Shown here: one piece after another, positions 1-40,444 of the stretch
How the letters are laid out: each line of letters begins with the position of its first letter
Numbering within the stretch: position 1 is the stretch's first letter
Virus record (IMG/VR): IMGVR_UViG_2579778961_000003
Strand: one strand, 5' to 3'
DNA from: a virus
Lineage: Duplodnaviria > Heunggongvirae > Uroviricota > Caudoviricetes
Length of the DNA: 40,444 nucleotides
Translations under genes and position numbers: made by a program
The notes under the pieces: generated by a model
Told to the model about the DNA's origin: nothing
The model's input: only the letters and a program-made list of their open reading frames with translations
Databases searched by the model: none

Positions 1-1284
1 ATGGAATCCCTAACGTTACAACCCATCGCTCGTGTCGATGGCACTATTAATCTGCCCGGTTCCAAGAGCGTTTCTAACCGCGCTTTATTGCTGGCGGCAT
101 TAGCACACGGCAAAACAGTATTAACCAATCTGCTGGATAGCGATGACGTGCGCCATATGCTGAATGCATTAACAGCGTTAGGGGTAAGCTATACGCTTTC
201 AGCCGATCGTACGCGTTGCGAAATTATCGGTAACGGTGGTCCATTACACGCAGAAAGTGCCCGGGAGTTGTTCCTCGGTAACGCCGGAACGGCAATGCGT
301 CCGCTGGCGGCAGCACTTTGCCTGGGTAGCAATGATATTGTACTGAGCGGTGAACCGCGAATGAAAGAACGCCCGATTGGTCATCTGGTGGATGCGCTGC
401 GCCAGGGCGGGGCGAAGATCACTTACCTGGAACAAGAAAATTATCCGCCATTGCGTTTACAGGGCGGCTTTACTGGCGGCAACGTTGATGTTGATGGCTC
501 CGTTTCCAGCCAGTTCCTCACCGCACTGTTAATGACTGCGCCTCTTGCGCCGGAAGATACGGTGATTCGTATTAAAGGCGATCTGGTTTCTAAACCTTAT
601 ATCGATATCACCCTCAATCTGATGAAGACGTTTGGTGTTGAAATTGAAAATCAGCACTATCAACAATTTGTCGTAAAAGGGGGGCAGTCTTACCAGTCTC
701 CGGGCACTTATTTGGTTGAAGGCGATGCATCTTCGGCTTCTTATTTCCTGGCAGCAGCAGCAATCAGAGGCGGCACTGTAAAAGTGACCGGCATTGGACG
801 CAACAGTATGCAGGGTGATATTCGCTTTGCTGATGTTCTGGAAAAAATGGGCGCGACCATTTGCTGGGGCGATGATTATATTTCCTGCACGCGTGGTGAA
901 CTGAACGCCATTGATATGGATATGAACCATATTCCCGATGCGGCGATGACCATTGCCACCGCGGCGTTATTTGCAAAAGGCACCACCACGCTGCGCAATA
1001 TCTATAACTGGCGTGTTAAAGAGACCGATCGCCTGTTTGCGATGGCAACAGAACTGCGTAAAGTCGGTGCGGAAGTCGAAGAGGGGCATGATTTCATTCG
1101 CATTACGCCACCGGAAAAACTGAAATTTGCTGAGATCGCCACTTATAATGATCACCGGATGGCGATGTGTTTCTCGCTGGTCGCATTATCAGATACGCCT
1201 GTGACGATTCTTGATCCAAAATGTACCGCTAAAACTTTTCCAGACTATTTCGAGCAATTGGCGCGGATAAGTCAACCCGGCTGA
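1..1284 (+). CDS. aroA: 3-phosphoshikimate 1-carboxyvinyltransferase (EPSP synthase), host gene
   Basis: Full-length 427 aa ORF; sequence ([34 protein letters not shown]...) recognised as enterobacterial AroA, very close to E. coli AroA with a few substitutions. Confidence 0.97.
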
Positions 1285-1328
1285 ATGAATAACGGGCGAT
1301 AACATAGACAATCCTTTCTTTTCAAAGA

Positions 1329-1355
1329 CGTCGGCACATTGCCGGCGTTTTTTTT
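1329..1355 (+). terminator. Rho-independent terminator of aroA
   Basis: GC hairpin cgtcggca-cat-tgccggcg followed by a T8 tract, about 45 nt after the aroA stop. Confidence 0.6.
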
Positions 1356-1454
1356 CGGACCTTGTGGGGTATTTTTATTAATGGTAGCGTTAATTATCAA
1401 TGTAACTTGTTGATACATAATGTTTATATATAATTAATCAACGGATGATTCACA

Positions 1455-1540
1455 TGAAGAATGATGCGCCGCGCGATAAATGCACTCTATCTTGTGCGAT
1501 AAATGGCATCCACGCGGCGTTTCATTATTTGAAAAAGAAT
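1455..1540. other. Mu-type prophage end (attR-like) with repeated putative transposase-binding sites
   Basis: Begins 5'-TGAAG; CGATAAATGC/CGATAAATGG repeated at 1474-1483 and 1497-1506 and GTTTCATT...GAAAAAG at 1518-1537, resembling the Mu right end as I recall it (TGAAGCGGCGCACGAAAAACGCGAAAGCGTTTCACGATAAATGC). Confidence 0.55.
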
Positions 1541-2112
1541 TACATTTCAGGTTGCGTTATGACAGTCCCAACAGGGTGATAGCGGTAGATCGTTGACAGT
1601 CCAATATCATAGATAATTGCCAGCCGCTTTCTGTCATACCCTTTCTGGAGCAATCTTGCGATCTGCTCATGCTGCTCCTTCGTCAGTTTCGGGCGACGTC
1701 CTCCAACTCTTCCTTGTGCTCGCGCAGCAGCCAGTCCAGCCAGCGTGCGCTCAACTATCAGTTCACGCTCCATTTCTGCCAGTGCACCCATCATATGAAA
1801 AAAGAACCTTCCCATCGGAGTGCTGGTATCGATTGAATCCGTCAGACTGCGAAAATTGACACCTTTTGCGCGTAGCTCTTCTGTGAGAGCAATGAGGTGT
1901 TTCATTCTTCTACCCAACCGATCCAGCTTCCAGACCACCAATGTATCCCCTCTTTTAAGGCACTTTAAAGCGCGTTTCAGGCCTGGTCGTTCCGACTTGG
2001 TTCCGCTCATTTTGTCCTCAAAAATCTGTTCACATCCTGCGCACATTAATGCATTGCGTTGCAAATCTGTGTTTTGGTCATTTGTTGACACACGTATGTA
2101 GCCAATCAGCAT
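1540..2112 (-). CDS. gin: Serine recombinase, DNA invertase (Gin/Pin/Cin/Hin family)
   Basis: N-terminus MLIGYIRVSTNDQ (catalytic Ser motif) and C-terminal HTH; start placed at the internal ATG 2112 with AAGGGAG RBS rather than the ORF-track start at 2241. Confidence 0.85.
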   Translation of the reverse strand: MLIGYIRVSTNDQNTDLQRNALMCAGCEQIFEDKMSGTKSERPGLKRALKCLKRGDTLVVWKLDRLGRRMKHLIALTEELRAKGVNFRSLTDSIDTSTPMGRFFFHMMGALAEMERELIVERTLAGLAAARAQGRVGGRRPKLTKEQHEQIARLLQKGYDRKRLAIIYDIGLSTIYRYHPVGTVITQPEM

Positions 2113-2166
2113 TAAAAATACTCCCTTTTGAGTGGTTAAAGTACTGAGATAATGTGGGGAGGATTT

Positions 2167-2192
2167 GAGAGATAAACGTTGGTTTGGGGGAA
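2167..2192. other. Invertase crossover site (gix/hix-like), left
   Basis: 26-bp site GAGAGATAAACG TT GGTTTGGGGGAA with AAAC-NN-GTTT centre typical of hix/gix sites; outer half is identical to the right site in inverted orientation. Confidence 0.55.
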
Positions 2193-2645
2193 GGCTCTGC
2201 ATTGCCTGTTGGTGTACCGGTTCCATGGCCCACCGCCACACCGCCAGCAGGCTGGTTACAGTGCAACGGAGCTACGTTCACCAAAGAACAATATCCTGTT
2301 CTGGTCAGAGTCTACCCGACCCTCCGTCTTCCCGATTTGCGCGGTGAGTTTATCCGTGGATGGGACGGTGGTCGCAAGGTTGATACCGGGCGTGCGCTAC
2401 TTTCATTTCAGGAAGGGACTATCGTATCCGGTTTTGATGATAATGATACCGGAGATATCAGTTCGCTCGGCTCTACACAATACGGATTTGGTGACGCTTT
2501 AACCTCTAATCAACTGGGGGTCTTAAATGGCAAAAAGTGGATATTTGATGCATCCTCTAAAGGTGCACAAAGATATGACTGGTGGGCTTATGTATCAGCT
2601 CGCCCCCGCAATATCGCATTTAACTATATCGTGAGGGCGGCGTGA
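2184..2645 (+). CDS. Alternative tail-fibre C-terminal cassette (Sv'-like), promoterless until inversion
   Basis: First 70 aa nearly identical to residues 278-346 of the fibre at 3266..4603 (GEGSALPVGVPVPWPTATPPAGWL...), then a divergent C-terminus ending NYIVRAA. Confidence 0.7.
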   Translation: MGEGSALPVGVPVPWPTATPPAGWLQCNGATFTKEQYPVLVRVYPTLRLPDLRGEFIRGWDGGRKVDTGRALLSFQEGTIVSGFDDNDTGDISSLGSTQYGFGDALTSNQLGVLNGKKWIFDASSKGAQRYDWWAYVSARPRNIAFNYIVRAA

Positions 2646-2651
2646 TACCGT

Positions 2652-3266
2652 TCAGCCGGCAAGCGCCAGTGGCGCTTCCGGCCAGCTGATTTCAGGTGCC
2701 TTGCTGATATCCAGTGCGTTCAGCTCGTCGATATAATCCAGCACGGCGTTCAGTTTTGCCGTTTCTTCTGGTTTCAGACTGCGACCAGCACGCAGTTTGA
2801 GGTTGATAAGATCGACGGACGCCATCGCCTGTTTCACCCGTTGCTGGCGTTGCTGTCTGGCAACCTCCAGTTCTGCGGCTCGCTGCCGTTCAGTATCGGT
2901 TACCCACGCCTCACCGTTCCAGGTATCCCATGGCGTGGCTGGCTGTTTTGTGGTGGTGTCCGCCGGGTAATCACCCGGTTGGGTAATCAGAACGGGGTTA
3001 CCGTTCTCCGTGCTGTATACCGTCTCGCCGCGGTGATCAGGCACATGCTCCCACCCGTTCAGCGTGGCAGTCCGGCAAACCACGTAACCCGAAATTGCTT
3101 CCGGCGGTGCATCGGCGCACGAATGTGCCGGAGTACCCACCCCAAGGGCGAGATACTCCACAGAGGATGAGGTGTATTCCCGGGTTTCCTCGTCATAGTG
3201 ATATACAGTGATATCGCCCGCTACAGTGGCGATACCGTTTTCATCCAGAACTGCAGTGTTACTCAT
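2652..3266 (-). CDS. Tail fibre assembly protein (chaperone, Mu U / P2 G-like)
   Basis: 204 aa ORF immediately downstream of the fibre gene, inside the invertible segment; position and size typical of tail fibre assembly proteins. Confidence 0.75.
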   Translation of the reverse strand: MSNTAVLDENGIATVAGDITVYHYDEETREYTSSSVEYLALGVGTPAHSCADAPPEAISGYVVCRTATLNGWEHVPDHRGETVYSTENGNPVLITQPGDYPADTTTKQPATPWDTWNGEAWVTDTERQRAAELEVARQQRQQRVKQAMASVDLINLKLRAGRSLKPEETAKLNAVLDYIDELNALDISKAPEISWPEAPLALAG

Positions 3267-4603
3267 TAAACTGCCCTCACAATGTAATTAAGTGCAATGC
3301 TACGGGGTCTGACAGTGATACCCTTCGCATACCCGCTTCTGATAGAGGTCAGAATAGTAGCCTGCATACCATTGTCTGACATTGCCACGACAGGATCGCT
3401 GAATGTTGTCCCGTCCGGCATTTTAAAGCTGCCCTCACGAAGGTCTGTAATGGAATCTTCATTGTTGAATCCCATGCCGACTATCCCCGAGGTTCCCGTA
3501 GTGTCCTGGTTATAATAATCCAGCATTGCTGTTCTTAACAGCGTTGCCCCTTGTGCGGACAGCAACTTACGTCCTGTATCAACTTTGCGCCCGTCGTCCC
3601 ATCCACGGATAAACTCACCGCGTAAATCGGGAAGACGGAGGGTCGGGTAGACTCTGGCCAGAACAGGATATTGTTCTTTTGTAAAGGCGCGCCCGTCGCA
3701 CTTTAACCAGCCTGCTGGCGGTGTGGCAGTGGGCCACGGAACAGGTACACCAACGGGCAGCGCCGAGCCTTCCCCCAAACCAAGGTAATTGAGGACATCT
3801 TTTATACTGCCCTTAGCGATAATAGCGCGACCAATAGCTGTAAGGGTTGCCAGCTCTGCGCGGTCTGCTCCGGTAAAATAAGGCAACCGATCTGCTGCAG
3901 TGGCAAGTCCTGCCAGAGCAGTGAGCGTGGCATCTGCCGGTTGTTTTCCGTTTGCCAGATCGTATGCAGCCTTGACCGCTTTCGGTGTGGCGGCCAGTAT
4001 TTCAGACGTGCTGTTGATGGCACTGCTCAATTGTACGGTGCCTTTTGCCGTCAGCGAGGCAGCAGGCACTCCCGTTATCTGACTCCACGGGTGAGTGTGG
4101 CTGACGGGCGCCTTGCCGGCTGCAAGGTCGTATGCAGCCTTGACCGCCTTCGGCGTGGCAGCCTCAGTTTCTGATTGACTGTCCGTGGCGCTGCTCAGTT
4201 GTACGGTGCCTTTTGCCGTCAGTGAAGCCGCAGGCACTCCCGTTATCTGACTCCACGGGTGAGTGTGGCTGGCAGGCGCCTTGCCGGCTGCCAGGTCGTA
4301 TGCAGCCTTGACCGCTTTTGGTGTGGCGGCCAGCGTTTCAGAGGTGCTGTTGGTGGCACTGCTCAGTTGGGTGAACCCCTTAGCTGTCAGTGTCGCGTCC
4401 GGGTGGTTACGGGAACGTACGTGTTCAGCCAGTGACTGTGCGGCTTCCTCCGTTTTCTTCTTCAGCCATTTCGTCCTGTTTGCCAGTTGCCGGGGGGCTC
4501 GATTTGATATCCCGTCTGCACCACCCAGAACCGGATCTGATGTCTCCAGTTGATAGATATTTTCTTCCCACTTTTCTGTTTCATTCAGGTTTCCCATAAT
4601 CAA
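3266..4603 (-). CDS. Tail fibre protein (Mu S / P2 H-like) with variable C-terminus
   Basis: 445 aa; internal 56-aa repeats with the ...SETLAATPKAVKAAYDL... motif known from Mu/P1/P2 fibres; C-terminus ends NYIVRAV. Confidence 0.85.
   Translation of the reverse strand: MIMGNLNETEKWEENIYQLETSDPVLGGADGISNRAPRQLANRTKWLKKKTEEAAQSLAEHVRSRNHPDATLTAKGFTQLSSATNSTSETLAATPKAVKAAYDLAAGKAPASHTHPWSQITGVPAASLTAKGTVQLSSATDSQSETEAATPKAVKAAYDLAAGKAPVSHTHPWSQITGVPAASLTAKGTVQLSSAINSTSEILAATPKAVKAAYDLANGKQPADATLTALAGLATAADRLPYFTGADRAELATLTAIGRAIIAKGSIKDVLNYLGLGEGSALPVGVPVPWPTATPPAGWLKCDGRAFTKEQYPVLARVYPTLRLPDLRGEFIRGWDDGRKVDTGRKLLSAQGATLLRTAMLDYYNQDTTGTSGIVGMGFNNEDSITDLREGSFKMPDGTTFSDPVVAMSDNGMQATILTSIRSGYAKGITVRPRSIALNYIVRAV
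3770..3795. other. Invertase crossover site (gix/hix-like), right
   Basis: TTCCCCCAAACC AA GGTAATTGAGGA, about 19/26 matches to hix as recalled; inverted relative to the site at 2167-2192. Confidence 0.55.
3944..4393 (-). repeat. In-frame 168-bp tandem repeats (about 2.7 copies) inside the tail fibre gene
   Basis: Protein repeat SLTAKGTVQLSSA...TPKAVKAAYDLAAGKAP.SHTHPWSQITGVPAA at residues 71-126 and 127-182, partial third copy 183-220. Confidence 0.8.
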
Positions 4604-5178
4604 CTGCTCCCGTGGTTATAACTGCCATCATGGATGGCGGTATTGTTATAGCGAATGGCCACAGACTGATACTCCAGGCTGGCCAGATGGCAGCGGGCCG
4701 GTGCAAATGCAGCCAGCGTCTGACGCAGCATCGCGGCCTGATCGTTAGTAATGGGCTGTTTCAGAATAACGCGATAAACTGCCCAGGCGGCTGCATCTCC
4801 ATGAACAAACAGTCCGTTATAGCTGCGATTGCCGTCGTAACTGAGACGACCTGTGCCTTCAATCAGATCCACTTCACCAAAGCCAAAACGGCGGATAACT
4901 TCCCGGATTGACCACGGCGTCCCTTTATACCGGTGCAGTTCGATGGCTGCTTTTATAAGCATGCGGCGAACATCGTCCGATTCCGCCAGCTCCCAGCCAT
5001 CGCCAGACAGTGAGAACTGCTCGCCCAGCCATGGCAGCGCGGAACTGTCGACGATATCGACGAGAAAGACCATCAGTACGCTCAGGTCGATGTTATCCAG
5101 CCGTCCTGCCAGTCTTCCCAGCGTCCTGAGACTGATATCACCCTCAAGCGGTGGCGGGAGTTGTAATGGCTCAGTCAT
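4600..5178 (-). CDS. Baseplate/tail protein (P2 gpI-like)
   Basis: 192 aa; position between J-like gene and fibre gene as in P2-type baseplate modules. Confidence 0.65.
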   Translation of the reverse strand: MTEPLQLPPPLEGDISLRTLGRLAGRLDNIDLSVLMVFLVDIVDSSALPWLGEQFSLSGDGWELAESDDVRRMLIKAAIELHRYKGTPWSIREVIRRFGFGEVDLIEGTGRLSYDGNRSYNGLFVHGDAAAWAVYRVILKQPITNDQAAMLRQTLAAFAPARCHLASLEYQSVAIRYNNTAIHDGSYNHGSS

Positions 5179-6274
5179 CAGACACTCCAGTCATGTTAAG
5201 AGTGATTGCCGTACAGTTTGCCCATTCGTTTTCTGCCACCACCCGCAGTGCCGGTGTCACCAGTTCAACCTGGTACACCCCGGAAACGGACAATGCACTG
5301 ATAATCTGGCTGGGGACAATATCGCGCCCCAGCGTGGCGGCACGTGATGCCACCCAGTTCTGTATGGCGCTGTTAGCGGCATCTTTTACAGACCTGGCAT
5401 CCTGATCACGATAGATCGTAATCCTGGCTTCAATGGTGTAATCCACCTTCACTGGTGTTTTAGCCCGCACTGTATCAGTGAGTGGCCTGACTTTCTCATC
5501 AGAGCAGAAACTCTCTACCAGCGTGAGAACACCGCCGTCCGGCAGACCGGTACTGAGCAGCGGATACAGATCTACGGTCCCGGGAACCGGGGAAAGCACA
5601 GCAACATCGACAATGTTGGGATGGGCCTGCATGGCATGAAAGCGGTATGCGCCACGGCTTCCGGCATTGGTGAATGACTCCGGGGCCAGCCTGATACGCT
5701 CCCGGAGCCTGTCATCGTCTTCCTGTTCTGAACCGCCGGAACTGGCCATCAGATTGCTCACCAGCAGGTTAACGTTATCAATCTCATCGAGTAACTGACT
5801 GACCTGCGCAGGTTGCCAGCCGTTACCAGCGGTACCGGGTTCGGTACAGGTGGCCGTGACATTGACCAGCAGCAATCCGGCCTTCAGTACCACATCTGTA
5901 TCGGTGGCAAAAATAACGCTGTCGGAAGCGCTGACGCGGGTGCCTGCCGGGATCAGCACATCAATGGCCAGTGCCTCATCTACGGAGAACTGGAGCGTGG
6001 TGGTGGCAGGCTGCGCGGCAAGACGGTATACACCGACCAGTTCACCGAGGTAATCAATCATCGGCTCACGGGCAAAGGCGACCAGATTCTGCTTTGCTGC
6101 CTCCTGTACCGCAACCCTGACCAGCATTTCGCGATAGGCCCACAGATCAATCAGCAGACGTTCTGCCTGTGCCGGGTACAGCGTTTTGCCGGTATCCGCT
6201 TCATACTTCGCAATCATTTCTGCCGTGATTTTGTCGGCATCGCGTTCAATAAAATCGGGTTCTGTCAGCGCCAT
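5171..6274 (-). CDS. Baseplate protein J-like
   Basis: 367 aa; order W-J-I-fibre matches the P2-type baseplate module. Confidence 0.75.
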   Translation of the reverse strand: MALTEPDFIERDADKITAEMIAKYEADTGKTLYPAQAERLLIDLWAYREMLVRVAVQEAAKQNLVAFAREPMIDYLGELVGVYRLAAQPATTTLQFSVDEALAIDVLIPAGTRVSASDSVIFATDTDVVLKAGLLLVNVTATCTEPGTAGNGWQPAQVSQLLDEIDNVNLLVSNLMASSGGSEQEDDDRLRERIRLAPESFTNAGSRGAYRFHAMQAHPNIVDVAVLSPVPGTVDLYPLLSTGLPDGGVLTLVESFCSDEKVRPLTDTVRAKTPVKVDYTIEARITIYRDQDARSVKDAANSAIQNWVASRAATLGRDIVPSQIISALSVSGVYQVELVTPALRVVAENEWANCTAITLNMTGVSDD

Positions 6275-6612
6275 AGCAGCTCCTGAGTCCGGGTCTGTCC
6301 GTCTGAGCCTTTCCAGCTCACCCGGAGCGTAAGATGTTCGCCGTCGACGGCGGGTTTAACTGACATAAGCTGGCAGCGGGGCTCCCAGCGCCGGATGGCA
6401 TCGACGGATTCGCGCACCACATGCGGAATGGCCCGGTCTACAGGCCAGTCGATATAAAGATGCAGATTGCTGCCGAACTCCGGGCGATGCGGGTCGCTGC
6501 CGCGGGGAGTCCGCAGGATAATTTGAATCGCCTGCCGGATATCATCCAGCCCCCGGACAATTTCGCCGGGAGCCTGCAGGGCTGGTTGCCAGAATACTGA
6601 GGTTGTTTTCAT
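6265..6612 (-). CDS. Baseplate protein W-like (GPW/gp25 family)
   Basis: 115 aa small baseplate protein directly upstream of the J-like gene. Confidence 0.7.
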   Translation of the reverse strand: MKTTSVFWQPALQAPGEIVRGLDDIRQAIQIILRTPRGSDPHRPEFGSNLHLYIDWPVDRAIPHVVRESVDAIRRWEPRCQLMSVKPAVDGEHLTLRVSWKGSDGQTRTQELLWR

Positions 6613-6666
6613 GGGGGCAGTATTGCCCCCGTGCGGGAACGCTGATATTAAAGGCGTTTAAAAAGC

Positions 6667-7263
6667 TCAGTGGGAGTGGTGGCTGGAGTTTTCGCCATCA
6701 GACAACATACTGCCCGTGGCATGGACATTCCCTTTAATCTCGATATTGCCATGGATGGTCGCGGTAACACCTTCACCACCAGAACCCGCCATGCCTCCTT
6801 CGTAAATCAGCTTACCCCTGACACGCAGATCTCCGGTAAGTTCGGTTTCCGGTGCGTCAATCGTGGCTTTCTGTGTTTTCAATACCACATCAGCACCACA
6901 CTCAATGACAATATGCTCAATGCCGCCCCGGATGATCAGAGTGTGCGTCTTCCGGTTGTAGCTGTACTCTGCACCATCAGCAAACCGGGTTCCCCGGATA
7001 TTTTTGTCACTGAACGGTGGTTTATCGACGTCTGAATACACCGCGCCCAGAATAACACCATCCTCGCCGTTGGCATCGAGCAGCACCTCAACCTGCTCCC
7101 CCACGTCAGGGAGCCAGTAATCTTTGTTATCCTGGGTATTGCGCTGCAGCACGTTAAGCCAGTTTGTGCGCAGGTTATCGCATTCAGGCAGACGAACGCG
7201 GGCCTGAACCCTGTCGGCATCAACGGCACTGACCGTACCGACCTGACGAGTGACACCAGTCAT
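6667..7263 (-). CDS. Baseplate spike / assembly protein V-like
   Basis: 198 aa, N-terminal OB-like region and Gly-rich C-terminus; position between D-like and W-like genes. Confidence 0.7.
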   Translation of the reverse strand: MTGVTRQVGTVSAVDADRVQARVRLPECDNLRTNWLNVLQRNTQDNKDYWLPDVGEQVEVLLDANGEDGVILGAVYSDVDKPPFSDKNIRGTRFADGAEYSYNRKTHTLIIRGGIEHIVIECGADVVLKTQKATIDAPETELTGDLRVRGKLIYEGGMAGSGGEGVTATIHGNIEIKGNVHATGSMLSDGENSSHHSH

Positions 7264-8414
7264 TTTTTCTTCTCCTTAATCACCGTCGATGTACTGCCAT
7301 CCGGGTGATAAACCGTGAGTTTCTGAGTTTTTTGTTTTTTCCCTCTTGTGACTGGCCCCCGTGCCACTTCCAGCTCTGTGGTGTAGCCGCTGTTACGGTC
7401 AAACGCATGGCGGGCAGTGGTTATGAGCCATGGCCCGGATAACTGCCCAAAACTCACCAGTTCAATTTTGTTGCCTGCTGTCAGTTGAGGTGTTCCCGTC
7501 AGCGTCAGGGAGCCGTTCTGCTGGTATTCGTTATGTCTGGCCAGTGCTGAATCCGCTTTAATCCGGGCACTGTCCGGGTCGCTGACGCGGCTGTTAACTT
7601 TAAGTGAGTCAGCGCTGGTAACCTTACCACCTTTGAGCTTTTTGTCGCTTTCACGGGTACCACCATCAGCTTCGTAGACGATCAGTTTTTTACTGCTGCT
7701 TTTCTGGTGTTTTACCTTTGCAGATTTATAGACCCGGTTGATGGTGTCACGCAGGGAAAAGCGGGCCACATCCTGCGGTTTTAACTGCCTGACCGGCTCC
7801 TGACTGCGCAGTGTGGCCAGATGAGAAAAAATCAGCTGGTCACTGACCACTTTCACTGCATAACCATACTCGCTGGCCAGCCGGCGCAGAAAACCCACGT
7901 CGGTTTCAGCATACTGGGTCACCCGGTCGATTCTGATGGACTCAATGCTGCCCACCAGTTTCAGCCGGTGCTTTCTGGCAATCCGCCCCGCAACAGCTGC
8001 CAGCGTGGTGTTCTCAAAACCACGACTGGTTTTAGTCCGCAGGGCACTGTTAACCGAGGTGGCCACCCCACGGATAGAAACAACGGAAGCGGGCGAACTC
8101 ACTTCGATCTCGTCTATAGAGAACGTACCGCAGGACAGCAGCTTCTCGCCCTGATAGCCCATTTTCAGCGTCAGCGTGTCACCCTTGCCCGGATACCATT
8201 TATCCAGCCAGCGGCCATCGGTGTCGTCCAGCTCCACCTCAATGGTATCGGACTCATTTTTGATGTTATCGCTCCAGGTCACACGGGTGACATAAGGCGC
8301 GATATCAGAGGTGATGTTTTTCTGCAGATACCACAGAGTGAACACCGGTGTCAGCACATCGCTGACGCCGGTTAACGCTGATGTGACTTGCGCAGTGCTG
8401 TTTATCTCAGCCAT
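7260..8414 (-). CDS. Tail protein D-like (P2 gpD-like)
   Basis: 384 aa; position after X-like and U-like genes as in P2. Confidence 0.7.
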   Translation of the reverse strand: MAEINSTAQVTSALTGVSDVLTPVFTLWYLQKNITSDIAPYVTRVTWSDNIKNESDTIEVELDDTDGRWLDKWYPGKGDTLTLKMGYQGEKLLSCGTFSIDEIEVSSPASVVSIRGVATSVNSALRTKTSRGFENTTLAAVAGRIARKHRLKLVGSIESIRIDRVTQYAETDVGFLRRLASEYGYAVKVVSDQLIFSHLATLRSQEPVRQLKPQDVARFSLRDTINRVYKSAKVKHQKSSSKKLIVYEADGGTRESDKKLKGGKVTSADSLKVNSRVSDPDSARIKADSALARHNEYQQNGSLTLTGTPQLTAGNKIELVSFGQLSGPWLITTARHAFDRNSGYTTELEVARGPVTRGKKQKTQKLTVYHPDGSTSTVIKEKKK

Positions 8415-8617
8415 GGGGCAATATCCTCTTCTGTACGGGCTTCTTCAGCCTCAATCACCGGGATCAGTAACAACAGCCCGGAGGGCAGCACCGGCGTGAT
8501 GGCCACGTGCGGATTGGCGGCAATAATCCGGGGATAGCCCAGCGGGTCACCGTAGTACTGCCATGCCAGCGAATCCCAGCGCTCTCCGTCACGGGTAACA
8601 TGTTCAAGAAACATCAC
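8402..8617 (-). CDS. Tail protein X-like
   Basis: 71 aa ORF between U-like and D-like genes, size and position of P2 gpX. Confidence 0.55.
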   Translation of the reverse strand: MMFLEHVTRDGERWDSLAWQYYGDPLGYPRIIAANPHVAITPVLPSGLLLLIPVIEAEEARTEEDIAPWLR

Positions 8618-9498
8618 ACACTCCTCGTCAGTATTCTGGCGGCCATTGCACTTAATCCCGGAGACATGCGGTTGAATGCTGTGCCGACGGCGTTAAGCTG
8701 CCCGGAAACGGTATCCAGAGCACCTGCAATATTTCTTTTGTCCACACCACTCAGCGCAGACTGTGCCTGCTGTACATACGTGGCTGCTTCGCTGGCTGTT
8801 CTGGCCAGACTGATGGCATCGGGCATGGATTCAGAGAGTGCGTTAAACGCCGGAACACTTTTCCCCAGAGCCCCGGAGATATTACCCAGTCCGCTCATCA
8901 GCCCCGGCACACGGGTCAGTGCGACAACGGGGTTATCCTTCATTTTCTGTGTCACCCGAACGGCGCTGATAGTGGTCTGGAGTACAGACTGCGCCTGTTT
9001 CGCATAGTTGACGCCGTTGCGGATGAACTGCGCCACCCCTGAAGGTGAAGGTATGGCACCGGAGACCGCCCCGACACCCGGGAGCTTCGTGCGTATTGCC
9101 GGTGGTTGCAGAGGATTTTTCGGGTCACCGGTGTATTCCCGGAGAGACACGGTGGCACTGACAGCCAGCACGTTGCCGGTACTGTCAGTCTGCTCGCTGG
9201 TTGCAGTCACATCGGTGATCACGAACCAGCCGCGATAGTCACCGTTGCCGAAGACCAGCGCCAGTGCCTGATGGGCTTTCATGGCTGTTCGCAGTCTCGC
9301 CAGCTCCACATCGGGTACACAATAATGCTGATGGAAAACCAGAGTTATCTGGATTTCGTCCAGCCTGTCGCCGACGAACTGCAGACCAGGCTTACCCCCG
9401 ATGCGGGCATGCTCCGCATAATCGACGCCGAACGTGGCCTCGAAGCCGTCCCAGTAGGTAATCAGCTCAAACTCAATATCACCCAGTACGGCAAACAT
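8614..9498 (-). CDS. Tail protein U-like with C-terminal extension
   Basis: N-terminus MFAVLGDIEFEL...GGKPGLQFVGDRLDEIQITL follows the P2 gpU pattern as recalled; immediately downstream of the tape measure gene. Confidence 0.6.
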   Translation of the reverse strand: MFAVLGDIEFELITYWDGFEATFGVDYAEHARIGGKPGLQFVGDRLDEIQITLVFHQHYCVPDVELARLRTAMKAHQALALVFGNGDYRGWFVITDVTATSEQTDSTGNVLAVSATVSLREYTGDPKNPLQPPAIRTKLPGVGAVSGAIPSPSGVAQFIRNGVNYAKQAQSVLQTTISAVRVTQKMKDNPVVALTRVPGLMSGLGNISGALGKSVPAFNALSESMPDAISLARTASEAATYVQQAQSALSGVDKRNIAGALDTVSGQLNAVGTAFNRMSPGLSAMAARILTRSV

Positions 9499-12449
9499 CA
9501 GCGGTACTCCTTACGTTGTTTCTGAGCCAGCAGACGCTCCAGCATTTTTTCCAGCTCATGCAGACTCATATTCAGGGCACCAGTCAGTCCTGCAGGCGCT
9601 GTGGTTTCCCTGCCATTGAGGAAAAACTGAGGATTAAAGCTGACCTGGATACCACCAGACGTTCCACCGCCGGTTGCAGCTGCACCACGGCCTGAATATC
9701 CGGCAGCCAGGATTTCAGGCGAGGGGATACGGGGAACATCCGGTGTCATCTCATTTGCCAGACGTTGCCCTGGTAAAATCGATGCCCGGGTGGAGAGCGG
9801 AATAGCGGGCATGGAAGACAAACTATTGATTACGGCTCCGATCGCATTTTTAGCAGACGACATAAACCCATTGATATCGGGCAACGGCATACTGAAGCGA
9901 ACACCTGAAGTGTTATCCCGTATTTCTGGCCCCTGAATGCTCACGGGCATTCTGGGGAGCAGTTCACTGGCCATTCGCTGCCCGGCCAGAGCTGCAAGCG
10001 GAGTGGTCCGCTGCAGGCCAATGGCGGCCCCCTGCGCGATATTGTCACCAAAGCCCATAAACACGCGGCTCGGCGAATGAATGCCCAGCTTTTCGCTGAA
10101 CCAGCCACTGATGCTGTCGCCCATTCCGGTTACACTGGATTTGAGCGACTCCCATTTGTTTTTGATACCGTTAATCAGACCATCGACAAGATGGCCACCG
10201 AAGTCGGTAAACTTTGCCGGCAGATCAACACCAAGATATTTCAGCGCAGCTGCAAAGGCTTTATAGAGCAGACCTGCCGGCGACCAGTTAATCAGCAGCT
10301 TACCAGTTCCCGCGATACCGCCGTTAAAGGCTTCCTGAATGTCAGCCCAGCATTGTTTAAACCAGCTACTGATGCTGTCACCCATTCCGGTTACACTGGA
10401 TTTGAGCGACCCCCATTTGTTTTTGATACCGTTAATCAAACCGTCGATAAGATGGCCACCGAAGTCGGTGAACTTTGCCGGCAGAGTAACGCCGAAATAT
10501 TTCAGCGCAGCCGCAAAGGCTTTATAGAGCAGGCCTGCCGGCGACCAGTTAATCAGCAGCTTACCAGTTCCCGCGATACCGCCGTTAAAGGCTTCCTGAA
10601 TGTCAGCCCAGCGCTGTTTAAACCAGCCACTGACTGCCCCCCAGTTGCGGTAGATAAGGTAAGCTGCTGCCGCGACAGCGGTGATAACGAGACCGATGGG
10701 ATTCATCATCAGCGCTCGCCCAATCCAGAGAACGGCACGTGCAGCGCTCATAAAACCGCGAACGAGGCTGCCCGCCAGAACTTTGCTGAGTTTCAGTCCT
10801 CCGCTGGTCAGTCGGCTGAATCCAGTGACAAGCCAGCGTAATTTGCCACCTTCTCCGAGTGCGGTAGTCAGTCGATGCCAGTTGGTCCGGAGTAAAACAG
10901 CAGTTTTCCAGACGTTCACAAAGGGGGAAATAAGGAGATTCAGCCCCAGTTTGAGACCAACAGTCGCTATCTTAATCGCAAGGAGCGCACTGATGAGCTT
11001 AAAAGCCCCACTGACAAATTGCGGGTGAGTCGCCACCCAGTGTTTTGTCCCCTGAATGAGTGGGAGCAAGTCCTGAGTCAGAGAAATAAAAGATGGAGCT
11101 AATTGATCGCCCAGCGTAATTGCCAGATCGCGACTGCTGACCATAAGTGTTTTAGTGGCTTCAAGGGGAGATTTCAGCCGCTGATCATAAGCACTGGCAA
11201 GCAAATCGTTATCCGCAGCCCTGAGAGCACCGGCACGGATCTCTCGATATCTGTCCATGTTGGCCAGCATCGGGCGGATAAATGCCATGACCTGCATATC
11301 CGCGAACATATCGCCCAGACCAAAGTTTTTCGCCAGAGCCTGAAGTGCCTCATCTCTTGCCGTATCATTCTTTATTTTCATGGCTGATTTGAAGCCGGCC
11401 AGCGCTTCGGGGCTTTTGGCATTGAGGTAACGTTCTATAACACTCAACATCCCTTCAATCGGAGAGATCCCCGCAGCTTTATAACTCGCAATAGATCCCT
11501 GCAAATCAATACCCAGATCAGCAAACTGTTTCTGAGTATCGCGGGCAAAAATTTTGGTAAGAAAGTTTTTAAAATTATTGGCTGCTTCGTCGGTGGAACC
11601 TGCACCGATTTTTGCTATCTGGAGACTGGCCCCGATTTCAGCAACAGCCTCTTTTCCACTGGCAATACCCGCCATCATTGGGGCCAGGGACTGCATCCAC
11701 TTGACCTGATCCGGGATTTCAAATGACCCCTGGTCACCGGCATAAGCCATAATATTCTGAACGGCACCAAAATCTCTGGCCGCGCCTTTCAGGGAGTTTT
11801 GCCAGACTGCGGCCACTTTTGCCCAGTCCTGAGCAGACGTGCGTGTTGCCGTTGCCGCGCGGGCAATATCCGGCATCAGAAAACCGATATCTGACACATT
11901 ATCAATATTGTCGCTGATGAGTGAACCCATCGCCTCCTGCAGCTCATCCTGATACTGATTGTATTTAAGCGCCCAGCCTTTTATCTGTCCGGCAAGTGCA
12001 TCCCGCGTTTTATTGTCATATTTTGCGGTGATCGACATATCAATCATTTTGTCCTGAAAAGACATGGACTGCTGAACGGCAGGGGAAACCGTATGATAAA
12101 CAGTCTGTGCCATGCCATACGCTTCAATCCCCTGACCATACAGCGCCATGCGGTTAGCTTTCAGCGCATCACTGGTAGCGGATGCCGCTGACAGACGGCG
12201 CTGCTGGCGCTCAATTTGCTCCATGGTGCGGCTTACCCGCAGCAGCTCGCTGTTGAGATGCTGCATCCGGGAAGAACCCAGTTGACCATAACGTTCTGTT
12301 GCACGGGTTAAAGCGTTCTGACGTTCCTGCAGGCGGCGTGAGGTATCGCTCAGGGAATCAAGCGCACGGCGGGTACCGCTCATTGCAGAACGGAATGTGC
12401 TGCCAATCATCCCGCCGATAACAACGCCGACTGAAAACTGTCCCGACAT
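9498..12449 (-). CDS. Tail tape measure protein
   Basis: 983 aa, coiled-coil N-terminal region, hydrophobic central region, located after the frameshifted tail chaperone. Confidence 0.9.
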   Translation of the reverse strand: MSGQFSVGVVIGGMIGSTFRSAMSGTRRALDSLSDTSRRLQERQNALTRATERYGQLGSSRMQHLNSELLRVSRTMEQIERQQRRLSAASATSDALKANRMALYGQGIEAYGMAQTVYHTVSPAVQQSMSFQDKMIDMSITAKYDNKTRDALAGQIKGWALKYNQYQDELQEAMGSLISDNIDNVSDIGFLMPDIARAATATRTSAQDWAKVAAVWQNSLKGAARDFGAVQNIMAYAGDQGSFEIPDQVKWMQSLAPMMAGIASGKEAVAEIGASLQIAKIGAGSTDEAANNFKNFLTKIFARDTQKQFADLGIDLQGSIASYKAAGISPIEGMLSVIERYLNAKSPEALAGFKSAMKIKNDTARDEALQALAKNFGLGDMFADMQVMAFIRPMLANMDRYREIRAGALRAADNDLLASAYDQRLKSPLEATKTLMVSSRDLAITLGDQLAPSFISLTQDLLPLIQGTKHWVATHPQFVSGAFKLISALLAIKIATVGLKLGLNLLISPFVNVWKTAVLLRTNWHRLTTALGEGGKLRWLVTGFSRLTSGGLKLSKVLAGSLVRGFMSAARAVLWIGRALMMNPIGLVITAVAAAAYLIYRNWGAVSGWFKQRWADIQEAFNGGIAGTGKLLINWSPAGLLYKAFAAALKYFGVTLPAKFTDFGGHLIDGLINGIKNKWGSLKSSVTGMGDSISSWFKQCWADIQEAFNGGIAGTGKLLINWSPAGLLYKAFAAALKYLGVDLPAKFTDFGGHLVDGLINGIKNKWESLKSSVTGMGDSISGWFSEKLGIHSPSRVFMGFGDNIAQGAAIGLQRTTPLAALAGQRMASELLPRMPVSIQGPEIRDNTSGVRFSMPLPDINGFMSSAKNAIGAVINSLSSMPAIPLSTRASILPGQRLANEMTPDVPRIPSPEILAAGYSGRGAAATGGGTSGGIQVSFNPQFFLNGRETTAPAGLTGALNMSLHELEKMLERLLAQKQRKEYR
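10075..10640 (-). repeat. 261-bp in-frame tandem duplication (2 copies plus the start of a third) inside the tape measure gene
   Basis: ccagc(c/t)actgatgctgtc recurs at 10101, 10362 and 10623 (period 261 bp); the protein shows two 87-aa units WFKQ(R/C)WADIQEAFNGGIAGTGKLLINWSPAGLLYKAF... Confidence 0.9.
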
Positions 12450-12524
12450 AGTGGTTAACCTCCGGGGAAGGTGAAAAGACGTGAGGGGATAACGCAGAAC
12501 AGCCGCTACTGGCGGCTGTCTGTA

Positions 12525-12942
12525 CTATGATTTGTCGCCGTACTCGCTTTTGATTTGCTCTTCAGCCTGCTCCAGCCACATCTCCAGATCGTCAGTATCG
12601 AGGGCATCAATCTCCCCCGGCTGAAACCGGAACCATCTCGCCAGCAGCCCCTGCGCCTGCGTCAGCGCCCTGGTTGCTCTCACCCATCCCCGTGATGAGC
12701 TGAAATCGTTTCTGTAACTGCAGGTAATCAGCCAGATCCATATTGTCGAGATCCTCCGGGAGAAGACCAGTACTGCGGGCAATCAGCGGTTCGTCCCAGT
12801 CTGCCGGGTTTTTGCTGATTTTGCGCACCTGCTTCAGGTCTTTTACCGTCAGGCGTTTCAGTTCAACCAGCTCAATTCTGGTGCCTGCAGCAGTGGTGAA
12901 GGGATAAGACAATTTAAAAGTATCGGATGGGGTCTGTGACAT
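12525..12942 (-). CDS. Tail assembly chaperone, predicted frameshift-extended product (E+E'-like)
   Basis: Overlapping ORF 12525..12782 in the +1 frame fills the otherwise 157-nt gap before the tape measure gene; a G5 run (plus-strand C5 at 12614-12618) lies just before the zero-frame stop. Confidence 0.5.
12607..12942 (-). CDS. Tail assembly chaperone (P2 gpE-like), zero-frame product
   Basis: 111 aa ORF with AGGAG RBS between tail tube and tape measure genes. Confidence 0.7.
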   Translation of the reverse strand: MSQTPSDTFKLSYPFTTAAGTRIELVELKRLTVKDLKQVRKISKNPADWDEPLIARSTGLLPEDLDNMDLADYLQLQKRFQLITGMGESNQGADAGAGAAGEMVPVSAGGD

Positions 12943-13018
12943 GATTGTGCTCCTGTGTAAGTTCAGGGCAGTATGTCGGGAGAAGCGCGTGACGGATATT
13001 AAAGGAGATTAAGAAGAA

Positions 13019-13032
13019 GGGGCCGGAGCCCC
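13019..13032 (-). terminator. Hairpin with T-rich tail downstream of ORF 13040..13321
   Basis: Minus strand GGGGC-TCCG-GCCCC followed by TTCTTCTTAATCTCCTTT, 8 nt after the ORF stop. Confidence 0.4.
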
Positions 13033-13039
13033 TGTGATG

Positions 13040-13321
13040 TCAGCAAGTGCGAAACCCCTTGCAGTTACGCAGGAAAGCGATGAGAAGCGTCTTTCCCTCA
13101 GATTTGCCGATGCCGGAGAACCAGTGGTCGGGAGGCTCCCATGCTTCAATCAAATCCGCCAGTTTGCGGGCCTTTGAACGTGTGCAGTCAATCGGGTCAT
13201 TGGTTTTACGGGTATTAAAAAGGGTTTCCACCCCCGGAATATCAAGGAGGGTAAACCACGTACCATTTGACATGCCCAGTGCCGCACATCGTCCTCCTTT
13301 ATCCGTCAGTTCAACACTCAC
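13040..13321 (-). CDS. Hypothetical protein inserted between tail tube and tail chaperone genes (possible moron)
   Basis: 93 aa ORF starting at GTG 2 nt after the tube stop; not part of canonical P2 or Mu tail gene order; followed by its own hairpin. Confidence 0.4.
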   Translation of the reverse strand: MSVELTDKGGRCAALGMSNGTWFTLLDIPGVETLFNTRKTNDPIDCTRSKARKLADLIEAWEPPDHWFSGIGKSEGKTLLIAFLRNCKGFRTC

Positions 13322-13323
13322 CG

Positions 13324-13845
13324 TCAGCCCCCGATATTGATACGGTAGTCAGTCAGTTGATCAACACCGCCGACCCGGAAGATGTTGGCCAGATAGTCCA
13401 GTTGCAGCAGCTCTTCACCATCCAGTACCTGTCTGATATACGTGCAGGTGAAGCTACTGGAGAACTCGGCGTTCTCGTGCTGTTTGAACGTCCCCAGCGG
13501 GTTCTTCTTGAACATAATCGTCAGGAAGGTGACCAGCGGGATTTCGTCAATCAGCCCCTGCGAGCTGTAGCGCTGGACGCTGGAACGACACTGCAGTGCC
13601 AGCGACCTGTACGGGTTCGCGGCAGACAGCATCGCATCGCGGTAAAAGCTGTTCCATTTGATTTCGCCTTCCAGTTTGTCAAAACCAGCCGGGAGTTCCA
13701 CCTTACCCACCATCCCCAGCGCCTTGTGTTCCTGCATAATCATGGAGACATCGGGGAGTTTAACTTCCTCAGCCCGTCCCAGCAGGTTAGTACCATCCAG
13801 ATAGATGTTGGCATTCGTGATGCGGTTTATCTCAATCTTTGACAT
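13324..13845 (-). CDS. Tail tube protein (P2 FII-like)
   Basis: 173 aa ORF directly after the sheath gene. Confidence 0.8.
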   Translation of the reverse strand: MSKIEINRITNANIYLDGTNLLGRAEEVKLPDVSMIMQEHKALGMVGKVELPAGFDKLEGEIKWNSFYRDAMLSAANPYRSLALQCRSSVQRYSSQGLIDEIPLVTFLTIMFKKNPLGTFKQHENAEFSSSFTCTYIRQVLDGEELLQLDYLANIFRVGGVDQLTDYRINIGG

Positions 13846-15272
13846 CAGTTGCCCCCTTTCAGGGTTAACAGGTATTCCGAGGTGATCTCAGTCTCAAACG
13901 TCAGTCGCTCCAGCGGCGGTGGTGGCGTATATTTGTAGCTCAGCAACAGGTGCCCGGCGGCCAGCTCCGTCTCCGGATTGCGGGCCGGATCAAACCAGCA
14001 ACGGAAGCCCAGTACCGCACCATCACCAGTCATTTTGCGACCGTAGGCGTTGACCGACTCCGTCAGTGCATCAATCAGCGCCTGAGTAATCGGCATGTCG
14101 ATGTACTGCTGGCTGAAATAACGAATGGACTCGTTGATCACATCACCGGTGCGGCGAACGTTCTCAAAGTTACGCATATGGGTGACCGTTGGCCATGCTG
14201 CCGTCCGGTTACCCCACAGACGAAGGCCGCTGCCGTAACTGCTGAATACCGTGGTGATCCCCTGTTCGTTAAGCAGGTTCACCTCACTCTGCGGGTCATC
14301 AATCATCGCGGACAGCTGGCGCTCCACGCCGGTGATCCCCAGAATCTCCTGATTGGAGGATGACCACCAGTAGCCCTTGTCCAGATCGACTCTGGCACGC
14401 AGACCTGCTGCACGCTGGCTGAGCGGCTCCAGACGCTCTGTGTTTGTCACCGGGTCATATACCTTCACATGCGGATAGCACAGACGGACGCGGTCGGAGC
14501 TGGTATTGAAGTTGATGGTGCCTTCCGGGCCACGACCTGCCAGAGCCTGTGCAAAGGTGGTACCGACAGGCGCATCAATGTAGGTTACCGCGCCCAGCTT
14601 CTCTGCCATGGCGATAAGCTCAACTGCGACACTCTTCTGGGTGCAGAACACCGGCGCAATCAGAATTTTGGCGAAATAGCCGTACAGGTTGAAGCTGTCG
14701 TTAAGCAGCTTCATGCCGGTTCGGTTTCCGGCGCTGTTCACCCCGCCGATGATGTCCGCCGCAGTCACCTTCGACGGGTCCGCGTACTCATAGCTCACCT
14801 TCACGCTGCCACCGGCCTCAATAGCCTTGCCCAGGTTCGTGAGCACACCCGCCTGCGCATCAACACGGTAGTCCGTGTTCGCCGTGTGGGTGGTGCTGCC
14901 TTCACTGTTTTTCACCACCACATTAGCGACAACCGGATGCGCCAGTCTGGCCTGCCCTGTCGATTTGTCAAAGGTAACCACCTCATCCTCGATCGCCGTT
15001 TTATGTTTCGCCGGGTCGAGGACGTTAATGACCAGAACGGTGCCTGCACCATGGTCATAAATCGCATCCAGCGCCTGCGGAATGGTAAAGCCGGTGAACT
15101 GGCTGCCAAATGCCGCTGCGTCTTTCTCAGACAGGCACTGTACCAGCGTATTGACATCCCCCATCGGGGCGGTACCAATCAGGCCAATAACGGCAGATTT
15201 CACCGTTTTAACCGGGCGGGCACCGTTTTCCACCTCAATGGTTTCGGGACCATGCAGATAGTTAGCTGCCAT
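13845..15272 (-). CDS. Tail sheath protein
   Basis: 475 aa; size and position typical of contractile tail sheath (Mu L / P2 FI family). Confidence 0.9.
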   Translation of the reverse strand: MAANYLHGPETIEVENGARPVKTVKSAVIGLIGTAPMGDVNTLVQCLSEKDAAAFGSQFTGFTIPQALDAIYDHGAGTVLVINVLDPAKHKTAIEDEVVTFDKSTGQARLAHPVVANVVVKNSEGSTTHTANTDYRVDAQAGVLTNLGKAIEAGGSVKVSYEYADPSKVTAADIIGGVNSAGNRTGMKLLNDSFNLYGYFAKILIAPVFCTQKSVAVELIAMAEKLGAVTYIDAPVGTTFAQALAGRGPEGTINFNTSSDRVRLCYPHVKVYDPVTNTERLEPLSQRAAGLRARVDLDKGYWWSSSNQEILGITGVERQLSAMIDDPQSEVNLLNEQGITTVFSSYGSGLRLWGNRTAAWPTVTHMRNFENVRRTGDVINESIRYFSQQYIDMPITQALIDALTESVNAYGRKMTGDGAVLGFRCWFDPARNPETELAAGHLLLSYKYTPPPPLERLTFETEITSEYLLTLKGGN

Positions 15273-15516
15273 GGGTGTCCTCCGTTTTCACTTCGCTGTC
15301 ACTGCTGCTTCTGCGCTTTGGTGACTGCACAGCCGGTGTGCCGGCGGGTTTAGTCTCTTCAGGTACCGGCGTCAGATGTTTCAGCGCCACCAGTACCTTC
15401 ACGTAGTCATGCTCCTCCGGCAGGGAAACCGTCTTCCCCGGCCAGAGCAGGATTTCGGTTCCGTCCGACAGCGTGACGCCGCTGGCCGGGCCGGAATAGC
15501 GGTATTCTTTCATCAC
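15262..15516 (-). CDS. Hypothetical head-tail region protein (Mu gp38-like position)
   Basis: 84 aa ORF overlapping the sheath start by 11 nt. Confidence 0.45.
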   Translation of the reverse strand: MMKEYRYSGPASGVTLSDGTEILLWPGKTVSLPEEHDYVKVLVALKHLTPVPEETKPAGTPAVQSPKRRSSSDSEVKTEDTHGS

Positions 15517-15977
15517 TCGCTTTCCTCATAGTTCACTTCGGTTAACAGCGGGCCGGACGGTAAATCGCTGTCTTCGATAAAGACGCTTTCAGTCGCGAAG
15601 TCGAGGGCGTACTGCCACAGCCCCCTGACTTCACCGATAAACACCTCGCGGGTCAGCCAGATACGGCGGCGGCAGCCGGGCGGGGTGTGGCCACCGAGAA
15701 TGCGGCGGACAGCATCCAGGACATTAATCGCCCCTTTTTTACCGTTGAGCTGGCGGAAGACCACCGTGACGCAGAGCTGGATAGTCTGAGACTGGATCAC
15801 CGCACCGGTATCATCCGGCCTGTCAAAGCGCGAACCGGCATAGCTCAACAGCAACGCGCCAACCGGATGGTTCAGGCGATATTCAGCCGGTTTCTCCGGG
15901 AAGTACTCCACCTGCAGTTGCGGCAGCTTCTCGCGTAACCGGGCCAGTACCGCATCAAGGACGGGCAGAACGTTCAT
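15513..15977 (-). CDS. Hypothetical head-tail region protein (Mu gp37-like position)
   Basis: 154 aa ORF, start overlaps upstream stop. Confidence 0.5.
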   Translation of the reverse strand: MNVLPVLDAVLARLREKLPQLQVEYFPEKPAEYRLNHPVGALLLSYAGSRFDRPDDTGAVIQSQTIQLCVTVVFRQLNGKKGAINVLDAVRRILGGHTPPGCRRRIWLTREVFIGEVRGLWQYALDFATESVFIEDSDLPSGPLLTEVNYEESE

Positions 15978-16423
15978 CAGTATTTCTCCAGTAAACCGTC
16001 ACGACCGCCGAAAGTGGCCGGGCGACTGCGTACACGAAACTCGCCAGGCTCAGGCACATCTTTCTGAGTGGACGGCAGCCCCAGCGTGAGCCTGTTATCA
16101 CGTAACTCCCTGAGTTGCCGCAGCGCTTCTTTGTGGTCATCCTTCACCGTATCCGGGAGGTCACCTTCCGGGCGGCGGGCGTAGAGCCGGTAACGGACCA
16201 GCGTGATGGCAATGTCCCGCAGAACAGTCGGTATCTCTGCCAGTGGCAGGATATAGCGTCCGCGCAGATGGGCATCAATCAGCTCGTCGGCATAGCGGAT
16301 ACAGCTGTCCACCACACGGGTATTCACTGTTGCAGGTGAGTCGAAGTCCATCTCTTCACTGGTGAGCTCGATAAGCGTCCGCTCCGGCACCTGCGCAAGC
16401 AAATCCTCCAGGGTGCAGTACAT
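15977..16423 (-). CDS. Hypothetical head-tail connector region protein (Mu gp36-like position)
   Basis: Start placed at internal ATG 16423 (MYCTLEDLLAQ...), overlapping the upstream stop as ATGA; the ORF-track start at 16585 would overlap the neighbouring gene. Confidence 0.5.
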   Translation of the reverse strand: MYCTLEDLLAQVPERTLIELTSEEMDFDSPATVNTRVVDSCIRYADELIDAHLRGRYILPLAEIPTVLRDIAITLVRYRLYARRPEGDLPDTVKDDHKEALRQLRELRDNRLTLGLPSTQKDVPEPGEFRVRSRPATFGGRDGLLEKY

Positions 16424-16424
16424 G

Positions 16425-16763
16425 TCACACCCCGCGCAGGATACGAATGACGTCGCCTTCACCCCCGGCTTCATCAAGTGCAATACCACAGGATTTACCG
16501 TCGCCGGACTGCGGCACGGCTCTGGCCTGAGCATCTGACTGAACAGCCACACCACGGCTGACAGCGGCCCCGGCCTCGACAGCAATAATGCCCAGAACGC
16601 TCACCGGCGTGCTGTCGCCGGTAACAGCATCCACTTCGGCAACCCCGAGCGCTGCGGCACCGGCTTTACAGGGGGTATTATCTGCCCCGACAAAACGCTG
16701 CTGTGCCAGTGCTGCCCCTGCCGTTACGGTTGTGATCAGAATGACCTGCTGAGTGGTTCCCAT
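16425..16763 (-). CDS. Small Ala/Gly/Val-rich putative head protein
   Basis: 112 aa ORF directly downstream of the major head gene. Confidence 0.5.
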   Translation of the reverse strand: MGTTQQVILITTVTAGAALAQQRFVGADNTPCKAGAAALGVAEVDAVTGDSTPVSVLGIIAVEAGAAVSRGVAVQSDAQARAVPQSGDGKSCGIALDEAGGEGDVIRILRGV

Positions 16764-16772
16764 AACGCCTCC

Positions 16773-17726
16773 TTATTTACTGATACCGGTAATGAGATAC
16801 CCGGCATCGCCACCAACCACGGCGACTTTGTAGATATCGGTATAACGGCAGTACTTCACCTTGCCACCGGCTCCGTCGTATTTGTCGGCAACAGGCATCC
16901 CCTTACGACGCAGGGTGTAGCCGAAGGACGGCTCGTTCTCGTCCGCGCTGTCCGCCCCCGGCTGCGGTTTGCCGACATAGTGCAGCATCAGATTGTCTCC
17001 CCAGATATCCGCCGGCACGCTGTTCTTATCCATTGCCGCTTTCATGGACGGCAGGGAGACTGGGGCACCGATGACGATCTCTTCGATCTGAAAGAGGTCC
17101 TGCAGGATTTCTGTGGTGATGCGCTTGCGTTCGTTGGCTCCGATGGCGGCCTGAATCGCCGGGTGGAACTTCAGCAGCGCCATCACGCCGGCCCCCATGG
17201 TCATCAGGTTAGGACGCAGCCCCGTGGCCGTACGGACCGCTTCCATACCGGCTTCAATCACCCCGATGGGGTCCCCCTTACCACCGGCCCAGCGATCACT
17301 GGCTGTCAGTTTTTTGACGTGCCCGGTACGGTAGACCTTTTCATCCTGAGCCAGACGGGCAGCGATAAGTTCACGGCGCAGGTTCACGCCATTCGTGGCG
17401 CGACGGATGGCCTTGCTCTCTTCGTTAAACATGGACTCCGCCTGCTCGCGATAGTCCACCGGCGCAGCCAGATCGTGTTCACCCAGCACCAGGTCCAGCG
17501 TGCCTGTTTTTTCACGGACCAGAACATTGCTGTCCGCCCCGACGGCACGCTCGGTGTCATATTCCACAAAGGCGGTTTTCCCGAAGGTCGGTACACGCAC
17601 GCCTTCCTTGTCCGTCAGCACGACGGGGAAAATACGTTCGCCGATGAATGCGGCATTTTTATAGCCACGGGCGATACTGGTCAGTACCGGATCAACGACA
17701 CGTTTACCTTTTAAGTAATCAGACAT
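16773..17726 (-). CDS. Major head subunit (Mu gpT-like)
   Basis: 317 aa ORF following the protease/scaffold gene, typical Mu head gene order. Confidence 0.85.
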   Translation of the reverse strand: MSDYLKGKRVVDPVLTSIARGYKNAAFIGERIFPVVLTDKEGVRVPTFGKTAFVEYDTERAVGADSNVLVREKTGTLDLVLGEHDLAAPVDYREQAESMFNEESKAIRRATNGVNLRRELIAARLAQDEKVYRTGHVKKLTASDRWAGGKGDPIGVIEAGMEAVRTATGLRPNLMTMGAGVMALLKFHPAIQAAIGANERKRITTEILQDLFQIEEIVIGAPVSLPSMKAAMDKNSVPADIWGDNLMLHYVGKPQPGADSADENEPSFGYTLRRKGMPVADKYDGAGGKVKYCRYTDIYKVAVVGGDAGYLITGISK

Positions 17727-17740
17727 GCTCTCTCCTTAAA

Positions 17741-18614
17741 TTACAGGCAGCGTGCGACAGCAGCCTCATAGCTGATGCCTTCTTTTTTGGACAGGGCCAC
17801 TGCTTTCTGATGCAGGGCCAGACGCTCAGGATCGGCTTCCGCAAACTCTGCCACATCCACCTTCACCGTGTCGCCGACACGCTCTTTTGTGGCCTGTTCG
17901 GCGAAATTCATCACCGGCTCCCCGTCGGAGAGCAATGAACGAAAGGCGGTGGCCAGCGGTGTGCGGCTTTCCCCCTCAGCAAACTCCACCGGCTTGTCGC
18001 CACCGGCGACGGCATCCAGCAGGGCAACCACCACGGAGGAGGCGCGGGGAGCCAGACGGCCCTCTGCGACCAGTTTTTCTGCAAAGGCCACATTGTCCTT
18101 ATGCAGTTGCTCCTGTCTGACCTGTGCATCACGCGCATCGCGATCAGCAGCCTGCTGCTTCAGGCGGCGGTTCTCCTCCTGAAGGGCTTCAATCTCTTCT
18201 TTTGTCATCGATGATTCCTCGTTACTTGCGGAAGACGGCCCCGGGCCTGTCTCACTGAATTGTGCACCTGCTGCATCCTGCGACAGTGTGTCGCGGTACG
18301 CCTCTTCGCGCAGACTGTTGAGCTGCCATTCCGGCAGGACTTTTTCTGCCTCGTCCAGACTGAAGCGGGCGATCAGAAAATCGCGCAGCTTTCCCCACAG
18401 GGAGGCATTCGTGATGGCCTGCCAGTCGGCGAACTCCACCACACCTTCTTCCTGCTCACTGAAGGACACCTGTTTCAGCCCCTTGACGGAAGGTGGCTGT
18501 GCCCCGAGAAAGCCCACATGGCGAAGGTAGAGCACGCCGGGCTTCGGATTGGACGGTGAATCCGGGAGGTAGAAAGAGGCGGACACTTTTTTGAATCGTC
18601 CGTCGGTGACCATC
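17741..18614 (-). pseudogene. Head protease/scaffold gene I, C-terminal fragment (split by IS66 element)
   Basis: Frame continues across the IS: flank reads ...EMV | TDGRFKKVSASFYLPDSP... once the IS and one TSD copy are removed; Ala/Glu-rich scaffold-like C-terminus. Confidence 0.8.
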
Positions 18615-18644
18615 GTAAGCGTCAACGGAGCACCGTATTGACGC

Positions 18645-20258
18645 TTATTTATTGGTGAGTACTACGTTCCATGGCAGGAGTTCGTCAACTCGGTTGGAAG
18701 GCCATTCCGGCAGTACGCTCAGGATATGGCGCAGATACGCTTCCGGATCGATACCGTTCAGACGGCAGGTGCCGATCAGCCCGTACAACAGTGCTCCACG
18801 CTCGCCGCCGTGATCGCTGCCAAAGAACATAAAGTTTTTCTTTCCGAGACAGACTGCACGAAGCGCTCTTTCCGCAGCATTATTATCCGCCTCCGCCAGA
18901 CCGTCATCACTGTAATAACAGAGGGCATCCCACTGATTCAGTACATAGCTGAACGCTTCGCCCAGTCTGGATTTTTTCGACAGCGTACCATTCTTCTCCA
19001 CCATCCATTCATGCAGCGACGTCAGTAACACTTTGCTTCGCTGCTGCCTGACGGCAAGACGCTCTGACTCCGGTAATCCCCGTATTTCATCCTCGATGGC
19101 GTACAGTTCACTGATTCGCTTCAGGGCTTCTTCTGCCGTCGCACTTTTGCTGCTGATGTATACATCGTGGATTTTTCGCCGGGCATGGGCCCAGCACGCA
19201 ACTTCTGTCAGTGCACCACCTTCACGTTCTGCACTGAACAACCTGTCGTAACCTGTGAACGCATCCGCCTGCAGGATACCCCGGAAGGGGCGGAGGTGTT
19301 GCTCCGGGTGTTTCCCCTGCCGGTTCGGCGAGTACGCGAACCAGACCGCTGGAGGAGATGACGAACCCACATTGCGATCATCCCGGACATACGTCCAGAT
19401 ACGCCCTGTTTTCGCCTTTTTCTGACCCGGTGCCAGTACCTTTACCGGTGTGTCATCAGTGTGAACCTTGCGGGTGTTCATTACATAACGGTACAGGGCA
19501 TCATTCACCGGTGTCATTAACTGGCAGCACGCGTCAACCCAGTTGGAGAGTAAGGCCCGGCTCAGTTCGACACCCTGGCGGGCAAAGATTTCACTCTGAC
19601 GATACAGTGGCAGATGTTCGCAGTATTTTCCCGTTAACACGCGGGCAAGTAATCCGGGGCCCGCGATACCACGCTCTATCGGGCGGGACGGCGCCGGTGC
19701 TTCAACAATACAGTCACATTTTGTACAGGCTTTTTTTACCCGTTCTGTGCGGATCACTTTCAGGGCACTGCTCACCAGTTCCAGCTGTTCAGCGCTGACT
19801 TCCCCCAGATAATCCAGCTCACCGCCACACTCCGGGCAACAGCTTTCTTCTGGCTCCAGGCGGTGTATTTCACGGGGAAGGTGTGCCGGTAACGGACGAC
19901 GATGGCGCGACTGTCGCAACTGGCGGGGAACCTGAGGATCGTCTTCCCGCCCACTGTAACGATCGCTGTCCTGTTCACGTTGTTTCAGCAGAGCCTCAGC
20001 CAGTTCAACTTCACGACGCAGTTTTTCAGAACGGGTACCGAACAGCATCCGGCGCAGTTTTTCTATCTGAGCCCGCAGATGTTCTATTTCCCGTTCATCT
20101 TCTTCGATCTTTTCTTCGGCACGTGTCAGTGCAGAGCGCAGGAAGGCTTCCGTCTCTTCAACCAGACTCAGTTGCTGGTCTTTCTGACGGAGGGCTTCAG
20201 CCTGCTCAGAGAGCAACCTTTCCAGCTCTGCGATGCGAATGAGGTATTTCTGACTCAT
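18645..20258 (-). CDS. IS66-family transposase (TnpC)
   Basis: 537 aa with N-terminal coiled-coil/leucine zipper (LRAQIEKLRRMLFGTRSEK), zinc-finger cysteines and DDE region, as recognised for IS66 transposases. Confidence 0.9.
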   Translation of the reverse strand: MSQKYLIRIAELERLLSEQAEALRQKDQQLSLVEETEAFLRSALTRAEEKIEEDEREIEHLRAQIEKLRRMLFGTRSEKLRREVELAEALLKQREQDSDRYSGREDDPQVPRQLRQSRHRRPLPAHLPREIHRLEPEESCCPECGGELDYLGEVSAEQLELVSSALKVIRTERVKKACTKCDCIVEAPAPSRPIERGIAGPGLLARVLTGKYCEHLPLYRQSEIFARQGVELSRALLSNWVDACCQLMTPVNDALYRYVMNTRKVHTDDTPVKVLAPGQKKAKTGRIWTYVRDDRNVGSSSPPAVWFAYSPNRQGKHPEQHLRPFRGILQADAFTGYDRLFSAEREGGALTEVACWAHARRKIHDVYISSKSATAEEALKRISELYAIEDEIRGLPESERLAVRQQRSKVLLTSLHEWMVEKNGTLSKKSRLGEAFSYVLNQWDALCYYSDDGLAEADNNAAERALRAVCLGKKNFMFFGSDHGGERGALLYGLIGTCRLNGIDPEAYLRHILSVLPEWPSNRVDELLPWNVVLTNK

Positions 20259-20288
20259 GACCGTTTTTATAATGCGGTCAGGAGTTTT

Positions 20289-20639
20289 TTACAACATTGT
20301 CAGTGAGTTACGGCTGGATGTTTTTGGCTGACGCCAGTCCAGCTTATCGAGGAGCATTGCCAGTTGCGAGCGGGTAATGGATACCTTGCCGTCACGTACC
20401 GCAGGCCAGATAAACTGGCCTTCCTCCAGGCGTTTGGTGAACAGGCACAGACCATCAGCATCAGCCCAAAGAATTTTGACGGTGTCACCCCGTCGGCCAC
20501 GGAAGATAAACAGGTGACCGGAGAAGGGATTATCATTCAGCACATGTTGTACCTGTTCTCCCAGTCCGTTGAAGGATTTACGCATATCGGTAACGCCGGC
20601 AACGAGCCAGATACGGGTACCTGATGGGAGTGAGATCAT
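20289..20639 (-). CDS. IS66 Orf2 (TnpB) accessory protein
   Basis: 116 aa ORF in IS66 position 2; overlaps TnpA stop. Confidence 0.85.
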   Translation of the reverse strand: MISLPSGTRIWLVAGVTDMRKSFNGLGEQVQHVLNDNPFSGHLFIFRGRRGDTVKILWADADGLCLFTKRLEEGQFIWPAVRDGKVSITRSQLAMLLDKLDWRQPKTSSRNSLTML

Positions 20640-21061
20640 CTTCCCCTCCCGGTCAGTTCACGGATCAACACTGTGAGCAGCTCTGGCGATGGATTTTCCA
20701 GCGTCATGTTACCGTGACGGAATTCCACCTTGCAGGAACTGGCACTGACTCTGGTCTGAGTGGAAGTGGATAAAGACGGCGCAATGGCCGCCACAGGTTC
20801 TTTCTGCTCATCCGGCGTTATTTCTACAGGTAATAATTCAACGCCAGTGTCAGAAGAGGTCGTTACCGGAAGACGCCGCGAAACACGCCCTTCGTTCTGC
20901 CAGAGCCTGAGCCATTTGAAAATAACATTATCATTGACGCCATTTTCACGTGCAATCTGTGCAACACAAGCTCCAGGTTGTGATGCCAGTTCCACCATAC
21001 GAAGTTTGAATTCATTCGAATAGTTTTTACGAGGTTCTTTTCGCCAGTCCTGTAATTCCAT
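20636..21061 (-). CDS. IS66 Orf1 (TnpA) accessory protein
   Basis: 141 aa ORF with HTH-like N-terminus, first gene of the IS66 operon. Confidence 0.8.
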   Translation of the reverse strand: MELQDWRKEPRKNYSNEFKLRMVELASQPGACVAQIARENGVNDNVIFKWLRLWQNEGRVSRRLPVTTSSDTGVELLPVEITPDEQKEPVAAIAPSLSTSTQTRVSASSCKVEFRHGNMTLENPSPELLTVLIRELTGRGR

Positions 21062-21146
21062 ACTTAGATGTCCGTCTATATCAGATGGGCGTCTAAGTTA
21101 CCAATTCTCGTCTGATGGCTACATACGGCGGTCAGTTTACGCTTAC

Positions 21147-21396
21147 TGACCATCTCAGCAAACTGCGGGTCCAGCTGGGCAGGCTCTGCCATCAGATCGA
21201 CGCCGCTGAGCGACAGGGCTTTCACCCAGCCCCACGCCGGGTCTTCCGTTCTGGGATGACCAATCACGAGTGGTGCTTCATGGACGGACGGGTCATAGGC
21301 TTTCACGCAGGCGGCAAGATCGTCTGGCGTGAACGGCAGTTTTTTGCCGTGCATATCGGTATGAGTACCGGCTTTAAAAATGTGAATGGCTGACAT
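21147..21396 (-). pseudogene. Head protease/scaffold gene I, N-terminal fragment (split by IS66 element)
   Basis: N-terminal 83 codons (MSAIHIFKAGTHTDMHGKKL...) then read-through into the IS terminal repeat. Confidence 0.8.
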
Positions 21397-21610
21397 TTTG
21401 CTGTCCCGCGTTATGTTGTCGGAGACAGTTTGTGAGAAATGCAGGCCCGGCGATTTTAATCTGCTTTAGAAAACATCAGGGGAGAAGGACAGGGAAAGCA
21501 ATGCGGTGAACCGGAGGCGGTTATAAAACAGAGGCTGTAAAGCCTTTATAAAGGTAATACAGCCCCTCATTCGCTGGCAATGATAAATCACCCGCCTGAA
21601 GAGAGAAAAC

Positions 21611-22069
21611 TCAGCGACGGGCCGCTGATTCAAGATGGCGGACAATGGTATCGAGGATGGGGATTACCACTTCAGGCTGTAGTTCTCCATCCCCCGTCAC
21701 CGGCAGGAACGGGCGGGCCGGAAGTTCAACAGACTCATTACGCCCCGTTTTACCCCCGAACTGGTGAATGGCACCGTAAACAACGTTGGTCCCCACAACA
21801 GCCTGCCGGTCGTCATGGTCGGTTGATACTGACCCCATCAGACGCCCGGTATCCTGCAGTGTCTGCCCGTCACGTTCTTCCGCTGCCAGCGAGGGCATCC
21901 ACCCCGGACGCCCCTCATCAAGAAAGTTAAACTGTGTTTCCGCCAGCAGGGTTCCGGCGATTTTGCGCATCGCGGGCTCCAGGTCTGTGGCAGCAAGATC
22001 CAGCGCACGGAGGCTCCGGCGCAGGGACTTATCGTTAATGGTGATACTGACCAGGTTATCGGAAGCCAT
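21611..22069 (-). CDS. Virion morphogenesis protein (Mu G-like)
   Basis: 152 aa ORF between F-like and I genes, Mu order F-G-I. Confidence 0.7.
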   Translation of the reverse strand: MASDNLVSITINDKSLRRSLRALDLAATDLEPAMRKIAGTLLAETQFNFLDEGRPGWMPSLAAEERDGQTLQDTGRLMGSVSTDHDDRQAVVGTNVVYGAIHQFGGKTGRNESVELPARPFLPVTGDGELQPEVVIPILDTIVRHLESAARR

Positions 22070-22071
22070 TG

Positions 22072-22893
22072 TTATCCTCTCAGTTCCTGTTGTGCCAGTG
22101 GCTGAAGCGTACCCTGATAGCGGGCCAGGTCGGGACGGTATGCTGCCCCCGGAGCATAAGACCAGCCGACGTCGGTGGTCACCTTCGTGGTGCCGGTATT
22201 AAAGGTGGCCACGTTCCGCATTTCGCCGGTTTTCTCTGAGACCAGTTTCAGTTCCTGGCCCATGGCAGAGCCGGAGCTGATAACCTTCAGGCCACGGGCA
22301 CGTACATCCGCCGCACTCAGGGCAATAACACTACAGCGGCAGCGCCAGCCGTTCGGCGGGTAAAATGCCTGCCAGAACGGGTCATCCCAGCGCAGCACCA
22401 GACCATGCAGCGCCAGATGGCTCCTGCGGGTATGGCTGTCGTTGATGCCGGTATACATCCAGTACGGCCTGTCGTCGACGTTTTCCATCTGTTCCGCCCA
22501 ACGACCGGCGCTGTAGAGTACGGACATATTGGTGCGAAAGATGGTATCGAGCCGCCACGGACTGCCCTGCTGAATGGTGACCGGCTCACCCGTTACCGGG
22601 TCAGTCGTGTCACGTGGTCCCCACCATCCCTTACGCTTCAGCACCGGCTCCAGCTCCTGCCGGAACCAGCGATCGGTTTTTCCTTCATCGACAGCCTGCT
22701 GCAGTGCCCCGCGAATATCTTCCAGGATATCCAGGCGGGTCACTTTAGCAACGGTAAAGGCGCGGGCATGGGCCTCCTGCCACATTTCTTCCCAGTCCCA
22801 GGTAATCTGATATCCTTTGGACTTCAGGTAGTTGATTGCCCGCTTCGGGGGAAGCGTCATGCAGTACGCCAGTTCAGCCGTTGTCACGCTCAT
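22072..22893 (-). CDS. Head morphogenesis protein (Mu F-like)
   Basis: Downstream of portal; start placed at ATG 22893 (MSVTTAEL...) to limit overlap with portal. Confidence 0.75.
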   Translation of the reverse strand: MSVTTAELAYCMTLPPKRAINYLKSKGYQITWDWEEMWQEAHARAFTVAKVTRLDILEDIRGALQQAVDEGKTDRWFRQELEPVLKRKGWWGPRDTTDPVTGEPVTIQQGSPWRLDTIFRTNMSVLYSAGRWAEQMENVDDRPYWMYTGINDSHTRRSHLALHGLVLRWDDPFWQAFYPPNGWRCRCSVIALSAADVRARGLKVISSGSAMGQELKLVSEKTGEMRNVATFNTGTTKVTTDVGWSYAPGAAYRPDLARYQGTLQPLAQQELRG

Positions 22894-24370
22894 GCAGACG
22901 TCCCCGGATATTTGCCACAAAGAGAATGCGGGCCAGCCGCTCCTGCAGATCGTCCGTGTTCATCTGAGGGTAGAGCTCCGCCAGTTCGCCCAGCAGCTCA
23001 GACGGGTTAACCCCGTTTTCGACCCGCCTGAACAGAGGTGCCAGGACGGGTTCCAGCGTGCCATTTAACGCGCCTCCGTTCATCAGAATGTCCAGCGCGT
23101 CGTCAAGCTGCTGCTGAGCCTGAATATCAGCATCAATCGCCTCGGCAAATGACAGCGGCAGCATGTTATTCTGGCGTTCCGACGGTGGTGTCTCGTCAAT
23201 ATCGCCGTCCTGCAGTTGGTACTCACGCTTGAAGTACTGCGGGGTCAGACGCAGACCCGCCCGGGTGAGTTTTTCGTCGCGGGTGGCACGGGTGTCATCA
23301 ATGGCCTCCTGTTCCCACATGGCCCAGACCGGACACGGCACATCGCCGAAGTTCAGGGTGACCACCGTTCTGATGACCTGATTCACTGCCGCCTGAATGA
23401 TGTCCGCATCCGCATCGCGGATATCAGCCGTTACCTCCAGCCCGGCCTGTGCAGAGGCCTTGTTACTGTTCGCTTCCGTGGTCTGATTCTGACCGAGTAA
23501 TGCAATGGAGATCTCACTGCGTGACAGTGTGATCAGCTCGCGAAATACCTCGCTGCTGTCTGCCTTGCCATCCGCTGCCCTGAGCTCAATACTGCTGTCA
23601 TCGGGGATGGCGGCCACCGCGTCCTCCACCATCTGCTCCATGGAGTCCAGCAGTTTTTCAATCTCTGCATCATTTGCGCCCCTCGGGTGCTTACCGATCA
23701 CCCACGGGGAGCCAAACTTTTCGGCAAAGCGGAGCCAGAATTTCATCCCGCCTTTCTTGAAGGCGACCGGCCAGAAGCACATGGACAGGTCCGGGAAACC
23801 GTAAGGATTGTCATACGAGGCATCCTGTGCCGGCACCACGAATTTTGACGGTGACAGCAGCTCACCCTCCACACCCGCATCACGCGCCCGAAAGCGCAGG
23901 CAGTTGTCCGTATCAAACTGAAACCACTCAGGCGGTTTGCCGACAATATCCGTCACCGCCCACGACCTGACCGAACGGCCCCACATGATTTCACAGGGCT
24001 GATACCCGTAGAGCACGGCATCGCTCATTTCACCGATGATGCGGGACAGATCCAGATCGTCGAGCATGTCGCGGATGAAACGGAAGACCCGGGCAGAGGC
24101 GTGACCACGCTCCAGTCCACGCTCCAGCGATTTGAGCGCTGCTTTACGTCTGCGGATACAGCCCCCGACCAGCGGGTCGGTGCGCAGTTCGCGGTAGATA
24201 CGGATATCCCGTCCCTGAGCCTTGAGAATGGGATCAGGATTGGGCAGATACATGCCCAGTCCGTAAAAGTCGATCGCGCGGCTGCGGGAGGCAATCTGCG
24301 CGGTCAGTGATTTCTGAGGCTCAGAAAAAGCAACAAATTCATCGGGTGAAACCCAGATACCCCTCGCCAT
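22874..24370 (-). CDS. Portal protein (Mu gp29-like)
   Basis: 498 aa ORF immediately after the large terminase, start overlapping the terminase stop. Confidence 0.85.
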   Translation of the reverse strand: MARGIWVSPDEFVAFSEPQKSLTAQIASRSRAIDFYGLGMYLPNPDPILKAQGRDIRIYRELRTDPLVGGCIRRRKAALKSLERGLERGHASARVFRFIRDMLDDLDLSRIIGEMSDAVLYGYQPCEIMWGRSVRSWAVTDIVGKPPEWFQFDTDNCLRFRARDAGVEGELLSPSKFVVPAQDASYDNPYGFPDLSMCFWPVAFKKGGMKFWLRFAEKFGSPWVIGKHPRGANDAEIEKLLDSMEQMVEDAVAAIPDDSSIELRAADGKADSSEVFRELITLSRSEISIALLGQNQTTEANSNKASAQAGLEVTADIRDADADIIQAAVNQVIRTVVTLNFGDVPCPVWAMWEQEAIDDTRATRDEKLTRAGLRLTPQYFKREYQLQDGDIDETPPSERQNNMLPLSFAEAIDADIQAQQQLDDALDILMNGGALNGTLEPVLAPLFRRVENGVNPSELLGELAELYPQMNTDDLQERLARILFVANIRGRLHERDNG

Positions 24371-25965
24371 CAGAATCCCTCCAGCATACGGGCCGCCTGA
24401 CGACGACGGCGTGAGCTTGCCTTCACCGGCCCTTTGTTAATTTCACGGCTGGCGAAATACGCCAGCGCCAGTGCGATGGCTGAATCCCCGTGGCGTTTAC
24501 CACCGTCAGCCTTTGCTTTTGAGCGTTGCTCCGGTACGCGGGGGACACCGTTCACCACCTGAACGGCCCGCAGGTCATCCAGTGTGTCTTCATCCTTTGG
24601 TAAGTCCACCAGGTTGCCGTCTTCCAGTGCAGCTTTGACCGGAGGCATATGCTCCCGGTACCAGCCTTCGGTTGGCATCACCTGCTGAACCCGGCCGGAG
24701 CCGTAGCGCTGCATGGCGTATTCAGCCAGATAGGCACCATTACCACGGGCATCAAACGCTGCACCCAGCAGACCGGGCAGGCCATCCATCAGATACCAGG
24801 TGATTTGCTCCTGCTGTCTGAACGGCACGTTACGCAGCTCCAGTACGAATGGCACGCGTCGTACCAGGTTCTTCTCCTGCAGCAGGGGATAGTCCACCGA
24901 CAAATCACCGCTACGGCCAAAGTCGCGCCCCAGGAAAGAGCGGGCATCAGTGGGGAGTGCCTCCAGCAATGGTTTCAGATACTCATCAAGCCAGTCCTGC
25001 GTCTCGCGGAAGCGAACCTCATCAGACAGCAGTTCATAACCTTCCTTGCAGGTCAGACGCAATACCGGCGTATCAGCGGACATGCGGGACTCTATCAGGG
25101 CACGGGACAGCCAGGCACCGCCACCGTTGGCCGGAATACAGTCAAGCTCTTCGGATGCGCCGGCACCGTAGAATTTGTACACCGATGCCATCCAGGCCTG
25201 CTCGGATGCCTCCGACCATTCCTTCCCGGTGCGCAGACAGACGCGCCGGAACAGCCCCTCAGATACGGCTTCCCGGAAAGTGATGCGATGTATGCTGCCT
25301 CCCTGACGTCCGGCACGGATATCCCCGATAAGCGTATTGAACGGATTGTCGTCACCGTCATGGGTGGAGATAACGCGTACCTTTCCCCCCCAGATAAGCA
25401 TCGCCAGCGCCGCTTTCAGCAGTTCGTCCAGTTGCTCATGGAACGCCGCTTCGTCGATAACAATAATACCCTGACGGCCACGCAGGTTAGACGGGCGGCT
25501 GGAGAGCGCAACAATACGAAAGCCGGAGTCAGGAAATTTGATGGTGTAAGTCTTGATGTGTTTGTCGTCGTCGTCCTCTTCCCAGAATCCTTCTTCAATT
25601 TCACTGGCCGCATAGTTGAATGCCCGTGCCCACATCGCACACGCCTGAATGTATTCGACGGTCATGTCCTGGTTATAAGCGATGTAATACACATTCATCC
25701 CGCCTGCTGGCGCAGAAGAGGCGGCGGTCAGTACGTTATCGGATGCCTCAGCCCATGTAATACCGGTACGACGGCTCTTTTCTATCACCTTAAGCGGAGA
25801 GGTGTCTGCCACCCAGCGCTGCTGGTAAGGCAACAGAACGGGAGGGGCATCCAGCGCCGAGGTATCAGGCAAAACGGGAGCAAGGTTATTCCTCCCGTCC
25901 ATGGGACTCATCCCTTCGGGGCCGCCGCCAGCGGCGTTTAAAATCACTCCGGATGATTTTGTCAT
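24370..25965 (-). CDS. Terminase large subunit (Mu gp28-like)
   Basis: 531 aa; acidic nuclease-like C-terminal region; position before portal. Confidence 0.9.
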   Translation of the reverse strand: MTKSSGVILNAAGGGPEGMSPMDGRNNLAPVLPDTSALDAPPVLLPYQQRWVADTSPLKVIEKSRRTGITWAEASDNVLTAASSAPAGGMNVYYIAYNQDMTVEYIQACAMWARAFNYAASEIEEGFWEEDDDDKHIKTYTIKFPDSGFRIVALSSRPSNLRGRQGIIVIDEAAFHEQLDELLKAALAMLIWGGKVRVISTHDGDDNPFNTLIGDIRAGRQGGSIHRITFREAVSEGLFRRVCLRTGKEWSEASEQAWMASVYKFYGAGASEELDCIPANGGGAWLSRALIESRMSADTPVLRLTCKEGYELLSDEVRFRETQDWLDEYLKPLLEALPTDARSFLGRDFGRSGDLSVDYPLLQEKNLVRRVPFVLELRNVPFRQQEQITWYLMDGLPGLLGAAFDARGNGAYLAEYAMQRYGSGRVQQVMPTEGWYREHMPPVKAALEDGNLVDLPKDEDTLDDLRAVQVVNGVPRVPEQRSKAKADGGKRHGDSAIALALAYFASREINKGPVKASSRRRRQAARMLEGF

Positions 25966-26507
25966 GTGGCAATCCCCAGAATCTCGCGACGAAGCGCCTG
26001 TACTGCGTCGCTTGACAGTCCCCCCTTACGGGCAATTTTCTCGGCGTTGCTGGCTGCCTGCTGCGCTCTGGCCCGTACTTCAGACTGGAACTTTTTGAGG
26101 TTGACGGACGCGCGGGACAGCGTAGCCACATTCTTCGCCACCTTCGACAGCAGGGCCACGCGTTCTTTAGGATCGACTTCGCCTTCTTCCGCCTCCTGCA
26201 ACTGGACAATACTCTCGAACAGCTCGGTCTGAATAAGGGCTATCACAGCCTCCGAACGCGCATCCTGATCGTCTGCTGCGCCTTCGGTCAGCATGCGGGC
26301 CGCTTCTGTTGCCGCACGGATAGCACCATAGCGGCGCTCAATCTTCTGTCCATAGCGATGGATAGCGGATTTGCTGATGACGTACCCCCGCTCACGCAAC
26401 AGTGACTCCAGCTCGTTATACCCGCTGAAGCCGGATTCAGTCAGCGCCCGTTCAAGCCAGCGGCGCACGTCTTCCGGCAGCTTTTCTATTGTGCTGCGTC
26501 TGGCCAT
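25962..26507 (-). CDS. Putative terminase small subunit / DNA-binding protein (Mu gp27-like)
   Basis: 181 aa with N-terminal HTH-like segment (EKLPEDVRRWLERAL) and coiled-coil tail, directly upstream of large terminase. Confidence 0.6.
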   Translation of the reverse strand: MARRSTIEKLPEDVRRWLERALTESGFSGYNELESLLRERGYVISKSAIHRYGQKIERRYGAIRAATEAARMLTEGAADDQDARSEAVIALIQTELFESIVQLQEAEEGEVDPKERVALLSKVAKNVATLSRASVNLKKFQSEVRARAQQAASNAEKIARKGGLSSDAVQALRREILGIAT

Positions 26508-26818
26508 TATTCACTCCAGTACTTTTCCGGGCGGGCAATACCCGGACCACATTCCACGGTGTATTCCACCAGGTCTACGCCGAGGCGGGTCAGGTCAGCA
26601 AACCAGTCGCCAGAAGGTTTTTTCTCCAGCTCAACCATTTTACGGTCAGCCAGATAATCCAGTTCGCGGCGCAGTTCCAGCGGTGTGGTGTCCGGGTAGA
26701 TGGCACGGGACACATCCAGCAGCAGCGTCTCGCTGGCGGTGTAAGGGCGGGTCTTGTTCAGGGCAACCAGCAGACTCCAGCGCAGGGATTCGCGGCGTAC
26801 CCGGGTAATATCGACCAT
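26507..26818 (-). CDS. Hypothetical protein (late operon)
   Basis: 103 aa ORF, start/stop coupled to neighbours. Confidence 0.4.
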   Translation of the reverse strand: MVDITRVRRESLRWSLLVALNKTRPYTASETLLLDVSRAIYPDTTPLELRRELDYLADRKMVELEKKPSGDWFADLTRLGVDLVEYTVECGPGIARPEKYWSE

Positions 26819-27144
26819 TATTGACCTCCGGTATTGCGGTACTGCTGTACCACTTCCAGTTTGTTATAAAGCGCGTCCAGTTTGGCCTCAATGACTGTCT
26901 GGCCACGGATATAATCCTCTCGACGGACATAATTCAGCGGTAAATCCGCTTTAAATCGCATAAATTCTTTTTCCAGCTCGCCCCAGTTGGAGGCGGATTG
27001 TTGCAGGGCCTGTTCAAGGGAGGCGAATCGTGCCGCCTGGCGTTCTTCTGTTTTACTGAACAACCATTTGGCGAGCCCTCCCACAAACCTCATGAAGGTG
27101 AGCAGAAAACTCACCACCGTCCAGAATTCAACCTGCAGTGTCAT
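26818..27144 (-). CDS. Hypothetical membrane protein (late operon)
   Basis: 108 aa ORF with N-terminal hydrophobic segment (FWTVVSFLLTFMRFVGGL). Confidence 0.4.
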   Translation of the reverse strand: MTLQVEFWTVVSFLLTFMRFVGGLAKWLFSKTEERQAARFASLEQALQQSASNWGELEKEFMRFKADLPLNYVRREDYIRGQTVIEAKLDALYNKLEVVQQYRNTGGQ

Positions 27145-27791
27145 TTCTGTAATCCTTCCCGTTCATCCAGCAGCGCGTTTATCTGGTTCCGCCAGCGACG
27201 ACATTGCCATGCGTTGTCGATGATGTTGGCGAGAACGTCACGCTGGGAGACACCCGAATCGCGTAACCGGGTGTCAGTGGTTTCAGGTTGCCCGGTCGCT
27301 GTGCCAGAGCGGGTGCCAGTGGCGGCAACTGAGTCTGAATGACCGGTGTCGACGGATGCGTTGTCATATCCGAGTGCGGCGTTGTACTGGCGCACGAAAC
27401 CGCGAGTAAACACGCACTCAATGGGATGACTCTTACCTTTTTCATCAATCCAGCGCTGTGTGACATCGTTAATTTGCCCCTGTAGTTGTTTGTTCCGGCT
27501 CTCCAGTTGAGCAATCTGCTCAAGATAACCGGCTTCAGCCCGCTGCCCGGCGGCCACCTGCTCCTGATACCGTCTGGCCCAGGCCCGCAGCGCAGCATTC
27601 TCAAGCGTTGCCTGCTCCGTTTTGTACGCGTCAAATGCTGACTGCAACTGACTTAGCGCGGTATCACCGTCACGCTTTGCAGAGTCATGACCACTTCTGT
27701 ATCCCATGGCATACAGGCCGACCAGAAAGGCATTGATAAGAATGGCCAGCAGAATGCCGCGCCACGGCAGCTTTTTAACCAGATGCCACAC
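27141..27791 (-). CDS. i-spanin (Rz-like)
   Basis: N-terminal TM (GILLAILINAFLVGLYAMG) then coiled-coil; start tentatively at GTG 27791 with GGAGG RBS; embedded lipoprotein ORF in the +1 frame. Confidence 0.65.
   Translation of the reverse strand: MWHLVKKLPWRGILLAILINAFLVGLYAMGYRSGHDSAKRDGDTALSQLQSAFDAYKTEQATLENAALRAWARRYQEQVAAGQRAEAGYLEQIAQLESRNKQLQGQINDVTQRWIDEKGKSHPIECVFTRGFVRQYNAALGYDNASVDTGHSDSVAATGTRSGTATGQPETTDTRLRDSGVSQRDVLANIIDNAWQCRRWRNQINALLDEREGLQK
27179..27445 (-). CDS. o-spanin (Rz1-like) embedded within Rz
   Basis: MKKVRVIPLSACLLAVSC lipoprotein signal followed by a proline-rich segment; start at internal ATG 27445. Confidence 0.7.
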   Translation of the reverse strand: MKKVRVIPLSACLLAVSCASTTPHSDMTTHPSTPVIQTQLPPLAPALAQRPGNLKPLTPGYAIRVSPSVTFSPTSSTTHGNVVAGGTR

Positions 27792-28515
27792 AACTGCTGC
27801 CTCCCCATGTGAGATATCGCGGTGCCAGTTCGCGCAGGATGCGCTGCGGATAATGGCGGTTCTCCCGCCAGCTGGCCGCATTGCGTCCGGCATTCACCGT
27901 GGCGACATGTCCGAACCAGCGGGTGCTGTCCAGACCTTTCTGTGATGCAAGCCGCCTGTCCCGTTGTACCCAGCCCAGACCACCGTTATAGCCCGACAGT
28001 GTCATGGCCATACGCTCGCAGTCACTGGCGGCGCTGACACGCTGCCACAGCCAGCGGTCATAGCTGACCAGCGCCCGGATAGCCCATGCCGGATTAAACG
28101 GCTCACGACTGCTCAGCATCGGTATCAACTGGCTTATCCAGTCGGCAGTGGCAGGCATGAACTGCGCCAGTCCCTGAGCGCCAGCCGGCGAGATCGCATC
28201 AGGTCGCCAGCCGCTTTCCTGATGCAGTTGCGCGGCGAAATCGGCCACCGGCGCAGACAGTCCCCATTCAAGCCGGGCATTACGGATCACATCATCGCGA
28301 TACTGCAGCGCAGCCTGCGGAGGTTGTGCTGCGCATGCCTGGCTGAAAAAGCCGCCACACCAGAGCAACATTGCGACAAAGAATACCCATGCCATATGAA
28401 CCAGAAAGGTCCCGGCGCGGACTGACAGGCGTTCGGTTCTGATGAAGACCCGAAAGGCTTCGAAAGCCAGTTTCAGGGACATGCATACAATCCAGGTGAT
28501 CTGCGGCCAGTTCAT
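27775..28515 (-). CDS. Endolysin, lytic transglycosylase (SLT domain)
   Basis: SLT motif ...QESGWRPDAISPAGAQGLAQFMP...; hydrophobic N-terminal region may be a signal-anchor; start codon uncertain (28515 or 28395). Confidence 0.85.
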   Translation of the reverse strand: MNWPQITWIVCMSLKLAFEAFRVFIRTERLSVRAGTFLVHMAWVFFVAMLLWCGGFFSQACAAQPPQAALQYRDDVIRNARLEWGLSAPVADFAAQLHQESGWRPDAISPAGAQGLAQFMPATADWISQLIPMLSSREPFNPAWAIRALVSYDRWLWQRVSAASDCERMAMTLSGYNGGLGWVQRDRRLASQKGLDSTRWFGHVATVNAGRNAASWRENRHYPQRILRELAPRYLTWGGSSCVASG

Positions 28516-28517
28516 GA

Positions 28518-28868
28518 TTAAAGCCCCATCGCAACAGCCAGGCAGACCGCTGCAACAATCAGTGCACGGCGGATTAACGCAGCAGAAAACACCAGGTGAA
28601 GGCCGGTCTGTACCGGGAAACGCCCTTCAGCCATCAGCCTGTCGTCATGTTTCAGGTACTGACCGGGACGGGCTTTGGGGAAGAGCGAACGGTCAAGCCA
28701 GTAACCCAGCACTGCTGCCAGCGTGATGAGTGCCAGCTTGTAGATCACAACAGGCAGCTGCTGTGGTGAGACCAGAGCGATGGTGCCCAGCAACAGCACT
28801 GAGGTCAGCAGCCAGCCGCTGAGGCGAGGTTTTTTAACAGGGGGAATGAATTTTTTCAGGTTTTTCAT
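28518..28868 (-). CDS. Putative holin (3 predicted TM segments)
   Basis: Start at ATG 28868 with AAGGAG RBS; three hydrophobic segments; first gene of the lysis cassette immediately upstream of the endolysin. Confidence 0.55.
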   Translation of the reverse strand: MKNLKKFIPPVKKPRLSGWLLTSVLLLGTIALVSPQQLPVVIYKLALITLAAVLGYWLDRSLFPKARPGQYLKHDDRLMAEGRFPVQTGLHLVFSAALIRRALIVAAVCLAVAMGL

Positions 28869-28998
28869 GTGTGTCTCCTTATCTGGTGGAGACAGCATCA
28901 CAAATACAGGGCGCGAAGGATTTTAAAGCGCGTTAAGAGAGCCGGGGATACGGGATGTGCAGGATAAACGATGAATTATTCACAGAGGAGAATACGAT

Positions 28999-29727
28999 AT
29001 GACGCAGACACTGAATCCGGTCATCACTGTCACCGTGTCCGGTCCTGTGGGCAGCGGTAAAAGTTACGTACTGGCGCGAATAGAGGAAGTGGTGAAACAG
29101 GAATTCGGAAACAGCGTCATTGTCGACGCCGCAGACGTGGACGGTGAGCGCCGTATGAGTGGGGATGATCTGAGCACATGGCAGAAACCACGGGCTGGCA
29201 CAGTGATCAGGCTGGAGGAATACACGGGACAGGGCCTGTTGTCATACGGCGAGGAGCGTATCTGTCGGACGAATGAGCTGCTGGATGTTATATGCCCCAC
29301 GGGCCGGCAACCCTGGATACTGCCCGATGCACTGCATGCCACCATTGCGGCACTGATGACAGTTTACGATCAGGAGCTGCTCATGAAGGAGTTACGTAAA
29401 CTCACTGGTCAGTCAACAGAATGTTGTTCGTCCCCGAAGTACGGCAAACAGGAACACATCCCGATTAACCAGCCTCCCCGGTTCTTCGACGAATACCTTC
29501 TGACACCGGAAAATAAAGCTGAGCATGAAGAGATCAAAGCGGCGTTGTTCCGGGAAATCAGGAAGATTGCTGAAATGCAACTGGAGGGCGGGCTGGACAG
29601 AGTGATGGCGAGAGGAGAATGGGCATCGCTGTTTGAAAGAGTTTCCCCGGAATTACTTCCCCTCGCACTGGCTATCGGGATTATGCAGACAGCGGATAAA
29701 CCTCACTTACGTTCATTAAACACGTAA
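28999..29727 (+). CDS. P-loop NTPase/kinase-like protein of unknown function
   Basis: Walker A motif VSGPVGSGKS at residues 13-22; GAGGAG RBS; lies in the accessory island between the late operon and the repressor. Confidence 0.6.
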   Translation: MTQTLNPVITVTVSGPVGSGKSYVLARIEEVVKQEFGNSVIVDAADVDGERRMSGDDLSTWQKPRAGTVIRLEEYTGQGLLSYGEERICRTNELLDVICPTGRQPWILPDALHATIAALMTVYDQELLMKELRKLTGQSTECCSSPKYGKQEHIPINQPPRFFDEYLLTPENKAEHEEIKAALFREIRKIAEMQLEGGLDRVMARGEWASLFERVSPELLPLALAIGIMQTADKPHLRSLNT

Positions 29728-30107
29728 CGCATAATCCGGGATACGCATTCAGCGATGACTGCATTTTCACCGGTTTTTACTGCATCCAGAAGTGACTCTT
29801 TAAATGGTACGGGCCGGGGCTGCAGAAAGGTCGGCATGGCATTGAGCAGACAGAGCGTTTTTTCCGTGAGGACGACATCAGCCGCTCCCACAGCCAGCAA
29901 CTGAGAGTAACGAATATAGCTGTTATCCCGAAGCCATATCAGCGTATCAATAAAACACCGGCACTTTTTCTGGTCGTGATCAACCTGGTCCGGGATATCG
30001 AAAAAACCAGAATAAATCAAAACCTGAGGTGCCGGATGCGTGTTCAGTAATCGGCAGAATATTTTGCCGGTGAGTACATAAAAATCATCATTTAAGGAGT
30101 GCATCAT
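29703..30107 (-). CDS. Hypothetical protein
   Basis: 134 aa ORF convergent with and overlapping the 3' end of the P-loop gene by 25 bp; weak RBS; lower-GC region. Confidence 0.4.
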   Translation of the reverse strand: MMHSLNDDFYVLTGKIFCRLLNTHPAPQVLIYSGFFDIPDQVDHDQKKCRCFIDTLIWLRDNSYIRYSQLLAVGAADVVLTEKTLCLLNAMPTFLQPRPVPFKESLLDAVKTGENAVIAECVSRIMRYVFNERK

Positions 30108-30321
30108 GAATCCCCGATTAACGTTAACAGAACATCAGCGCCGTGCTGAAGCAGTGAACAATGTTCTGGAAGATATTATCCGGTTATACCGCGGAGAACT
30201 GAGTGTCTGTCGTGCCGCTTTTCATTTTCAGGGAATACAAAAGCAGTTTGATACTTCTGTTTTTGCAGAAGGTATTACTTATGCCCTGGACCGGATAAGG
30301 TCAGAAAATCGCCCCGGATAA
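30106..30321 (+). CDS. Hypothetical small protein
   Basis: 71 aa ORF with strong AAGGAG RBS 6 nt upstream of the ATG. Confidence 0.5.
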   Translation: MNPRLTLTEHQRRAEAVNNVLEDIIRLYRGELSVCRAAFHFQGIQKQFDTSVFAEGITYALDRIRSENRPG

Positions 30322-30377
30322 TCCCTAAACCACATTAACAGAAATCCCGCCATCCCTGCCGCATCATGAAAGAACGA

Positions 30378-30405
30378 CCAGCCCGGCACCCGAAAGCCGG
30401 GCTGG
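30378..30405. other. Perfect 10-bp stem hairpin (possible terminator or RNA structure)
   Basis: ccagcccggc-acccgaaa-gccgggctgg; no strong T-tract on the plus strand, modest T-rich run on the minus strand. Confidence 0.4.
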
Positions 30406-30511
30406 TCATCGCCCCACAGGAATGCGCTGTGAGCCGACCAAGGTTCAGTCAGTCTCGCGAGACCTGACCAGACTGCCATATTTTTTAATAATTGTAAAAG
30501 GCTTGCAGATT

Positions 30512-31276
30512 ATGAAAATGCAGACATTACCCATCGTGCCGTGGATTGGTGGCAAACGCCGCCTTGCAAAACACATTCTGCCGCTGTTTCCGGCGCATGA
30601 ATGTTATGTGGAGCCGTTTTGTGGGGCAGCAGCGCTCTATTTTCTTAAGACACCCGGCAAGATCGAAGTCATCAATGATATCAACGGTGAACTGGTGAAT
30701 CTGTACCGGGTGGTAAAGCATCACCTGGAAGAATTTGTCCGCCAGTTCAAATGGGCGCTGGTCAGCCGTCAGATCTACAAATGGCTGCAGATCACCCCGG
30801 AAGAAACACTGACGGATATCCAGCGTGCGGCACGGTTCTACTACCTTCAGAAGCAGGCGTTTGGCGGCAAGGTGGCAGAGCACAGCTTCGGTACCTCCAC
30901 CACATCCCCGCCACGCTTCAACCTGCTACGTATTGAAGAAGAACTGTCAGCGGCACACCTGCGGCTTTCCAGAACAGTCATAGAACACATGGACTGGCAA
31001 CAGTGCATTGAGCGTTATGATCGTCCGCACACGCTGTTCTACTGCGACCCACCGTACCTGGGTACGGAAGGCTATGGTGTGGATTTTCCTGAAGGGAACT
31101 ACTCGCGGCTGGCAGAGCTGGCCCGGTGCATCAGAGGAAAAATGATAATTTCGGTGAACGACATCCCGCAGATGCGCGAGGTGTTCACTGGACTGAACAT
31201 ACAGACAGTGAATATCAACTACAGTCTGGCGGGTAAACCCACGCCGCGCCGTGAACTGCTAATCTGCAACTTCTGA
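30512..31276 (+). CDS. DNA N6-adenine methyltransferase (Dam-like, orphan)
   Basis: Motif I EPFCGAAALYF and motif IV DPPY (LFYCDPPYLGT); no adjacent endonuclease candidate; start chosen at ATG 30512 rather than ORF-track 30422. Confidence 0.9.
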   Translation: MKMQTLPIVPWIGGKRRLAKHILPLFPAHECYVEPFCGAAALYFLKTPGKIEVINDINGELVNLYRVVKHHLEEFVRQFKWALVSRQIYKWLQITPEETLTDIQRAARFYYLQKQAFGGKVAEHSFGTSTTSPPRFNLLRIEEELSAAHLRLSRTVIEHMDWQQCIERYDRPHTLFYCDPPYLGTEGYGVDFPEGNYSRLAELARCIRGKMIISVNDIPQMREVFTGLNIQTVNINYSLAGKPTPRRELLICNF

Positions 31277-31283
31277 AACAAAA

Positions 31284-31306
31284 CCGGAAAGCACAATGCT
31301 TTCCGG
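31284..31306 (-). terminator. Probable terminator of the repressor transcript
   Basis: Hairpin ccggaaagc-acaat-gctttccgg; on the minus strand it is followed by TTTTGTTTC. Confidence 0.5.
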
Positions 31307-31392
31307 TAAACCAAACAACTTCCACTATGTCACTGGCGATGTTTTCTGAAAGCATCCAGATCAACCACCTGTCCTTTGTGTCCGGGTCAGTA

Positions 31393-31749
31393 TCAGCCTG
31401 CGATTTTTCCTGGTTTTGGCTGAGTATAGAATCGCCCAATCTCAAGAAATGAGCGTTGTTGGTCTGGTGTCATGTCGTCAAAAGTATCTATTAGTTTTTG
31501 TTTTTCTGGGGAAATTTGATTCTGGTTTCTAGTCATACCATCTGTGCTCATTCCAGTGAGCAACCAATTTACATCAACATTAAACTCTTGATGCATCTTT
31601 AACAGAAACTCCCCTCCAGGCATCGCCTTTCCATTTTCAATCTGACTGATACCACCATTAGAAATACCTAAACGAGCTGCAAATTCTCTCTGGTTCAACC
31701 CTGCTTTCTTCCTCACAGAAATAACGCGCTCTCCTATATCTTTGCTCAT
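31393..31749 (-). CDS. Prophage repressor (HTH XRE family; Mu c-equivalent)
   Basis: N-terminal HTH (LNQREFAARLGISNGGISQIENGK), divergently transcribed from the early operon, operator palindrome in the intergenic region. Confidence 0.75.
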   Translation of the reverse strand: MSKDIGERVISVRKKAGLNQREFAARLGISNGGISQIENGKAMPGGEFLLKMHQEFNVDVNWLLTGMSTDGMTRNQNQISPEKQKLIDTFDDMTPDQQRSFLEIGRFYTQPKPGKIAG

Positions 31750-31789
31750 AAAAGTGAATCTCTATCTTGATATGCTCATAATTATGAGC
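31743..31789. promoter_or_regulatory. Operator/early promoter region with 18-bp perfect palindrome
   Basis: TGCTCATAATTATGAGCA at 31772-31789 and a TGCTCATA half-site at 31743-31750 overlapping the repressor start codon. Confidence 0.6.
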
Positions 31790-31842
31790 AATAATCTAAC
31801 ACATATAAGGCAAACATCATTGCATCAACAAAGGAGACAACG

Positions 31843-32031
31843 ATGACTGCAGAACAAGTCAAAGCTCTCTTCCGCCAGCGCGGGATCACTTTCACCCGCT
31901 GGGCAGAAGAAAACGGCTACAACCGCAATGAGGTATACCGCGTTCTCAACGGGCAGACCAAAGCCCGTTACGGTAAATCCCATGAAATCGCCGTGAAGTT
32001 GGGACTGAAATCAACAGCTCAGGCGGCCTAA
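31843..32031 (+). CDS. Small DNA-binding early regulator (Ner/Cro-equivalent)
   Basis: 62 aa basic protein, first rightward gene after the operator, AAAGGAG RBS; assignment by position rather than clear Ner motif match. Confidence 0.5.
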   Translation: MTAEQVKALFRQRGITFTRWAEENGYNRNEVYRVLNGQTKARYGKSHEIAVKLGLKSTAQAA

Positions 32032-32077
32032 ATATTTTGAGTCTTTGTAAAAGGTTATCACATATCGCAAAAGAGGT

Positions 32078-32392
32078 ATGCAGATGAGTAAGACGAATGT
32101 TTCAAGCTCCGGCAGTCGCATCCTCCGGGTACTCAAAGCGCTGCGCGGTCATGCCCTGAACGGTATTTCTAACGGTGAACTGGCGACAGCACTGCACGAG
32201 TCACCGGCAAACATCAACCGGGCACTCAACACCCTCATTGAAGAAGGGCTGGCTCTGAAACTGGAGAACGGACGTTTTGCACCGGGCATCCAGTTACTGC
32301 AGATCGCCATGGCCCACAGTAACGAGATGGCACGTGCACAGGATCGTATTAACGAAATTAACCAACGTGTCATTTCAGGTAGTCGTTTGTAA
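32078..32392 (+). CDS. Winged-helix DNA-binding protein (putative transcriptional regulator)
   Basis: 104 aa; HTH-like segment ISNGELATALHESPANINRALNTLIEEGL; AAGAGG RBS. Confidence 0.45.
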   Translation: MQMSKTNVSSSGSRILRVLKALRGHALNGISNGELATALHESPANINRALNTLIEEGLALKLENGRFAPGIQLLQIAMAHSNEMARAQDRINEINQRVISGSRL

Positions 32393-32402
32393 GGAGTAAT
32401 CA

Positions 32403-33323
32403 ATGGGACGTACCAAATCACCGATTAACACTGAACTGAACGCCGATGTACCGCTGTCGGATGATCTCAACGTCAGCCTGAATGCCATGACACAGCATCG
32501 CATGGAGATCATGCAGCAGTTTGGTGATGGACTGCCTTATGAACGTGAACGCATCGTTCACGAAGCACGTTTTTATATGGCGCAGAGTGCTGAATCTATG
32601 TTGGAAGCGGGTAAGCGGCTGATCATCTTAAAAGAAAATGAACCGCATGGTGATTTCACAAATATTCTGGAAAACGACCTCGGATTAGCACCACAGGTAG
32701 CTCGTCGCATGATGCAGGCCAGCGTGAAATTTCTCGGCAATGGAGATGAACAGCCAAAACGCTCAGCGCTGAGCGTTTTGGGAAAAACCAAGTTATATGA
32801 ACTGATGGTTCTGGATGACGAAGAACTCGACGCATTAGCTGATGGTGGAACCGTCGCCGGTGCAACGCTTGATGATATTGATCGCATGACCAGCCGCGAA
32901 CTGAAGGCCGCCCTGCGTGAAGCGCGCGAAACCAACGCAGCTCAGCAACAGGTGCTTGCCGGAAAGGACGAAAAAATCAACGAACTGGCCACAAAACTGG
33001 AGAAGAAATCGCGCCTGCAACCTCCGCCGCCAGACGAAGAACTGAAAAAATTGCGGGCGGAAGTGACGGCATTAGCGGTTGAGGCCGAATCGGCTATCGC
33101 CGTCCGGCTGTCCAGTGTTTTTGAGACCCTGTGTGAATACTGCACCAAAAACATGATCGATACCCCCAGAGATTTCATGGCCGGTCTGGTCTGCCAGATT
33201 GAACGCAGTGTTCATGCATTACGTGAGACGTTTGACCTTGAGGCCGCTCCATCGGGTAACGATGCCCCCGCCTGGCTGACCGAACCGGAACCTGAAATCA
33301 ACCGACCGGAGGATATGCAGTAA
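32403..33323 (+). CDS. Hypothetical early protein
   Basis: 306 aa ORF with acidic/coiled-coil regions between regulator genes and transposase. Confidence 0.5.
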   Translation: MGRTKSPINTELNADVPLSDDLNVSLNAMTQHRMEIMQQFGDGLPYERERIVHEARFYMAQSAESMLEAGKRLIILKENEPHGDFTNILENDLGLAPQVARRMMQASVKFLGNGDEQPKRSALSVLGKTKLYELMVLDDEELDALADGGTVAGATLDDIDRMTSRELKAALREARETNAAQQQVLAGKDEKINELATKLEKKSRLQPPPPDEELKKLRAEVTALAVEAESAIAVRLSSVFETLCEYCTKNMIDTPRDFMAGLVCQIERSVHALRETFDLEAAPSGNDAPAWLTEPEPEINRPEDMQ

Positions 33324-33640
33324 TGAATACGAATAACACACAAAATACCCTGATGGACAGCCCGGAGGCACTGGGGCACGCACTGTGTAATCTGCTGCCG
33401 GAGATGGTGCAGGGTTTCCGCGTGGTGACCCCTTCCGGTGAAATCTGCGTACCCGCACAGGAGACGCACCCGTTTGTACTGACGATGGAGGTGATGCTGA
33501 TGCAGCAGATAAGACGTCTGCAGAATCAGTCAGCATTACGCCCGGTAGTTGCACCGCAACCGGTAAATACCGTGGTGAAAACCTGCGATGGCGAAACACT
33601 GTGCGACCTCGCCAGAAAAATTGCCGCCAGAATCGGATAA
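33323..33640 (+). CDS. Hypothetical early protein
   Basis: 105 aa ORF, start overlaps upstream stop. Confidence 0.4.
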   Translation: MNTNNTQNTLMDSPEALGHALCNLLPEMVQGFRVVTPSGEICVPAQETHPFVLTMEVMLMQQIRRLQNQSALRPVVAPQPVNTVVKTCDGETLCDLARKIAARIG

Positions 33641-33655
33641 CAGGGAAGACAAGCT

Positions 33656-35425
33656 ATGACCCCGGCACTGACTGAAAAACTGGTTGAAACAGCCCGCGCG
33701 GCACGTGACGCGGGGCATGGTAAACGCGGTGCAATATACGACGCTGCCTGTGCTGAACTTGGCATGTCCCGCGCCACTCTGCTGCGCAGGCTGAAGGAGG
33801 TATCTGTGACTGATAAACGCAAAAAACGCGCCGATGCCGGGCGCAGCGCCCTGACCCGCGACGAAGCCGCGCTGATATCTGCCACACTGCGTGAGGCCAC
33901 CCGCAAGAACGGTAAGCGTCTCTATTCCATCGCAGATGCAGTGGAAACCCTGCGGGCTAACGGCTTTATCACCGCAGGCAGAACAGATGAAACCACCAGT
34001 GAGTTTTTCCCGTTGTCTGAAGATGCCATCAGCCGTGCTCTGCGTAACTATGGCCTGCACCCGGAACAACTGGATGCCCCTGCACCACATACCGAAGTGG
34101 CCAGTCTGCATCCCAATCATGTCTGGCAGATTGACGCCTCACTCTGCACGCTTTACTACCTGAGCAATGGACATAAAGGGCTGCAGGTGATGGACAGCGC
34201 GAAGTTCTACAAGAACAAGCCCGCTAACCTTGCCCGTATCGCCAGTGACCGCGTGTGGAGTTACGAGATTACCGACCATGCCAGCGGCTGGATTTACGTT
34301 GAGTATGTGACGGGCGCGGAATCAGGTGAGAACCTGTGTTCTGTGCTTATCAACGCCATGCAGGAGCGTGGCGGCGCAGACGTGCTGCACGGCGTGCCGA
34401 AAATACTCTATCTCGACCCCGGCTCGGCAAACACCGCGGGTATGACGAAAAACATGTGCCGCTCACTGGGCATCGACCTGATAGCGCACAAGCCGCATAA
34501 CGCCCGCGCCACCGGACAGGTGGAAAAGGCGCGTGACATTATCGAACGCAAGCTGGAGCCGGGTCTGAAGTTCCGGCCGGTTCACAGTCTGGAAGAACTC
34601 AACGCGCTGGCCGCGAAATGGCGCAGCCACTTTAACGCCACGGCTGTTCACAGCCGCCACGGTAAAACCCGCACGGATATCTGGCTGAAGATTACTGCTG
34701 AGCAGCTGAAAAAAGCGCCTTCCGTTGAGGTATGTCGTGAACTGGCTGTGGCGGCACCAGAACTCCGCAAAGTCACGCCAAAACTTCGTGTCTCGTTCCG
34801 GGGCACTGAATTTGACGTATCAACGGTACCGGGCGTACTGGTTGGTGAAAAACTGATGATTACCCGTAACCCATGGCGCAGCGATGTGGCACAGGTGGTT
34901 CTGACCGGTGAGGACGGCCACGAGACGTTCTTCCTGGTCGAAGAGGTCAGAAAGAACGAGTTTGGCTTTGCTGAAGGCGCGGCGGTATTTGGCGAAAGTT
35001 ACAAAGCCCTGCCGGAAACCCCGGCACAGATGGCGGCAAAAGAAACCGAAGCGCTGGTTACCGGTACAGACAACGCCGCAGATGCAGCCGCCGCACGCAA
35101 GGCGAAGGCGCTGCCGTTCGGCGGGCGGCTTGACCCGTATAAACATATCGACGACACCACACTTCCGGCCTATATGCCGAAGCGTGGTCAGGCCTCTGAC
35201 GTACGCGGGCCGCGCACTGAACAACGTCCCATGACTCATGTGGAGGCCGCGAAAGCCCTGCGCGATAAGTTCAGCGCCGACGGCCTTACCTGGACGCCGG
35301 AACATTACCGCCAGTTAACGGCACAGTACCCGGACGGCGTACCGGAAGCCGCACTGGATGAAGTCATGGCCACGCTGACCACACCGGCCCGCAGCAGTGT
35401 TATCAGCATTGTTAACGGCAACTGA
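33656..35425 (+). CDS. DDE transposase (Mu A-like)
   Basis: 589 aa; N-terminal DNA-binding region; integrase-core-like HPNHVWQIDAS segment; followed by an AAA+ B-like gene. Confidence 0.8.
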   Translation: MTPALTEKLVETARAARDAGHGKRGAIYDAACAELGMSRATLLRRLKEVSVTDKRKKRADAGRSALTRDEAALISATLREATRKNGKRLYSIADAVETLRANGFITAGRTDETTSEFFPLSEDAISRALRNYGLHPEQLDAPAPHTEVASLHPNHVWQIDASLCTLYYLSNGHKGLQVMDSAKFYKNKPANLARIASDRVWSYEITDHASGWIYVEYVTGAESGENLCSVLINAMQERGGADVLHGVPKILYLDPGSANTAGMTKNMCRSLGIDLIAHKPHNARATGQVEKARDIIERKLEPGLKFRPVHSLEELNALAAKWRSHFNATAVHSRHGKTRTDIWLKITAEQLKKAPSVEVCRELAVAAPELRKVTPKLRVSFRGTEFDVSTVPGVLVGEKLMITRNPWRSDVAQVVLTGEDGHETFFLVEEVRKNEFGFAEGAAVFGESYKALPETPAQMAAKETEALVTGTDNAADAAAARKAKALPFGGRLDPYKHIDDTTLPAYMPKRGQASDVRGPRTEQRPMTHVEAAKALRDKFSADGLTWTPEHYRQLTAQYPDGVPEAALDEVMATLTTPARSSVISIVNGN

Positions 35426-35435
35426 GGAGGGAAAC

Positions 35436-36602
35436 ATGCTGGTACTGAAGCAGCAACTGAAAGAGGCCCGTATTCCACAGGCGGTGGTGGCGAGAGCTGT
35501 CGATGTTTCTGAGGCCACGCTGGCCCAGATTGTGAATCATAACGCGTGGCCCCGCACCAGCCCCGGAGAAGTGCGCCGGCGTCTTGCGTCCTGGCTGGAA
35601 AGTCAGGGGATTGATACAACGAAGAGTTTTGATGCTGTACAGGGCGCGGCCACGCCCCGTACAGCGGGTACCACAGATAAAACGAGCCTCAGTGAGGAAG
35701 AGAATATGTTACTCAAAAAACAGGTGTTATTTCCAGCAACCAAAAAAGCGTTTGGTCTTTTCCGTGACCCGTTCGCCGACGAAGCCATGCAGGGTTCTGA
35801 TGATGTGTTCACCACCCCGGACATTCGCTACGTGCGTGAGGCGCTGTACCAGACAGCCCGTCATGGTGGGTTTATGGCCGTCATCGGTGAGTCCGGTGCG
35901 GGTAAATCCACGCTGCGCCGCGACCTGACTGAACGTATCAACCGCGAGAATGCGCCGGTAATTGTTATCGAGCCATACATCATCGCTATGGAAGACAACG
36001 ATGTGAAAGGGAAAACCCTGAAGGCAGCAGCTATTGCCGAAGCCATTATCAGTACCATCGCACCACTGGAAAGCATCAGACGCAGTCAGGACGCCCGTTT
36101 TCGCCAGTTGCATCGCGTCCTGAAAGACAGCAGCCAGGCGGGGTTCAGCCACGTTCTGGTGATTGAGGAGGCCCACAGTCTGCCCATTCCGACACTGAAA
36201 CACCTCAAACGCTTTTTTGAGCTGGAGTCCGGTTTCAAAAAACTGCTGTCCATCGTGCTGATTGGCCAGCCGGAACTGGCGACAAAACTGTCTGAACGCA
36301 ATATGGAAGTCCGTGAAGTCGTTCAGCGCTGTGAGGTGGTCGAACTTCTGCCTCTGGACAATAACCTTGAAGAATTTCTGACGTTCAAACTGCAACGGGC
36401 CGGTAAACAGCTGACGGACATTATGGACGCCGGTGCAGTGGATGCCATACGTGCCCGCCTGAGCAATCCGGGAAGTCACCGTAAAAATATGGTCAGCCTG
36501 CTGTATCCGCTGGCCGTCAGTAACCTGGTAATAGCCGCCATGAATCTGGCCGCTGAAATCGGGGTTCCACAGGTCAACGCTGACGTTGTCAAAGGGGTTT
36601 AA
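35436..36602 (+). CDS. Transposition ATPase (Mu B-like, AAA+)
   Basis: Walker A GESGAGKST, N-terminal HTH-like region; start placed at ATG 35436 with GGAGGG RBS. Confidence 0.75.
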   Translation: MLVLKQQLKEARIPQAVVARAVDVSEATLAQIVNHNAWPRTSPGEVRRRLASWLESQGIDTTKSFDAVQGAATPRTAGTTDKTSLSEEENMLLKKQVLFPATKKAFGLFRDPFADEAMQGSDDVFTTPDIRYVREALYQTARHGGFMAVIGESGAGKSTLRRDLTERINRENAPVIVIEPYIIAMEDNDVKGKTLKAAAIAEAIISTIAPLESIRRSQDARFRQLHRVLKDSSQAGFSHVLVIEEAHSLPIPTLKHLKRFFELESGFKKLLSIVLIGQPELATKLSERNMEVREVVQRCEVVELLPLDNNLEEFLTFKLQRAGKQLTDIMDAGAVDAIRARLSNPGSHRKNMVSLLYPLAVSNLVIAAMNLAAEIGVPQVNADVVKGV

Positions 36603-36604
36603 TA

Positions 36605-36874
36605 ATGAAATCCACCACAGGTATCAACCAGCAAATCAGCAAAGTGCAGTCAGCCATTATGGCGCTTAAGGCGACGAACACGGATGTACAAAGCATCACC
36701 ATCAGGGGTAACAAACCTGTCATCCGCGTTTCCCGGAGTGCGCATTGCATGCGCATGCTTGAGCAGGGAAAGGCCTGTTATCTGTATACCGGACATGACC
36801 ACAGGGGATATTTCCGTCAGGGCGTTTTCGAACTGCACGGCTGTCGCGTCGTGTGGCCGGAATCTTTGTGGTAA
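36605..36874 (+). CDS. Hypothetical early protein
   Basis: 89 aa ORF immediately after B-like gene. Confidence 0.4.
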   Translation: MKSTTGINQQISKVQSAIMALKATNTDVQSITIRGNKPVIRVSRSAHCMRMLEQGKACYLYTGHDHRGYFRQGVFELHGCRVVWPESLW

Positions 36875-36901
36875 TCAGCACAACTGGAGAAATCATAAAA
36901 A

Positions 36902-37432
36902 ATGGCAAAAAGTACAAAAGGTGCAAAACGTATCAAGGCCGCAGCAGCACTCTGGGTGCCGGGGACACGTGAAGAGGTCATTGAGGGAATCAGACTACTC
37001 GGTGACGCACAACGTGAACTGGTCAGGGCTGAAACAGAAATGAATGACGCCATTGGCGATATCACCGCACGTTATGCCCCGCTCACCGAGAGCCTGAAAA
37101 AACGCATGGCCGAACTGCAGTCCGGTATTCAGACATGGTGTGAGGCACACCGTGATGAACTGACCGGCAACGGGAAGGTGAAGTTCGCTAACCTCACCAC
37201 CGGCGAGGTGCAGTGGCGAAACCGTCCGCCATCAGTCAGTATCCGTGGGGCGGATAATGTTATTGAATTACTGAGACGTCTGGGGCTTGAGCGCTTTATT
37301 CGTGTAAAAGAGGAAATAAATAAAGACGCTATCCTGAATGAAAAAGAGGCCGTGAAAAATATTCCCGGTATTTCCATTAAAAGCGACATTGAGGATTTTT
37401 CAATAATTCCTTTTGAGCAGGATGTGCAGTAA
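36902..37432 (+). CDS. gam: Host-nuclease inhibitor Gam-like protein
   Basis: 176 aa, size and coiled-coil character of Mu Gam; located in semi-essential early region after B. Confidence 0.65.
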   Translation: MAKSTKGAKRIKAAAALWVPGTREEVIEGIRLLGDAQRELVRAETEMNDAIGDITARYAPLTESLKKRMAELQSGIQTWCEAHRDELTGNGKVKFANLTTGEVQWRNRPPSVSIRGADNVIELLRRLGLERFIRVKEEINKDAILNEKEAVKNIPGISIKSDIEDFSIIPFEQDVQ

Positions 37433-37529
37433 ACACACCACGTTAATTATTTAATAAAAACATTTTCTTTTTTATTCCGACGTCAGCGCCGCGGGCTTCT
37501 GCACGCCGGAAACAGAGGAGAATTAAATC

Positions 37530-37724
37530 ATGATATTTAAATGTATTCAGTGCGAGAGGGATATAACAGCCCTGCGTTTTCACAGCGCCATCGCCGTGAT
37601 GTCCGGTAAATACCACATCCCTGCGGTACGCGTCACCCTGGTCTGCCCGTACTGCAGCCAGCATTTTTCGGCAGACGTGCCCGTCATGGAATTCTCCCGC
37701 CCTGACAGGGAGGACTCGCAATGA
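37530..37724 (+). CDS. Small zinc-ribbon protein
   Basis: Two CxxC pairs (CIQC ... CPYC) in 64 aa. Confidence 0.45.
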   Translation: MIFKCIQCERDITALRFHSAIAVMSGKYHIPAVRVTLVCPYCSQHFSADVPVMEFSRPDREDSQ

Positions 37725-37993
37725 TTACCCCACAGGAAGCACGACAGCGCACCCGAACCCTTGTTGAACACTATGTCAACGAGTGTGAATGCCGCGACCT
37801 CACCGATGTGAAGCACGTCCTGACGGCGCTAATCAGCATGGCCACACAGGCCATTGTGGCGACCAACGGAAAGGAGGCTGCCCTGCAGGTACTGATGAAC
37901 ACACTCACCCACACGGCAGAGCATGAGGTGCCGTACCGGATGGAAACCACTGCAGAAGGCGGCCTGCACATCACCGTCAGCCGGAAGCACTGA
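37721..37993 (+). CDS. Hypothetical early protein
   Basis: 90 aa ORF, start overlaps upstream stop. Confidence 0.4.
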   Translation: MITPQEARQRTRTLVEHYVNECECRDLTDVKHVLTALISMATQAIVATNGKEAALQVLMNTLTHTAEHEVPYRMETTAEGGLHITVSRKH

Positions 37994-38002
37994 GGGCGCG
38001 GC

Positions 38003-38299
38003 ATGACACGAAACACCGAACTCACCCGCACCGCCCTCTACCGTCTGGCCCTGCAGCGTTTCGGGCCGGACGCACAGGCCCTGAAACTGGCAGAAGAGGC
38101 CGCTGAACTGGCGGCCAGTGCCGCCCGCAACCTGAACGGACAGGGCAGCGAAAGTGACCTCGCGGCAGAGCTGGCAGACGTGGAAATCATGACAGAGCAA
38201 CTGCGCCTTCAGGGGATGGACCGGCTGATTGACTTCCACAAACAGAAAAAACTGGAACGTCTGGCTGCACGACTGGGCGTGATTTACACGAACGAGTAA
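38003..38299 (+). CDS. Small MazG-like nucleotide pyrophosphohydrolase (putative)
   Basis: 98 aa, EEAAELA...ELADVEIM pattern reminiscent of MazG-like helices; assignment tentative. Confidence 0.4.
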   Translation: MTRNTELTRTALYRLALQRFGPDAQALKLAEEAAELAASAARNLNGQGSESDLAAELADVEIMTEQLRLQGMDRLIDFHKQKKLERLAARLGVIYTNE

Positions 38300-38313
38300 C
38301 CGGGAGGCATTCA

Positions 38314-38529
38314 ATGGCTGACATACTCAGGGAAATCACCGCATGGACACTGATTCTTACTGGCCTGGCGACATGCCTCAGTGCGGGGGCAGCCCTGGCT
38401 GCCCTGCTGATGCACATAACAACACAGTGGTTATGGGAAAAGCTTAAAGCAGCATACAGCCTGAAAGAGCTGTCCGACGCTGTCCGGGCATGGAAACGGC
38501 AGAAAAATACCGGAGATACAGAACAATGA
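38314..38529 (+). CDS. Small membrane protein
   Basis: 71 aa with one hydrophobic segment (WTLILTGLATCLSAGAALAALL). Confidence 0.4.
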   Translation: MADILREITAWTLILTGLATCLSAGAALAALLMHITTQWLWEKLKAAYSLKELSDAVRAWKRQKNTGDTEQ

Positions 38530-39209
38530 CAGACCAGAATAAACACATTGAGAAACTGAAAAAGTTGCTGGCGCTGGCCGCATCCGGCAACCCGCACGAG
38601 GCCGCTCTGGCACTGCGCCGAGCCCGTAAACTGATGGATGTTCACGGCATCACACATTCCGACATTGCTATGAGTGATATTGATGAAACCATCAGTCACT
38701 ACTGGCCGACAGGCAGTCTCCGTCCACCGCGCTACATGCTGGGCCTGATGAACATCATCCGCGAGGTATTTGGTGTTAACTCCATCATTCACCCCGGCAC
38801 GCATCCGTCTGTGGGGTTCTACGGCAACCGGGAACGTGCGGCACTGGCTGCATACACCTGGGAAGTGCTGGCCCGTCAGCTGAAAAAGGCGCGTCAGCAG
38901 TATATCAGTGCACAGAACAAAAGAATAAAAACCGCCACCCGCACCAGCCGTGGAGACCAGTTTGCCGAAGGCTGGGTGCTGGCCGTTATCAGTGAAATAC
39001 AGTCCTTTGCCCTGACCGATGATGAGCGTGAACTGATGCAGCAGTGGCTGGAACATAAATACCCGCAGACGCAAACCACCAGGGCGCGTAAACCGGGAAG
39101 AAGCCGCAATGGCGACGCCTCGCGCTATGCGGGGTTTCGTGAAGGGCAGAACGTCAGACTGCACCGCCCGGTCAGTGGGCAGGAACAACAGAAACTGGAG
39201 GCCAGATGA
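38526..39209 (+). CDS. Hypothetical early protein (DUF2786-like N-terminus)
   Basis: N-terminal IEKLKKLLALAASGNPHEAALALRRA pattern; start placed at ATG 38526. Confidence 0.45.
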   Translation: MTDQNKHIEKLKKLLALAASGNPHEAALALRRARKLMDVHGITHSDIAMSDIDETISHYWPTGSLRPPRYMLGLMNIIREVFGVNSIIHPGTHPSVGFYGNRERAALAAYTWEVLARQLKKARQQYISAQNKRIKTATRTSRGDQFAEGWVLAVISEIQSFALTDDERELMQQWLEHKYPQTQTTRARKPGRSRNGDASRYAGFREGQNVRLHRPVSGQEQQKLEAR

Positions 39210-39436
39210 TTACGCTATCAGGTAAAAGCCGGAAATTAAAAGCCTGCCGAATATCTGCCAGATACCTTTTTGCCCGCGCCTTTTTTAAGAACGTCAGGCC
39301 GGGGATCACAATTGGTGTTATTGCCGGACGCGAACAGGTTGAAAAATACATGTCAGGTGCATGGTGGAATAACGACCCTGTCATTGCTGCCCGTAATATT
39401 CATATCGAATGGGGAGGTATTCAGAATGACTACTGA
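39206..39436 (+). CDS. Hypothetical protein
   Basis: 76 aa ORF. Confidence 0.3.
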   Translation: MITLSGKSRKLKACRISARYLFARAFFKNVRPGITIGVIAGREQVEKYMSGAWWNNDPVIAARNIHIEWGGIQNDY

Positions 39437-39632
39437 AACCATTGTCTGTTTTCTTTTCTGGTATATGTACGCAGGATCATGCAGCGCAAGACTTCATCGT
39501 TCCCTGGGCTATGGCAGGCACTACGACACCGCGCATTACATCCTGTACATGACCGCCGTCATGTTGTTCTGGCCAGTCACCCTGCCAGCTGCAACCGACA
39601 TTGTTGCCGACAGACTGAAAAAAAGGAGATGA
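39426..39632 (+). CDS. Small hydrophobic protein
   Basis: 68 aa, two hydrophobic segments. Confidence 0.35.
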   Translation: MTTETIVCFLFWYMYAGSCSARLHRSLGYGRHYDTAHYILYMTAVMLFWPVTLPAATDIVADRLKKRR

Positions 39633-39633
39633 T

Positions 39634-40083
39634 ATGCAGAAAAAACGCCTGATACAGCTTATCCATATTGCCCGTAATGAACTGGGTATGGATGAAGACA
39701 CCTACCGCCAGATGTTACAGGGGCTGACCGGTAAAGCCTCAACCAAAGGAATGGATACCACACAACTAAACTGCGTGCTGGAATCCATGAAAAAGAAAGG
39801 CTTTCGCGTTAAACCAGCCAGAAAAGCCAGCTCCGGTTTACCGCTTGATAACCATCCGCAGTCCAGGAAAATTCGTGCGCTATGGCTTGAAATGGCTGCT
39901 GCCGGCATTGTTCGTGACCGTTCAGAAAATGCATTAGCGAGGTGGATCAAGCGGGAAACGGGCATCAGCGCCCTGCGCTGGCTCAGTACTGAACAGGCAA
40001 GCAGTGTTATTGAGAAACTGAAGAAGTGGCAGCGCAGAGCTGCGGGAGTCAAACATGAGCGACCTGAATCAGTTTCGAAGTAA
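39634..40083 (+). CDS. GemA-like regulatory protein (Mu gp16-like)
   Basis: 149 aa; N-terminal LIQLIHIARNELGMDEDTYRQML pattern; located immediately upstream of the Mor-like gene as in Mu. Confidence 0.55.
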   Translation: MQKKRLIQLIHIARNELGMDEDTYRQMLQGLTGKASTKGMDTTQLNCVLESMKKKGFRVKPARKASSGLPLDNHPQSRKIRALWLEMAAAGIVRDRSENALARWIKRETGISALRWLSTEQASSVIEKLKKWQRRAAGVKHERPESVSK

Positions 40084-40444
40084 GGGGCCGGAACTCCTGG
40101 TGGAACTGGCACAGCATACCTCTGAGACCGTTCGCGAGATTATTGATATTGAGCCCGAAGTTGCCGACCAGATTGGTCAGGCCGTCGCGAACCGAATGAT
40201 GCAGGTCTGGGGCGGGCAAAACGTTTATTTCCCGATGGGCATGGTATGGAAGGTCAGTCAGCGCGACCGGGAAATCTTCAGGGAGTTTAACGGACGCAAC
40301 CACCACGAACTGGCCCGCAAATTTGGTGTTTCGCTTCAGTGGGTCTACAGCGTGGTTAAGCGGGTAAGAAAAGAAGAACTGGATCGGATGCAGGGCAAGC
40401 TATTTGCTGATGAACCCGATGCAGATACGGAGAAAAAAGAGTAA
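40055..40444 (+). CDS. mor: Mor/C-family transcriptional activator (Mor-like)
   Basis: 129 aa with GGQNVYFPMG ... FNGRNHHELARKFGVSLQWVYSVV, matching the Mor/C family pattern as recalled; complete ORF ends at window end. Confidence 0.7.
   Translation: MSDLNQFRSKGPELLVELAQHTSETVREIIDIEPEVADQIGQAVANRMMQVWGGQNVYFPMGMVWKVSQRDREIFREFNGRNHHELARKFGVSLQWVYSVVKRVRKEELDRMQGKLFADEPDADTEKKE

Follow-up and report, generated by a model that had tools for sequence, protein, structure and literature searches.

Evidence that a BcepMu-like transposable prophage of Escherichia coli ends inside the third codon of ycaL, downstream of aroA

The transposable phages that come closest to the element described here are BcepMu, Pseudomonas phage B3 and Mu. 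Mu proper (Muvirus) generates 5-bp target-site duplications and has a collinear genome (c-ner-A-B, late genes, gin-mom, all rightward except c), whereas BcepMu has two arms diverging from a central repressor, with an acyltransferase gene at its right end. Two organisations, B3-like and BcepMu-like, are recognised in the literature (title of Toussaint and Van Gijsegem, 2018). Phages of the BcepMu-like group package DNA with variable host sequences at the ends and replicate by transposition. PMC8705779 ascribes 6-bp duplications to B3/Tn552-family transposases and TG…CA ends to Mu- and B3-like phages, and PMC2628397 describes TG…CA termini for BcepMu-related prophages; the saltovirus integration-site paper gives no duplication length for B3-type phages. 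With regard to E. coli ST131, inversion of the tail-fibre segment of prophage Phi2 has been reported from PacBio data (PMC4134206), and the presence of Bcepmuvirus prophages in ST131 genomes has already been reported by automated typing.

Our results indicate, with a probability of about 0.95, that the DNA analysed here (referred to as the window, the whole stretch of 40,444 nucleotides of IMG/VR virus record IMGVR_UViG_2579778961_000003) is from position 1462 onward the right end (tail-fibre/invertase side) of a BcepMu-like transposable prophage, identical with Phi2 of the E. coli ST131 strain EC958 and belonging to the genus Bcepmuvirus, which entered the third codon of ycaL by DDE transposition. 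EC958 has the same aroA-prophage-ycaL arrangement as the window, and its 'Phi2_3prime' site (PMC4134206, Table 3) has the very sequence of the crossover site at 2167-2192. An earlier note, made from the sequence of the window, had described a Mu-type prophage end about 170 bp downstream of aroA. The right end of a transposable prophage, with repeats and without a mom region, is indeed present. However, the junction has to be moved from 1455 to 1462, the duplication changed from TCACA to the 6-bp GAAGAA, the target specified as codon 3 of ycaL and the family changed from Mu to BcepMu/B3. The element itself is already known, its biology is ordinary and the understanding of transposable phages is unchanged; the main value of the analysis lies in correct annotation, that is, the boundary base, the 6-bp scar, the disrupted ycaL gene and the BcepMu/B3 lineage of the transposase. 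The features of the window are listed in Table 1.

Table 1. Features of the window, with positions, strand and basis of assignment
Feature	Position	Strand	Basis
Host aroA	1..1284	+	RefSeq annotation of identical sequence in strains 4/1-1 and EC958
Host aroA-ycaL intergenic region, uninterrupted	1285..1453	+	100% identical to prophage-free NU14
Host ycaL, first 8 bases (ATGAAGAA), severed from the remainder by the prophage	1454..1461	+	NU14 ycaL start ATGAAGAATACT at L002 1855
Target-site duplication GAAGAA, left copy	1456..1461	.	Both junctions read in 4/1-1 and EC958; right copy beyond the window, beside the rest of ycaL
Prophage terminus (right end, BcepMu convention), two 23-bp imperfect direct repeats (1462-1484 and 1485-1507)	1462..1507	+	Terminus common to eight flanks
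Gin/Cin-type serine DNA invertase	1540..2112	-	Pfam Resolvase 8e-51 and HTH_7; 138/190 residues identical to Mu Gin (73%)
Invertible tail-fibre segment, 26-bp crossover sites 2167-2192 (+) and 3770-3795 (-), inside 229-nt inverted repeats	2167..3795	.	
Late arm: tail fibre, P2-like baseplate, tail and sheath, head, terminase and lysis genes	3266..28901	-	RefSeq annotation of collinear prophage; BcepMu collinearity
IS66-family insertion sequence, 2,532 bp, in head gene	18615..21146	-	8-bp duplication TGACCATC at 18607-18614 and 21147-21154; Pfam DDE_Tnp_IS66, TnpB_IS66, HTH_Tnp_1
D12-class (Dam-like) adenine methylase, central region	30422..31276	+	Pfam MethyltransfD12 9e-29
HTH_3/cI-type repressor candidate, where the two arms diverge	31393..31749	-	Pfam HTH_3 and Phage_CI_repr; position as BcepMu gp17
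Transposase TnpA, Tn552/B3-type rve DDE enzyme, 589 aa	33656..35425	+	Only Pfam match rve
Transposition ATPase, ExeA/AAA_22 type, TnpB equivalent	35436..36602	+	Pfam AAA_22 4e-20; RefSeq 'ExeA family'; position as BcepMu gp08
Gam host-nuclease inhibitor	36902..37432	+	Pfam Phage_Mu_Gam 1e-40
GemA	39634..40083	+	Pfam GemA 8e-41
Mor late activator, last gene before left end	40055..40444	+	Pfam Mor 1e-43

The host side of the junction was examined with a query (window positions 1100-1700) against 5,426 complete E. coli genomes, all of which gave a match. The whole query is covered in 360 of these genomes. Empty sites were matched in thousands of genomes; in the prophage-free genomes among the matches listed, with identities from 100% down to about 87%, the alignment ends at query base 363, which corresponds to window position 1462, and overlaps the annotated ycaL. 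The empty site of the prophage-free strain NU14 reads …TTCACATGAAGAATACTAAA, and the sequence across the site is …GGATGATTCACATGAAGAATACTAAATTATTG, the start codon of ycaL being that ATG. TCACA (1450-1454) and TGAAG (1455-1459) are both present as quoted in the earlier note, but TGAAG falls within the first codons of ycaL, ATGAAGAAT, aTGAAGAAT (Met-Lys-Asn). A phage start at 1455 is contradicted by this comparison, which the earlier note had proposed for fixing the junction: the uninterrupted host locus continues past 1455 to 1462, the outcome named there as one that would refute the boundary. The insertion does lie downstream of aroA, but it is located inside the ycaL coding sequence, after ATGAAGAA, and not simply in the intergenic region. 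As the true terminus is T1462, the stop codon of the invertase gene is 78 bp from the phage end rather than the 85 bp given earlier. There are no genes or ORFs between the invertase and the phage end, and the suggested absence of a mom-like region is confirmed.

The prophage begins at 1462 with TGATGCGCC…, its terminal dinucleotide being TG. Its far end is not inside the window, because the window ends at the stop codon of the Mor-family gene (40444). Strain 4/1-1, which is 100% identical over the junction query and, but for two indels, collinear with the window, holds the whole element, and here the left end is found 163 bp after the Mor stop codon; for the window this corresponds to about 163 bp past its edge. 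With a slash marking each boundary, the left junction in 4/1-1 reads …CACATGAAGAA/TGATGCGCCGCGCGATAAATGC… and the right junction reads …CATTTATCTCAAGTCTAATCA/GAAGAA/TACTAAATTATTG. The same junctions are shared by 4/1-1 and EC958 (left, …ATGAAGAA/TGATGCGCC…; right, …TCTAATCA/GAAGAA/TACTAAA). The left junction is present in 360 genomes and the right junction in 358, and the right junction of the copy in the window is presumably the same, judging from the approximately 360 genomes with an identical left junction.

As the repeat at ycaL could also be read as 7 bp (GAAGAAT), we compared six further prophages situated in other genes (a FHIPEP gene, fadL, hycH, upaG, yecR and kefF). Their ends are TGATGCGCC…(A/G)ATCA, and they are flanked by perfect 6-bp repeats (GGAGGC, TTTAGC, TCTGTT, CCAATA, GTTATG and ACAGGA) that are never extended by the base that follows. 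All seven independent insertions, ycaL and the six others, thus have TGAT…ATCA ends and a perfect 6-bp repeat that differs by site; an eighth junction, on a plasmid, displays an identical terminus, which brings the number of flanks to eight. On the basis of the six further sites, with the same ends and unextended repeats, the terminus can be placed at T1462 and the duplication at 1456-1461 (GAAGAA). TCACA, which had been predicted as a 5-bp duplication to be confirmed at the other end, is not duplicated: the far junction carries GAAGAA without TCACA, and every duplication is 6 bp.

The sequence CGATAAATG occurs exactly twice in the 40-kb window (1474-1482 and 1497-1505), 23 bp apart, against a chance expectation of 0.23 copies; two copies were reached in 2 of 100 shuffles. 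Each 23-bp unit contains a core, G-N-GATA-WW-T, at the same offset (1473-1481 and 1496-1504). The spaced pair GNGATAWWT-N14-GNGATAWWT has a single occurrence in the window and is absent from all of 100 shuffles. Each complete prophage locus examined, the seven from E. coli as well as BcepMu, has exactly two, inverted and at the two ends. The far end of the prophage and both ends of BcepMu consist of the same two 23-bp units in inverted orientation. This strong comparative support suggests that the GATAAAT repeats are likely to be transposase-binding sites. The repeated elements that the earlier note compared with the transposase-binding sites of the Mu right end are therefore real, as the cores of two 23-bp units that are inverted at both ends. 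The likeness to the Mu end given in the earlier note is also sound, since 17 of the terminal 22 bp match the Mu right end and the Mu end contains CGATAAATGC. Mu has three MuA sites per end, in contrast to the two recognisable repeat units per end in this prophage.

In tblastn comparisons, the transposase is 100% identical to that of phage PhiKM, classified as a Bcepmuvirus in GenBank. It shares 56% identity with B3 TnpA and 68% (over 98% of the length) with BcepMu gp09, whose annotation reads 'Tn552/IS1604 rve transposase'. None of the Pfam domains specific to MuA are found in the enzyme, and the transposase matches listed (40 of 69 phage records) are BcepMu/B3-type phages, with neither Mu nor D108 among them. 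An ExeA-like AAA+ ATPase gene is directly downstream. Along with the Tn552/B3-type rve DDE transposase, the prophage exhibits a 6-bp duplication (at seven independent sites and again in EC958), TG…CA termini with inverted repeated motifs that represent putative binding sites, a BcepMu layout (a leftward early arm ending with GemA and Mor, a central repressor and a rightward lysis-head-tail arm, as judged against NC_005882), and a wide choice of unrelated insertion sites (it occurs at 655 places in 597 genomes, and seven different genes are disrupted). All testable traits of the BcepMu-like group are thereby found. Three traits that define Mu are not: the layout is not collinear, the transposase is not of the MuA type and there is no 5-bp duplication; duplications are 6 bp at every site examined, and the early and late arms occupy opposite strands. 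The designation Mu-type is accordingly valid in the sense of a transposable, Mu-like right end, but not in the strict sense, as the transposase is of the Tn552/B3 family and the arms diverge as in BcepMu.

The resemblance to the BcepMu group extends to the position of Mor at the extreme left, the P2-like contractile tail genes, the collinear gene order, and the TG…CA termini with two 23-bp repeats harboring a GATAWWT core at each end. The prophage differs from BcepMu in having a Gin-type invertase and an invertible tail-fibre segment at the end where BcepMu has its acyltransferase gene, in the Dam-like methylase of its central region and in its terminal tetranucleotide (TGAT, compared to TGAA in BcepMu). 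With B3 it shares, besides the related TnpA, the 6-bp duplication and TG…CA ends reported in PMC8705779, but B3 is a siphovirus and its genome is organised differently. Similarities to Mu are integration and, presumably, replication by transposition, the Mor, GemA and Gam homologs, TG…CA termini, the Gin-type invertase beside the right end and the resemblance of the terminal 22 bp. The element is distinct from Mu in its 6-bp duplication, in a transposase without MuA-specific domains, in an early operon that is inverted relative to the late genes and in the absence of com/mom.

These results bear on three other ways of reading the junction. A canonical Mu-type right end that starts at 1455 in the intergenic region downstream of aroA and duplicates TCACA is barely conceivable. 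TGAAG does correspond to the inward-read start of the Mu right end and of both BcepMu ends, CGATAAATG is also a sequence of the Mu right end, and the window encodes Mor, GemA, Gam and a Gin-like invertase. However, the empty sites extend through 1462, the far junction reads …ATCA/GAAGAAT, and bases 1455-1461 are missing from the terminus at seven other insertion sites, which together rule out this possibility. The uniform 6-bp duplications and the nature of the transposase also argue against canonical Mu, and the similarity to the Mu right end itself is lower in the 1455 register (20/60 identities) than in the 1462 register (26/60). Moving the boundary by a single base, so that the phage starts at G1463 and the duplication is the 7-bp GAAGAAT that stands on both sides of the prophage at ycaL, is very improbable. 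The six other insertions rule this out, as the phage still begins with TGATG at each of them and the base after the right repeat is not T (e.g., GGAGGC/G). T1462 is consequently a phage base, and its match to the host AAT codon is coincidental.

Integration by a site-specific recombinase at an attachment site in ycaL could account for the approximately 360 genomes with the prophage at the same position, and is in agreement with the identical junctions in 358-360 genomes and with the serine recombinase gene that adjoins the end. We nevertheless consider it highly unlikely. Near-identical prophages reside in at least seven unrelated genes, with differing 6-bp duplications and no shared core sequence. 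Moreover, the recombinase is an invertase of the Gin type, and crossover sites of its own lie on either side of the tail-fibre segment; the phage also encodes a DDE transposase and an ATPase. Site-specific integration was rejected. Clonal descent accounts better for the shared site, the carriers including EC958, JJ2434 and a strain labelled ST131. As unrelated sites are used elsewhere, a single insertion inherited by descent is the best explanation for the identical junction in approximately 360 genomes.

Transposition of a BcepMu-like prophage into ycaL thus remains the preferred reading. The genomes themselves show the precise termini, the 6-bp duplications, the use of many insertion sites and the genes for the transposase and ATPase. 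Conservation and the known properties of the family suggest how insertion may proceed. The Tn552/B3-type transposase, aided by the ExeA-like ATPase, would bind the paired 23-bp repeats at both ends and cleave at the terminal TG…CA. The 3' ends would then be joined to target phosphates staggered by 6 bp, and gap repair would give rise to the GAAGAA duplication.

The copy in the window carries an IS66-family element (inverted ends GTAAGCGT…, three ORFs) in the gene just upstream of the major capsid gene. Strain 4/1-1 is without this element, and the junction between IS66 and prophage is absent from complete RefSeq E. coli genomes. Because the insertion is in a head gene, the window copy is probably defective and unable to form virions. 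The window also lacks 439 bp that are present in 4/1-1 in the region of the tail-fibre segment (2167-3795). The tape-measure gene contains an internal repeat of approximately 260-290 bp (window 10099-10651), and the tape-measure genes of relatives are 2,952 or 3,213 bp.

Diversity is also observed among the other copies. The immunity and central regions vary, with differing HTH repressors and a Dam-like methylase that is either present or replaced. Between Mor and the left end, some relatives (L006, 37646-38639; L007 and L008, equivalent region) carry two extra small genes (~210 aa and 53 aa), and the left end itself is a slightly different sequence variant in them. PhiKM (PQ738613; L009, 20200-20620), deposited as a 'partial genome', has its Mor-side phage end at ~20577, preceded by a fragment with the annotation Fe2+ ABC transporter permease that looks like attached host DNA or an assembly join. 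Among the 655 places with related prophages, 14 are on plasmids. The P1-like phage-plasmid pKY1497_2 (NZ_AP019805; L012, ~40842-41800) harbors a solo prophage right end inside its own invertase gene (…MLIGYIRISTND/TGATGCGCC…), followed by the prophage invertase (same RefSeq protein accession) and tail-fibre module, while the remaining prophage genes are absent. This arrangement points to an insertion and a later recombination event between homologous tail-fibre regions.

At the host locus, the promoter and ATG of ycaL are separated from the rest of the gene, which lies ~39 kb away. The aroA side retains the promoter and ATGAAGAA, and reads into the phage end as a 41-codon ORF (window 1454-1579) antisense to the invertase gene. 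At the far end, just outside the right edge of the window (L001, 38463-38520), the ycaL ATG is replaced by CAG in lysogens, and there is no ATG, GTG or TTG between the upstream in-frame TAA and codon 2 of ycaL. In 4/1-1 and EC958, the YcaL protein annotated by RefSeq has 260 aa and an ATT start that lies within the phage end. Promoter and terminator scans around both junctions revealed nothing above chance. Based on the CAG in place of ATG and the lack of a canonical start codon, ycaL is probably silenced or strongly reduced in lysogens. The remaining ycaL ORF is intact; it is fused in frame to 13 phage-end codons and is positioned directly downstream of the early operon (GemA-Mor), with no terminator detected between the two.

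Approximately 360 complete genomes, including EC958 and other strains labelled ST131, therefore carry a ycaL gene without its native start codon and promoter. Beyond a mere knock-out of ycaL in ST131, there is a slight chance that the envelope metalloprotease YcaL could be expressed only via read-through from the prophage. If this were true, an outer-membrane quality-control protease would be coupled to prophage activity in a pandemic clone.

Follow-up and report, generated by a model that had tools for sequence, protein, structure and literature searches.

The 40,444-nt stretch analysed here (hereafter the window), from a Caudoviricetes genome in IMG/VR (record IMGVR_UViG_2579778961_000003), carries a tail-fibre locus beside a DNA invertase gene. 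The invertase gene, pin (1540-2112, minus strand), encodes a Pin-like serine invertase of 190 aa; it is not part of the invertible DNA, and its 5' end adjoins the segment. Pin has the make-up of the Din family: it is small, with an N-terminal resolvase catalytic domain (Pfam Resolvase PF00239, 8e-51) and a C-terminal HTH domain (HTH_7 PF02796, 1e-12), and is near Gin, with residues 1-181 matching the Mu Gin structures 3UJ3/4M6F in phmmer (E = 1e-93). It belongs to PHROG 125 (DNA invertase), and an identical protein, WP_000904922.1, is present in phage-plasmid arrays. The 5' region of pin also shows nucleotide homology to gin.

The fibre ORF (3266-4597, minus strand; 443 aa) consists of a constant part, Sc (3784-4597; ATG at 4597), and an expressed variable C-terminus of 172 aa, Sv2 (3266-3781; core type T1). 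Sc matches Phage_fiber_2 (5e-56) and holds three 168-nt Phage_fiber_2 repeats (3945-4448). Directly downstream of the fibre gene is tfa (2652-3266, minus strand), whose start overlaps the Sv2 stop codon (TAATG) and which has its own Shine-Dalgarno sequence, GAGGG. Its 204-aa product is a tail-fibre assembly chaperone with the conserved C-terminal domain of the Tfa family (Caudo_TAP PF02413, 5.6e-27, residues 79-199), a member of PHROG 105 (3e-87) and ~60% identical to HK97 Tfa gp29. These are the minus-strand expressed C-terminus and chaperone of the initial annotation, which had also placed an alternative C-terminus on the plus strand at 2184-2645. There we found the silent C-terminus Sv3 (2181-2645, plus strand; core type T2; stop codon 2643-2645), which has a Collar domain (2.5e-15) and a frame free of stops and frameshifts from the crossover site to its stop codon, 6 nt from that of tfa. 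A weak terminator-like hairpin lies downstream of Sv3 (2743-2762, plus strand), to which we give no weight (3 found vs 3.8 expected). The segment had further been said to hold only one chaperone gene, unlike the Mu G segment, and this held when the S-U / U'-S' layout of Mu was checked. Searches with two Tfa types (tblastn) returned no second tfa in the 40-kb window, and in PHROG scans the antisense ORF at 2841-3170 matched no phage family and the small ORF at 1445-1579 gave no second chaperone.

Two 26-bp crossover sites bound the segment. The site next to pin (position C; 2167-2192, minus strand; core 2179-2180) has the plus-strand letters GAGAGATAAACG TT GGTTTGGGGGAA and reads TTCCCCCAAACC-AA-CGTTTATCTCTC on the minus strand. 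The other site, where the constant and variable parts of the fibre meet (position A; 3770-3795, plus strand; core 3782-3783), reads TTCCCCCAAACC-AA-GGTAATTGAGGA. One 12-nt half-site and the AA core are identical in both sites and the orientation is inverted, so that the pair shows the Din-family arrangement of 26-bp inverted sites with imperfect 12-bp half-sites and the same 2-bp core. The 14-mer TTCCCCCAAACCAA occurs in two places in the window, the two sites, with up to two mismatches allowed (chance expectation 0.39). The cassette-side half of the window site has 9/12 matches to Mu gix. The pin-side site, GAGAGATAAACGTTGGTTTGGGGGAA, is given verbatim as Phi2_3prime in Table 3 of Forde et al. 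2014 (PMC4134206), to which 2167-2192 is identical, and the right half of the site at 3770-3795 equals the Sc-side half of Phi2_5prime in the same paper. Comparison with known sites bears out the description of the pair as hix/gix-like, and the ~1.6 kb of DNA that had been put between them measures 1,605 bp. In related arrays the head half-site TTC[CT]CC[CT]AAACC is kept and the AA core is present in 70/73 sites. The ~200 bp noted earlier as common to the two cassettes just inside the sites proved to be an inverted repeat of 229 nt with 86% complementarity and with the crossover sites at its outer ends; the conserved tail-collar sequence with which each cassette begins is encoded by the left arm (2176-2404) for Sv3 and by the right arm (3558-3786) for Sv2.

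A repeat of this kind could, in place of a switch, be the static relic of a fibre gene duplication. That reading draws on the bare existence of the repeat and nothing more, and we regard it as practically untenable, given what is seen in other genomes. When the segment was flipped in silico at 2178/2179 and 3783/3784, the product was 100% identical over 3,401 nt to EC-TO143 (H58; NZ_LS999560), so that the exact predicted recombinant exists in nature, and this match refutes a static remnant. The orientations of complete E. coli genomes are split about evenly, with 168 in the window's orientation and 186 flipped. The segment is in different states in two seemingly clonal isolates with chromosomes of nearly the same length, Esc2 and CNR20191027, of which the latter is apparently the parent. 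Published PacBio reads of EC958 contained both forms of Phi2 (Forde et al. 2014, PMC4134206). As in the Din family, both orientations occur in nature and the breakpoint coincides with the core of the site. The Sc-Sv3 fusion is in frame and gives a 426-aa fibre in two flipped genomes (L006 and L004), and every fused fibre ORF is in frame. The observation of a real invertible tail-fibre switch, as first proposed from the sequence, is confirmed, and neither of the outcomes named with it as refuting (a single orientation, or a broken alternative cassette) was encountered. We found nothing against inversion itself.

The window element is prophage Phi2 of the E. coli ST131 strain EC958, and both its inversion and the same sites are already known from Forde et al. 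2014 (PMC4134206). In addition to the identical pin-side site and the shared Sc-side half-site, the two have the same fibre build (Phage_fiber_2 plus Collar) and occur in both orientations. They differ in that EC958 has a three-cassette form with a 2,067-bp segment and the window is a two-cassette derivative of 1,605 bp. In most of the ST131 genomes that we examined there is an additional tip cassette of 439 bp, Sv1, together with a third site. This three-cassette form has four interconvertible isomers and three alternative tips, and all four isomers were seen among the loci compared. Forde et al. 2014 give two sites only for Phi2 and describe a generic mirror-image layout that includes a cognate minor fibre gene (PMC4134206); this does not fit Phi2, where there are one tfa and a third site.

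The boundary between Sc and Sv2 in the window combines Sv1-type with Sv2-type sequence in a hybrid, and the first ~85 nt of the window's Sv2, which are of Sv1 type, mark a deletion junction. The window, from strain KE54, is a two-tip derivative that arose by homologous deletion of Sv1, which was lost by recombination between the ~214-nt direct repeats at the starts of Sv1 and Sv2. Site-specific deletion between the direct sites A and B was rejected, since the Sv1-type half-site and the ~85 nt of Sv1-type sequence are retained, which puts the crossover within the shared repeat. An IS66-family element interrupts the prophage gam gene of this strain, so this copy of the prophage may be impaired. 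In a phage record, PhiKM, the assembly connects the constant fibre part with the opposite end of the prophage and the invertible region is missing; the record was uninformative on the switch.

The single chaperone gene is shared by all related arrays that we collected. In 37 IMG/VR loci and two plasmids there is one tfa each, arranged as Sv> tfa> <Sv and accompanied by 0-7 single orphan cassettes, and related arrays reach nine cassettes per tfa. The larger arrays (4-9 cassettes) sit in P1-like (Punavirus) backbones, with flanks 95-99% identical to Punavirus, and we infer that these phage-plasmid arrays are of the p15B Min type. Their Pin is 84% and their Tfa 55% identical to that of the window, and they share core types T2, T3, T8, T9 and T10. 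The layout recurs in diverged lineages (Pin 77-100%, Tfa 55-100% identical), in which nearly all cassettes are full-length and open. As one tfa accompanies many cassettes throughout the family, the absence of a second chaperone gene is an architectural norm, and neither a loss nor a peculiarity of this locus.

The tips themselves are built on one conserved frame. We distinguished 80 cassettes with conserved ends and a hypervariable core, and at least 15 core types. The orphan core types T2, T3, T8, T9 and T10 were found with one or the other of two Tfa types, whose mutual identity is only 55%, and each Tfa type has a constant upstream tip (T1, T7 or T13). Such fixed pairing could mean that Tfa and its upstream tip are a cognate pair rather than that Tfa is a generic chaperone, although linkage explains the pairing equally well. 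After a tblastn search of a phage collection with the Sv3 core, in which the sole match was an ST131 prophage record, relatives of the core were sought in IMG/VR; more distant tips of the T2 core type, that of Sv3 (59-72% identity), have a tfa of their own downstream in other phages. In two of these phages, L073 and L076, that Tfa is 61-62% identical to the Tfa of the window in the N-domain and only 22-33% in the C-domain, and in L077 the N-domain identity is 36%. It is through the N-domain that Tfa proteins bind the fibre, as summarised in PMC9608196.

The position of tfa within the segment has consequences for its expression. Inversion leaves tfa antisense to the fibre operon. Sv3 and tfa converge in every state, so the two can never be transcribed together from that operon. 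With the single chaperone gene riding on the invertible segment, about half of all isomers have tfa antisense. A promoter scan of 1300-4700 found two promoter-like sites (2.9 expected), neither of them near the segment, and revealed no promoter able to transcribe tfa after the flip. Aligned across 30 lineages, the spacer from pin to the site was of several unrelated types and had no conserved promoter facing the array. Tentatively, either Tfa is supplied independently of orientation, from a hidden promoter or in trans from co-resident prophages, or inversion gates fibre assembly on and off. As far as we could trace, neither has been described for Din-type switches. If gating is real, only a subset of lysogens would release infectious particles.

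We consider it highly probable that the locus is a host-range switch of a BcepMu-like transposable prophage (Phi2), in which a single Tfa would serve all tips. Recombination at the AA cores flips the 1,605 bp from 2179 to 3783, with Pin as the likely enzyme, acting in the manner of Gin with a putative Fis-bound enhancer in the 5' coding region of pin. The window's orientation yields the 443-aa Sc-Sv2 fibre followed by the translationally overlapping tfa, and the flipped one the 426-aa Sc-Sv3 fibre. The alternative tips would shift the receptor recognised and hence the host range. Tfa may act on all of them through their common frame, predicted to comprise ~80 conserved N-terminal residues and a C-terminal RPRNIAFNYIVRA strand; a conserved frame around a hypervariable core fits one common chaperone, and on the tip sequences a shared chaperone is plausible. 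In the flipped isomers Tfa would be absent, scarce or made from some other promoter or another prophage, and those lysogens may therefore give fewer infectious particles.

The same antisense position of tfa, with no promoter found for it, could also be read as decay. The orphan tips (Sv3 here, Sv1 elsewhere) would then have lost chaperones of their own, as the dedicated tfa genes downstream of distant T2 tips might suggest, flipped particles would be fibre-less or non-infectious, and the invertase would be scrambling a partly dead locus, a picture to which the broken gam of the window strain could be added. We regard this as unlikely. The one-tfa layout recurs across diverged lineages with up to nine cassettes, of which nearly all have a full-length open frame, and the exchange of orphan tip types between arrays points to continued use. 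In addition, Sandmeier et al. reportedly described in 1992 that the p15B Min region gives rise to functional variants in host range.

A shared Tfa would also be unnecessary if only Sv2, the T1 tip coupled to tfa, needed the chaperone and the shorter orphan tips folded alone or with host chaperones; the orientation of tfa would then be of consequence for Sv2 alone, which is always co-oriented with it. The same tip type always directly precedes tfa, with its stop codon overlapped, formation of Sc-Sv2 automatically puts tfa in sense, and orphan tips coexist with Tfa proteins of such low mutual identity. However, linkage by itself accounts for the association of T1 with tfa, homologues of the Sv3-type T2 tip outside the arrays retain a dedicated tfa, and the N-domain is conserved among most Tfa proteins with different tips (56-62%; L077 36%), as expected if a common frame is bound. 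We consider folding of the orphans without Tfa decidedly improbable, and retain a single Tfa serving all tips as the preferred reading.

Inversion of tail-fibre genes by Gin-family invertases is textbook knowledge, and the locus is real, ordinary and already known. Its practical interest lies elsewhere. Annotation pipelines break the intact fibre gene into fragments and pseudogenes, and flipping yields apparent structural differences among near-identical ST131 genomes. The cassettes form a compact natural tip library, whose receptor-binding core types are useful for engineering the host range of phages and tailocins, and one invertible chaperone gene for several tips is a small, experimentally tractable question.

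Compared with known systems, the locus shares with Mu G/Gin (and P1 C/Cin) a close invertase homologue, a constant N-terminal fibre part with alternative C-termini, and an invertase gene that directly borders the segment on the outside and has the same orientation as the fibre operon. The mirror-image arrangement of Mu provides a chaperone per fibre, whereas there is one tfa for two or three tips here, and in place of the two convergent tip-and-chaperone pairs of Mu G and P1 C there is a single Caudo_TAP gene. The core dinucleotide is AA in the window and GA in Mu, and the tips are ~150-170-aa collar-domain tips as against Mu Sv parts of ~330 aa. The R64 shufflon, in which the tyrosine recombinase Rci acts on asymmetric sfx sites to vary the PilV C-termini of a conjugative pilus adhesin, likewise uses several invertible cassettes to give one adhesin-type gene alternative C-termini; the likeness is one of analogy only, as the window recombinase is a serine invertase and not an Rci acting on sfx sites.

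Closer parallels are found among multiple-inversion systems. The Min system of plasmid p15B was reportedly described by Sandmeier, Iida and Arber in 1990-92, and the P1-like phage-plasmid arrays, which are probably of this type, share with the window a Pin-like invertase, collar-type tips of common core types, the one embedded tfa and 26-bp sites with an AA core. The invertase, the tips and the embedded tfa of the window are homologous to those of the P1-like arrays, but these occupy Punavirus backbones with 4-9 cassettes and a Tfa just 55% identical, and the window's two cassettes belong to a Mu-like transposable prophage. With two sites and two tips the window falls short of the more than two sites and more than two alternative 3' ends of a Min-type system, which the ST131 parent form does have, with three sites, three tips and four isomers. 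In a P2-like prophage of EPEC E2348/69, PCR verified a 'shufflon' of three homologous repeats, whose nested inversions, ~2,200 and ~1,800 bp long, give four isomers and three alternative C-termini of the fibre (Goldberg et al. 2014, PMC4272514). It resides in another host prophage, and the window has just two sites and two isomers; likened by its published description to the ST131 parent form, it follows the same logic at nearly the same sizes.

The window opens in host aroA (1-1284) and then runs into one end of a BcepMu-like transposable prophage; E. coli KE54 was 100% identical to the window. Lysis, head, and P2/Mu-type tail genes read leftward on the minus strand, and the early genes (DDE transposase, MuB-like ATPase, gam, and Mor) lie on the plus strand. 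Starting nearest aroA, the features are a 190-aa serine recombinase (pin; 1540-2112, minus strand), an open frame of 153 codons (2184-2645, plus strand), a 204-aa tail-fibre assembly protein (tfa; 2652-3266, minus strand), and a 443-aa fibre gene (3266-4597, minus strand), followed by baseplate genes gpI and gpJ. The prophage ends somewhere in 1285-1540, between the aroA stop and pin, and a strong hairpin with a T-run at ~1328-1355 resembles an aroA terminator. The annotated Mor-family late activator gene (40055-40444) runs right up to the window's final base, and the other prophage end therefore lies outside the window; the prophage also carries a DNA adenine methylase gene (27972-28736). ISEc23 (IS66-family: tnpA, tnpB, transposase; 34772-37188) is inserted in gam, which it divides into pseudogene halves at 34362-34742 and 37274-37432, so this prophage copy may be impaired.

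The initial annotation placed an invertible tail-fibre segment between two inverted 26-bp sites, and both sites were present, at 2167-2192 (GAGAGATAAACG-TT-GGTTTGGGGGAA) and 3770-3795 (TTCCCCCAAACC-AA-GGTAATTGAGGA). They have in common the cassette-side half-site and AA core in inverted orientation, and no third copy of the shared 14-mer was found in 40 kb with two mismatches allowed. The proposed hix/gix likeness was borne out by a Din-family build with resemblance to gix, and the recombinase is closely homologous to Mu Gin (E=1e-93). The near-identical stretch reported just inside the sites is a 229-nt inverted repeat, 86% complementary and headed by the sites, that codes for the conserved tail-collar start of both cassettes. 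Within the constant fibre part (Sc), a Phage_fiber_2 repeat region at 3945-4448 consists of three tandem 168-nt (56-aa) repeats that match the reference copy at 100%, 84%, and 61% identity; related plasmid-borne fibres have more repeat copies and are longer, at 628 aa or more. RefSeq/PGAP breaks up the intact 443-aa fibre ORF, calling a 206-aa 'phage tail protein' and leaving partial pseudogene fragments. This fragmentation recurs in every isomer and genome examined and is an artefact of the cassette structure and internal repeats.

We reverse-complemented 2179-3783 to obtain the recombinant predicted for inversion and looked for it in complete E. coli genomes, where EC-TO143 matched at 100% over 3,401 nt as one uninterrupted alignment. 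The flipped orientation was found in 186 of these genomes and the window's orientation in 168. States differed between isolates apparently of one strain (CNR20191027 and Esc11 vs Esc2), a kinship taken from near-identical chromosome lengths. The window form expresses Sc joined to the tip cassette Sv2; in the inverted form, Sc joins the silent cassette Sv3 in frame to give a 426-aa fibre. The plus-strand frame put forward as an alternative C-terminus has neither a stop nor a frameshift. Both orientations in genomes and the in-frame Sv3 fusion therefore exclude a single fixed orientation and a broken cassette at 2184-2645; the switch is real and its initial reading essentially right.

Most ST131 genomes listed or fetched contained 439 extra base pairs, comprising a third cassette, Sv1, between Sc and Sv2, and then a third site (TTCTCCTAAACC-AA-CGTTTCTATGCC). 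With two sites direct and one inverted, exactly four isomers are possible, in a cycle, and all four were seen among fetched loci: Sc-Sv1 with tfa sense (AR_451, Esc2, Esc4), Sc-Sv1 with tfa antisense (JJ1886), Sc-Sv3 with tfa antisense (AR_0055, DFS.1, CNR20191027), and Sc-Sv2 with tfa sense (loci L017, L020, L032). The two-cassette form occurred in at least six genomes and in both orientations (matched genomes H1, H2, H36, H58, H105, H107). At the window's Sc/Sv2 junction, the half-site and next ~85 nt are of Sv1 type, followed by ~140 nt identical in Sv1 and Sv2 and then Sv2-specific sequence. This hybrid junction rules out site-specific deletion; Sv1 was therefore lost by homologous recombination between direct repeats. 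The window is the smallest version of the Min-like module, by a one-cassette deletion.

A lone chaperone gene had been considered unusual. Queries with two Tfa types in tblastn gave no second tfa in the window, the ORF on the strand opposite tfa had no match, and the Sv3 and tfa stop codons are 6 nt apart. The single copy thus stands but is no oddity, being the family norm and the standard build of the Min-like module. Searching IMG/VR and a plasmid collection with the Tfa protein yielded 37 viral loci and many phage-plasmids, on which we mapped the invertase, collar cassettes, tfa, and Sc. Every mapped locus had the unit Sv> tfa> <Sv, accompanied by 0 to 7 single orphan cassettes and one pin gene, with up to nine tips per tfa. 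Cassette spacing (440-515 nt) leaves no room for other genes. Larger arrays lay in backbones that share 95-99% identity with a Punavirus (P1-like) genome, and we take this to be the p15B Min situation. Plasmids of 89-97 kb encoded the very same Pin protein and a Tfa that was 99% identical, and the module therefore moves between phage types.

Several loci had unusual layouts. In L018/L059 (IMGVR_UViG_2654587728_000014, ~41-50 kb of a 69.9-kb contig), a lone Sv-tfa-Sv segment is flanked by two inward-facing Sc parts, 95% and 51% identical to the window Sc, and pin is absent from the interval; this could reflect inversion between two prophages' sites or misassembly. L038, L045, and L025 are arrays flanked by pin genes at either end or containing a further partial tfa and Sc, and they suggest fusions or rearrangements between neighbouring arrays. 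In the Punavirus Escherichia phage vB_EcoM-813R1 (L057; ON470617.2), the invertase is split into ORFs Hin1 and Hin2, the fibre gene is in several fragments, and the tfa-bearing segment is antisense to the fibre; the splits could stem from frameshifts in sequencing or from a switch that is frozen and decayed.

In an alignment of 80 distinct cassettes, the N-terminal ~80 residues are conserved (column identity 0.7-0.95), as is the last strand, RPRNIAFNYIVRA (0.84-0.93), and between these two zones lies a hypervariable core of ~70-100 columns (0.2-0.4). There were at least 15 core types. Across the arrays, orphan types T2, T3, T8, T9, and T10 were found alongside either of two Tfa types, which share just 55% identity. 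Non-array phages had distant tips of type T2, that of Sv3 (59-72% identity), followed by their own tfa, and this speaks for chaperone use by such tips in general. In two of these phages, L073 and L076, the Tfa protein was 61-62% identical to the window Tfa in the N-terminal 122 residues and only 22-33% in the C-terminal part; in L077, which is more distant, N-terminal identity was 36%. In TfaMu, fibres are bound by the N-domain (summarised in PMC9608196), and by analogy the same would hold for window-type Tfa. Conserved tip ends, types shared across Tfas, T2 tips with tfa, and N-domain identity all fit a frame-recognising chaperone, and we infer that Tfa recognises a common frame of all tips.

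The gene tfa flips with its segment and was antisense to the fibre operon in 186/354 genomes. Since Sv3 and tfa always converge, no late transcript can carry both. Its own Shine-Dalgarno (GAGGG, 7 nt upstream of ATG) means that tfa needs only a transcript. No promoter-like site able to supply one in the flipped state was found in a scan of 1300-4700, where the sole sigma-70-like matches were at 1371-1421 on both strands, and the pin-to-site spacer showed no conservation. Judging from sequence, flipped lysogens may be without Tfa, obtain it from elsewhere, or have no need of it, and these explanations part mainly over Tfa supply in that state. What interest remains comes from this puzzle of chaperone orientation and from the module itself, a natural library in which different tips share one scaffold.

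EC958 yielded alternative PacBio contigs at the tail-fibre regions of its prophages Phi1, Phi2, and Phi4, and site GAGAGATAAACGTTGGTTTGGGGGAA and a 2,067 bp invertible segment are listed for Phi2 (Forde et al. 2014, Table 3; PMC4134206). The window site at 2167-2192 is letter for letter this Phi2 site. In what is apparently the same Mu-like prophage, a preprint on ST131 wound isolates described fibre inversions together with a 'translocation'. An EPEC prophage module, named a shufflon and confirmed by PCR, has three inverted repeats, nested inversions of ~2.2 and 1.8 kb, four isomers, and three alternative C-termini (Goldberg et al. 2014; PMC4272514). The window switch is the published ST131 Phi2 element, of a long-known kind.

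Follow-up and report, generated by a model that had tools for sequence, protein, structure and literature searches.

A tandemly repeated 87-residue module of variable copy number in the tape measure gene of a BcepMu-like Escherichia coli prophage

We analysed a 40,444-nt stretch of viral DNA (IMG/VR record IMGVR_UViG_2579778961_000003, hereafter the window) that carries a tandem repeat within a gene of the tail module (Table 1). The original prediction that this gene encodes the tail tape measure protein was confirmed, as its PhageMin_Tail match lies well above the curated cut-off of 33.2 bits and its position agrees with that of a tape measure gene in a tail module, after the genes for the sheath, the tube and the gpE-type chaperone and before gpU/gpX/gpD. 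The same domain, PF10145, is present in all listed homologues, and copies that are 100% identical carry the RefSeq label 'phage tail tape measure protein'. PhageMin_Tail, upstream of the repeat, was the sole Pfam match on the protein, and a search of the whole protein against PDB sequences gave no match at E<=0.01. Two hydrophobic segments were called on the Kyte–Doolittle scale (19-residue window, threshold >1.5).

The gene resides in a BcepMu-like transposable myovirus prophage of E. coli that matches Phi2 of ST131 EC958, beside aroA, and the window matches ST131 genomes at 100%. As expected for Bcepmuvirus, the element combines genes for a DDE transposase and a MuB-like ATPase with head genes of the Mu type and a contractile tail of the P2 type, and Portal_Mu, Phage_Mu_F, Mu_Gp36 and Gp37 were found in a near-identical prophage (L007). 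The closest phage record, Escherichia phage PhiKM (PQ738613), is classed as Bcepmuvirus. Its tape measure gene is 99.3% identical to that of the window over the whole query, but the PhiKM record, unlike the window, has a sequencing gap exactly inside the repeat. In EC958, ~7.6 kb separate the tape measure gene from the invertible tail-fibre segment described for Phi2, and the window has the same layout (PMC4134206); that paper covers the invertible segment, and the term tape measure is absent from it. In the window's own prophage copy, an IS66 insertion lies in a head gene, and because the head gene is interrupted, the tape measure gene here may never build a virion. Phi2-type prophages free of this IS66 element are also known, an example being the Ecol_542 type.

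Table 1. Features of the prophage and of the tape measure repeat, in window coordinates
Feature	Coordinates	Strand	Details
gpU-type tail protein, downstream neighbour of the tape measure gene	8614..9498	-	Pfam PF06995, 132.5 bits
Tail tape measure protein gene	9498..12449	-	983 aa; Pfam PF10145 PhageMin_Tail, aa 159-340, 74.6 bits
Repeat unit B, last in gene order	10098..10358	-	aa 698-784; 261 nt, codon phase; B-type residues C3, L42, D45, V58, E70, G85
Repeat unit A, first in gene order	10359..10619	-	aa 611-697; 261 nt, codon phase; A-type residues R3, F42, T45, I58, G70, S85
Junction, end of unit A to start of unit B			GACAGCATCAGTAGCTGGTTTAAACAATGCTGGGC
13-nt microhomology	10621..10633	-	TCAGTGGCTGGTT; codes SGWF; upstream of unit A; equals the end of unit B
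Hydrophobic segment 2	10650..10736	-	aa 572-600, Kyte–Doolittle; directly upstream of the repeat
Hydrophobic segment 1	10926..11021	-	aa 477-508, Kyte–Doolittle
Tail assembly chaperone, gpE-type, upstream neighbour of the tape measure gene	12607..12942	-	PF10109 Phage_TAC_7, 74.8 bits
Tail tube protein, FII-type	13324..13845	-	Pfam PF04985, 180.5 bits
Contractile tail sheath protein	13845..15272	-	Pfam PF04984 and PF17482
rve domain (DDE transposase)	33656-35425
AAA_22 (MuB-like AAA+ ATPase)	35397-36602

Tandem Repeats Finder (TRF) reported one array in the gene, at 10099-10633 (period 261, 2.05 copies, 93% matches, 0 indels, score 958), and a repeat search of the window resolved it into two head-to-tail 261-nt units, 10099-10359 and 10360-10620, with 94% identity. 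The range originally proposed, 10075-10640, contains this array, but its low-end 24 nt (10075-10098) fall outside the repeat. The period equals 87 codons in frame with the minus-strand ORF, which is intact, so the duplication is in frame as predicted; the array occupies 62-80% of the protein, directly after the two hydrophobic segments, and not the middle of the ORF as had been suggested. Other adjacent 261-nt blocks of the same gene share a mean identity of only 27% (maximum 31%), which places the repeat far beyond chance, and the tandem repeat is genuine. Two tandem units were thus correctly recognized, but the description of them as nearly identical was too strong: the number of differences is 16 in TRF phase and 17 in codon phase (93.5-94% identity), with 6 amino-acid changes. 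The supposed beginning of a third unit amounts to just 13 nt, TCAGTGGCTGGTT, which match the end of a unit and constitute a flanking microhomology. The same 13-nt direct repeat brackets the single unit of the 1-copy allele L002 and is found in degenerate form in two distant 1-copy alleles, L005 and L006.

The comparison of the two units yielded dN of 0.036, dS of 0.189 and omega of 0.19. When the differences were polarised with L005 and L006 as outgroups, 7 derived changes were assigned to A and 9 to B, with 1 ambiguous. Both A and B are 30-35 sites away from the outgroup units, indicating that the duplication is younger than that split. Given the dS of 0.19 and the derived changes private to each copy, the first duplication is judged to be old, with both copies under purifying selection as indicated by their substitution pattern. 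The divergence between A and B could instead reflect recombination between two diverged alleles, and not age in place. The longest stretch identical between A and B is 79 nt (sites 8-86).

A comparison with relatives, as the original prediction had proposed, revealed that copy number does differ, with alleles of 1, 2, 3 and 4 units. All are intact open reading frames, encoding 896 aa (one unit; L002 and L007-L009), 983 aa (two; the window gene), 1070 aa (three; L003, L004 and L010) and 1157 aa (four; P0282). These alleles differ by whole units, in frame, in otherwise near-identical genes, as expected of a minisatellite. Positional identity is kept: the first unit is A-type, and the last is B-type in nearly all of the 1-, 2-, 3- and 4-copy alleles examined, an order common to alleles whose upstream flanks are ~20% different. 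The middle units of 3-copy alleles combine a B-type 5′ marker (T7, Cys3) with an A-type 3′ part, giving the diagnostic-site pattern ABAAAA..., while the single units read AAABBB... in L002 and AABBBB... in L007 and L009. In L002, the unit resembles the first unit of L003 up to site 87 and is B-type from site 108. Another 1-copy allele, P0103, has no differences from the window gene in 1830 nt upstream and in 600 nt downstream, and its unit reads A at sites 6-7 but B at site 87 and beyond, suggesting that it is the product of one crossover within the 79-nt A/B-identical stretch. As read from these diagnostic sites, the hybrid units are what unequal homologous recombination would predict.

The 2-copy allele is widespread. 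At ≥99% identity, the whole gene was found in 371 complete E. coli genomes and the 1044-nt repeat region in 364, many of them at 100%; the carriers come from many countries and hosts, and the exact 983-aa protein occurs on at least 1000 contigs. An allele conserved at ≥99% in more than 360 complete E. coli genomes is neither an artefact nor transient. Among 60 evenly spaced genomes of the 634 that matched, two units are present in 43, three in 12 (3 of the 12 verified by ORF length) and one in 4, and the remaining genome is partial. TUM14759, EC958, EC5654 and the source of WP_113383342.1 are examples of carriers across the 1- to 4-unit range. Most genomes gave matches in two places per record; a second related prophage was considered and rejected, as off-diagonal unit-to-unit matches explain this. 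When 1-copy alleles were counted with one unit as the DNA query, we used identity bands and individual rows, because the count at ≥80% coverage is confounded by pieces from 2-copy genomes being joined on one strand.

These data bear on the age and stability of the array. The original prediction regarded the duplication as likely recent and possibly unstable, so that the second copy would be very new in the lineage and prone to loss or to variation within cultures. In favour of this, very close relatives do not all have the same copy number, the flanks of one 1-copy allele (P0103) match the window gene at 100%, and the PhiKM record is gapped exactly in the repeat. However, the two units differ at 17 of 261 sites with derived changes in both copies, the 2-copy allele is geographically widespread and almost invariant, and the A-first/B-last order is common to alleles with strongly diverged upstream flanks. 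We therefore regard a recent origin as very unlikely, and instability holds up only across the population, where the alleles form a series with recombinant units.

The differences in copy number might alternatively be artefacts of assembly, through collapse or over-expansion, with the true state being the same everywhere. The commonest 1-copy allele, P0103, corresponds to an exact de Bruijn path through the 79-nt stretch common to A and B, and it is far commoner in a draft-rich collection (435 contigs) than in complete genomes, where it was matched at ≥99% in 3 of 5426; the PhiKM assembly also broke across the repeat. Part of the 1-copy signal may thus be due to collapse of the array by short-read assemblers via the shared 79-mer. 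The 3-copy alleles, present in ~12 of the 60 sampled complete genomes, argue against this reading for the series as a whole, since their first units bear private substitutions and collapse cannot make additional distinct units. Moreover, the L002 unit switches type within a common stretch of 20 nt, too short for k-mer collapse, and the distant 1-copy alleles L005 and L006 represent separate lineages at 85-90% identity. An artefactual origin of the whole series is accordingly highly improbable.

To place the module in a wider context, we searched for it in other proteins. At E<=0.001 the 87-aa module had matches in 661 representative proteins, each of which contained 1 to 5 such stretches, and its identity is 36-58% across hundreds of distant tape measure proteins, including those of Burkholderia, Ralstonia and Pseudomonas phages. 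When the best 150 of the 661 were re-scanned, full-length proteins had 1 to 4 unit matches at varied periods, indicating that this region of P2/BcepMu-type tape measures has undergone repeated expansion. The idea that ring spacing sets the unit length was dropped, as the periods of 42-43, 76, 87 and 113-114 aa are not multiples of one ring's residues. The near-exact tandem multiplication, judged from the proteins compared, is specific to the E. coli prophage lineage.

Such conservation, together with the purifying selection on the units and their location directly after two hydrophobic segments, is also what a functional domain might show, one engaged in chaperone binding, membrane insertion or channel formation at infection, in which case additional copies would alter that function and leave tail length unchanged. 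Since the repeat adjoins hydrophobic segments, it may have a role other than that of a spacer. In TP901-1, however, deletions in the repeat and in the hydrophobic regions both shortened tails proportionally (PMC5099701), and no folded enzymatic domain is suggested by Pfam, by the PDB sequence search or by the single-sequence AlphaFold model of aa 560-830, which is mostly helix but unreliable (pLDDT 41). We therefore consider a domain function that leaves tail length unaffected to be unlikely.

Taken together, the array is very probably an in-frame 87-residue ruler module that arose by an old duplication and whose copy number is varied by unequal recombination, which would in turn alter tail length. 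Slippage or illegitimate recombination between the 13-nt direct repeats that bracket a single unit probably gave rise to the first duplication, as the flanking repeat in the extant alleles suggests. The copies would then have diverged under purifying selection, and the array would behave as a coding minisatellite in which whole 261-nt units are gained or lost when units misalign during homologous recombination. Because the tail tube and sheath are expected to polymerise along the extended tape measure protein, we infer from the ruler principle that each unit would shift tail length by ~13 nm (87 aa × ~0.15 nm), roughly three tube rings, with helicity and the rise of 0.15 nm per residue being assumed values. 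The longer tail foreseen in the original prediction would follow from the same principle. A more speculative and unlikely extension would make this a contingency-type locus, at which the 87-residue step is maintained since switching among 1-4 units allows the phage population to tune tail length to the thickness of the host envelope or capsule, and the 79-nt identity is retained for exchange. With regard to this idea, none of the alleles is disrupted, purifying selection acts on all of them, and distant tape measure proteins show recurrent expansion of the module.

That phages vary the length of their ruler is already known, and this array is a fresh example of an expected kind of variation; our literature search found no relevant earlier account of copy-number variation in a prophage tape measure gene by unequal exchange. 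The alleles provide a natural 1-4-unit ruler series in prophages that are nearly the same throughout and belong to an E. coli clone of clinical importance. With this series the ruler rule could be put to the test in a contractile-tailed, Mu-like phage, a setting with little direct evidence so far. Practical consequences arise as well, as the repeat breaks or collapses assemblies (the PhiKM gap and possibly the collapsed 1-copy allele) and causes NCBI's pipeline to label intact 3-copy genes as pseudogenes.

Finally, we compared the array with known tape measure proteins. Burkholderia phages phiE255, phiE12-2, phi52237 and KS14, Ralstonia phage RSY1 and BcepMu all have a homologue of the module (36-55% identity) and a P2-type tail module, but each record has a single match, which in BcepMu covers the second half of the unit only. 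In lambda, T4 and TP901-1 the tail becomes longer or shorter with the tape measure protein, also when duplications are engineered (PMC3271669; PMC5099701), and in the latter study wild-type tails are 118 nm long and those of deletion mutants proportionally shorter (PMC5099701). The tape measure repeats described by Belcaid, Bergeron and Poisson 2011 (PMC3271669) and in TP901-1 (Mahony et al. 2016, PMC5099701) are likewise in frame and within the ruler protein, and their copy number varies among related phages through duplication and loss, which has been proposed as a natural route to a new tail length (PMC3271669; PMC5099701). Those units are 11 or 18 residues long with Trp/Phe at fixed spacing and belong to siphoviruses (PMC3271669; PMC5099701), whereas the array in the window has 87-residue units in 1-4 copies, belongs to a contractile P2/BcepMu-type tail and lacks the 11/18 aromatic periodicity: no 11- or 11-11-18-residue Trp/Phe spacing was found in or around it, the observed W/F spacings being 4, 7, 14, 10, 7, 8, 3, 16, 17 and 1. 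Rulers have also been engineered, namely lambda gpH (Katsura & Hendrix 1984; Katsura 1987), T4 gp29 (Abuladze et al. 1994) and the TP901-1 TMP (Pedersen et al. 2000), all of them referenced in PMC3271669, PMC5099701 and PMC13585406. In these, as in our series, the ruler changes length in frame and a proportional change of the tail is the expected outcome; they are laboratory constructs whose tails were measured, whereas the series described here consists of natural alleles.

The tape measure gene contains a genuine in-frame tandem repeat, as originally predicted. Tandem Repeats Finder reported a sole array in the region at window 10099–10633 (period 261, 2.05 copies, 93% matches, no indels, score 958), and an exact-seed repeat finder placed two adjoining copies, 94% identical, at 10099–10359 and 10360–10620. 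The repeat is not due to chance, because identity between other neighbouring 261-nt blocks of the gene averages only 27% and does not exceed 31%, and it is in frame because its period equals 87 codons. The predicted beginning of a third unit proved to be merely 13 nt (TCAGTGGCTGGTT, window 10621–10633), which lie upstream of unit A (the first unit in gene order; unit B is the last) and match the end of a unit. Past the low end of the array, the sequence is unrelated to the repeat. This 13-nt direct repeat, which brackets the unit in one-copy alleles, is a plausible seed of the original duplication.

The assignment of the ORF to the tape measure gene was confirmed by a match to Pfam PhageMin_Tail (74.6 bits, cut-off 33.2) and by its tail-gene neighbours. 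Genes for an rve-type transposase and an AAA+ MuB-like protein are also present in the window, and near-identical prophages have Mu-type portal, Mu F, gp36 and gp37 genes together with a P2-type baseplate. The closest phage record for the gene is Escherichia phage PhiKM, classed as Bcepmuvirus (99.3% identity over the whole gene), and many ST131 genomes, EC958 and JJ1887 among them, carry a 100% identical copy. In EC958 a distance of ~7.6 kb separates it from the invertible tail-fibre segment described for prophage Phi2 (PMC4134206); the layout is the same in the window, which identifies the element as Phi2 or a very close relative. The corresponding segment of the window is adjoined by tail-fibre, fibre-assembly and Gin-like invertase genes, and is inverted in two of the relatives' loci (L007 and L008). 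The junction between the prophage and the directly adjoining aroA is common to L007, L008 and L011, while the near-identical prophage of L009 lies elsewhere on the chromosome, as a transposable phage would be expected to. An IS66-family insertion, missing from the otherwise 100% identical prophages L007, L008 and L011, shows an 8-bp overlap at its join, suggesting a target duplication. It cuts a 371-aa head-module gene in two, which probably renders this copy of the prophage defective.

Features of the prophage, its flank and its tape measure gene
Feature	Window position	Strand	Details
aroA (EPSP synthase)	1–1284		start of window
Invertase gene	1540–2241	minus	Resolvase/HTH_7 (Gin-like)
Tail-fibre segment	~2179–3786		
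gpU	8614–9498	minus	Pfam
Tape measure ORF	9498–12449	minus	983 aa
71-aa segment	~9732–9944		aa ~836–906
Unit B	10358–10098	minus	aa 698–784, codon phase
Unit A	10619–10359	minus	aa 611–697, codon phase
Mosaic patch	~10621–10881		aa ~524–610
gpE-type tail chaperone	12607–12942	minus	Pfam
Tail tube	13324–13845	minus	Pfam
Tail sheath	13845–15272	minus	Pfam
Head-module gene, two parts	17741–18625, 21076–21396		
IS66-family insertion	18615–21146		2532 bp; 24-nt terminal inverted repeats; three ORFs (HTH_Tnp_1, TnpB_IS66, DDE_Tnp_IS66)

The duplication had been described as recent, which the divergence between the two copies contradicts. In codon phase, 17 of the 261 sites distinguish unit A from unit B, with nine synonymous codon differences and six non-synonymous ones (R3C, F42L, T45D, I58V, G70E and S85G), giving a dN of 0.036, a dS of 0.189 and an omega of 0.19 by the Nei–Gojobori method. 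Polarising the 17 sites against L005 and L006, two more distant alleles with one unit each, assigned seven changes to A as derived and nine to B, with one left ambiguous, a pattern that would be expected for independent divergence after duplication. The outgroup units differ from A and from B at 30–35 sites each; the duplication is therefore younger than that split, though far from fresh. Purifying selection acts on both copies, and both are thus evidently in use.

Complete E. coli genomes with at least 99% identity number 371 for the whole gene and 364 for the 1044-nt stretch that spans both units and their flanks (100% in many), and the exact 983-aa protein occurs on at least 1000 contigs. 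The two-copy state is thus a stable allele that is inherited widely, and not an assembly artefact or a transient condition.

Comparison with relatives, as the original prediction had proposed, revealed alleles of one, two, three and four units. Intact ORFs in complete genomes encode 896 aa with one unit (L002, L007, L008 and L009) and 1070 aa with three (L003, L004 and L010), and the four-unit protein P0282 has 1157 aa. Among the best 120 protein matches, 28 have one unit, ~66 two and ~22 three. In 60 genomes sampled evenly from 634 matching complete genomes, we found two units in 43, a three-unit pattern in 12 (3 of the 12 confirmed by ORF length), one unit in 4 and a partial match in 1. The three-unit ORFs of L003 (703–3915) and L004 (685–3897) have no internal stop but are called pseudogenes by the RefSeq pipeline ('incomplete; partial in the middle of a contig'), while the equal-length gene of L010 is annotated as a normal CDS; the label is apparently an annotation artefact caused by the extra unit. 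The more distant one-unit alleles (L005 and L006; intact ORFs of 821 aa) also lack a separate 71-aa segment (GQRMASELLPRMP...SILP) present in the window gene. A GQR[ML]A..E motif on each side of this segment suggests another, older partial duplication.

The units keep their positions, the first being A-type and the last B-type in nearly all alleles. Across the 17 diagnostic sites, the middle units of three-copy alleles have the B state at site 7, in the Cys3 codon, and the A state from site 87 onward, exactly the product that misaligned exchange between two A–B alleles would give. In L002, the only unit is the same as an L003-type first unit as far as site 87 and B-type at site 108 and beyond; it is thus a contraction product. 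P0103, the 896-aa protein of the commonest one-copy allele (L007–L009), has a unit that is A at sites 6–7 and B from site 87 onward, and the 1830 nt upstream and 600 nt downstream are the same as in the window gene; a single exchange anywhere within sites 8–86, the longest identical run between A and B (79 nt), could have produced it. The same sequence is also the exact output of a short-read assembler that traverses the shared 79-mer and skips one unit, and some P0103 records are probably collapsed assemblies: P0103 is found at ≥99% in just 3 of 5426 complete genomes, yet on 435 contigs of a draft-rich collection, and the PhiKM record (PQ738613.1) has a 100-N gap inside the repeat (4915–5239), leaving its tape measure gene annotated in two pieces, with a sequencing gap given as the cause of the disruption. 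Neither the alleles of three and four units nor the L002 hybrid nor the distant one-unit lineages are affected by this question. The 261 nt immediately preceding the repeat in gene order are a mosaic patch in which alleles 1–2 nt apart downstream of the array are 53–54 nt apart (~20%), which places a recombination boundary at the repeat edge.

Helical rulers span ~0.15 nm per residue, in agreement with TP901-1 data. Each unit should add ~13 nm of tail, roughly three tube rings, and the predicted tails for one to four units are ~134, 147, 160 and 174 nm. Lengthening is the likely effect by the ruler principle: in lambda, T4 and TP901-1, tail length is set by ruler length, including engineered duplications and, for TP901-1, deletions in repeat and hydrophobic regions (PMC3271669, PMC5099701, PMC13585406). 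A sequence search of the PDB found no structure match to the tape measure protein, and the AlphaFold model (aa 560–830, single sequence) was unreliable, with a pLDDT of 41.

Among 1.84 billion representative proteins, the 87-residue unit matched 661 at E ≤ 0.001 and 328 at E ≤ 1e-10, with one to five matched stretches each. Re-scanning the best 150 by phmmer gave, for full-length proteins (≥700 aa), 63 with one match, 25 with two, nine with three and one with four. The module region has thus been expanded many times in P2/BcepMu-type tape measures. Module spacings were ~42, 76 and 113 aa, which are not multiples of one ring's residues and give no evidence of quantisation by tube ring. Burkholderia phages phiE255, phiE12-2, phi52237 and KS14 and Ralstonia phage RSY1 have a single homologous module (36–55% identity), as does BcepMu, where it matches only the second half of the unit. 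The 87-residue repeat falls outside the 11/18-residue, aromatic-marked class of Belcaid and colleagues; its interest lies in the one-to-four-unit allelic series with recombinant units, a new and well documented instance of a type of variation already known.

Follow-up and report, generated by a model that had tools for sequence, protein, structure and literature searches.

Frameshifting in tail assembly chaperone genes is a textbook form of programmed recoding, and nearly all characterised examples shift in the -1 direction. The G and GT proteins of phage lambda depend on a -1 frameshift at G_GGA_AAG. Chaperone frameshifts are conserved in tailed phages and are usually -1, although -2 (phage Mu) and +1 shifts are also recorded (PMC5009743, PMC3498833), and about 350 forward frameshifts have been annotated in actinobacteriophage chaperone genes (PMC10885494). 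Phage P2 makes E+E' alongside E by shifting -1 at T_TTT_TTG, a programmed event (Christie et al., 2002, as summarised in PMC3091744 and PMC3931495; NC_001895). In phage Mu, gp41 and gp41-42 are described in later accounts as the outcome of a programmed -2 frameshift with an efficiency of about 2.2% (Xu, Hendrix and Duda, 2004, as summarised in PMC5009743 and PMC3498833).

A different kind of site is found in influenza A virus, where the PA-X sequence UCC_UUU_CGU directs a +1 shift that was shown by peptide sequencing and for which slippage on UUU_C in the P site is the simplest explanation; the authors of that study predicted that further UUU_C sites, with restricted flanking codons, would make up a broader class (PMC3498833). 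Bacterial UUU_Ynn sites and Yersinia YopN-TyeA supply further +1 cases (PMC5009743). Here we compare these systems with a tail chaperone locus whose extension lies in the +1 frame.

A chaperone gene within a P2-type tail module

The window, a stretch of 40,444 nucleotides of viral DNA (IMGVR_UViG_2579778961_000003), carries the tail genes of a transposable, BcepMu-like E. coli prophage. Its 551 bases from 12450 to 13000 are matched at 100% by Escherichia phage PhiKM, which is classified in Bcepmuvirus, and recur at an identity of at least 99%, in many cases 100%, in 576 of 5,426 complete E. coli genomes. The minus-strand genes constitute a P2-type tail module of sheath, tube, E, E' and tape measure (Table 1).

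According to the ORF list and its translation, the zero-frame ORF runs from an ATG at 12942 to a TGA at 12609-12607. Its product matched Pfam PF10109 Phage_TAC_7 over residues 8-81 (E = 5.5e-21; 74.8 bits, above the gathering threshold of 25 bits), a family described as 'Phage tail assembly chaperone proteins, E, or 41 or 14' (Pfam), and also matched phrog_166 'tail protein' (2.8e-32). An initial annotation of the sequence had taken the overlapping ORFs for a tail chaperone and its extension, and the Pfam matches bear this out, with the chaperone gene placed between a tube gene of the PF04985 family and a tape-measure gene of the PF10145 family. A search of NCBIfam returned nothing for the chaperone or for the E+E' fusion, and the PDB held no sequence relative at E <= 1.

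Table 1. Features of the tail module and of the chaperone-extension junction (positions counted from the first base of the window)
Feature	Position	Strand	Basis or remarks
Sheath gene	13845-15272	minus	Part of P2-type tail module
Tail tube gene, FII type	13324-13845	minus	PF04985, E 2.9e-53
ORF, 93 codons	13040-13321	minus	Between tube and chaperone genes; no assigned function
Tail assembly chaperone ORF (zero frame, gpE / Mu gp41 type)	12607-12942	minus	111 codons plus TGA; PF10109
Putative +1 slip site CGA_TTT_C	12702-12708	minus	Conservation; about 90 bases upstream of the G5 run; R79 = CGA 12708-12706, F80 = TTT 12705-12703, first base of Q81 = C 12702
+1-frame part of predicted E+E'	12525-12701	minus	58 codons, SSSRGWVRATRALTQAQGLLARWFRFQPGEIDALDTDDLEMWLEQAEEQIKSEYGDKS, TAG stop
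GGG ATG (G85 M86; +1 frame GGA TGG = Gly-Trp)	12685-12690	minus	Onset of the +1 signature
E' (GpE-like) core LLARWFRFQPGEIDALDTDDLEMWLEQAEEQIK, +1 frame	12549-12647	minus	Alignment with relatives, P2 E' and -1-frame relatives
G5 run	12614-12618	minus	+1 frame CCG GGG GAG = Pro-Gly-Glu of E' core
Tape measure protein gene	9498-12449	minus	983 aa; PF10145, E 1.3e-20

The extension is conserved in the +1 frame

The extension ORF follows a TGA at 12785-12783, stays open from 12782 onward and closes with a TAG at 12527-12525; the TTG at 12782 is a mechanical ORF start only. By coordinates, the first bases of zero-frame codons fall at 0 mod 3 and those of the extension at 2 mod 3. On the minus strand this offset is one base downstream, so that the extension frame is +1, or equivalently -2, as the initial annotation had deduced. 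That annotation had also noted a G5 run beside the zero-frame stop, and the coding strand indeed reads GCC GGG GGA GAT TGA, with a GAT codon intervening between run and stop.

Our comparison set of 231 loci was drawn from phage and E. coli records with annotation, from a set holding a single genome for each species, and from contigs in IMG/VR; most of the loci are chaperone relatives, and a few, phages Mu and P2 among them, are reference records. The +1 relation of chaperone to extension recurred at the homologous junction in these relatives. When the first 149 related loci were searched with a profile built from the +1 peptides, 132 had the E' domain in the +1 frame and 15 had it in the -1 frame, while in 2 it shared the chaperone's frame. 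Across all loci there were 117 distinct junctions, 93 in the +1 frame and 24 in the -1 frame; because the 93 share ancestry, they amount to perhaps 5-8 independent clades. Enterobacteria contributed 78 distinct junctions. The frame is therefore not the usual -1, as initially remarked, although the rarity of such a shift had been overstated, since both -2 (Mu) and +1 cases are in the literature.

Several observations characterise the extension as a protein. Beyond the zero-frame stop it varies mostly at its own third codon positions, as expected of a translated frame. Its C-terminal 40 residues matched phrog_8286 (4.8e-27), and the +1 peptide gave a weak match to PF06528 Phage_P2_GpE (15.8-18.4 bits against a cut-off of 23 bits; E 0.01-0.0015) that covered profile positions 4-36 of 37. 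Of the 18 relatives in the alignment, 13 matched the same profile at E <= 0.01. In a BLASTP comparison with P2 E+E', LARWFRFQPGEID... aligned with VAVIFHWPPSELY..., with an E value of 0.03 to P2 E'. The E' (P2 GpE-like) core, LLARWFRFQPGE..., begins upstream of the G5 run: the PF06528 match starts at LARWF, nine residues before the glycine that the run encodes, and the alignment places the start of the conserved core at least 15 residues before that glycine.

We did not find a conserved start codon in the +1 ORF among the relatives, and the window carries ACG where some relatives have ATG. What the comparison reveals is thus an overlapping second ORF that has no conserved start of its own and yet is conserved as a protein, and it is highly likely that a conserved shift into the +1 frame gives access to the long product.

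Selection on the +1 frame sets in upstream of the G5 run

We located the onset of +1 coding by column entropy across the 78 enterobacterial sequences. Through residue 78, variation falls at zero-frame third positions; from residues 85/86 it moves to zero-frame first positions, which are the third positions of the +1 frame. At this onset the base that follows GG takes all four values (entropy 1.77), whereas TGG is invariant. Over residues 93-110, synonymous and non-synonymous alleles numbered 9 and 40 when read in the zero frame but 28 and 21 when read in the +1 frame. Purifying selection acts on the +1 frame from residue 85/86 onward.

One relative (L015) carries a +1-frame stop six codons 5' of the TTT codon of F80. 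Taken with the onset of the signature, this stop places a conserved site between about residue 75 and residue 85. The four +1 codons that lead from TTC to Gly-Trp (SSSR in the window) are not conserved, and the signature therefore points to residues ~75-85 and not to F80 itself.

The initial annotation had put the slip on the G5 run, either by a +1 shift of the ribosome or by transcriptional slippage. The zero-frame stop lies at residue 105 in 36 of the 78 enterobacterial junctions (context GTT TAG ATT); a further 21 stop at residue 110, and one (L087) stops at residue 91. In 58 of the 78 the stop comes ahead of the position of the run (GTT TAG ATT, GCC GAG TGA and similar), and the run lies inside the two-frame overlap in only 20. 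Because the zero frame ends before the run, a shift there would be impossible in most relatives. The run itself is present in 50 of the 78 junctions, missing from 28, and absent also from the other +1 clades. Its replacements include GCC GAG TGA, GCC CAG TGA, GCC TGG GGA and GCC AGG GGA, among others; it can be replaced because the +1-frame bases at this place simply encode Pro-(Gly/Ser/...)-Glu, and E' is kept in the +1 frame where relatives lack the run.

Substitutions point the same way. For the 7 codons 5' of the run, the 78 junctions gave 1 synonymous and 9 non-synonymous alleles when read in the zero frame but 8 and 2 when read in the +1 frame; the corresponding counts within the window's own clade were 1 and 7 for the zero frame and 7 and 1 for +1. 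The +1 peptide LLARWFRFQP(G/S)EI is kept 5' of the run, with changes that are silent only in the +1 frame (TTT/TTC, AGA/CGG). Since the E' core begins 5' of the run, a shift at G5 would yield a truncated E' domain that lacks the LLARWFRF portion of the GpE core. A Mu-type site would be expected to show a G run that lies inside the overlap and is conserved in same-frame relatives, with zero-frame evolution 5' of the run and extension-frame evolution 3' of it; the junctions showed neither feature. Transcriptional slippage gained no support from conservation either, and five Gs are short for such a process. On conservation, stop-codon positions and frame-specific substitution patterns, we rejected G5 as the slip site, and the shift very probably occurs 5' of residue 86. 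The homopolymer nearest to a stop codon need not be the slip site.

A conserved CGA_TTT_C at the junction

The only slippery motif common to all relatives is CGA_TTT_C. TTT is present in 78 of 78 distinct enterobacterial sequences and CGA in 77 of 78, and these two codons have the lowest entropies among 21 conserved degenerate codons. CGA TTT CA(G/A/T) is fixed at its synonymous positions in enterobacteria, yet CGA accounts for only 10 of the 122 Arg codons in the phage's tail genes. Within the interval permitted for the shift, an in-phase TTT_C was found in all 93 distinct +1 junctions, compared with 1 of the 24 -1 junctions; 23 of the latter carry G_GGA_AAG and one has a T7 run.

The flanking codons differ among the +1 groups. 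The enterobacterial junctions read CGA_TTT_CAR, BcepMu reads TCC TTT CGC and other Burkholderia GCC TTT CGC, while in Pseudomonas GTG or GTA precedes TTT and CGG or CGC follows it. In Neisseria and Kingella, TGG, ACC, ACT or ACA precedes TTT and CGC or CGT follows; here the permitted interval narrows to 15-17 codons in some loci, and synonymous variation in the +1 frame (GCT/GCG/GCA) begins immediately 3' of TTC.

The motif in the window, CGA TTT CAG (12708-12700), shares several properties with the UUU_C class, namely an in-phase UUU followed by C, UUC in the +1 frame, and nucleotide conservation beyond what the protein requires. The slow A-site codon that usually stimulates such sites is missing, because the A-site CAG is a common Gln codon (86 occurrences vs 12 of CAA). 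As in other chaperone genes, a conserved slippery sequence lies in the overlap, but it is not a canonical X_XXY_YYZ heptamer, which would not reach the +1 frame. Other work makes UUU a plausible slip codon: UUU_Ynn has a particular tendency towards +1 shifts in bacteria even when no stop codon follows (PMC5009743), and a cell-free survey placed UUU among the most shift-prone P-site codons (bioRxiv 10.1101/2025.10.02.679949).

Some of this evidence has to be read narrowly. The tail genes contain 5 other instances of in-phase TTT_C among about 2,290 codons, so TTT_C alone is no proof of a programmed site. The C that follows TTT in enterobacteria is forced by the Phe-Gln protein sequence, and the nucleotide-level evidence is therefore confined to the choice of TTT over TTC and the choice of CGA. 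The fixed CGA TTT could also serve another purpose at the nucleotide level. As for stimulatory elements, folding of 12600-12712 was no better than that of shuffled sequences (z = -1.0), Rfam returned nothing at E <= 1 for 12400-13000, and no Shine-Dalgarno-like element was seen by eye 5' of TTT in CTG CAG TTA CAG AAA CGA.

A proposed route to the long product

Comparison of these sequences leads us to favour, with modest confidence, +1 slippage on CGA_UUU_C as the route to the long product. Which codon slips, whether it does so by +1 rather than -2, how efficiently, and what the long product does are all inferred. A -2 slip at either the TTT or the GGG site was rejected on account of mismatched re-pairing (on GAU, and on CGG or CUG).

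In the proposed mechanism, most ribosomes would finish the chaperone gene in the zero frame, yielding the gpE-like protein of 111 aa, and a minority would move one base forward at CGA_UUU_C, peptidyl-tRNA-Phe re-pairing from UUU to the overlapping UUC. Alternatively, and with an equal protein as the outcome, Phe-tRNA might bind the out-of-frame UUC while CGA occupies the P site. Decoding would then resume at AGC (12701-12699) and continue in the +1 frame to the TAG. The predicted product is a 138-aa E+E' protein composed of chaperone residues 1-80 and a 58-aa tail with the GpE-like domain, and the transframe tryptic peptides would be FSSSR and GWVR. Lambda G/GT and P2 E/E+E' suggest, by analogy, that both proteins, made in a fixed ratio, may coat the tape measure and recruit tube subunits as the tail is assembled.

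A role for the fixed 5' CGA as an E-site or P-site modifier is speculation. The I:A wobble pair formed at CGA is weak. CGA is also among the few codons able to replace GCG in the +1 site of yeast Ty3 (PMC5009743).

Alternative explanations for the junction

A slip at GGG_A (12690-12687), just before the +1 Trp, would place the shift within the same part of the gene. Here tRNA-Gly would move from GGG to GGA (...FQLITG-WVRAT...) or, in a Mu-like variant, slip backward on the short G run to give ...TGGWVR. The +1 coding signature begins exactly at this point, the zero frame is slightly better conserved than the +1 frame from F80 to G85, and GGG is a slippery P-site codon (bioRxiv 10.1101/2025.10.02.679949). 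Mu, whose chaperone is also a PF10109 protein, reads CGG GGG CGA GTG GCT, with +1 Glu-Trp-Leu directly after the G run, and in the accounts given in PMC5009743 and PMC3498833 its shift is reported as -2. However, ACC, AGC or GGC stands in place of GGG in L011, L028, L040, L041 and L025, where the +1 arrangement is kept, and GGG is absent at the matching place in the +1 relatives from Burkholderia, Pseudomonas and Neisseria. Re-pairing would often be poor because the base after GGG is any of the four, the -2 variant would be mismatched on CGG or CTG, and the fixed CGA TTT would be left unexplained; we consider a slip at GGG_A unlikely. The case for G5 is weaker still. A slip there could be a +1 move from GGG to GGG (...SAG-EIDALD..., transframe peptide EMVPVSAGEIDALDTDDLEMWLEQAEEQIK), a Mu-like -2 move (...SAGG-EIDALD..., transframe peptide ...SAGGEIDALD...) or slippage of RNA polymerase. 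The run lies in the overlap in the window and its own clade, tRNA-Gly would re-pair perfectly in either direction, Mu offers a precedent for a G run with a -2 shift (as summarised in PMC3498833), and sites near the zero-frame stop are typical, with a mean distance of 26 nt in the SEA-PHAGES data (PMC10885494). Against this stand the earlier zero-frame stops, the conservation of E' in the +1 frame where the run is missing, the +1 rather than zero-frame selection on the codons 5' of it (own clade included) and the loss of LLARWFRF from the resulting product, all of which leave G5 very improbable.

It might also be that there is no recoding, and that E' is translated from a start within the +1 ORF or is not made at all. 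Some relatives do have an ATG in the +1 frame (..TLMQAQ.., ..QAMALLARW..), RefSeq/PGAP annotates a separate 'GpE family phage tail protein' CDS in one relative, strain A35, and PHROG families of short stand-alone E' ORFs exist. The window's own +1 ORF, in contrast, has no ATG, the start codon is not conserved among relatives, and selection on the +1 frame begins at Gly-Trp 85/86, well upstream of the relatives' ATGs. Moreover, the homologous E' of P2 is known only as an E+E' fusion in the NC_001895 annotation and the account given in PMC3091744. Independent initiation of E' was ruled out for want of a conserved start codon, strong purifying selection on E' excludes that it is not made, and we give the absence of recoding hardly any weight. 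Least probable of all, to the point of being negligible, is a homopolymer sequencing error that splits what is really one 138-aa ORF, which the initial annotation had named as an outcome that would overturn its reading. About 10 single-ORF 'fusions' do occur in public assemblies, mostly with G5 read as G4 (...VPVSAGEIDALD...), and L143 and L036 are likewise single-frame. Yet the window's sequence is carried by the 576 complete genomes noted above, the +1 offset is seen in 93 distinct junctions of which some have no homopolymer at that place, and the rare fusions join at various homopolymers in few, mostly short, contigs. These population data exclude an error at the G run.

Comparison with described systems

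The favoured reading, +1 slippage on CGA_UUU_C, resembles P2 in the order of genes (FI, FII, E, E', T), in the pairing of a PF10109-type chaperone with what is probably a GpE/PF06528-type extension, in the placement of the putative slip-codon Phe at the end of the chaperone domain, and in having no evident stimulatory RNA structure. The P2 site, which is annotated and credited to experiment in the papers cited above, provides an independent anchor. In P2 the Phe of GGT TTT TTG lies 32 aa before PPSE, and in the window F80 lies 30 aa before QPGE; the long products would measure 142 aa and 138 aa, respectively. Whereas P2 slips back by -1, in tandem, on a heptamer located near its zero-frame stop, the window has a +1 extension and a putative UUU_C tetranucleotide, after which the zero frame continues for 31 codons.

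Mu shares with the window a PF10109 chaperone, a +1/-2 extension, a transposable lifestyle and a G run within the overlap. It differs in its short permitted interval, which contains CGG_GGG_CGA and no TTT_C, while the G5 run of the window is unconserved and is situated 3' of the point where the E' core begins. The predicted forward +1 slip would also give one residue fewer than a -2 shift. The likeness to lambda lies in the low, fixed ratio predicted for short and C-terminally extended chaperone and in the location of the genes between the major tail and tape-measure genes; lambda's G_GGA_AAG also occurs in the -1-frame members of the window's own chaperone family, in Pasteurellaceae and Moraxella. 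The window has no sequence similarity to lambda G, and direction and motif differ.

With PA-X the window shares the UUU_C tetranucleotide and the proposed movement of tRNA-Phe from UUU to the better-matched UUC. The non-enterobacterial relatives, with NNN_UUU_CGN as in the TCC TTT CGC of BcepMu, also resemble PA-X, and low-level frameshifting without RNA structure would be a further likeness to UUU_C systems. PA-X belongs, however, to another biological system, and the putative site in the window has a 3' CAG that is not rare and a conserved CGA on its 5' side. BcepMu (NC_005882) has an orthologous tail module, in which gp41 is the chaperone and gp42 the E' ORF in the +1 frame. Its record places slippage between gp42 and gp43 and takes gp42 as the lambda G equivalent; on the strength of the sequence comparison, we argue that the frameshift pair would instead be gp41 and gp42.

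Distribution and annotation

The chances are about even that a whole branch of the E/gp41/gp14 chaperone family shares one conserved +1 signal, NNN_UUU_CGN or CGA_UUU_CAR, while sister lineages slip -1 on G_GGA_AAG. So read, the branch would include BcepMu-like prophages and their relatives in Enterobacterales, Burkholderia, Pseudomonas and Neisseriaceae. If this is true, a single family has changed its direction of recoding more than once without giving up the two-product logic, and E+E' goes unannotated in hundreds of E. coli genomes as well as in the BcepMu record. Such a family would offer a system for studying evolutionary change in frameshift direction, and would supply a natural bacterial and phage example of the UUU_C +1 class. 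A family-wide rule, with TTT_C in the +1 members and either G_GGA_AAG or a T run in the -1 members, could aid the automatic annotation of E+E', and comparison has yielded, in CGA_UUU_C, a testable site.

Present records name the chaperone only: RefSeq gives 'phage tail assembly protein', and the PhiKM record gives 'tail protein E'. Among 5.8 billion proteins we found no curated E+E' fusion, and the single-ORF versions represent scattered homopolymer indels. The long chaperone product of a widespread prophage, reached through the +1 frame, thus goes unannotated, and for the window's lineage both slip site and product appear to be unrecorded, the supplementary tables of Xu et al. (2004) and Christie et al. 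(2002) aside.

Two further observations concern these sequences. In public assemblies, the G5 run is a hotspot of single-base indels. Along the protein, the position of the TTT_C signal is comparable to that of the -1 site T_TTT_TTG of P2, and the G_GGA_AAG of the sister lineages is situated nearer to the E' domain.

Frame usage at the chaperone junction in relatives

We compared how relatives of the window bring together the tail chaperone and E', its GpE-like extension, which here lies in the +1 frame. The zero-frame chaperone reading frame is interrupted early in L087, an IMG/VR locus with one identical counterpart, both of which share 98% identity with the window. In these loci, the Q91 codon CAG is replaced by TAG (equivalent to window positions 12670-12672), so that the chaperone ends after 90 aa; the +1 frame is unaffected. 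This arrangement fits a slip site located 5' of residue 91, although it fits a defective copy of the gene as well.

The frame that carries E' is not constant within the family. In a locus from Neisseria montereyensis (L053), the sequence reads GAC TTT TTT TCA and E' lies in the -1 frame, a P2-like combination of T run and frame, whereas in L164 (IMG/VR) the sequence reads GAA TTT TTT CGT and E' lies in the +1 frame. The T-run context varies with the frame used in one protein family, and it is possible that the contrast captures a switch in frameshifting direction.

For the region 4199-4960 of BcepMu (L005), the reference record NC_005882 labels the +1-frame E' ORF 'gp42, probable lambda G' and proposes slippage into 'gp43'. 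Comparison among the relatives suggests instead that the BcepMu frameshift pair would be gp41 and gp42, with TCC TTT CGC as the candidate site. In phiE255 (L006), a minus-strand membrane protein is annotated across the gp43 region.

We also found two relatives in which a one-base deletion brings E' into the frame of the chaperone. The deletion adjoins the G run (G5) in L143, an IMG/VR contig, and lies five codons 5' of the F80 TTT codon in L036 (Apirhabdus apintestini CP138906); public assemblies contain approximately 10 more such fusions, mostly with G5 read as G4. Sequencing error or a defective prophage is the probable origin of these fusions; any that are real would yield the long product only.

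Features flanking the chaperone region

Features surrounding the chaperone and E' reading frames.
Feature	Position	Strand	Location
93-aa ORF	13040-13321	minus	between tube and chaperone genes
Terminator-like hairpin, AGGGGCTCCGGCCCCT plus TCTTCTTAAT	13018-13033	minus	between 93-codon ORF and chaperone start (12942)
GC-rich hairpin	12499-12519	minus	between E' stop (12525-12527) and tape measure start (12449)
Tape measure gene	9498-12449	minus	
261-bp tandem duplication	10099-10633		within tape measure gene

The GC-rich hairpin reads ACAGCCGC-CAGTA-GCGGCTGT, then TCTGCGTT (~-18 kcal/mol). Close relatives retain a hairpin at this position with differing loops and, in some, a differing stem (for example, GCAGCCGG-TAAC-GGCTGC TTTCTT), and more distant relatives do not. 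Between the chaperone and tape measure genes, it could serve as a weak terminator or attenuator, or could affect mRNA stability. The terminator-like hairpin falls within the expected single late tail operon.

The 93-aa ORF matches phrog_1239, a family of unknown function, at E 4.7e-48; its match to DUF7739 is weak and falls under the Pfam cut-off. It is found in enterobacterial relatives and is absent from the same place in BcepMu and phiE255.

Through the tape measure duplication, an 87-aa stretch of the protein (...WFKQ.WADIQEAFNGGIAGTGKLLINWSPAGLLYKAFAAALKY...) recurs, with a copy number of 2.0 and a 93% match. The window's tape measure protein is 983 aa long, whereas two relatives, KP12 and E. 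coli B7A, have one of ~821 aa (2466 nt); a longer tape measure would predict a longer tail. The record of the Bcepmuvirus phage PhiKM has a sequencing gap at the position of the duplication.

Follow-up and report, generated by a model that had tools for sequence, protein, structure and literature searches.

The term moron, in the sense of Hendrix and colleagues, is applied to genes such as gp15 of HK97 and bor and lom of lambda. One known case of a defence moron lodged in a Mu-like phage's late operon is Tab, an 83-aa defence protein encoded by Pseudomonas phage JBD26 (PMC10884400). Phage accessory genes also occupy hotspots, as in P2, where defence systems of 1-5 kb lie between gpA and gpQ next to cos (PMC9122126). 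DMP12 of Neisseria, which will be considered below for its shape, is an acidic DNA mimic (PDB 3W1O; PMC3643605). By family (DUF7739, PHROG 1239), the gene described here belongs with Sf6 gp22, HK75 gp27 and a protein encoded in the CUS-3 region near hkaH.

The stretch of DNA analysed, referred to as the window, is 40,444 nt long (record IMGVR_UViG_2579778961_000003), and all genes of the locus lie on its minus strand. The sheath gene (15272..13845; Phage_sheath_1 and 1C) is followed by the gene for a P2 FII-like tail tube (13845..13324; Pfam Phage_tube PF04985, E 2.9e-53). Further downstream, the gene for a P2 gpE-like tail assembly chaperone (12942..12607; Phage_TAC_7 PF10109, E 5.5e-21) precedes that for the tape measure (12449..9498). 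A frame overlapping the chaperone gene (12782..12525) has a sub-threshold GpE-like match (PF06528, E 0.023), scoring 14.6 bits where the gathering score is 23. The tube and chaperone genes are the upstream and downstream anchors of the slot, and between them lies a 93-aa ORF (13321..13040) with a GTG start exactly 2 nt past the TGA of the tube gene. A GC hairpin with a 6 bp stem and a 4 nt loop, followed by a T-rich tail (13033..13018), was detected by a scan for terminator-like sites and by folding, and starts 6 nt beyond the ORF stop. It is followed by a conserved spacer recognised by alignment, TTCTTCTTAATCTCCTTTAATATCCG...CATACTGCCCTGAAC..AGGAGCA (13017..12943), which lies 5' of the chaperone ATG. 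This arrangement had been described in an earlier note made from the letters of the window alone, and the coordinates of the ORF, its GTG and the hairpin were confirmed. The note had also proposed that the ORF interrupts the usual order of sheath, tube, chaperone and tape measure. This holds, as the 93-aa gene is absent from BcepMu, phiE255, the Salmonella Infantis SARB27 prophage and Pseudomonas phage Bise, in which the tube gene leads directly to the chaperone gene. The ORF is extra DNA relative to that order.

The region is 100% identical to a very common E. coli prophage located next to aroA/serC and present in 641 of 5426 complete E. coli genomes, including those of O25b:H4-ST131 clinical isolates; in E. 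coli genomes the 93-aa gene is annotated only as 'hypothetical protein'. Given its Mu-type head genes (DUF935 portal, Mu F-like and G-like proteins, DUF3486) and P2-type tail, the prophage is a BcepMu-like element. Among its isolated or deposited relatives are Escherichia phage PhiKM and a contig that bears the name of Klebsiella phage KP12. The latter (L006, OM835952.1, 'Klebsiella phage KP12 clone KP12_2'; 35 kb) shares the tail module of the prophage and is a BcepMu-like temperate element in a record classed as Vequintavirinae, and is likely a co-purified prophage filed under the name of a lytic phage. An 8.2-kb contig of Arthrobacter sp. GMC3 (NZ_PJIO01000028.1; L013, L051 and L129) shares 97-100% protein identity with the tail region of the prophage and is almost certainly assembly contamination.

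Compared with the intact reference prophage L001, the window carries a 2.5-kb IS66-family insertion (18615..21146) with a 537-aa transposase (20258..18645) and small accessory ORFs, and 8 bp of the reference sequence overlap at its junction, in keeping with a target-site duplication. The element interrupts a gene that immediately precedes the major capsid gene and is annotated as encoding a 371-aa hypothetical protein. The position of this gene suggests that its product is a putative Mu gpI-like protease/scaffold, and the prophage copy in the window is probably defective for head assembly. The tape-measure gene contains an in-register tandem duplication (10099..10633; 261 nt, 2.0 copies, 93% identical) of an 87-aa segment, and a longer tail would be the expected outcome; in many relatives the tape measure, at ~54% identity, is apparently shorter. 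Short inverted and direct matches (84-99% identity) between positions 2174..4369 of the window and 24632..27261 of L001 were found around the tail-fibre genes, beside which L001 annotates a recombinase family protein (27328..27900). The two prophages may differ in the orientation of an invertible tail-fibre segment.

The 93-aa ORF is a genuine gene, far beyond a chance ORF, because its product matches phrog_1239, its dN/dS relative to orthologues in other genera is 0.06-0.13, and its AlphaFold2 model has a pLDDT of 89. The phrog_1239 match ('unknown function'; E 4.7e-48) spans residues 1-93 and profile positions 1-96 of 96. The corresponding dN/dS values were 0.03 for the tube and 0.17-0.36 for the chaperone. 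A lack of coding signal in codon usage, named in the earlier note as a possible argument against the ORF, was not seen: on local codon usage, the annotated frame scores highest of six. The GC content of the ORF is 52.1% versus 53.3% for the tube gene, and its GC3 is 0.54, with values of 0.70 for tube, 0.68 for sheath, 0.57 for chaperone and 0.54 for tape measure.

In the Pfam search, the window protein alone scored 24.7 bits with DUF7739 (PF24881), below the gathering score of 27. A cluster representative 98% identical to it carries a precomputed PF24881 match, the profile of the tail-slot clade recovers proteins exceeding the DUF7739 gathering score, and Sf6-type members clear that threshold with 69-72 bits. 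As judged by the PHROG and profile searches, on which the homology rests, the window protein is a divergent member of DUF7739. A profile of 15 close homologues identified 76 representatives at E<=1e-3 in a search of 1.8 billion proteins, nearly all of them 90-100 aa long, and the conserved motifs of the 93-aa protein are NGTWF, TNDP, WxPPxxW and a C-terminal CxGFxT. Longer family members (P0056, P0077, P0100, P0017 and P0032) were considered as true domain fusions and rejected as functional clues; they resemble read-through or assembly joins with the neighbours DUF2737, YopX, lambda P, Gp37 and tube. No function could be taken from annotated homologues of the DUF7739 family, and a literature search on DUF7739, hkaH/HK620, fHe-Yen8-01 and PhiKM yielded nothing relevant.

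AlphaFold2 gives a single confident domain (pTM 0.81) with the element order β-β-α-α-α-β, and the 93-aa protein has no transmembrane segment (maximum KD19 0.82); the product is predicted to be a soluble single-domain α/β protein. Foldseek returned nothing at E<1e-3 against the PDB and only uncharacterised phage proteins against BFVD, and no tail or chaperone protein stood above noise in the fold searches. Sequence searches of the PDB gave 0 matches for the single sequence and only a chance match (E 1.5) for a 51-sequence profile, while the PADLOC defence profiles gave no match at E<=10. NCBIfam gave no match at all, and no tail family was found for the protein in Pfam, PHROG or NCBIfam, the sole tail-related match being phrog_1442 (E 0.41). 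The view expressed in the earlier note, that the product resembles no recognised tail protein, is thus borne out by the homology and structure predictions for which the note had called, which place it in DUF7739/phrog_1239 and give it no likeness to a tail component.

The fold bears a weak resemblance to DMP12 (PDB 3W1O) and to CdiI (PDB 5J4A), with sequence identities of 6-8%, and Foldseek lends no support to the DMP12 match (E 3.1). The window protein has a pI of 8.4 and a net charge of +2. The enterobacterial branch as a whole, including tail-slot and Sf6/EPP-1-type copies, is near-neutral to basic (net -2 to +4), with a median net charge of 0 for the tail-slot copies, and the distant family members are mostly acidic (median pI 4.8). 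Given this near-neutral charge, DNA mimicry is unsupported for the window protein.

The distribution of the gene was examined in two surveys. One, anchored on the ORF, retrieved 100 loci with the 93-aa protein, comprising 20 species genomes and 80 viral contigs. Among these, all full-length homologues of at least 66% identity were located between a tube and a chaperone gene, and all homologues of 56% identity or less lay outside tail modules. The carriers of the slot copy were prophages of Escherichia, Klebsiella, Pseudocitrobacter, Mixta, Intestinirhabdus, Limnobaculum, Trabulsiella, Pantoea, Erwinia, Serratia, Symbiopectobacterium, Buttiauxella, Apirhabdus and Photorhabdus, so that DUF7739 has been kept in the tail slot across at least 14 enterobacterial genera.

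The other survey, anchored on the tube and decisive for whether the gene is part of the tail, covered the best 80 of 393 tube-positive viral contigs, 76 of which had a tube identity of at least 91%. Among these 76, DUF7739 was alone in the slot in 59, was accompanied by a Phage_gp49_66 gene in eight, and was replaced by a different cargo, a 66-aa phrog_9518 protein, in one (L190); in the other eight, with tubes 91-97% identical, the slot was empty. The tube-chaperone distance was 90-131 nt in seven of the eight empty slots, and the eighth (L181) has the same junction sequence as L184, its larger tblastn gap being due to a partial chaperone match. Decayed copies were also found. The 5' part of the ORF is missing at three Photorhabdus loci, as read directly in P. 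tasmaniensis (L029) and inferred from partial tblastn matches in L030 and L032, and the copy in one Mixta locus (L020) can be read for only 60 aa; the tube and chaperone genes beside each of these copies are intact. The comparison of related prophages at this position, suggested in the earlier note, therefore gave a clear polymorphism, and the 93-aa gene is facultative among otherwise collinear relatives. Conservation as a structural component, which the note had named as an argument against its reading, was not observed either: the gene is kept in many genera, yet is dispensable and belongs to a family found more widely outside tail modules. Hence, given its absence from close and distant relatives, the decayed copies and the family context elsewhere, the 93-aa gene is not a tail component.

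The slot, 0.2-0.6 kb in size, thus occurs in four states: with DUF7739, with gp49_66 plus DUF7739, with phrog_9518, or empty. The gp49_66 cargo is typified by the 99-aa Phage_gp49_66 protein of L014 (4712..5011; N4 gp49/Sf6 gene 66 family, E 2.1e-11; phrog_322), and it lies between tube and DUF7739 also in L017, L019, L024, L059, L063, L067 and L082, and further in L090, L103, L144, L151, L155 and others. Both this family and DUF7739 have homologues in Sf6. The unrelated third cargo, in L190 (~4022..4222), is a 66-aa ORF, MSEKIVVNAEQIKALAEF..., assigned to phrog_9518 of unknown function and followed by its own version of the hairpin, GGAGGGAGAGGTTTCCCTCC, and then TTTTTT. In the Pantoea stewartii locus (L019), ~1.4 kb of extra DNA (5277..6682) separates the DUF7739 gene from the chaperone gene, and is probably an IS or further cargo. 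Small reverse-strand ORFs were seen between chaperone and tape measure in phiE255 (L010, 3597..3839) and Bise (L012, 3463..3753), which hints at a further small site for cargo, located one gene downstream from the tube-chaperone slot.

The hairpin in the window, AGGGGCTCCGGCCCCT followed by TCTTCTTAAT, folds with -12.8 kcal/mol (z = -2.3 versus shuffles). The scan found 4 terminator-like sites against 2.7 expected in shuffles, which is not statistically remarkable alone, and the call is supported by the conservation of the hairpin at the same position in relatives. Right after the tube stop, BcepMu and phiE255 have GGCCCGCTTCGGCGGGCC and then TTTTTT, and the Salmonella prophage has CGGGGCTGCGGCCCCG and then AATTT. 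Most empty sites read tube stop, ~10 nt, hairpin, and then TTCTTCTTAA(C/T)CCCCTTTAATATCCG...CATACTGC(C/T)CTGAA...AGGAGCA..ATG, the block 3' of the hairpin being the one that follows the ORF in the window. Two empty sites (L185 and L192) are without the hairpin and retain the TTTAATATCCG motif. The loop of the hairpin is variable (TCCG, TTCG, ATCA, TTAG, TGCG) and its stem is kept, with a stem wholly different in sequence in Burkholderia; this pattern fits a conserved structural role. Since ORF-less relatives and most empty sites have such a hairpin and the same spacer, the hairpin is ancestral, and the cargo was inserted between the tube stop and the pre-existing hairpin. The proposal made in the earlier note, that the hairpin is the ORF's own terminator, was ruled out on these grounds.

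From what is generally known of phage late operons, the post-tube hairpin would be expected to attenuate transcription or to stabilise the 3' end, leaving more sheath and tube mRNA than mRNA of the downstream tail genes. In the Salmonella prophage, ~30 nt separate the hairpin from the chaperone start, leaving little space for a separate promoter, so that the downstream genes there are probably transcribed by read-through. The ~75-nt spacer (TTCTTCTTAAyCCCCTTTAATATCCG ... CATACTGCyCTGAA ... AGGAGCA) is strongly conserved in filled and empty sites alike. The block present at 12943..13017 of the window recurs in L164, L176, L184, L006 and L025, and its core, TTTAATAT, is invariant even in the hairpin-less L185 and L192. 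The spacer may combine the chaperone ribosome-binding site with a regulatory site that serves the chaperone and tape-measure genes, such as a late promoter dependent on an activator.

At the tube/ORF junction (13322..13335), the tube gene ends in ATC GGG GGC TGA (Ile-Gly-Gly-stop), and these last codons form a G-rich Shine-Dalgarno sequence 6 nt 5' of the GTG, with an anti-Shine-Dalgarno duplex of -8.6 kcal/mol. All three cargo types have a G-rich run in the last codons of the tube gene, 6-9 nt 5' of the start codon, with the sequences ATC GGG GGC TGA, GGA GGG TGA and GGG GGG TAA and a predicted anti-Shine-Dalgarno pairing of -8.6 to -10.7 kcal/mol. In the two-gene state, gp49_66 starts within a few nt of the tube stop and the ATG of DUF7739 overlaps the end of gp49_66. 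A consensus scan of the minus strand from 15082 to 12400, which may miss weak or non-canonical promoters, gave no sigma-70-like site. Given the start 2 nt past the tube stop, which leaves no space for a promoter, the Shine-Dalgarno sequence within tube codons and the lack of a sigma-70-like site, the cargo genes are, as read from the sequence, embedded in the operon and translationally coupled to the tube gene, rather than being modules of promoter, gene and terminator.

Of the copies outside tail modules, Sf6 gp22 has DUF2737 on one side and Ea22-like/Lar-like genes on the other, with erf, ssb and abc2 upstream, HK75 gp27 directly precedes int, the copy in Edwardsiella phage EPP-1 is near rdgC and int, and that of an Enterobacter phage is among EaA/EaE genes. 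Further copies of DUF7739 occur among the small genes of ~95-kb phages. The usual home of the family is in early-left accessory regions, podoviruses included, and as Sf6 is a podovirus, the family cannot be a general sheath or tube accessory. Guilt by association was tried for the distant contexts and rejected, as no recurrent partner gene was found in them. The lambdoid pL operon and the Mu late operon are silent in lysogens. As both homes of the family are silent in this state, a role in the lytic cycle is more likely than one in lysogenic conversion. A homologue of 39% identity in Yersinia phage fHe-Yen8-01 (gp123; L004, 5001..5309) is annotated as 'particle associated protein', and its neighbours are other particle-associated proteins, including a very large ADP-ribosyltransferase toxin-like protein; if this annotation rests on virion proteomics, some DUF7739 members may be packaged.

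Taken together, the locus is best explained, with a probability of about 0.6, as a hotspot of a BcepMu-like prophage holding a horizontally acquired, dispensable DUF7739 cargo gene that is probably expressed late and may modulate the lytic cycle. The part of this reading that is most secure is that the gene is facultative, non-structural cargo devoid of transcription signals of its own, which is highly likely. In the proposed sequence of events, a dispensable DUF7739/phrog_1239 gene would have been acquired horizontally and placed exactly between the tube stop codon and the older post-tube hairpin, in a small insertion hotspot. As the final cistron ahead of the hairpin, it would ride the late sheath-tube mRNA, and it would be translated by coupling to the tube gene, whose final Gly codons would serve as the Shine-Dalgarno sequence. 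Its product would probably appear late in the lytic cycle, more or less in parallel with the tube protein, and would then bind and block a host or defence protein. This last step draws on the position of family members beside abc2, Lar-like and Ea22-like genes and on the weak fold likeness to DMP12 and CdiI. As the fold is inhibitor-like and the Sf6 and HK75 relatives have anti-RecBCD and restriction-alleviation genes as neighbours, we tentatively regard the product as a small protein-binding modulator of a host or defence factor, possibly acting in counter-defence. Late expression, however, is odd for a classical early anti-defence factor, and the retention of the gene in the slot in at least 14 genera under purifying selection could mean that a tail-related or prophage-specific role has been acquired.

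The reading offered in the earlier note, a classic moron, would make the gene an autonomous unit whose transcription in the lysogen starts at a hidden promoter within the tube gene's 3' end and stops at the hairpin, and which benefits the host, for example by superinfection exclusion or anti-phage defence as with Tab of JBD26. The presence/absence polymorphism, a small product with no structural homology to tail proteins, the terminator-like hairpin 3' of the gene, the precedent in a Mu-like late operon and a GC3 below the 0.68-0.70 of sheath and tube all agree with it. However, only 2 nt separate the gene from the tube stop, the scan of the minus strand between 15082 and 12400 found no sigma-70-like site, most empty sites already have the hairpin, and translational coupling to the tube holds for all three cargo types. 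In addition, the lambdoid members of the family belong to the pL operon, which is repressed in lysogens, and the protein has no PADLOC match, so that an autonomous moron is unlikely. The coupling of transcription and translation to the tube gene would suit an accessory to tail assembly co-opted in this lineage, one that aids assembly of sheath or tube, for instance by preventing tube monomers from polymerising too early, or a minor virion-associated protein that is delivered along with the DNA. That at least 14 Enterobacterales genera have kept the gene in one slot under purifying selection, and that the distant fHe-Yen8-01 homologue is labelled 'particle associated protein' and lies near other such proteins, point in this direction. 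Against this, the gene is absent from prophages whose tubes are 91-97% identical and from BcepMu, phiE255, the Salmonella prophage and Bise, and it has decayed at three Photorhabdus loci and one Mixta locus beside intact tail genes. Homologues also reside in early regions of podoviruses and siphoviruses that have no such sheath or tube, and no fold match to a tail or chaperone protein was obtained, which leaves a tail accessory decidedly improbable.

A further candidate role is that of an inhibitor that mimics DNA as DMP12 does and thereby blocks a host protein that binds DNA, for example HU, a nuclease or a restriction enzyme. The charge of the window protein and of its enterobacterial branch is unlike a DNA-like surface, and with 6% sequence identity to DMP12 and a Foldseek E of 3.1, such mimicry is very improbable. 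A bolder version of the favoured reading treats the slot as a dedicated plug-in site, in which the Gly-Gly codons are the ribosome-binding site and the old hairpin is the 3' end, and DUF7739 as a new late-acting counter-defence protein; we consider this a long shot. If it were true, any small ORF arriving there would gain high-level late expression in step with the tube, and DUF7739 might mask tube or sheath from abortive-infection sensors of structural proteins, or alternatively be loaded into virions and act at the next infection.

In the favoured reading, that of operon-borne lytic-cycle cargo, the 93-aa gene is an ordinary accessory gene of a known DUF family, whereas the hotspot between tube and hairpin is apparently undescribed, as judged by the searches made. 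Nothing here would surprise a phage genomicist, and the mechanism of DUF7739 is only proposed. DUF7739 joins the mobile, non-structural phage accessory genes that are worth testing in anti-defence and host-takeover screens. The locus further presents a very small cargo slot within a late tail operon, whose insert borrows its ribosome-binding site and 3' hairpin from the tube gene, and shows that passenger genes can ride structural operons without the promoter and terminator of the textbook moron.

Set beside its own family, the window protein shares with the Sf6 and HK75 proteins the four conserved motifs, a length of 93-102 aa, predicted solubility and the status of an uncharacterised protein, and Sf6 gp22 likewise matches phrog_1239 over its full length (E 2.6e-54). 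Identity is only 40-44%, however, and the Sf6 and HK75 genes lie in the early-left (pL) region by abc2, DUF2737 and Ea22-like genes, whereas the window copy lies in a late tail operon. The likeness to DMP12 and CdiI is one of shape and not of family membership, the window protein, with its pI of 8.4, having no acidic DNA-like surface. In architecture the locus resembles morons and Tab, being an optional small ORF in a Mu-like late structural operon with a hairpin 3' of it. Unlike morons, the gene has no promoter of its own that could be found, its hairpin was not brought by the insert, and its ribosome-binding site comes from the tube gene. Of the classic moron, what stands is that the DNA is extra and facultative, and the label fits only in the loose sense of 'more DNA'. 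As in the accessory hotspots of P2 and P4, a defined slot between conserved anchors shows turnover of unrelated cargo. It differs from the P2 hotspot in its size, in its location in a tail operon and in its content, single small genes with no known defence domains, and it supplies its guests with both a ribosome-binding site and a 3' end.

Follow-up and report, generated by a model that had tools for sequence, protein, structure and literature searches.

The window analysed here, that is, the whole stretch of 40,444 nucleotides of the virus record IMGVR_UViG_2579778961_000003, holds a prophage of Escherichia coli BIDMC 78 in which a putative head maturation protease/scaffold gene is split by an insertion sequence (IS). 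The 5' fragment of the gene (21076..21396, minus strand) consists of codons 1-83 followed by 23 IS-encoded residues and a stop, giving a product of 106 aa that is annotated in that strain as KDG35990.1, and includes the codon of the invariant His47 at 21258-21256. The 3' fragment (17741..18613, minus strand; 290 aa) extends from a copy of the Met82 codon to Leu371 and holds the invariant Ser92 (18583-18581) and His113 (18520-18518). Within it lies a nested in-frame scaffold ORF (17741..18208, minus strand; Met217-Leu371, 155 aa), the ATG of which is preceded by GAGGA; it is intact despite the IS and is predicted to be helical in the AF2 model. The major head protein gene located directly downstream (16773..17726, minus strand; PHROG 1005, 9e-130; PF03864) is also intact. 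The 106-aa KDG35990.1 and the fragment of 290 aa, both called 'hypothetical protein' in BIDMC 78, are thereby explained as the halves of one head protease/scaffold gene.

The element separating the two fragments is a complete ISEc23-type IS of the IS66 family (18615..21146, minus strand; 2532 bp), which shares its direction of transcription with the phage gene that it interrupts. It is identical at 2532 of 2532 nucleotides (100%) to copies found in a single piece in many other E. coli genomes. The transposase of the 100%-identical copies is labelled in RefSeq/PGAP as 'IS66-like element ISEc23 family transposase', and the name ISEc23 is used here on the basis of this PGAP labelling of identical RefSeq copies, as a surrogate for the ISfinder entry. 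As in the IS66 family, tnpA, tnpB and tnpC are consecutive and co-oriented, with tnpC encoding the DDE transposase. The tnpA gene (20636..21061, minus strand) encodes a helix-turn-helix accessory protein of 141 aa (PF01527, HTH_Tnp_1, 5e-12; NF047595, IS66-like TnpA, 2e-23), tnpB (20289..20639, minus strand), the start of which overlaps the tnpA stop, a protein of 116 aa (PF05717, TnpB_IS66, 1e-36; NF033819, 2e-35), and tnpC (18645..20258, minus strand) the transposase of 537 aa (PF03050, DDE_Tnp_IS66, 9e-98; NF033517, 1.5e-135), which additionally matches the zf-IS66, LZ_Tnp_IS66 and IS66_C domains. The element is without cargo.

Terminal inverted repeats are present at the tnpC-proximal end (18615..18638; GTAAGCGTCAAC...) and at the tnpA-proximal end (21123..21146; ...GTTTACGCTTAC). 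The two arms, GTAAGCGTCAACGGAGCACCGTAT and the reverse complement of ATACGGCGGTCAGTTTACGCTTAC, are 24 nt long and 83% complementary, and are thus imperfect repeats; read inward from either end of the IS, the sequence begins with GTAAGCGT. For the IS66 family, Han et al. (2001) are said to have described terminal inverted repeats that are imperfect, measure about 20-30 bp and open with 5'-GTAAGCG; repeats of this kind, imperfect and with this 5' start, were observed at both ends of 18615-21146.

Both ends of the element are directly abutted by a copy of TGACCATC, at 18607..18614 on the tnpC-proximal side and at 21147..21154 on the tnpA-proximal side, forming a perfect 8-bp duplication that reads GATGGTCA on the gene strand and includes the native ATG of Met82; the chance identity of two specified 8-mers is 4^-8, or about 1.5e-5. 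A length of 8 bp is that of the target duplication of IS66 (PMC6778807). Four other identical copies of ISEc23 each have a perfect 8-bp duplication of their own, all of them different (GAAAGAGC, CAAAAACT, TTTTATGT and CTTGTTAA). Deletion of 18615-21154, comprising the IS and one copy of the repeat, yields an ORF of 371 aa (...QFAEMVTDGRFKKVSASFY...) that matches the unbroken gene of Escherichia phage PhiKM (Bcepmuvirus; XRL29391.1) at 100% identity, and the same intact protein (WP_001273074.1) is annotated in JJ1887, ABU 83972 and M9682-C1. The point of insertion lies between codons 83 and 84. The event was therefore a simple transposition that duplicated 8 bp of the target and cost no phage sequence, and by it the genome gained 2540 bp (the 2532-bp IS and the 8-bp duplication). 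An earlier sequence-only reading of this DNA had proposed the following features, all of which were borne out: the 2532-bp IS66-family element with three minus-strand ORFs by the Pfam and NCBIfam matches and the identical ISEc23 copies, the imperfect terminal inverted repeats by the 24-nt arms, the direct repeat at 18607-18614 and 21147-21154 by re-examination, the continuous frame on removal of the IS and one repeat by the 371-aa ORF, exactly as described, and the precision of the insertion by the comparison of the restored ORF with the intact PhiKM gene (100% over 371 aa).

The empty site was found in 637 of the 5426 complete E. coli genomes searched and the IS junction in none of the 5426, nor was the junction found in the GTDB species representatives. 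The exact 106-aa truncated product is present in 4 contigs and the intact protein in at least 1000. Both junctions were independently seen at contig ends in the assembly GCA_022408975.1, in which one contig breaks off 85 nt into the IS from its tnpA-proximal end and another starts 88 nt into it from its tnpC-proximal end. Eight contigs starting 0-2 nt from the Met82 codon, seven short ones and one of 3.9 kb (GCA_009589825.1), were considered as additional junctions and rejected, their first bases ('ag|ATG') being those of the uninterrupted allele; they represent random contig ends picked up by the exact-sequence look-up. These observations support an insertion restricted to one lineage, namely BIDMC 78 and a few close relatives. 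The description of the event as recent needs qualifying, as the insertion is common to at least two assemblies.

The sequence of the window derives from a draft scaffold (GCA_000692655.1, KK736438.1) and the junction occurs in no complete RefSeq E. coli genome, as would be expected if the IS were an artefact of assembly or scaffolding and the real gene were intact. A misplaced repeat would not, however, yield a perfect 8-bp duplication without loss of flanking sequence, and the same junction sequences recur in the independent assembly GCA_022408975.1; an artefact is accordingly given next to no credence.

The restored protein matches the profile of PHROG 976, 'head maturation protease', over the full length of the profile (E=2.3e-163, residues 1-370), and BcepMu gp32 shows 49% identity to it over 98% of its length. 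Met217 aligns exactly with the start of BcepMu gp33, the 'Mu Z equivalent'. The gene order in the window is portal, Mu F-like, G-like, target gene and major head (T-like), so that the target gene occupies the position of Mu I/Z between the G-like and major head genes and contains a nested Z-like scaffold start. The target gene is a member of the family of BcepMu gp32/gp33, described as the 'Mu I / Mu Z equivalent'. It had earlier been labelled gene I, and the label stands in the sense of a positional and functional equivalent, in view of PHROG 976, the fold and the nested start, but not in the sense of a sequence homologue of Mu I: in BLASTP against Mu I the restored protein gives E=1.1 and in hhalign E=0.063, neither being significant, and it has no Pfam match at E<=0.1, PF10123 included, and no NCBIfam match. 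Mu I itself scores 2e-98 on PF10123. The BLASTP comparison with P2 gpO was not significant, and the sole matches from a profile search of PDB sequences, coiled-coil ones to Mediator subunit 7, were attributed to chance and rejected. Among 52 diverse homologues, four weakly match PF10123 and four match PF05929, and some homologues are named 'GPO family capsid scaffolding protein'; the protease/scaffold family seems to form a link between those of Mu I and P2 gpO. The family has 5381 cluster representatives at 50% identity and is without a Pfam or NCBIfam model of its own.

Structural comparison points in the same direction. The AF2 model of the restored protein has pLDDT values above 90 over residues 1-120, and in a Foldseek search of the PDB each of the first 24 matches was a herpesvirus assemblin protease and the 25th was T4 gp21; the best match has an E-value of about 4e-4 and a probability of 1.00, with modest TM-scores of 0.2-0.4. 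Matches among BFVD structures were prohead protease/scaffold proteins, including a 'Mu-like prophage I protein'. An assemblin-like prohead protease fold is thus supported for the modelled N-terminal domain. H47, S92 and H113 are invariant in the 52 homologues and follow the order of the assemblin triad, which is His...Ser...His. In an hhalign alignment with P2 gpO (E=0.0036), His48 of gpO falls on H47, but Ser107 of gpO falls on S94 and not on S92. Conservation and fold together suggest H47, S92 and H113 as a candidate His-Ser-His catalytic set.

Judged by its sequence, the prophage is BcepMu-like (Mu-like, Bcepmuvirus-type) and transposable. It encodes a transposase with an rve domain (33656-35425) and Mor (40055-40444), and Gam and homologues of Mu gp27, gp29, F, G and gp36 are annotated. 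It adjoins aroA, at the aroA-ycaL site that is occupied in the ST131 strain JJ1887; the host sites of the prophage in different strains are unrelated, being aroA-ycaL in JJ1887, the interior of rstB in ABU 83972 and that of gspL in M9682-C1. The closest phage is PhiKM, which is classified in Bcepmuvirus, and the window without the IS shows 100% identity to it over all shared DNA; identity to the prophage of JJ1887 is 99.97-100%. The comparison found every other phage gene covered to be unchanged, among them the whole tail module with the invertible segment of the tail fibre. The window contains the protease/scaffold gene only once; an intact copy elsewhere in the prophage is what the sequence-only reading had named as speaking against its interpretation. 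The fragmentary PGAP annotation of the tail fibre in JJ1887 had suggested a prophage that was defective before the IS arrived; this was rejected, as the window has a continuous ORF of 445 aa, which differs from that of other strains solely in the number of a repeat of about 56 aa. Similarly, 27 mismatches to JJ1887 within 1-2405 had suggested a different host lineage, which was rejected because the first 1700 nt, comprising aroA and the host-prophage junction, are free of mismatches; all 27 therefore lie beyond 1700, towards the invertible segment. A search of the literature for phage PhiKM and for the inducibility of the ST131 prophage returned nothing.

Taken together, the observations show that an ISEc23-type IS jumped into the putative head maturation protease/scaffold gene of a BcepMu-like prophage; this prophage copy has very probably lost thereby the ability to produce virions on its own. 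As the insertion lies between codons 83 and 84, H47 is separated from S92 and H113; with these residues taken as the catalytic set, their separation would leave the protease inactive and the proheads neither processed nor matured. Prohead proteases of the assemblin-like fold class are needed for viable particles, as known from amber mutants of Mu I and from catalytic mutants of HK97 gp4 and P2 gpO. The 2.5 kb of IS may, in addition, cause the scaffold and major head genes downstream to be expressed less, and any polarity that it exerts would reach the major head gene. A scan for promoters and terminators around the IS gave nothing better than shuffled sequence, so that polarity cannot be read from the sequence, and read-through past the IS is possible because its genes are co-directional with the interrupted gene. 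The prophage copy alone would be expected to give no infectious virions, and the loss of infectious particle production is probable and well founded. Presumably the prophage is still inducible, with transposition-replication, cell lysis and the formation of tails.

A real insertion in a phage that is nevertheless productive, either through protease supplied in trans by a second copy or related helper or through an assembly that tolerates loss of the protease by way of the nested scaffold, is unlikely but deserves some weight. The carrier genomes have a median of one copy of the prophage gene, with 2-3 copies in some E. coli, and thus up to three copies that might complement; the nested scaffold ORF is intact with its own Shine-Dalgarno sequence and ATG; and the orientation of the IS with the operon may allow continued transcription of the downstream genes. 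Against this stand the median of one copy, the lack of a second copy in the window and the established requirement for prohead proteases of this fold class. Even a complemented phage, being Mu-like and packaging by the headful, would carry the additional 2540 bp and package less host DNA at its right end.

The intact state of all other compared phage genes, at 100% identity to PhiKM and inclusive of the tail module and the invertible tail-fibre segment, and the persistence of the insertion in at least two assemblies could also be taken as signs that the insertion is selected or regulatory, acting as a reversible switch by precise excision of the IS or as a domestication that retains immunity, lysis and contractile tails without virions. 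Such a role is very improbable: about 4 contigs carry the insertion as against at least 1000 with the intact gene, independent recurrent insertions at the site are absent from the 637 genomes, the IS is without cargo, and IS66-family elements are not known to undergo precise excision efficiently. Further, as the transposition and lysis genes are intact, a head defect gives the host no shelter from induction, which leaves the selective gain unclear.

A related proposal, also improbable, is that the IS disables head maturation only and that the lineage makes head-less contractile tails on induction, as an early step towards a tailocin-like or domesticated element. Production of head-less tails is suggested by the early genes (immunity and transposition), lysis, contractile-tail module and tail-fibre switch, all 100% intact. 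The insertion point is about 250 nt inside the gene that comes first after the intergenic gap preceding the head genes, and the IS has the same direction as this gene, so that late transcription could read through tnpA-tnpB-tnpC and couple transposition of the IS to induction.

The preferred reading, an IS insertion that abolishes virion production by this copy, represents an ordinary step of prophage decay that involves no new principle. It flags one copy of a very common transposable prophage of E. coli (637/5426 complete genomes) as probably virion-less, and is relevant where the inducibility of prophages, or phage-mediated transfer out of the BIDMC 78 lineage, is to be predicted.

The components of this locus have close counterparts in known systems. 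The ST131 plasmid pEC958 carries one ISEc23 element (PMC4398462), and the ISEc23 annotated in RefSeq for E. coli genomes and for plasmids including pEC958 has the same sequence, tnpA-tnpB-tnpC order, GTAAGCG... repeats and 8-bp duplication; there is no difference within the element, and the insertion site alone is specific to the present case. In P2 gpO (PF05929), as in the restored protein, the protease domain is N-terminal and a helical scaffold domain comes after it, but there is no significant pairwise BLASTP match with gpO, and the fold-match scores that relate the protein to assemblin and T4 gp21 are modest. Mu I/Z (PF10123, Mu-like_Pro) shares the position in the head module, the architecture of a protease with a nested scaffold and, at 361 vs 371 aa, a similar length, and differs in lacking direct sequence similarity to the restored protein, which has no PF10123 match. 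In BcepMu (gp32/gp33) and KS10 (gp28/gp29), the head maturation protease is accompanied by a nested scaffold as here, the scaffold gene of KS10 being embedded in frame within the protease gene (PMC2628397), and in BcepMu the gene occupies the same place, flanked by the Mu G-like gene and the major head gene, with an exactly aligned nested in-frame start. Unlike in these two phages, the gene described here is split by an IS and its host is E. coli, not Burkholderia.

Deletion of 18615-21154, which removes the insertion sequence (IS) together with one copy of its target repeat, yields a 371-aa ORF on the minus strand identical over all 371 residues (tblastn, 100%) to the uninterrupted gene of the Escherichia phage PhiKM (PQ738613.1), classified as a Bcepmuvirus, and the frame-restoring, precise insertion proposed in the sequence-only reading is thus upheld. 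The window without the IS is 100% identical to PhiKM across all the shared DNA, except at a sequencing gap within the tape-measure gene of the PhiKM record. That gap coincides with a direct repeat of ~261 bp (10099-10651; copies 92% identical) internal to the window's tape-measure gene, which encodes 983 aa and differs in length among strains.

The element occupies 18615-21146 (2532 bp) and is flanked by TGACCATC at 18607-18614 and again at 21147-21154, as read from the sequence; two specified flanking 8-mers would be identical by chance with a probability of ~1.5e-5. Its termini are imperfect inverted repeats of 24 nt with 83% complementarity, reading GTAAGCGT inwards from either end, and enclose minus-strand ORFs for TnpA (20636-21061; 141 aa; HTH_Tnp_1 and the NCBIfam IS66-like TnpA), TnpB (20289-20639; 116 aa; TnpB_IS66, 1e-36) and a DDE transposase (18645-20258; 537 aa; DDE_Tnp_IS66, 9e-98; NF033517, 1.5e-135) that also carries zf-IS66, LZ_Tnp_IS66 and IS66_C domains. 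The repeats, ends and three ORFs had been described correctly throughout from the sequence, and the assignment to the IS66 family can now be refined. Many single-piece, full-length copies of the 2532 bp at 100% identity were identified in the 5426 complete E. coli genomes searched, on chromosomes as well as plasmids, and half of the genomes with any match to the element have it in at least three places. The transposase of the identical copies is labelled by PGAP as 'IS66-like element ISEc23 family transposase', and by these labels the element is specifically of the ISEc23 type. Four identical copies examined with their flanks share the ends of the window element, each with its own perfect 8-bp duplication (GAAAGAGC, CAAAAACT, TTTTATGT and CTTGTTAA), which confirms the element boundaries and the 8-bp duplication, the length known for IS66 (PMC6778807). 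No obvious target consensus was observed among the duplications of these four copies.

Mu-type head genes surround the interrupted gene: upstream lie those for a portal (PHROG 113), a Mu F-like protein (PHROG 220) and a G-like protein (PHROG 26), and the next gene downstream encodes the major head protein (PHROG 1005). Among the PHROG families, the restored protein is a match for 'head maturation protease' (PHROG 976; 2e-163), and it is 49% identical to BcepMu gp32, labelled by its depositors as 'Mu I equivalent' with a nested gp33, 'Mu Z equivalent'. The start of gp33 aligns exactly with Met217 of the restored protein, the ATG of which (18208-18206) is preceded by GAGGA, supporting the protease-with-nested-scaffold architecture described for this group in the KS10 paper (PMC2628397). 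By sequence, kinship to Mu I/Z is distant at best: BLASTP against Mu I detected no homology (E=1.1), and the restored protein matches no Pfam or NCBIfam model, PF10123 included (2e-98 for Mu I itself), despite the 5381 representatives (50% clustering) in its family. In an alignment of 52 diverse family members, H47, S92 and H113 are invariant; four of the 52 weakly match PF10123 (Mu I) and four match PF05929 (P2 gpO serine peptidase/scaffold), which suggests that the family bridges Mu I and P2 gpO. Alignment to P2 gpO with hhalign (E=0.0036) places gpO His48 on H47. The AlphaFold2 model (mean pLDDT 83.7) has an N-terminal beta-rich domain (residues 1-120; pLDDT >90) followed by long helices; herpesvirus assemblin proteases fill the first 24 places among its PDB matches (best, KSHV protease, E=4e-4), and T4 gp21 follows. 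Matches in the viral structure library include 'prohead scaffold and peptidase', 'capsid maturation protease', 'Mu-like prophage I protein' and HK97-type prohead proteases. It is concluded that the restored protein is a predicted prohead serine protease of the assemblin fold with a scaffold domain fused to it, equivalent to Mu I/Z in function and position; the earlier name 'gene I' is thus apt in this positional and functional sense but not as a statement of orthology to Mu I.

The target duplication covers gene nucleotides 243-250, so that the insertion separates codon 83 from codon 84. The upstream fragment (21076-21396, minus strand) encodes 83 native residues, H47 among them, followed by 23 IS-encoded residues and a stop, and S92 and H113 lie on the downstream fragment. 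The latter keeps an in-frame ATG, the duplicated Met82 (18613-18611), before which no Shine-Dalgarno sequence can be recognised; any product translated from it would in any case be without H47. Two minus-strand reading frames remain intact, namely the nested scaffold ORF (17741-18208) and the gene for the major head protein (16773-17726). Since the IS genes run in the direction of the phage operon, read-through into it is conceivable, but the ~440 nt that separate the scaffold start from the tnpC stop might not be translated; a promoter/terminator consensus scan was uninformative as to polarity. Near the middle of the prophage, a 214-bp non-coding gap between the G-like and protease genes (21397-21610) is positioned as the Mu G-I intergenic region, where the Mu record marks a gyrase cut site.

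The prophage is BcepMu-like. The window starts with aroA (1-1284), which along with the host-prophage junction shows no mismatches over 1700 nt to strain JJ1887 (ST131), which has this prophage (99.97-100% identity) between aroA and ycaL; the mismatches to JJ1887 within 1-2405 all fall past position 1700, towards the putative invertible segment. Near-identical prophages split rstB in ABU 83972 and gspL in the ETEC strain M9682-C1. Such varied sites fit the pattern expected of a transposition-integrating phage, and the family is able to inactivate host genes. The tail-fibre region (1540-4603) appears to be invertible in the manner of the Mu G segment: a serine recombinase gene (1540-2241; Resolvase and HTH_7) lies beside 229-nt inverted repeats (2176-2404 and 3558-3786; 86% complementary), which flank a tail-fibre assembly gene (2652-3266) together with a second, alternative C-terminal part of the tail fibre (2184-2645; Collar domain). 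The early region encodes a D12-class N6-adenine DNA methyltransferase (30422-31276; PF02086, 9e-29), and as M9682-C1 has different genes there, the stretch appears to hold variable cargo.

Distribution of the insertion was examined with a 500-nt empty-site query (250 nt per side) and a 400-nt junction query. The site is uninterrupted in 637 of the 5426 complete E. coli genomes; the IS/gene junction was found in none of them at >=80% coverage, nor in the GTDB representative genomes. The window matches E. coli BIDMC 78 (GCA_000692655.1, scaffold KK736438.1) at 12321/12321 nt, and the 106-aa truncated product is KDG35990.1 in that strain; exact look-up placed this product on 4 contigs, against at least 1000 for the intact protein. 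An assembly artefact is ruled out by a second assembly, GCA_022408975.1, in which one contig stops 85 nt into one IS end and another begins 88 nt into the opposite end, both with identical junctions. The insertion is therefore not confined to one isolate but common to a small lineage, and its proposed recency is to be qualified accordingly, at least two assemblies carrying it. Eight contigs starting exactly at the Met82 codon (seven short and one of 3.9 kb, GCA_009589825.1), picked out by exact-match look-up as possible carriers, turned out to carry the uninterrupted allele, with contig ends at this point by chance. Truncated or fused forms of the gene are also seen in other E. coli assemblies (252 aa on a 5.24-Mb contig and 70 aa in a 4.96-Mb genome, for example), and hint at independent disruptions.

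No second copy of the protease/scaffold gene and no other defect was found in the window. The tail fibre (3266-4603; 445 aa) is a continuous ORF differing from those of other strains only in the number of a ~56-aa repeat, with two copies here, four in M9682-C1 (530 aa) and five in ABU 83972 (611 aa); PGAP gives the identical, continuous JJ1887 ORF as two fragments, one a pseudogene. Loss of the prohead protease is established to block viable heads in Mu I, HK97 gp4 and P2 gpO, and by this analogy the present prophage copy would, very probably, fail to yield infectious particles on its own. An intact second copy could possibly supply the protease in trans in BIDMC 78, some genomes having 2-3 copies of the prophage gene. 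Inactivation of a prophage structural gene by a catalogued IS is a familiar route of prophage decay, and the ISEc23-type insertion described here is an event of this already known kind.

Follow-up and report, generated by a model that had tools for sequence, protein, structure and literature searches.

In the BcepMu group of transposable phages, which carries a Tn552-type transposase, genes are arranged in two clusters, and in BcepMu itself the bottom strand carries genes 1-13 and the top strand genes 17-52, lysogeny control being placed where the two clusters meet (PMC2771037). This group contains Burkholderia phage BcepMu (NC_005882), phiE255, and the SalMu, PhotoMu and ChromoMu prophages (GenBank genus Bcepmuvirus). 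Genomes like that of Pseudomonas phage B3 (Beetrevirus, including JBD25, JD18, H71 and others) are set apart by an early operon that is inverted compared with that of Mu and D3112 (PMC5977238). A divergent layout is thus already known from published work on BcepMu-like and B3-like transposable phages.

The window, meaning the whole 40,444-nt stretch analyzed, consists of E. coli aroA followed by a single complete-ended, BcepMu-like transposable prophage that starts at 1462, ends 163 bp beyond the window and lies in the start of ycaL (Table 1). Relatives of this prophage were present in 645 of 5426 complete E. coli genomes. Positions 28000-40444 were 100% identical to phage PhiKM, whose genus, Bcepmuvirus, is a GenBank filing and not an ICTV-threshold result because the E. 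coli prophage and BcepMu share too little nucleotide identity for megablast, which returned no match between them. Gene identities were tested with Pfam and with BLAST against BcepMu and Mu, and Pfam assigned an rve transposase, AAA_22 ATPase, Phage_Mu_Gam, GemA, Mor, HTH_3 repressor and D12 methylase.

Table 1. Features of the prophage and its left host flank, in window coordinates
Feature	Position	Strand	Evidence or remark
Host aroA, left flank	1..1284	+	427-aa ORF; RefSeq annotation of same locus
Left target-site duplication copy, GAAGAA (6 bp)	1456..1461		Junction sequences
Prophage left end	1462..1539		Begins 5'-TG; repeated GCGATAAATG motifs
Gin-like serine DNA invertase gene	1540..2112	-	Pfam Resolvase + HTH_7
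Invertible tail-fibre segment	2176..3786		229-nt inverted repeats, 2176-2404 and 3558-3786
Silent alternative fibre C-terminus cassette	2184-2645	+	Within invertible segment
Tail-fibre assembly gene	2652-3266	-	Within invertible segment
Tail and head structural genes	3266..18625	-	tblastn, 31-76% identity, monotonic order
Candidate late promoter 4	6619..6651	-	Between gpV and gpW; TTAATATC-N19-AATACT
Candidate late promoter 3	12970..13002	-	Upstream of tail assembly chaperone gene (12607-12942)
ISEc23 (IS66 family)	18615..21146	-	Pfam; 99.8% identical to ISEc23
ISEc23 tnpC	18645-20258	-	Pfam
ISEc23 tnpB	20289-20639	-	Pfam
ISEc23 tnpA	20636-21061	-	Pfam
Candidate late promoter 2	21427..21459	-	Upstream of protease/scaffold gene; position of Mu P_I
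Head morphogenesis and lysis genes	21611..28868	-	Colinear with BcepMu gp31 back to gp21
Holin gene	28518-28868	-	In head/lysis block
Inter-arm space	28869-31842		Four accessory ORFs and repressor gene
Candidate late promoter 1	28894..28926	-	Upstream of holin gene; position of Mu P_lys; TTAAAATC-N19-GATGCT, preceded by CTTAA-N5
Variable accessory island	28999..31276		Pfam, PHROGs, PADLOC scans
D12 Dam-type methylase	30422-31276	+	Pfam; in accessory island
CI-type HTH repressor gene (c analogue)	31393-31749	-	Pfam HTH_3, Phage_CI_repr
Putative early promoter Pe	31767..31795	+	TTGATA-17-AATAAT, sigma-70-like
Early operon	31843..40444	+	Pfam; BLAST
ner-like gene	31843-32031	+	Early operon
IclR-type HTH gene	32084-32392	+	Early operon
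DUF3102 gene	32403-33323	+	Early operon
rve transposase gene	33656-35425	+	Pfam rve; early operon
ExeA-type AAA+ ATPase gene	35436-36602	+	Early operon
gam	36902-37432	+	Early operon; small ORFs follow
DUF2786 gene	38526-39209	+	Early operon
gemA	39634-40083	+	Early operon
mor, Mor/C-family activator gene	40055..40444	+	Pfam Mor, E 1.3e-43

A first-pass annotation had described early and late modules that diverge, unlike those of Mu, and our analysis of the strand layout confirmed this. All 17 early-arm genes were on the plus strand, as proposed, and 35 of the 36 late-arm ORFs (28868 down to 1540; lysis-head-tail) were on the minus strand, so that the claim of an entirely minus-strand late arm held except for the plus-strand ORF at 2184-2645. 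Both arms point away from the accessory island, as had been noted, and the repressor gene, which shares the late-arm orientation, sits with the island between them. The AT skew changes sign at ~28 kb, and cumulative GC skew stops falling at the same place. Three island ORFs (242 aa, plus; 134 aa, minus; 71 aa, plus) received no assigned function from Pfam, PHROGs or PADLOC, and island content differs in other prophage copies.

Both arms were colinear with reverse-complemented BcepMu, with 34 window proteins in order at 31-76% identity, the late arm running monotonically on the BcepMu plus strand and the early arm on its minus strand. The two phages share two divergent clusters, Mor at the extreme end, a repressor/ner-like switch at the interface, TG...CA ends, an rve/Tn552-type transposase (68% identical to BcepMu gp09) and an ExeA-type ATPase (59%). 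From the interface outward, both carry variable genes, holin, SLT endolysin, Rz, TerS, TerL, portal, F, G, protease/scaffold and capsid genes, and then a P2-type tail. In contrast to BcepMu, the E. coli phage encodes a Gam of Mu type (62% identical to that of Mu) with no BcepMu hit, carries a Dam methylase island where BcepMu has gp18-20, and has no homologue of the gp53 acyltransferase, and its repressor is barely related to BcepMu gp17 (23%). It also has a Gin invertase and an invertible tail-fibre segment, whereas BcepMu is reported to be without a Gin-type invertible tail-fibre segment (PMC2771037).

The B3-like phages share a homologous transposase (~56%), with ATPase, DUF3102, IclR-HTH, GemA and Mor in the same order on one strand and repressor, holin, SLT endolysin and Mu-type head genes on the opposite strand, but B3 has a siphovirus tail module and a com/methylase cluster inside the late arm. 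The annotations of BcepMu, B3 and KP12 place Mor at the very end and the repressor next to the lysis genes. Furthermore, transposase and TerL were on opposite strands in every phage record among the matches listed for both, and the hosts of these records were E. coli, Klebsiella, Ralstonia, Burkholderia and Pseudomonas. These findings make it very probable that divergent clusters are the ancestral, family-wide layout of phages with rve/Tn552-type transposases, a family of BcepMu-like myoviruses and B3-like siphoviruses, and not a rearranged Mu. Of the two explanations offered in the first-pass annotation, a phage family with an inverted early arm is upheld by colinearity with BcepMu, by the same arrangement in B3 and by the published layout, and a large inversion uncoupling Mor/C is not. 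Since the divergent layout is normal and published for its relatives, this common E. coli prophage is ordinary.

Measured against Escherichia phage Mu (NC_000929), the inversion is real, since the matches of both arms fall on the plus strand of Mu; in Mu only c departs from a colinear arrangement, whereas here the immunity/early module is inverted relative to the late genes. Mu matches were limited to gam, gemA (36%), mor, TerL (49%), portal, F, G, one baseplate protein, a short tail-fibre segment and Gin (76%). Both phages are transposable and temperate, with the early order c/ner-like, transposase, ATPase, gam, gemA and mor, a G-type invertible fibre segment and TG...CA ends. The genes earlier labeled A and B are analogues of MuA and MuB but not homologues by BLASTP and tblastn, and the transposase had no BLASTP similarity to MuA. 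The E. coli prophage further differs from Mu in its P2-type rather than Mu-type tail, its SLT endolysin with holin, its lack of mom, and its single Mor/C-family gene versus two in Mu. The target duplication is 5 bp in Mu and 6 bp here.

Junction sequences placed the prophage start at 1462 rather than at ~1455, and the TG...CA ends are flanked by the 6-bp GAAGAA instead of a predicted 5-bp TCACA. The left GAAGAA copy falls within the first codons of ycaL (ATG at 1454), and the rebuilt empty site matched the best-listed genomes in a single piece at 100%, with 1326 records at an identity of at least 99%. Extension past 40444, as had been suggested, located the right end (...GTCTAATCA) after 163 bp, beyond which lies host ycaL-cmk-rpsA. 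The same left-end sequence, with repeated GCGATAAATG motifs as putative transposase-binding sites, adjoins three different host sequences, and three insertion sites (ycaL, hycE and yehY) showed TG...CA ends, 6-bp duplications and an identical layout.

The late activator gene, which had been expected beyond 40444, was found inside the window as the final gene before the prophage right end. This gene gave the sole six-frame hit to the Mor/C HMM, and its product was 54% identical to BcepMu gp01, 30% to Mu Mor and 37% to Mu C.

Four candidate late promoters, one of them in the 28869..28998 interval proposed for such an element, share the motif yTTAA-N6-TTAAwATC 19 bp upstream of a -10-like hexamer, and all are intergenic, equally spaced and on the minus strand. 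Because the pattern was derived from these four regions, counting it within the window is circular; scans of BcepMu and KP12 are independent. A PWM built from the four motifs ranked four syntenic intergenic BcepMu sites in the top 6 of ~73,000 positions (11495, 18822, 24542 and 30784, syntenic to candidates 1 to 4, at ranks 5, 3, 6 and 1), with a fifth site, upstream of gp19, also in the top 6. In KP12, the top 4 hits were the syntenic sites.

Considering the family-wide layout together with these motifs, we propose a cascade in which promoter activity, operator function and Mor binding are predicted from sequence. In a lysogen, the CI-type repressor would bind a perfect 18-bp palindrome (TGCTCATAATTATGAGCA; 31773-31790), a putative operator that occupies the Pe spacer and extends one base into the -10 hexamer. 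Upon induction, Pe would drive a single ~8.6-kb rightward early operon encoding the ner-like protein, two accessory DNA-binding proteins, transposase, AAA+ ATPase, Gam, GemA and Mor, in that order. As the last operon product, the single Mor/C activator would diffuse and presumably act in trans on four opposite-strand late promoters upstream of the holin, protease/scaffold and tail chaperone genes and gpW. With an activator of this kind, working in trans, the cascade would be indifferent to how the modules are oriented to each other, and nothing would be uncoupled.

It is possible, though unlikely, that the layout is the family norm but that the late genes are not activated by Mor from the four motif sites, for example because one promoter ahead of the holin gene, or read-through from a repressor-side promoter, drives their expression, with the motif serving as a nucleoid-protein site or a transposition or packaging signal. 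Mor activation at these sites is deduced from DNA sequence, the motif is A+T-rich and partly palindromic, and the -10 hexamer of the gpW candidate lies 7 nt from the annotated start codon, which means that the message is leaderless, the start codon is wrong or the element is not a promoter. Against this, the motif keeps a fixed 19-bp spacing to the hexamer, occurs on the late strand only and only in gaps matching Mu P_lys and P_I and at tail-operon boundaries, and is retained at syntenic BcepMu sites although the flanking intergenic DNA has no nucleotide-level match. B3 does not share the motif, but it has its own putative late-promoter dyad (TTTTCG-N6/7-CGAAAAGC) upstream of the holin, protease and tape-measure genes, which fits activator-site co-evolution.

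A recent large inversion in a colinear Mu-type prophage, separating Mor/C from the late operon and probably crippling late expression, would account for the opposite orientations of early and late homologues relative to Mu, and this copy is indeed damaged elsewhere by ISEc23. We consider this very improbable, as hundreds of E. coli genomes share the layout, it is repeated at the three insertion sites sequenced, and relatives from Klebsiella, Ralstonia, Burkholderia and Pseudomonas have it too. An inversion including an end would bury a junction and a duplication copy inside the inverted block, but both ends adjoin the expected host DNA, with 6-bp direct repeats flanking the TG...CA termini. 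Moreover, an ancestor of Mu type is ruled out by the transposase, which is not MuA, and the single mor gene is intact and accompanied by conserved late-promoter motifs.

That the window is chimeric, or that it takes one arm each from two prophages lying side by side or nested, is scarcely credible. In GenBank, PhiKM is a permuted "partial genome" that contains a sequencing gap and joins tail fibre to the Mor end, so assemblies of this element can be messy. However, the inter-arm junction is unbroken in hundreds of complete, independent genomes and hence no assembly artefact, and 28000-40444 is in one piece at 100% in independent complete chromosomes. Every module including mor is single-copy, and one end pair with one target duplication lies between host aroA to the left and ycaL-cmk-rpsA to the right. 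Neither a second TG...CA end set nor a second late module, such as a plus-strand one past 40444, was found beside the element.

Within the late arm, the segment from 3266 to 18625 is colinear with BcepMu gp52 back to gp32 and encodes P2-type fibre, baseplate, tape measure, tube and sheath proteins, a Mu-type connector and major capsid protein, and the C-terminal part of the protease/scaffold protein. The segment on the other side of ISEc23 carries G, F, portal, TerL, TerS, two small genes, an Rz-like gene, SLT endolysin and holin. ISEc23, which was not present in the other prophage copies compared, splits the head protease/scaffold gene and has the 8-bp direct repeat TGACCATC on both flanks, and because of this insertion this copy of the prophage may fail to complete the lytic cycle.

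The divergent arrangement described in the first-pass annotation, with early genes on the plus strand and late genes on the minus strand, was confirmed by our strand tally, with corrections of detail. In the ORF listing, a long minus-strand run of genes extended to approximately 28.9 kb, genes between 31.8 kb and the window end were on the plus strand, and the AT skew changed sign where the minus-strand run gives way to the plus strand. All gene coordinates translated cleanly, with identities assigned by Pfam (see the table), and 17 of 17 early-arm genes were on the plus strand. The late arm (28868-1540) opens with genes for a holin (28518-28868) and an SLT endolysin, continues with those for terminase, portal, capsid, sheath, baseplate, and fibre, and closes with a serine invertase gene (1540-2112). 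This arm had been read as lying wholly on the minus strand, which is true of 35 of its 36 ORFs; the exception is a silent fibre cassette on the plus strand (2184-2645). Between the arms are four accessory ORFs, one of which encodes a D12 Dam-type methylase, and a CI-type repressor gene (31393-31749, minus strand). Positions 1-1284 are aroA.

A tblastn comparison of all window proteins yielded 34 matches in Burkholderia phage BcepMu (NC_005882), in which the minus-strand late arm mapped monotonically to the plus strand from 32895 down to 11555 and the plus-strand early arm mapped monotonically to the minus strand from 9086 down to 368. Protein identities were mostly 45-68%; values were 68% for the transposase (over 581 aa, gp09), 59% for the ATPase (gp08), 54% for Mor, 63% for TerL, 76% for the sheath, 52% for the holin, 61% for the SLT endolysin, 45% for the capsid, and 55% for gpJ. 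By the same method, matches in Mu (NC_000929) were limited to Gam, GemA, Mor, TerL, portal, F, G, one baseplate protein, a short tail-fibre segment, and Gin, and both arms mapped to the Mu plus strand. Together with the BcepMu colinearity, this mapping indicates an inversion with respect to Mu and an arrangement exactly like that of BcepMu.

We also compared transposase and TerL orientation across phages by tblastn against 50,697 phage records; wherever a record was listed by both searches, the transposase and TerL genes lay on opposite strands. These records included Escherichia coli phages PhiKM and Phi06_2974 B, a Klebsiella contig (KP12), Ralstonia YO107_2, Burkholderia phages BcepMu, phiE255, and vB_* phages, and Pseudomonas phages B3, JBD25, JD18, H71, H72, Fc02, Fc22, Ps56, Ps59, UMP151, U3, and others. 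In annotated BcepMu, KP12, and B3, Mor is the outermost gene, with the repressor adjoining the accessory and lysis genes. BcepMu-like phages have been described as having two divergent clusters, regulators and transposase versus lysis, head, and tail, with lysogeny control at the interface, and their transposase has been assigned to the Tn552-IS1604 family (PMC2771037). The divergent layout is thus explicit in the literature, for which we drew on secondary descriptions (PMC2771037, PMC2628397, PMC5977238), and is standard for transposable phages of the BcepMu-like and B3-like groups. Of the two explanations first offered for it, an early arm inverted across the phage family was therefore right, being borne out by the BcepMu synteny and the opposite strands in all listed records, and it was already known.

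The prophage itself is also already in GenBank, since megablast matched positions 28000-40444 at 100% identity to Escherichia phage PhiKM (PQ738613), filed there under the genus Bcepmuvirus. Sequence related to this stretch occurred in 645 of 5426 complete E. coli genomes (~12%), 493 of which had at least 80% of it in one place, and chromosome NZ_CP023844 carries the same element between aroA and ycaL-cmk-rpsA. The PhiKM record is a permuted partial genome without both prophage ends and the invertase region, in which the tail-fibre gene is joined to the Mor end via ~500 bp (20234-20739) annotated as "Fe2+ ABC transporter permease." Packaged host DNA probably bridged this junction during assembly. 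Transposable phages (proposed "Saltoviridae") replicate by transposition, and random host DNA flanks their virion DNA.

The left junction of the prophage reads ...CACATGAAGAA / TGATGCGCC..., and the right junction, 163 bp past the window end and read from an identical prophage copy, reads ...GTCTAATCA / GAAGAATACTAAA. The reconstructed empty site matched at 248 of 248 nt (100%) as a single piece in the best-listed E. coli genomes, with 1326 records at ≥99% identity and 5165 genomes covering at least 80% of the query. Insertions in hycE (strain NCTC9022) and yehY (AVS0750) had the same layout, with duplications ATCAGC and GCAGGG, so that ycaL, hycE, and yehY represent three insertion sites with identical ends and 6-bp duplications; the yehY site settled an ambiguous junction T as a phage base. 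The termini are 5'-TG...CA-3' with a 6-bp target duplication. The empty site and the three junction pairs set the left end at 1462, not where the prophage start was first placed, and replace the previously proposed 5-bp duplication TCACA (1450-1454), which is host DNA upstream of the ycaL ATG. The second end expected past 40444 was found with its CA terminus, 163 bp beyond, but without the TCACA flank. Other insertions were in LysR-family, SWIM, and prpR genes. Multiple insertion sites with target duplications, seen here as integrated copies only, are consistent with replication by transposition.

The insertion lies inside the first codons of ycaL (window 1454-1462; 20589-20614 in the identical copy), splitting the ATG from the remaining gene, and RefSeq keeps an intact ycaL, whose start, apparently an ATT codon, falls within the right end of the phage. 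Most E. coli copies among the sampled records are at this aroA/ycaL site, and one predominant insertion site suggests clonal inheritance.

The second explanation held that a large inversion had uncoupled Mor/C from the late operon. This reading is wrong, because the layout is family-wide, the ends are intact, and the activator is predicted to work in trans. Intact terminal sequences flanked by direct repeats also argue against an inversion including an end since integration. A second late module past 40444 is ruled out by the host genes found beyond the right end, and the activator gene that had been sought there lies inside the window as the Mor gene. The layout itself is not new, and its discovery value is small. 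The practical use is for annotation of a family present in ~12% of complete E. coli genomes, for which Mu-templated annotation misplaces the ends, the duplication, and the late activator; the corrected map supplies precise ends, the 6-bp duplication, a putative operator, and four candidate late promoters.

Its transposase type, ATPase, gene layout, termini, lysis cassette, and head and tail modules all place the element in the BcepMu-like group. As in BcepMu, the transposase is an rve-core Tn552/IS1604-type DDE enzyme rather than MuA (Pfam rve), and an ExeA/GspA-like AAA+ ATPase, the MuB analogue, is encoded directly downstream (Pfam AAA_22). Further likenesses are the two divergent clusters with repressor and ner-like genes at the interface, the 5'-TG...CA-3' termini with a short target duplication and many insertion sites, and a lysis cassette (holin, SLT-type endolysin, Rz/Rz1) followed by a Mu-type head and a P2-type contractile tail, the latter label coming from annotation names rather than direct comparison with P2. 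Neither transposase nor ATPase had a match in Mu by tblastn or BLASTP (transposase against MuA, E 0.48, not significant). In the Mu-like early order proposed initially, Gam, GemA, and Mor match Mu; the transposase and ATPase are not MuA/MuB homologues. Mu genes except c run one way, with early, middle, and late genes colinear, and Mu uses a two-step Mor then C cascade, whereas the window has divergent arms, a single Mor/C-family ORF, and a 6-bp target duplication. Lacking MuA/MuB, colinearity, and a second activator, and with a 6-bp duplication, the element is not a Muvirus.

Formal genus placement is uncertain, because nucleotide identity to BcepMu was below megablast detection: BcepMu was absent among the matches of the 12.4-kb query (28000-40444). 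Current ICTV genus practice is ~70% nucleotide identity over the genome, a level not reached in this comparison. Relative to BcepMu, the window phage has a Mu-type Gam, a Gin invertase with an invertible fibre segment, a Dam-methylase island, and a barely related repressor (23%). Gam was 62% identical to Mu Gam and had no tblastn match in BcepMu. Gam and Gin suggest module exchange between an enterobacterial BcepMu-like lineage and Mu.

To survey activators, we used an HMM of four sequences (Mu Mor, Mu C, BcepMu gp01, and the window protein), which detected one ORF each in the window, BcepMu, and KP12 and no second Mor/C paralogue among six-frame window ORFs of at least 40 aa. These results imply one activator instead of the Mor and C pair of Mu; the window protein is about equally distant from both (30% identity to Mu Mor, 37% to Mu C). 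Late-arm intergenic gaps shared a common architecture in which yTTAA-N6-TTAAwATC is separated by exactly 19 nt from a downstream -10-like hexamer (GATGCT, CAAACT, CATACT, or AATACT at the four sites). The pattern TTAAWATC-N19-VAWRCT occurred four times in the window, always intergenic and on the minus strand, with none expected in shuffles, a count that is circular because the pattern was derived from those same regions. One candidate site falls within 28869-28998, where a late promoter had been anticipated.

Coordinates of early-arm genes, candidate late promoters, and related sites in BcepMu and B3
Feature	Coordinates	Strand	Basis or remark
ner-like HTH	31843-32031	+	Pfam
IclR-type HTH	32084-32392	+	Pfam
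DUF3102	32403-33323	+	Pfam
rve transposase	33656-35425	+	Pfam
AAA_22/ExeA-type ATPase	35436-36602	+	Pfam
Gam	36902-37432	+	Pfam
DUF2786	38526-39209	+	Pfam
GemA	39634-40083	+	Pfam
Mor	40055-40444	+	Pfam
Candidate late promoter	28926-28894	-	Motif, upstream of holin gene
Candidate late promoter	21459-21427	-	Motif, upstream of protease/scaffold gene
Candidate late promoter	13002-12970	-	Motif, upstream of tail chaperone gene
Candidate late promoter	6651-6619	-	Motif, between gpV and gpW
BcepMu site, V/W gap	30784		PWM rank 1
BcepMu site, upstream of gp32	18822		PWM rank 3; rank 2 is the reverse-strand reading of this site
BcepMu site, upstream of gp19	10463		PWM rank 4; extra, not syntenic
BcepMu site, upstream of gp21 holin	11495		PWM rank 5
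BcepMu site, upstream of gp41	24542		PWM rank 6
B3 dyad sites	about 11565-11590, 19835-19860, 26815-26840		Different dyad

As an independent test, a PWM from the four window sites was scanned over BcepMu (~73,000 positions), and all four syntenic sites fell within the top six positions; in KP12, the top four positions were the syntenic sites. The PWM had no match in intergenic regions upstream of late genes in Mu and B3, indicating a motif confined to the BcepMu-like group. In phage B3, the holin, protease, and tape-measure genes are instead preceded by a dyad of another sequence, TTTTCG-N6/7-CGAAAAGC, probably the counterpart of the late-promoter activator site. These observations fit a Mor-type activator acting in trans, with activator and sites co-evolving, which would make early-arm orientation irrelevant to late control. 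We tentatively consider, as a rather doubtful proposal, a one-step late switch in BcepMu-like phages, in which four (possibly five) late promoters would respond directly to a single Mor/C-family activator, whose gene closes the early operon, through an element conserved from E. coli to Burkholderia, the B3-like dyad having co-evolved. Judged against secondary descriptions, the late-promoter motif and one-step cascade are the sole possibly unreported detail and, if not yet described, would be a modest addition to what is known of phage regulation. A weaker motif match at ~30335-30390 (plus strand; CTAAACCACATTAACAGA-N19-CATCAT, window PWM rank 5) precedes the Dam methylase gene, itself on the plus strand, and is reminiscent of Mu's C-dependent mom promoter, although the match may be due to chance.

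At the switch, a sigma-70-like promoter (TTGATA-17-AATAAT, 31767-31795) contains a perfect 18-bp palindrome, TGCTCATAATTATGAGCA (31773-31790), that fills the spacer and overlaps the first base of the -10 hexamer, making it a plausible operator for the divergent repressor. Here and for the late arm, we infer promoters, operators, and binding from sequence. The holin to ner-like interval is a variable slot (28999-31749 in the window, 29376-32006 in the NCTC9022 copy, 29811-32441 in the AVS0750 copy, and 24342-26949 in KP12). The window slot holds three unknown ORFs, the Dam methylase, and a 118-aa repressor; the NCTC9022 and AVS0750 slots each hold three ORFs, one labelled "ABC transporter ATPase," together with a 153-aa HTH protein distinct from that repressor; and KP12 has yet another gene set. 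These differences point to different immunity types on one backbone. When island ORFs were compared with PADLOC, the methylase alone matched (Type II or orphan methyltransferase), and no defence system was recognised. A strong hairpin with an 11-bp stem and T-runs between the convergent dam and repressor genes (31283-31307) is probably a bidirectional terminator.

An ISEc23 element (IS66 family, tnpA/tnpB/tnpC) at 18615-21146, 99.8% identical to annotated copies and flanked by the 8-bp direct repeat TGACCATC (18607-18614 and 21147-21154), splits the head protease/scaffold gene, so this prophage copy is probably defective. ISEc23 was at the matching position in none of the 5426 complete E. coli genomes. 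The Gin-like invertase, 76% identical to Mu Gin, adjoins a tail-fibre segment with 229-nt inverted repeats at its two ends (2176-2404 and 3558-3786; whole region 1540-3786), within which the one plus-strand ORF of the late arm is a silent alternative fibre C-terminus. Gin and this segment form a Mu G-type host-range switch, in contrast to BcepMu, which is reported without one. Three other prophage copies had differing fibre cassette arrangements.
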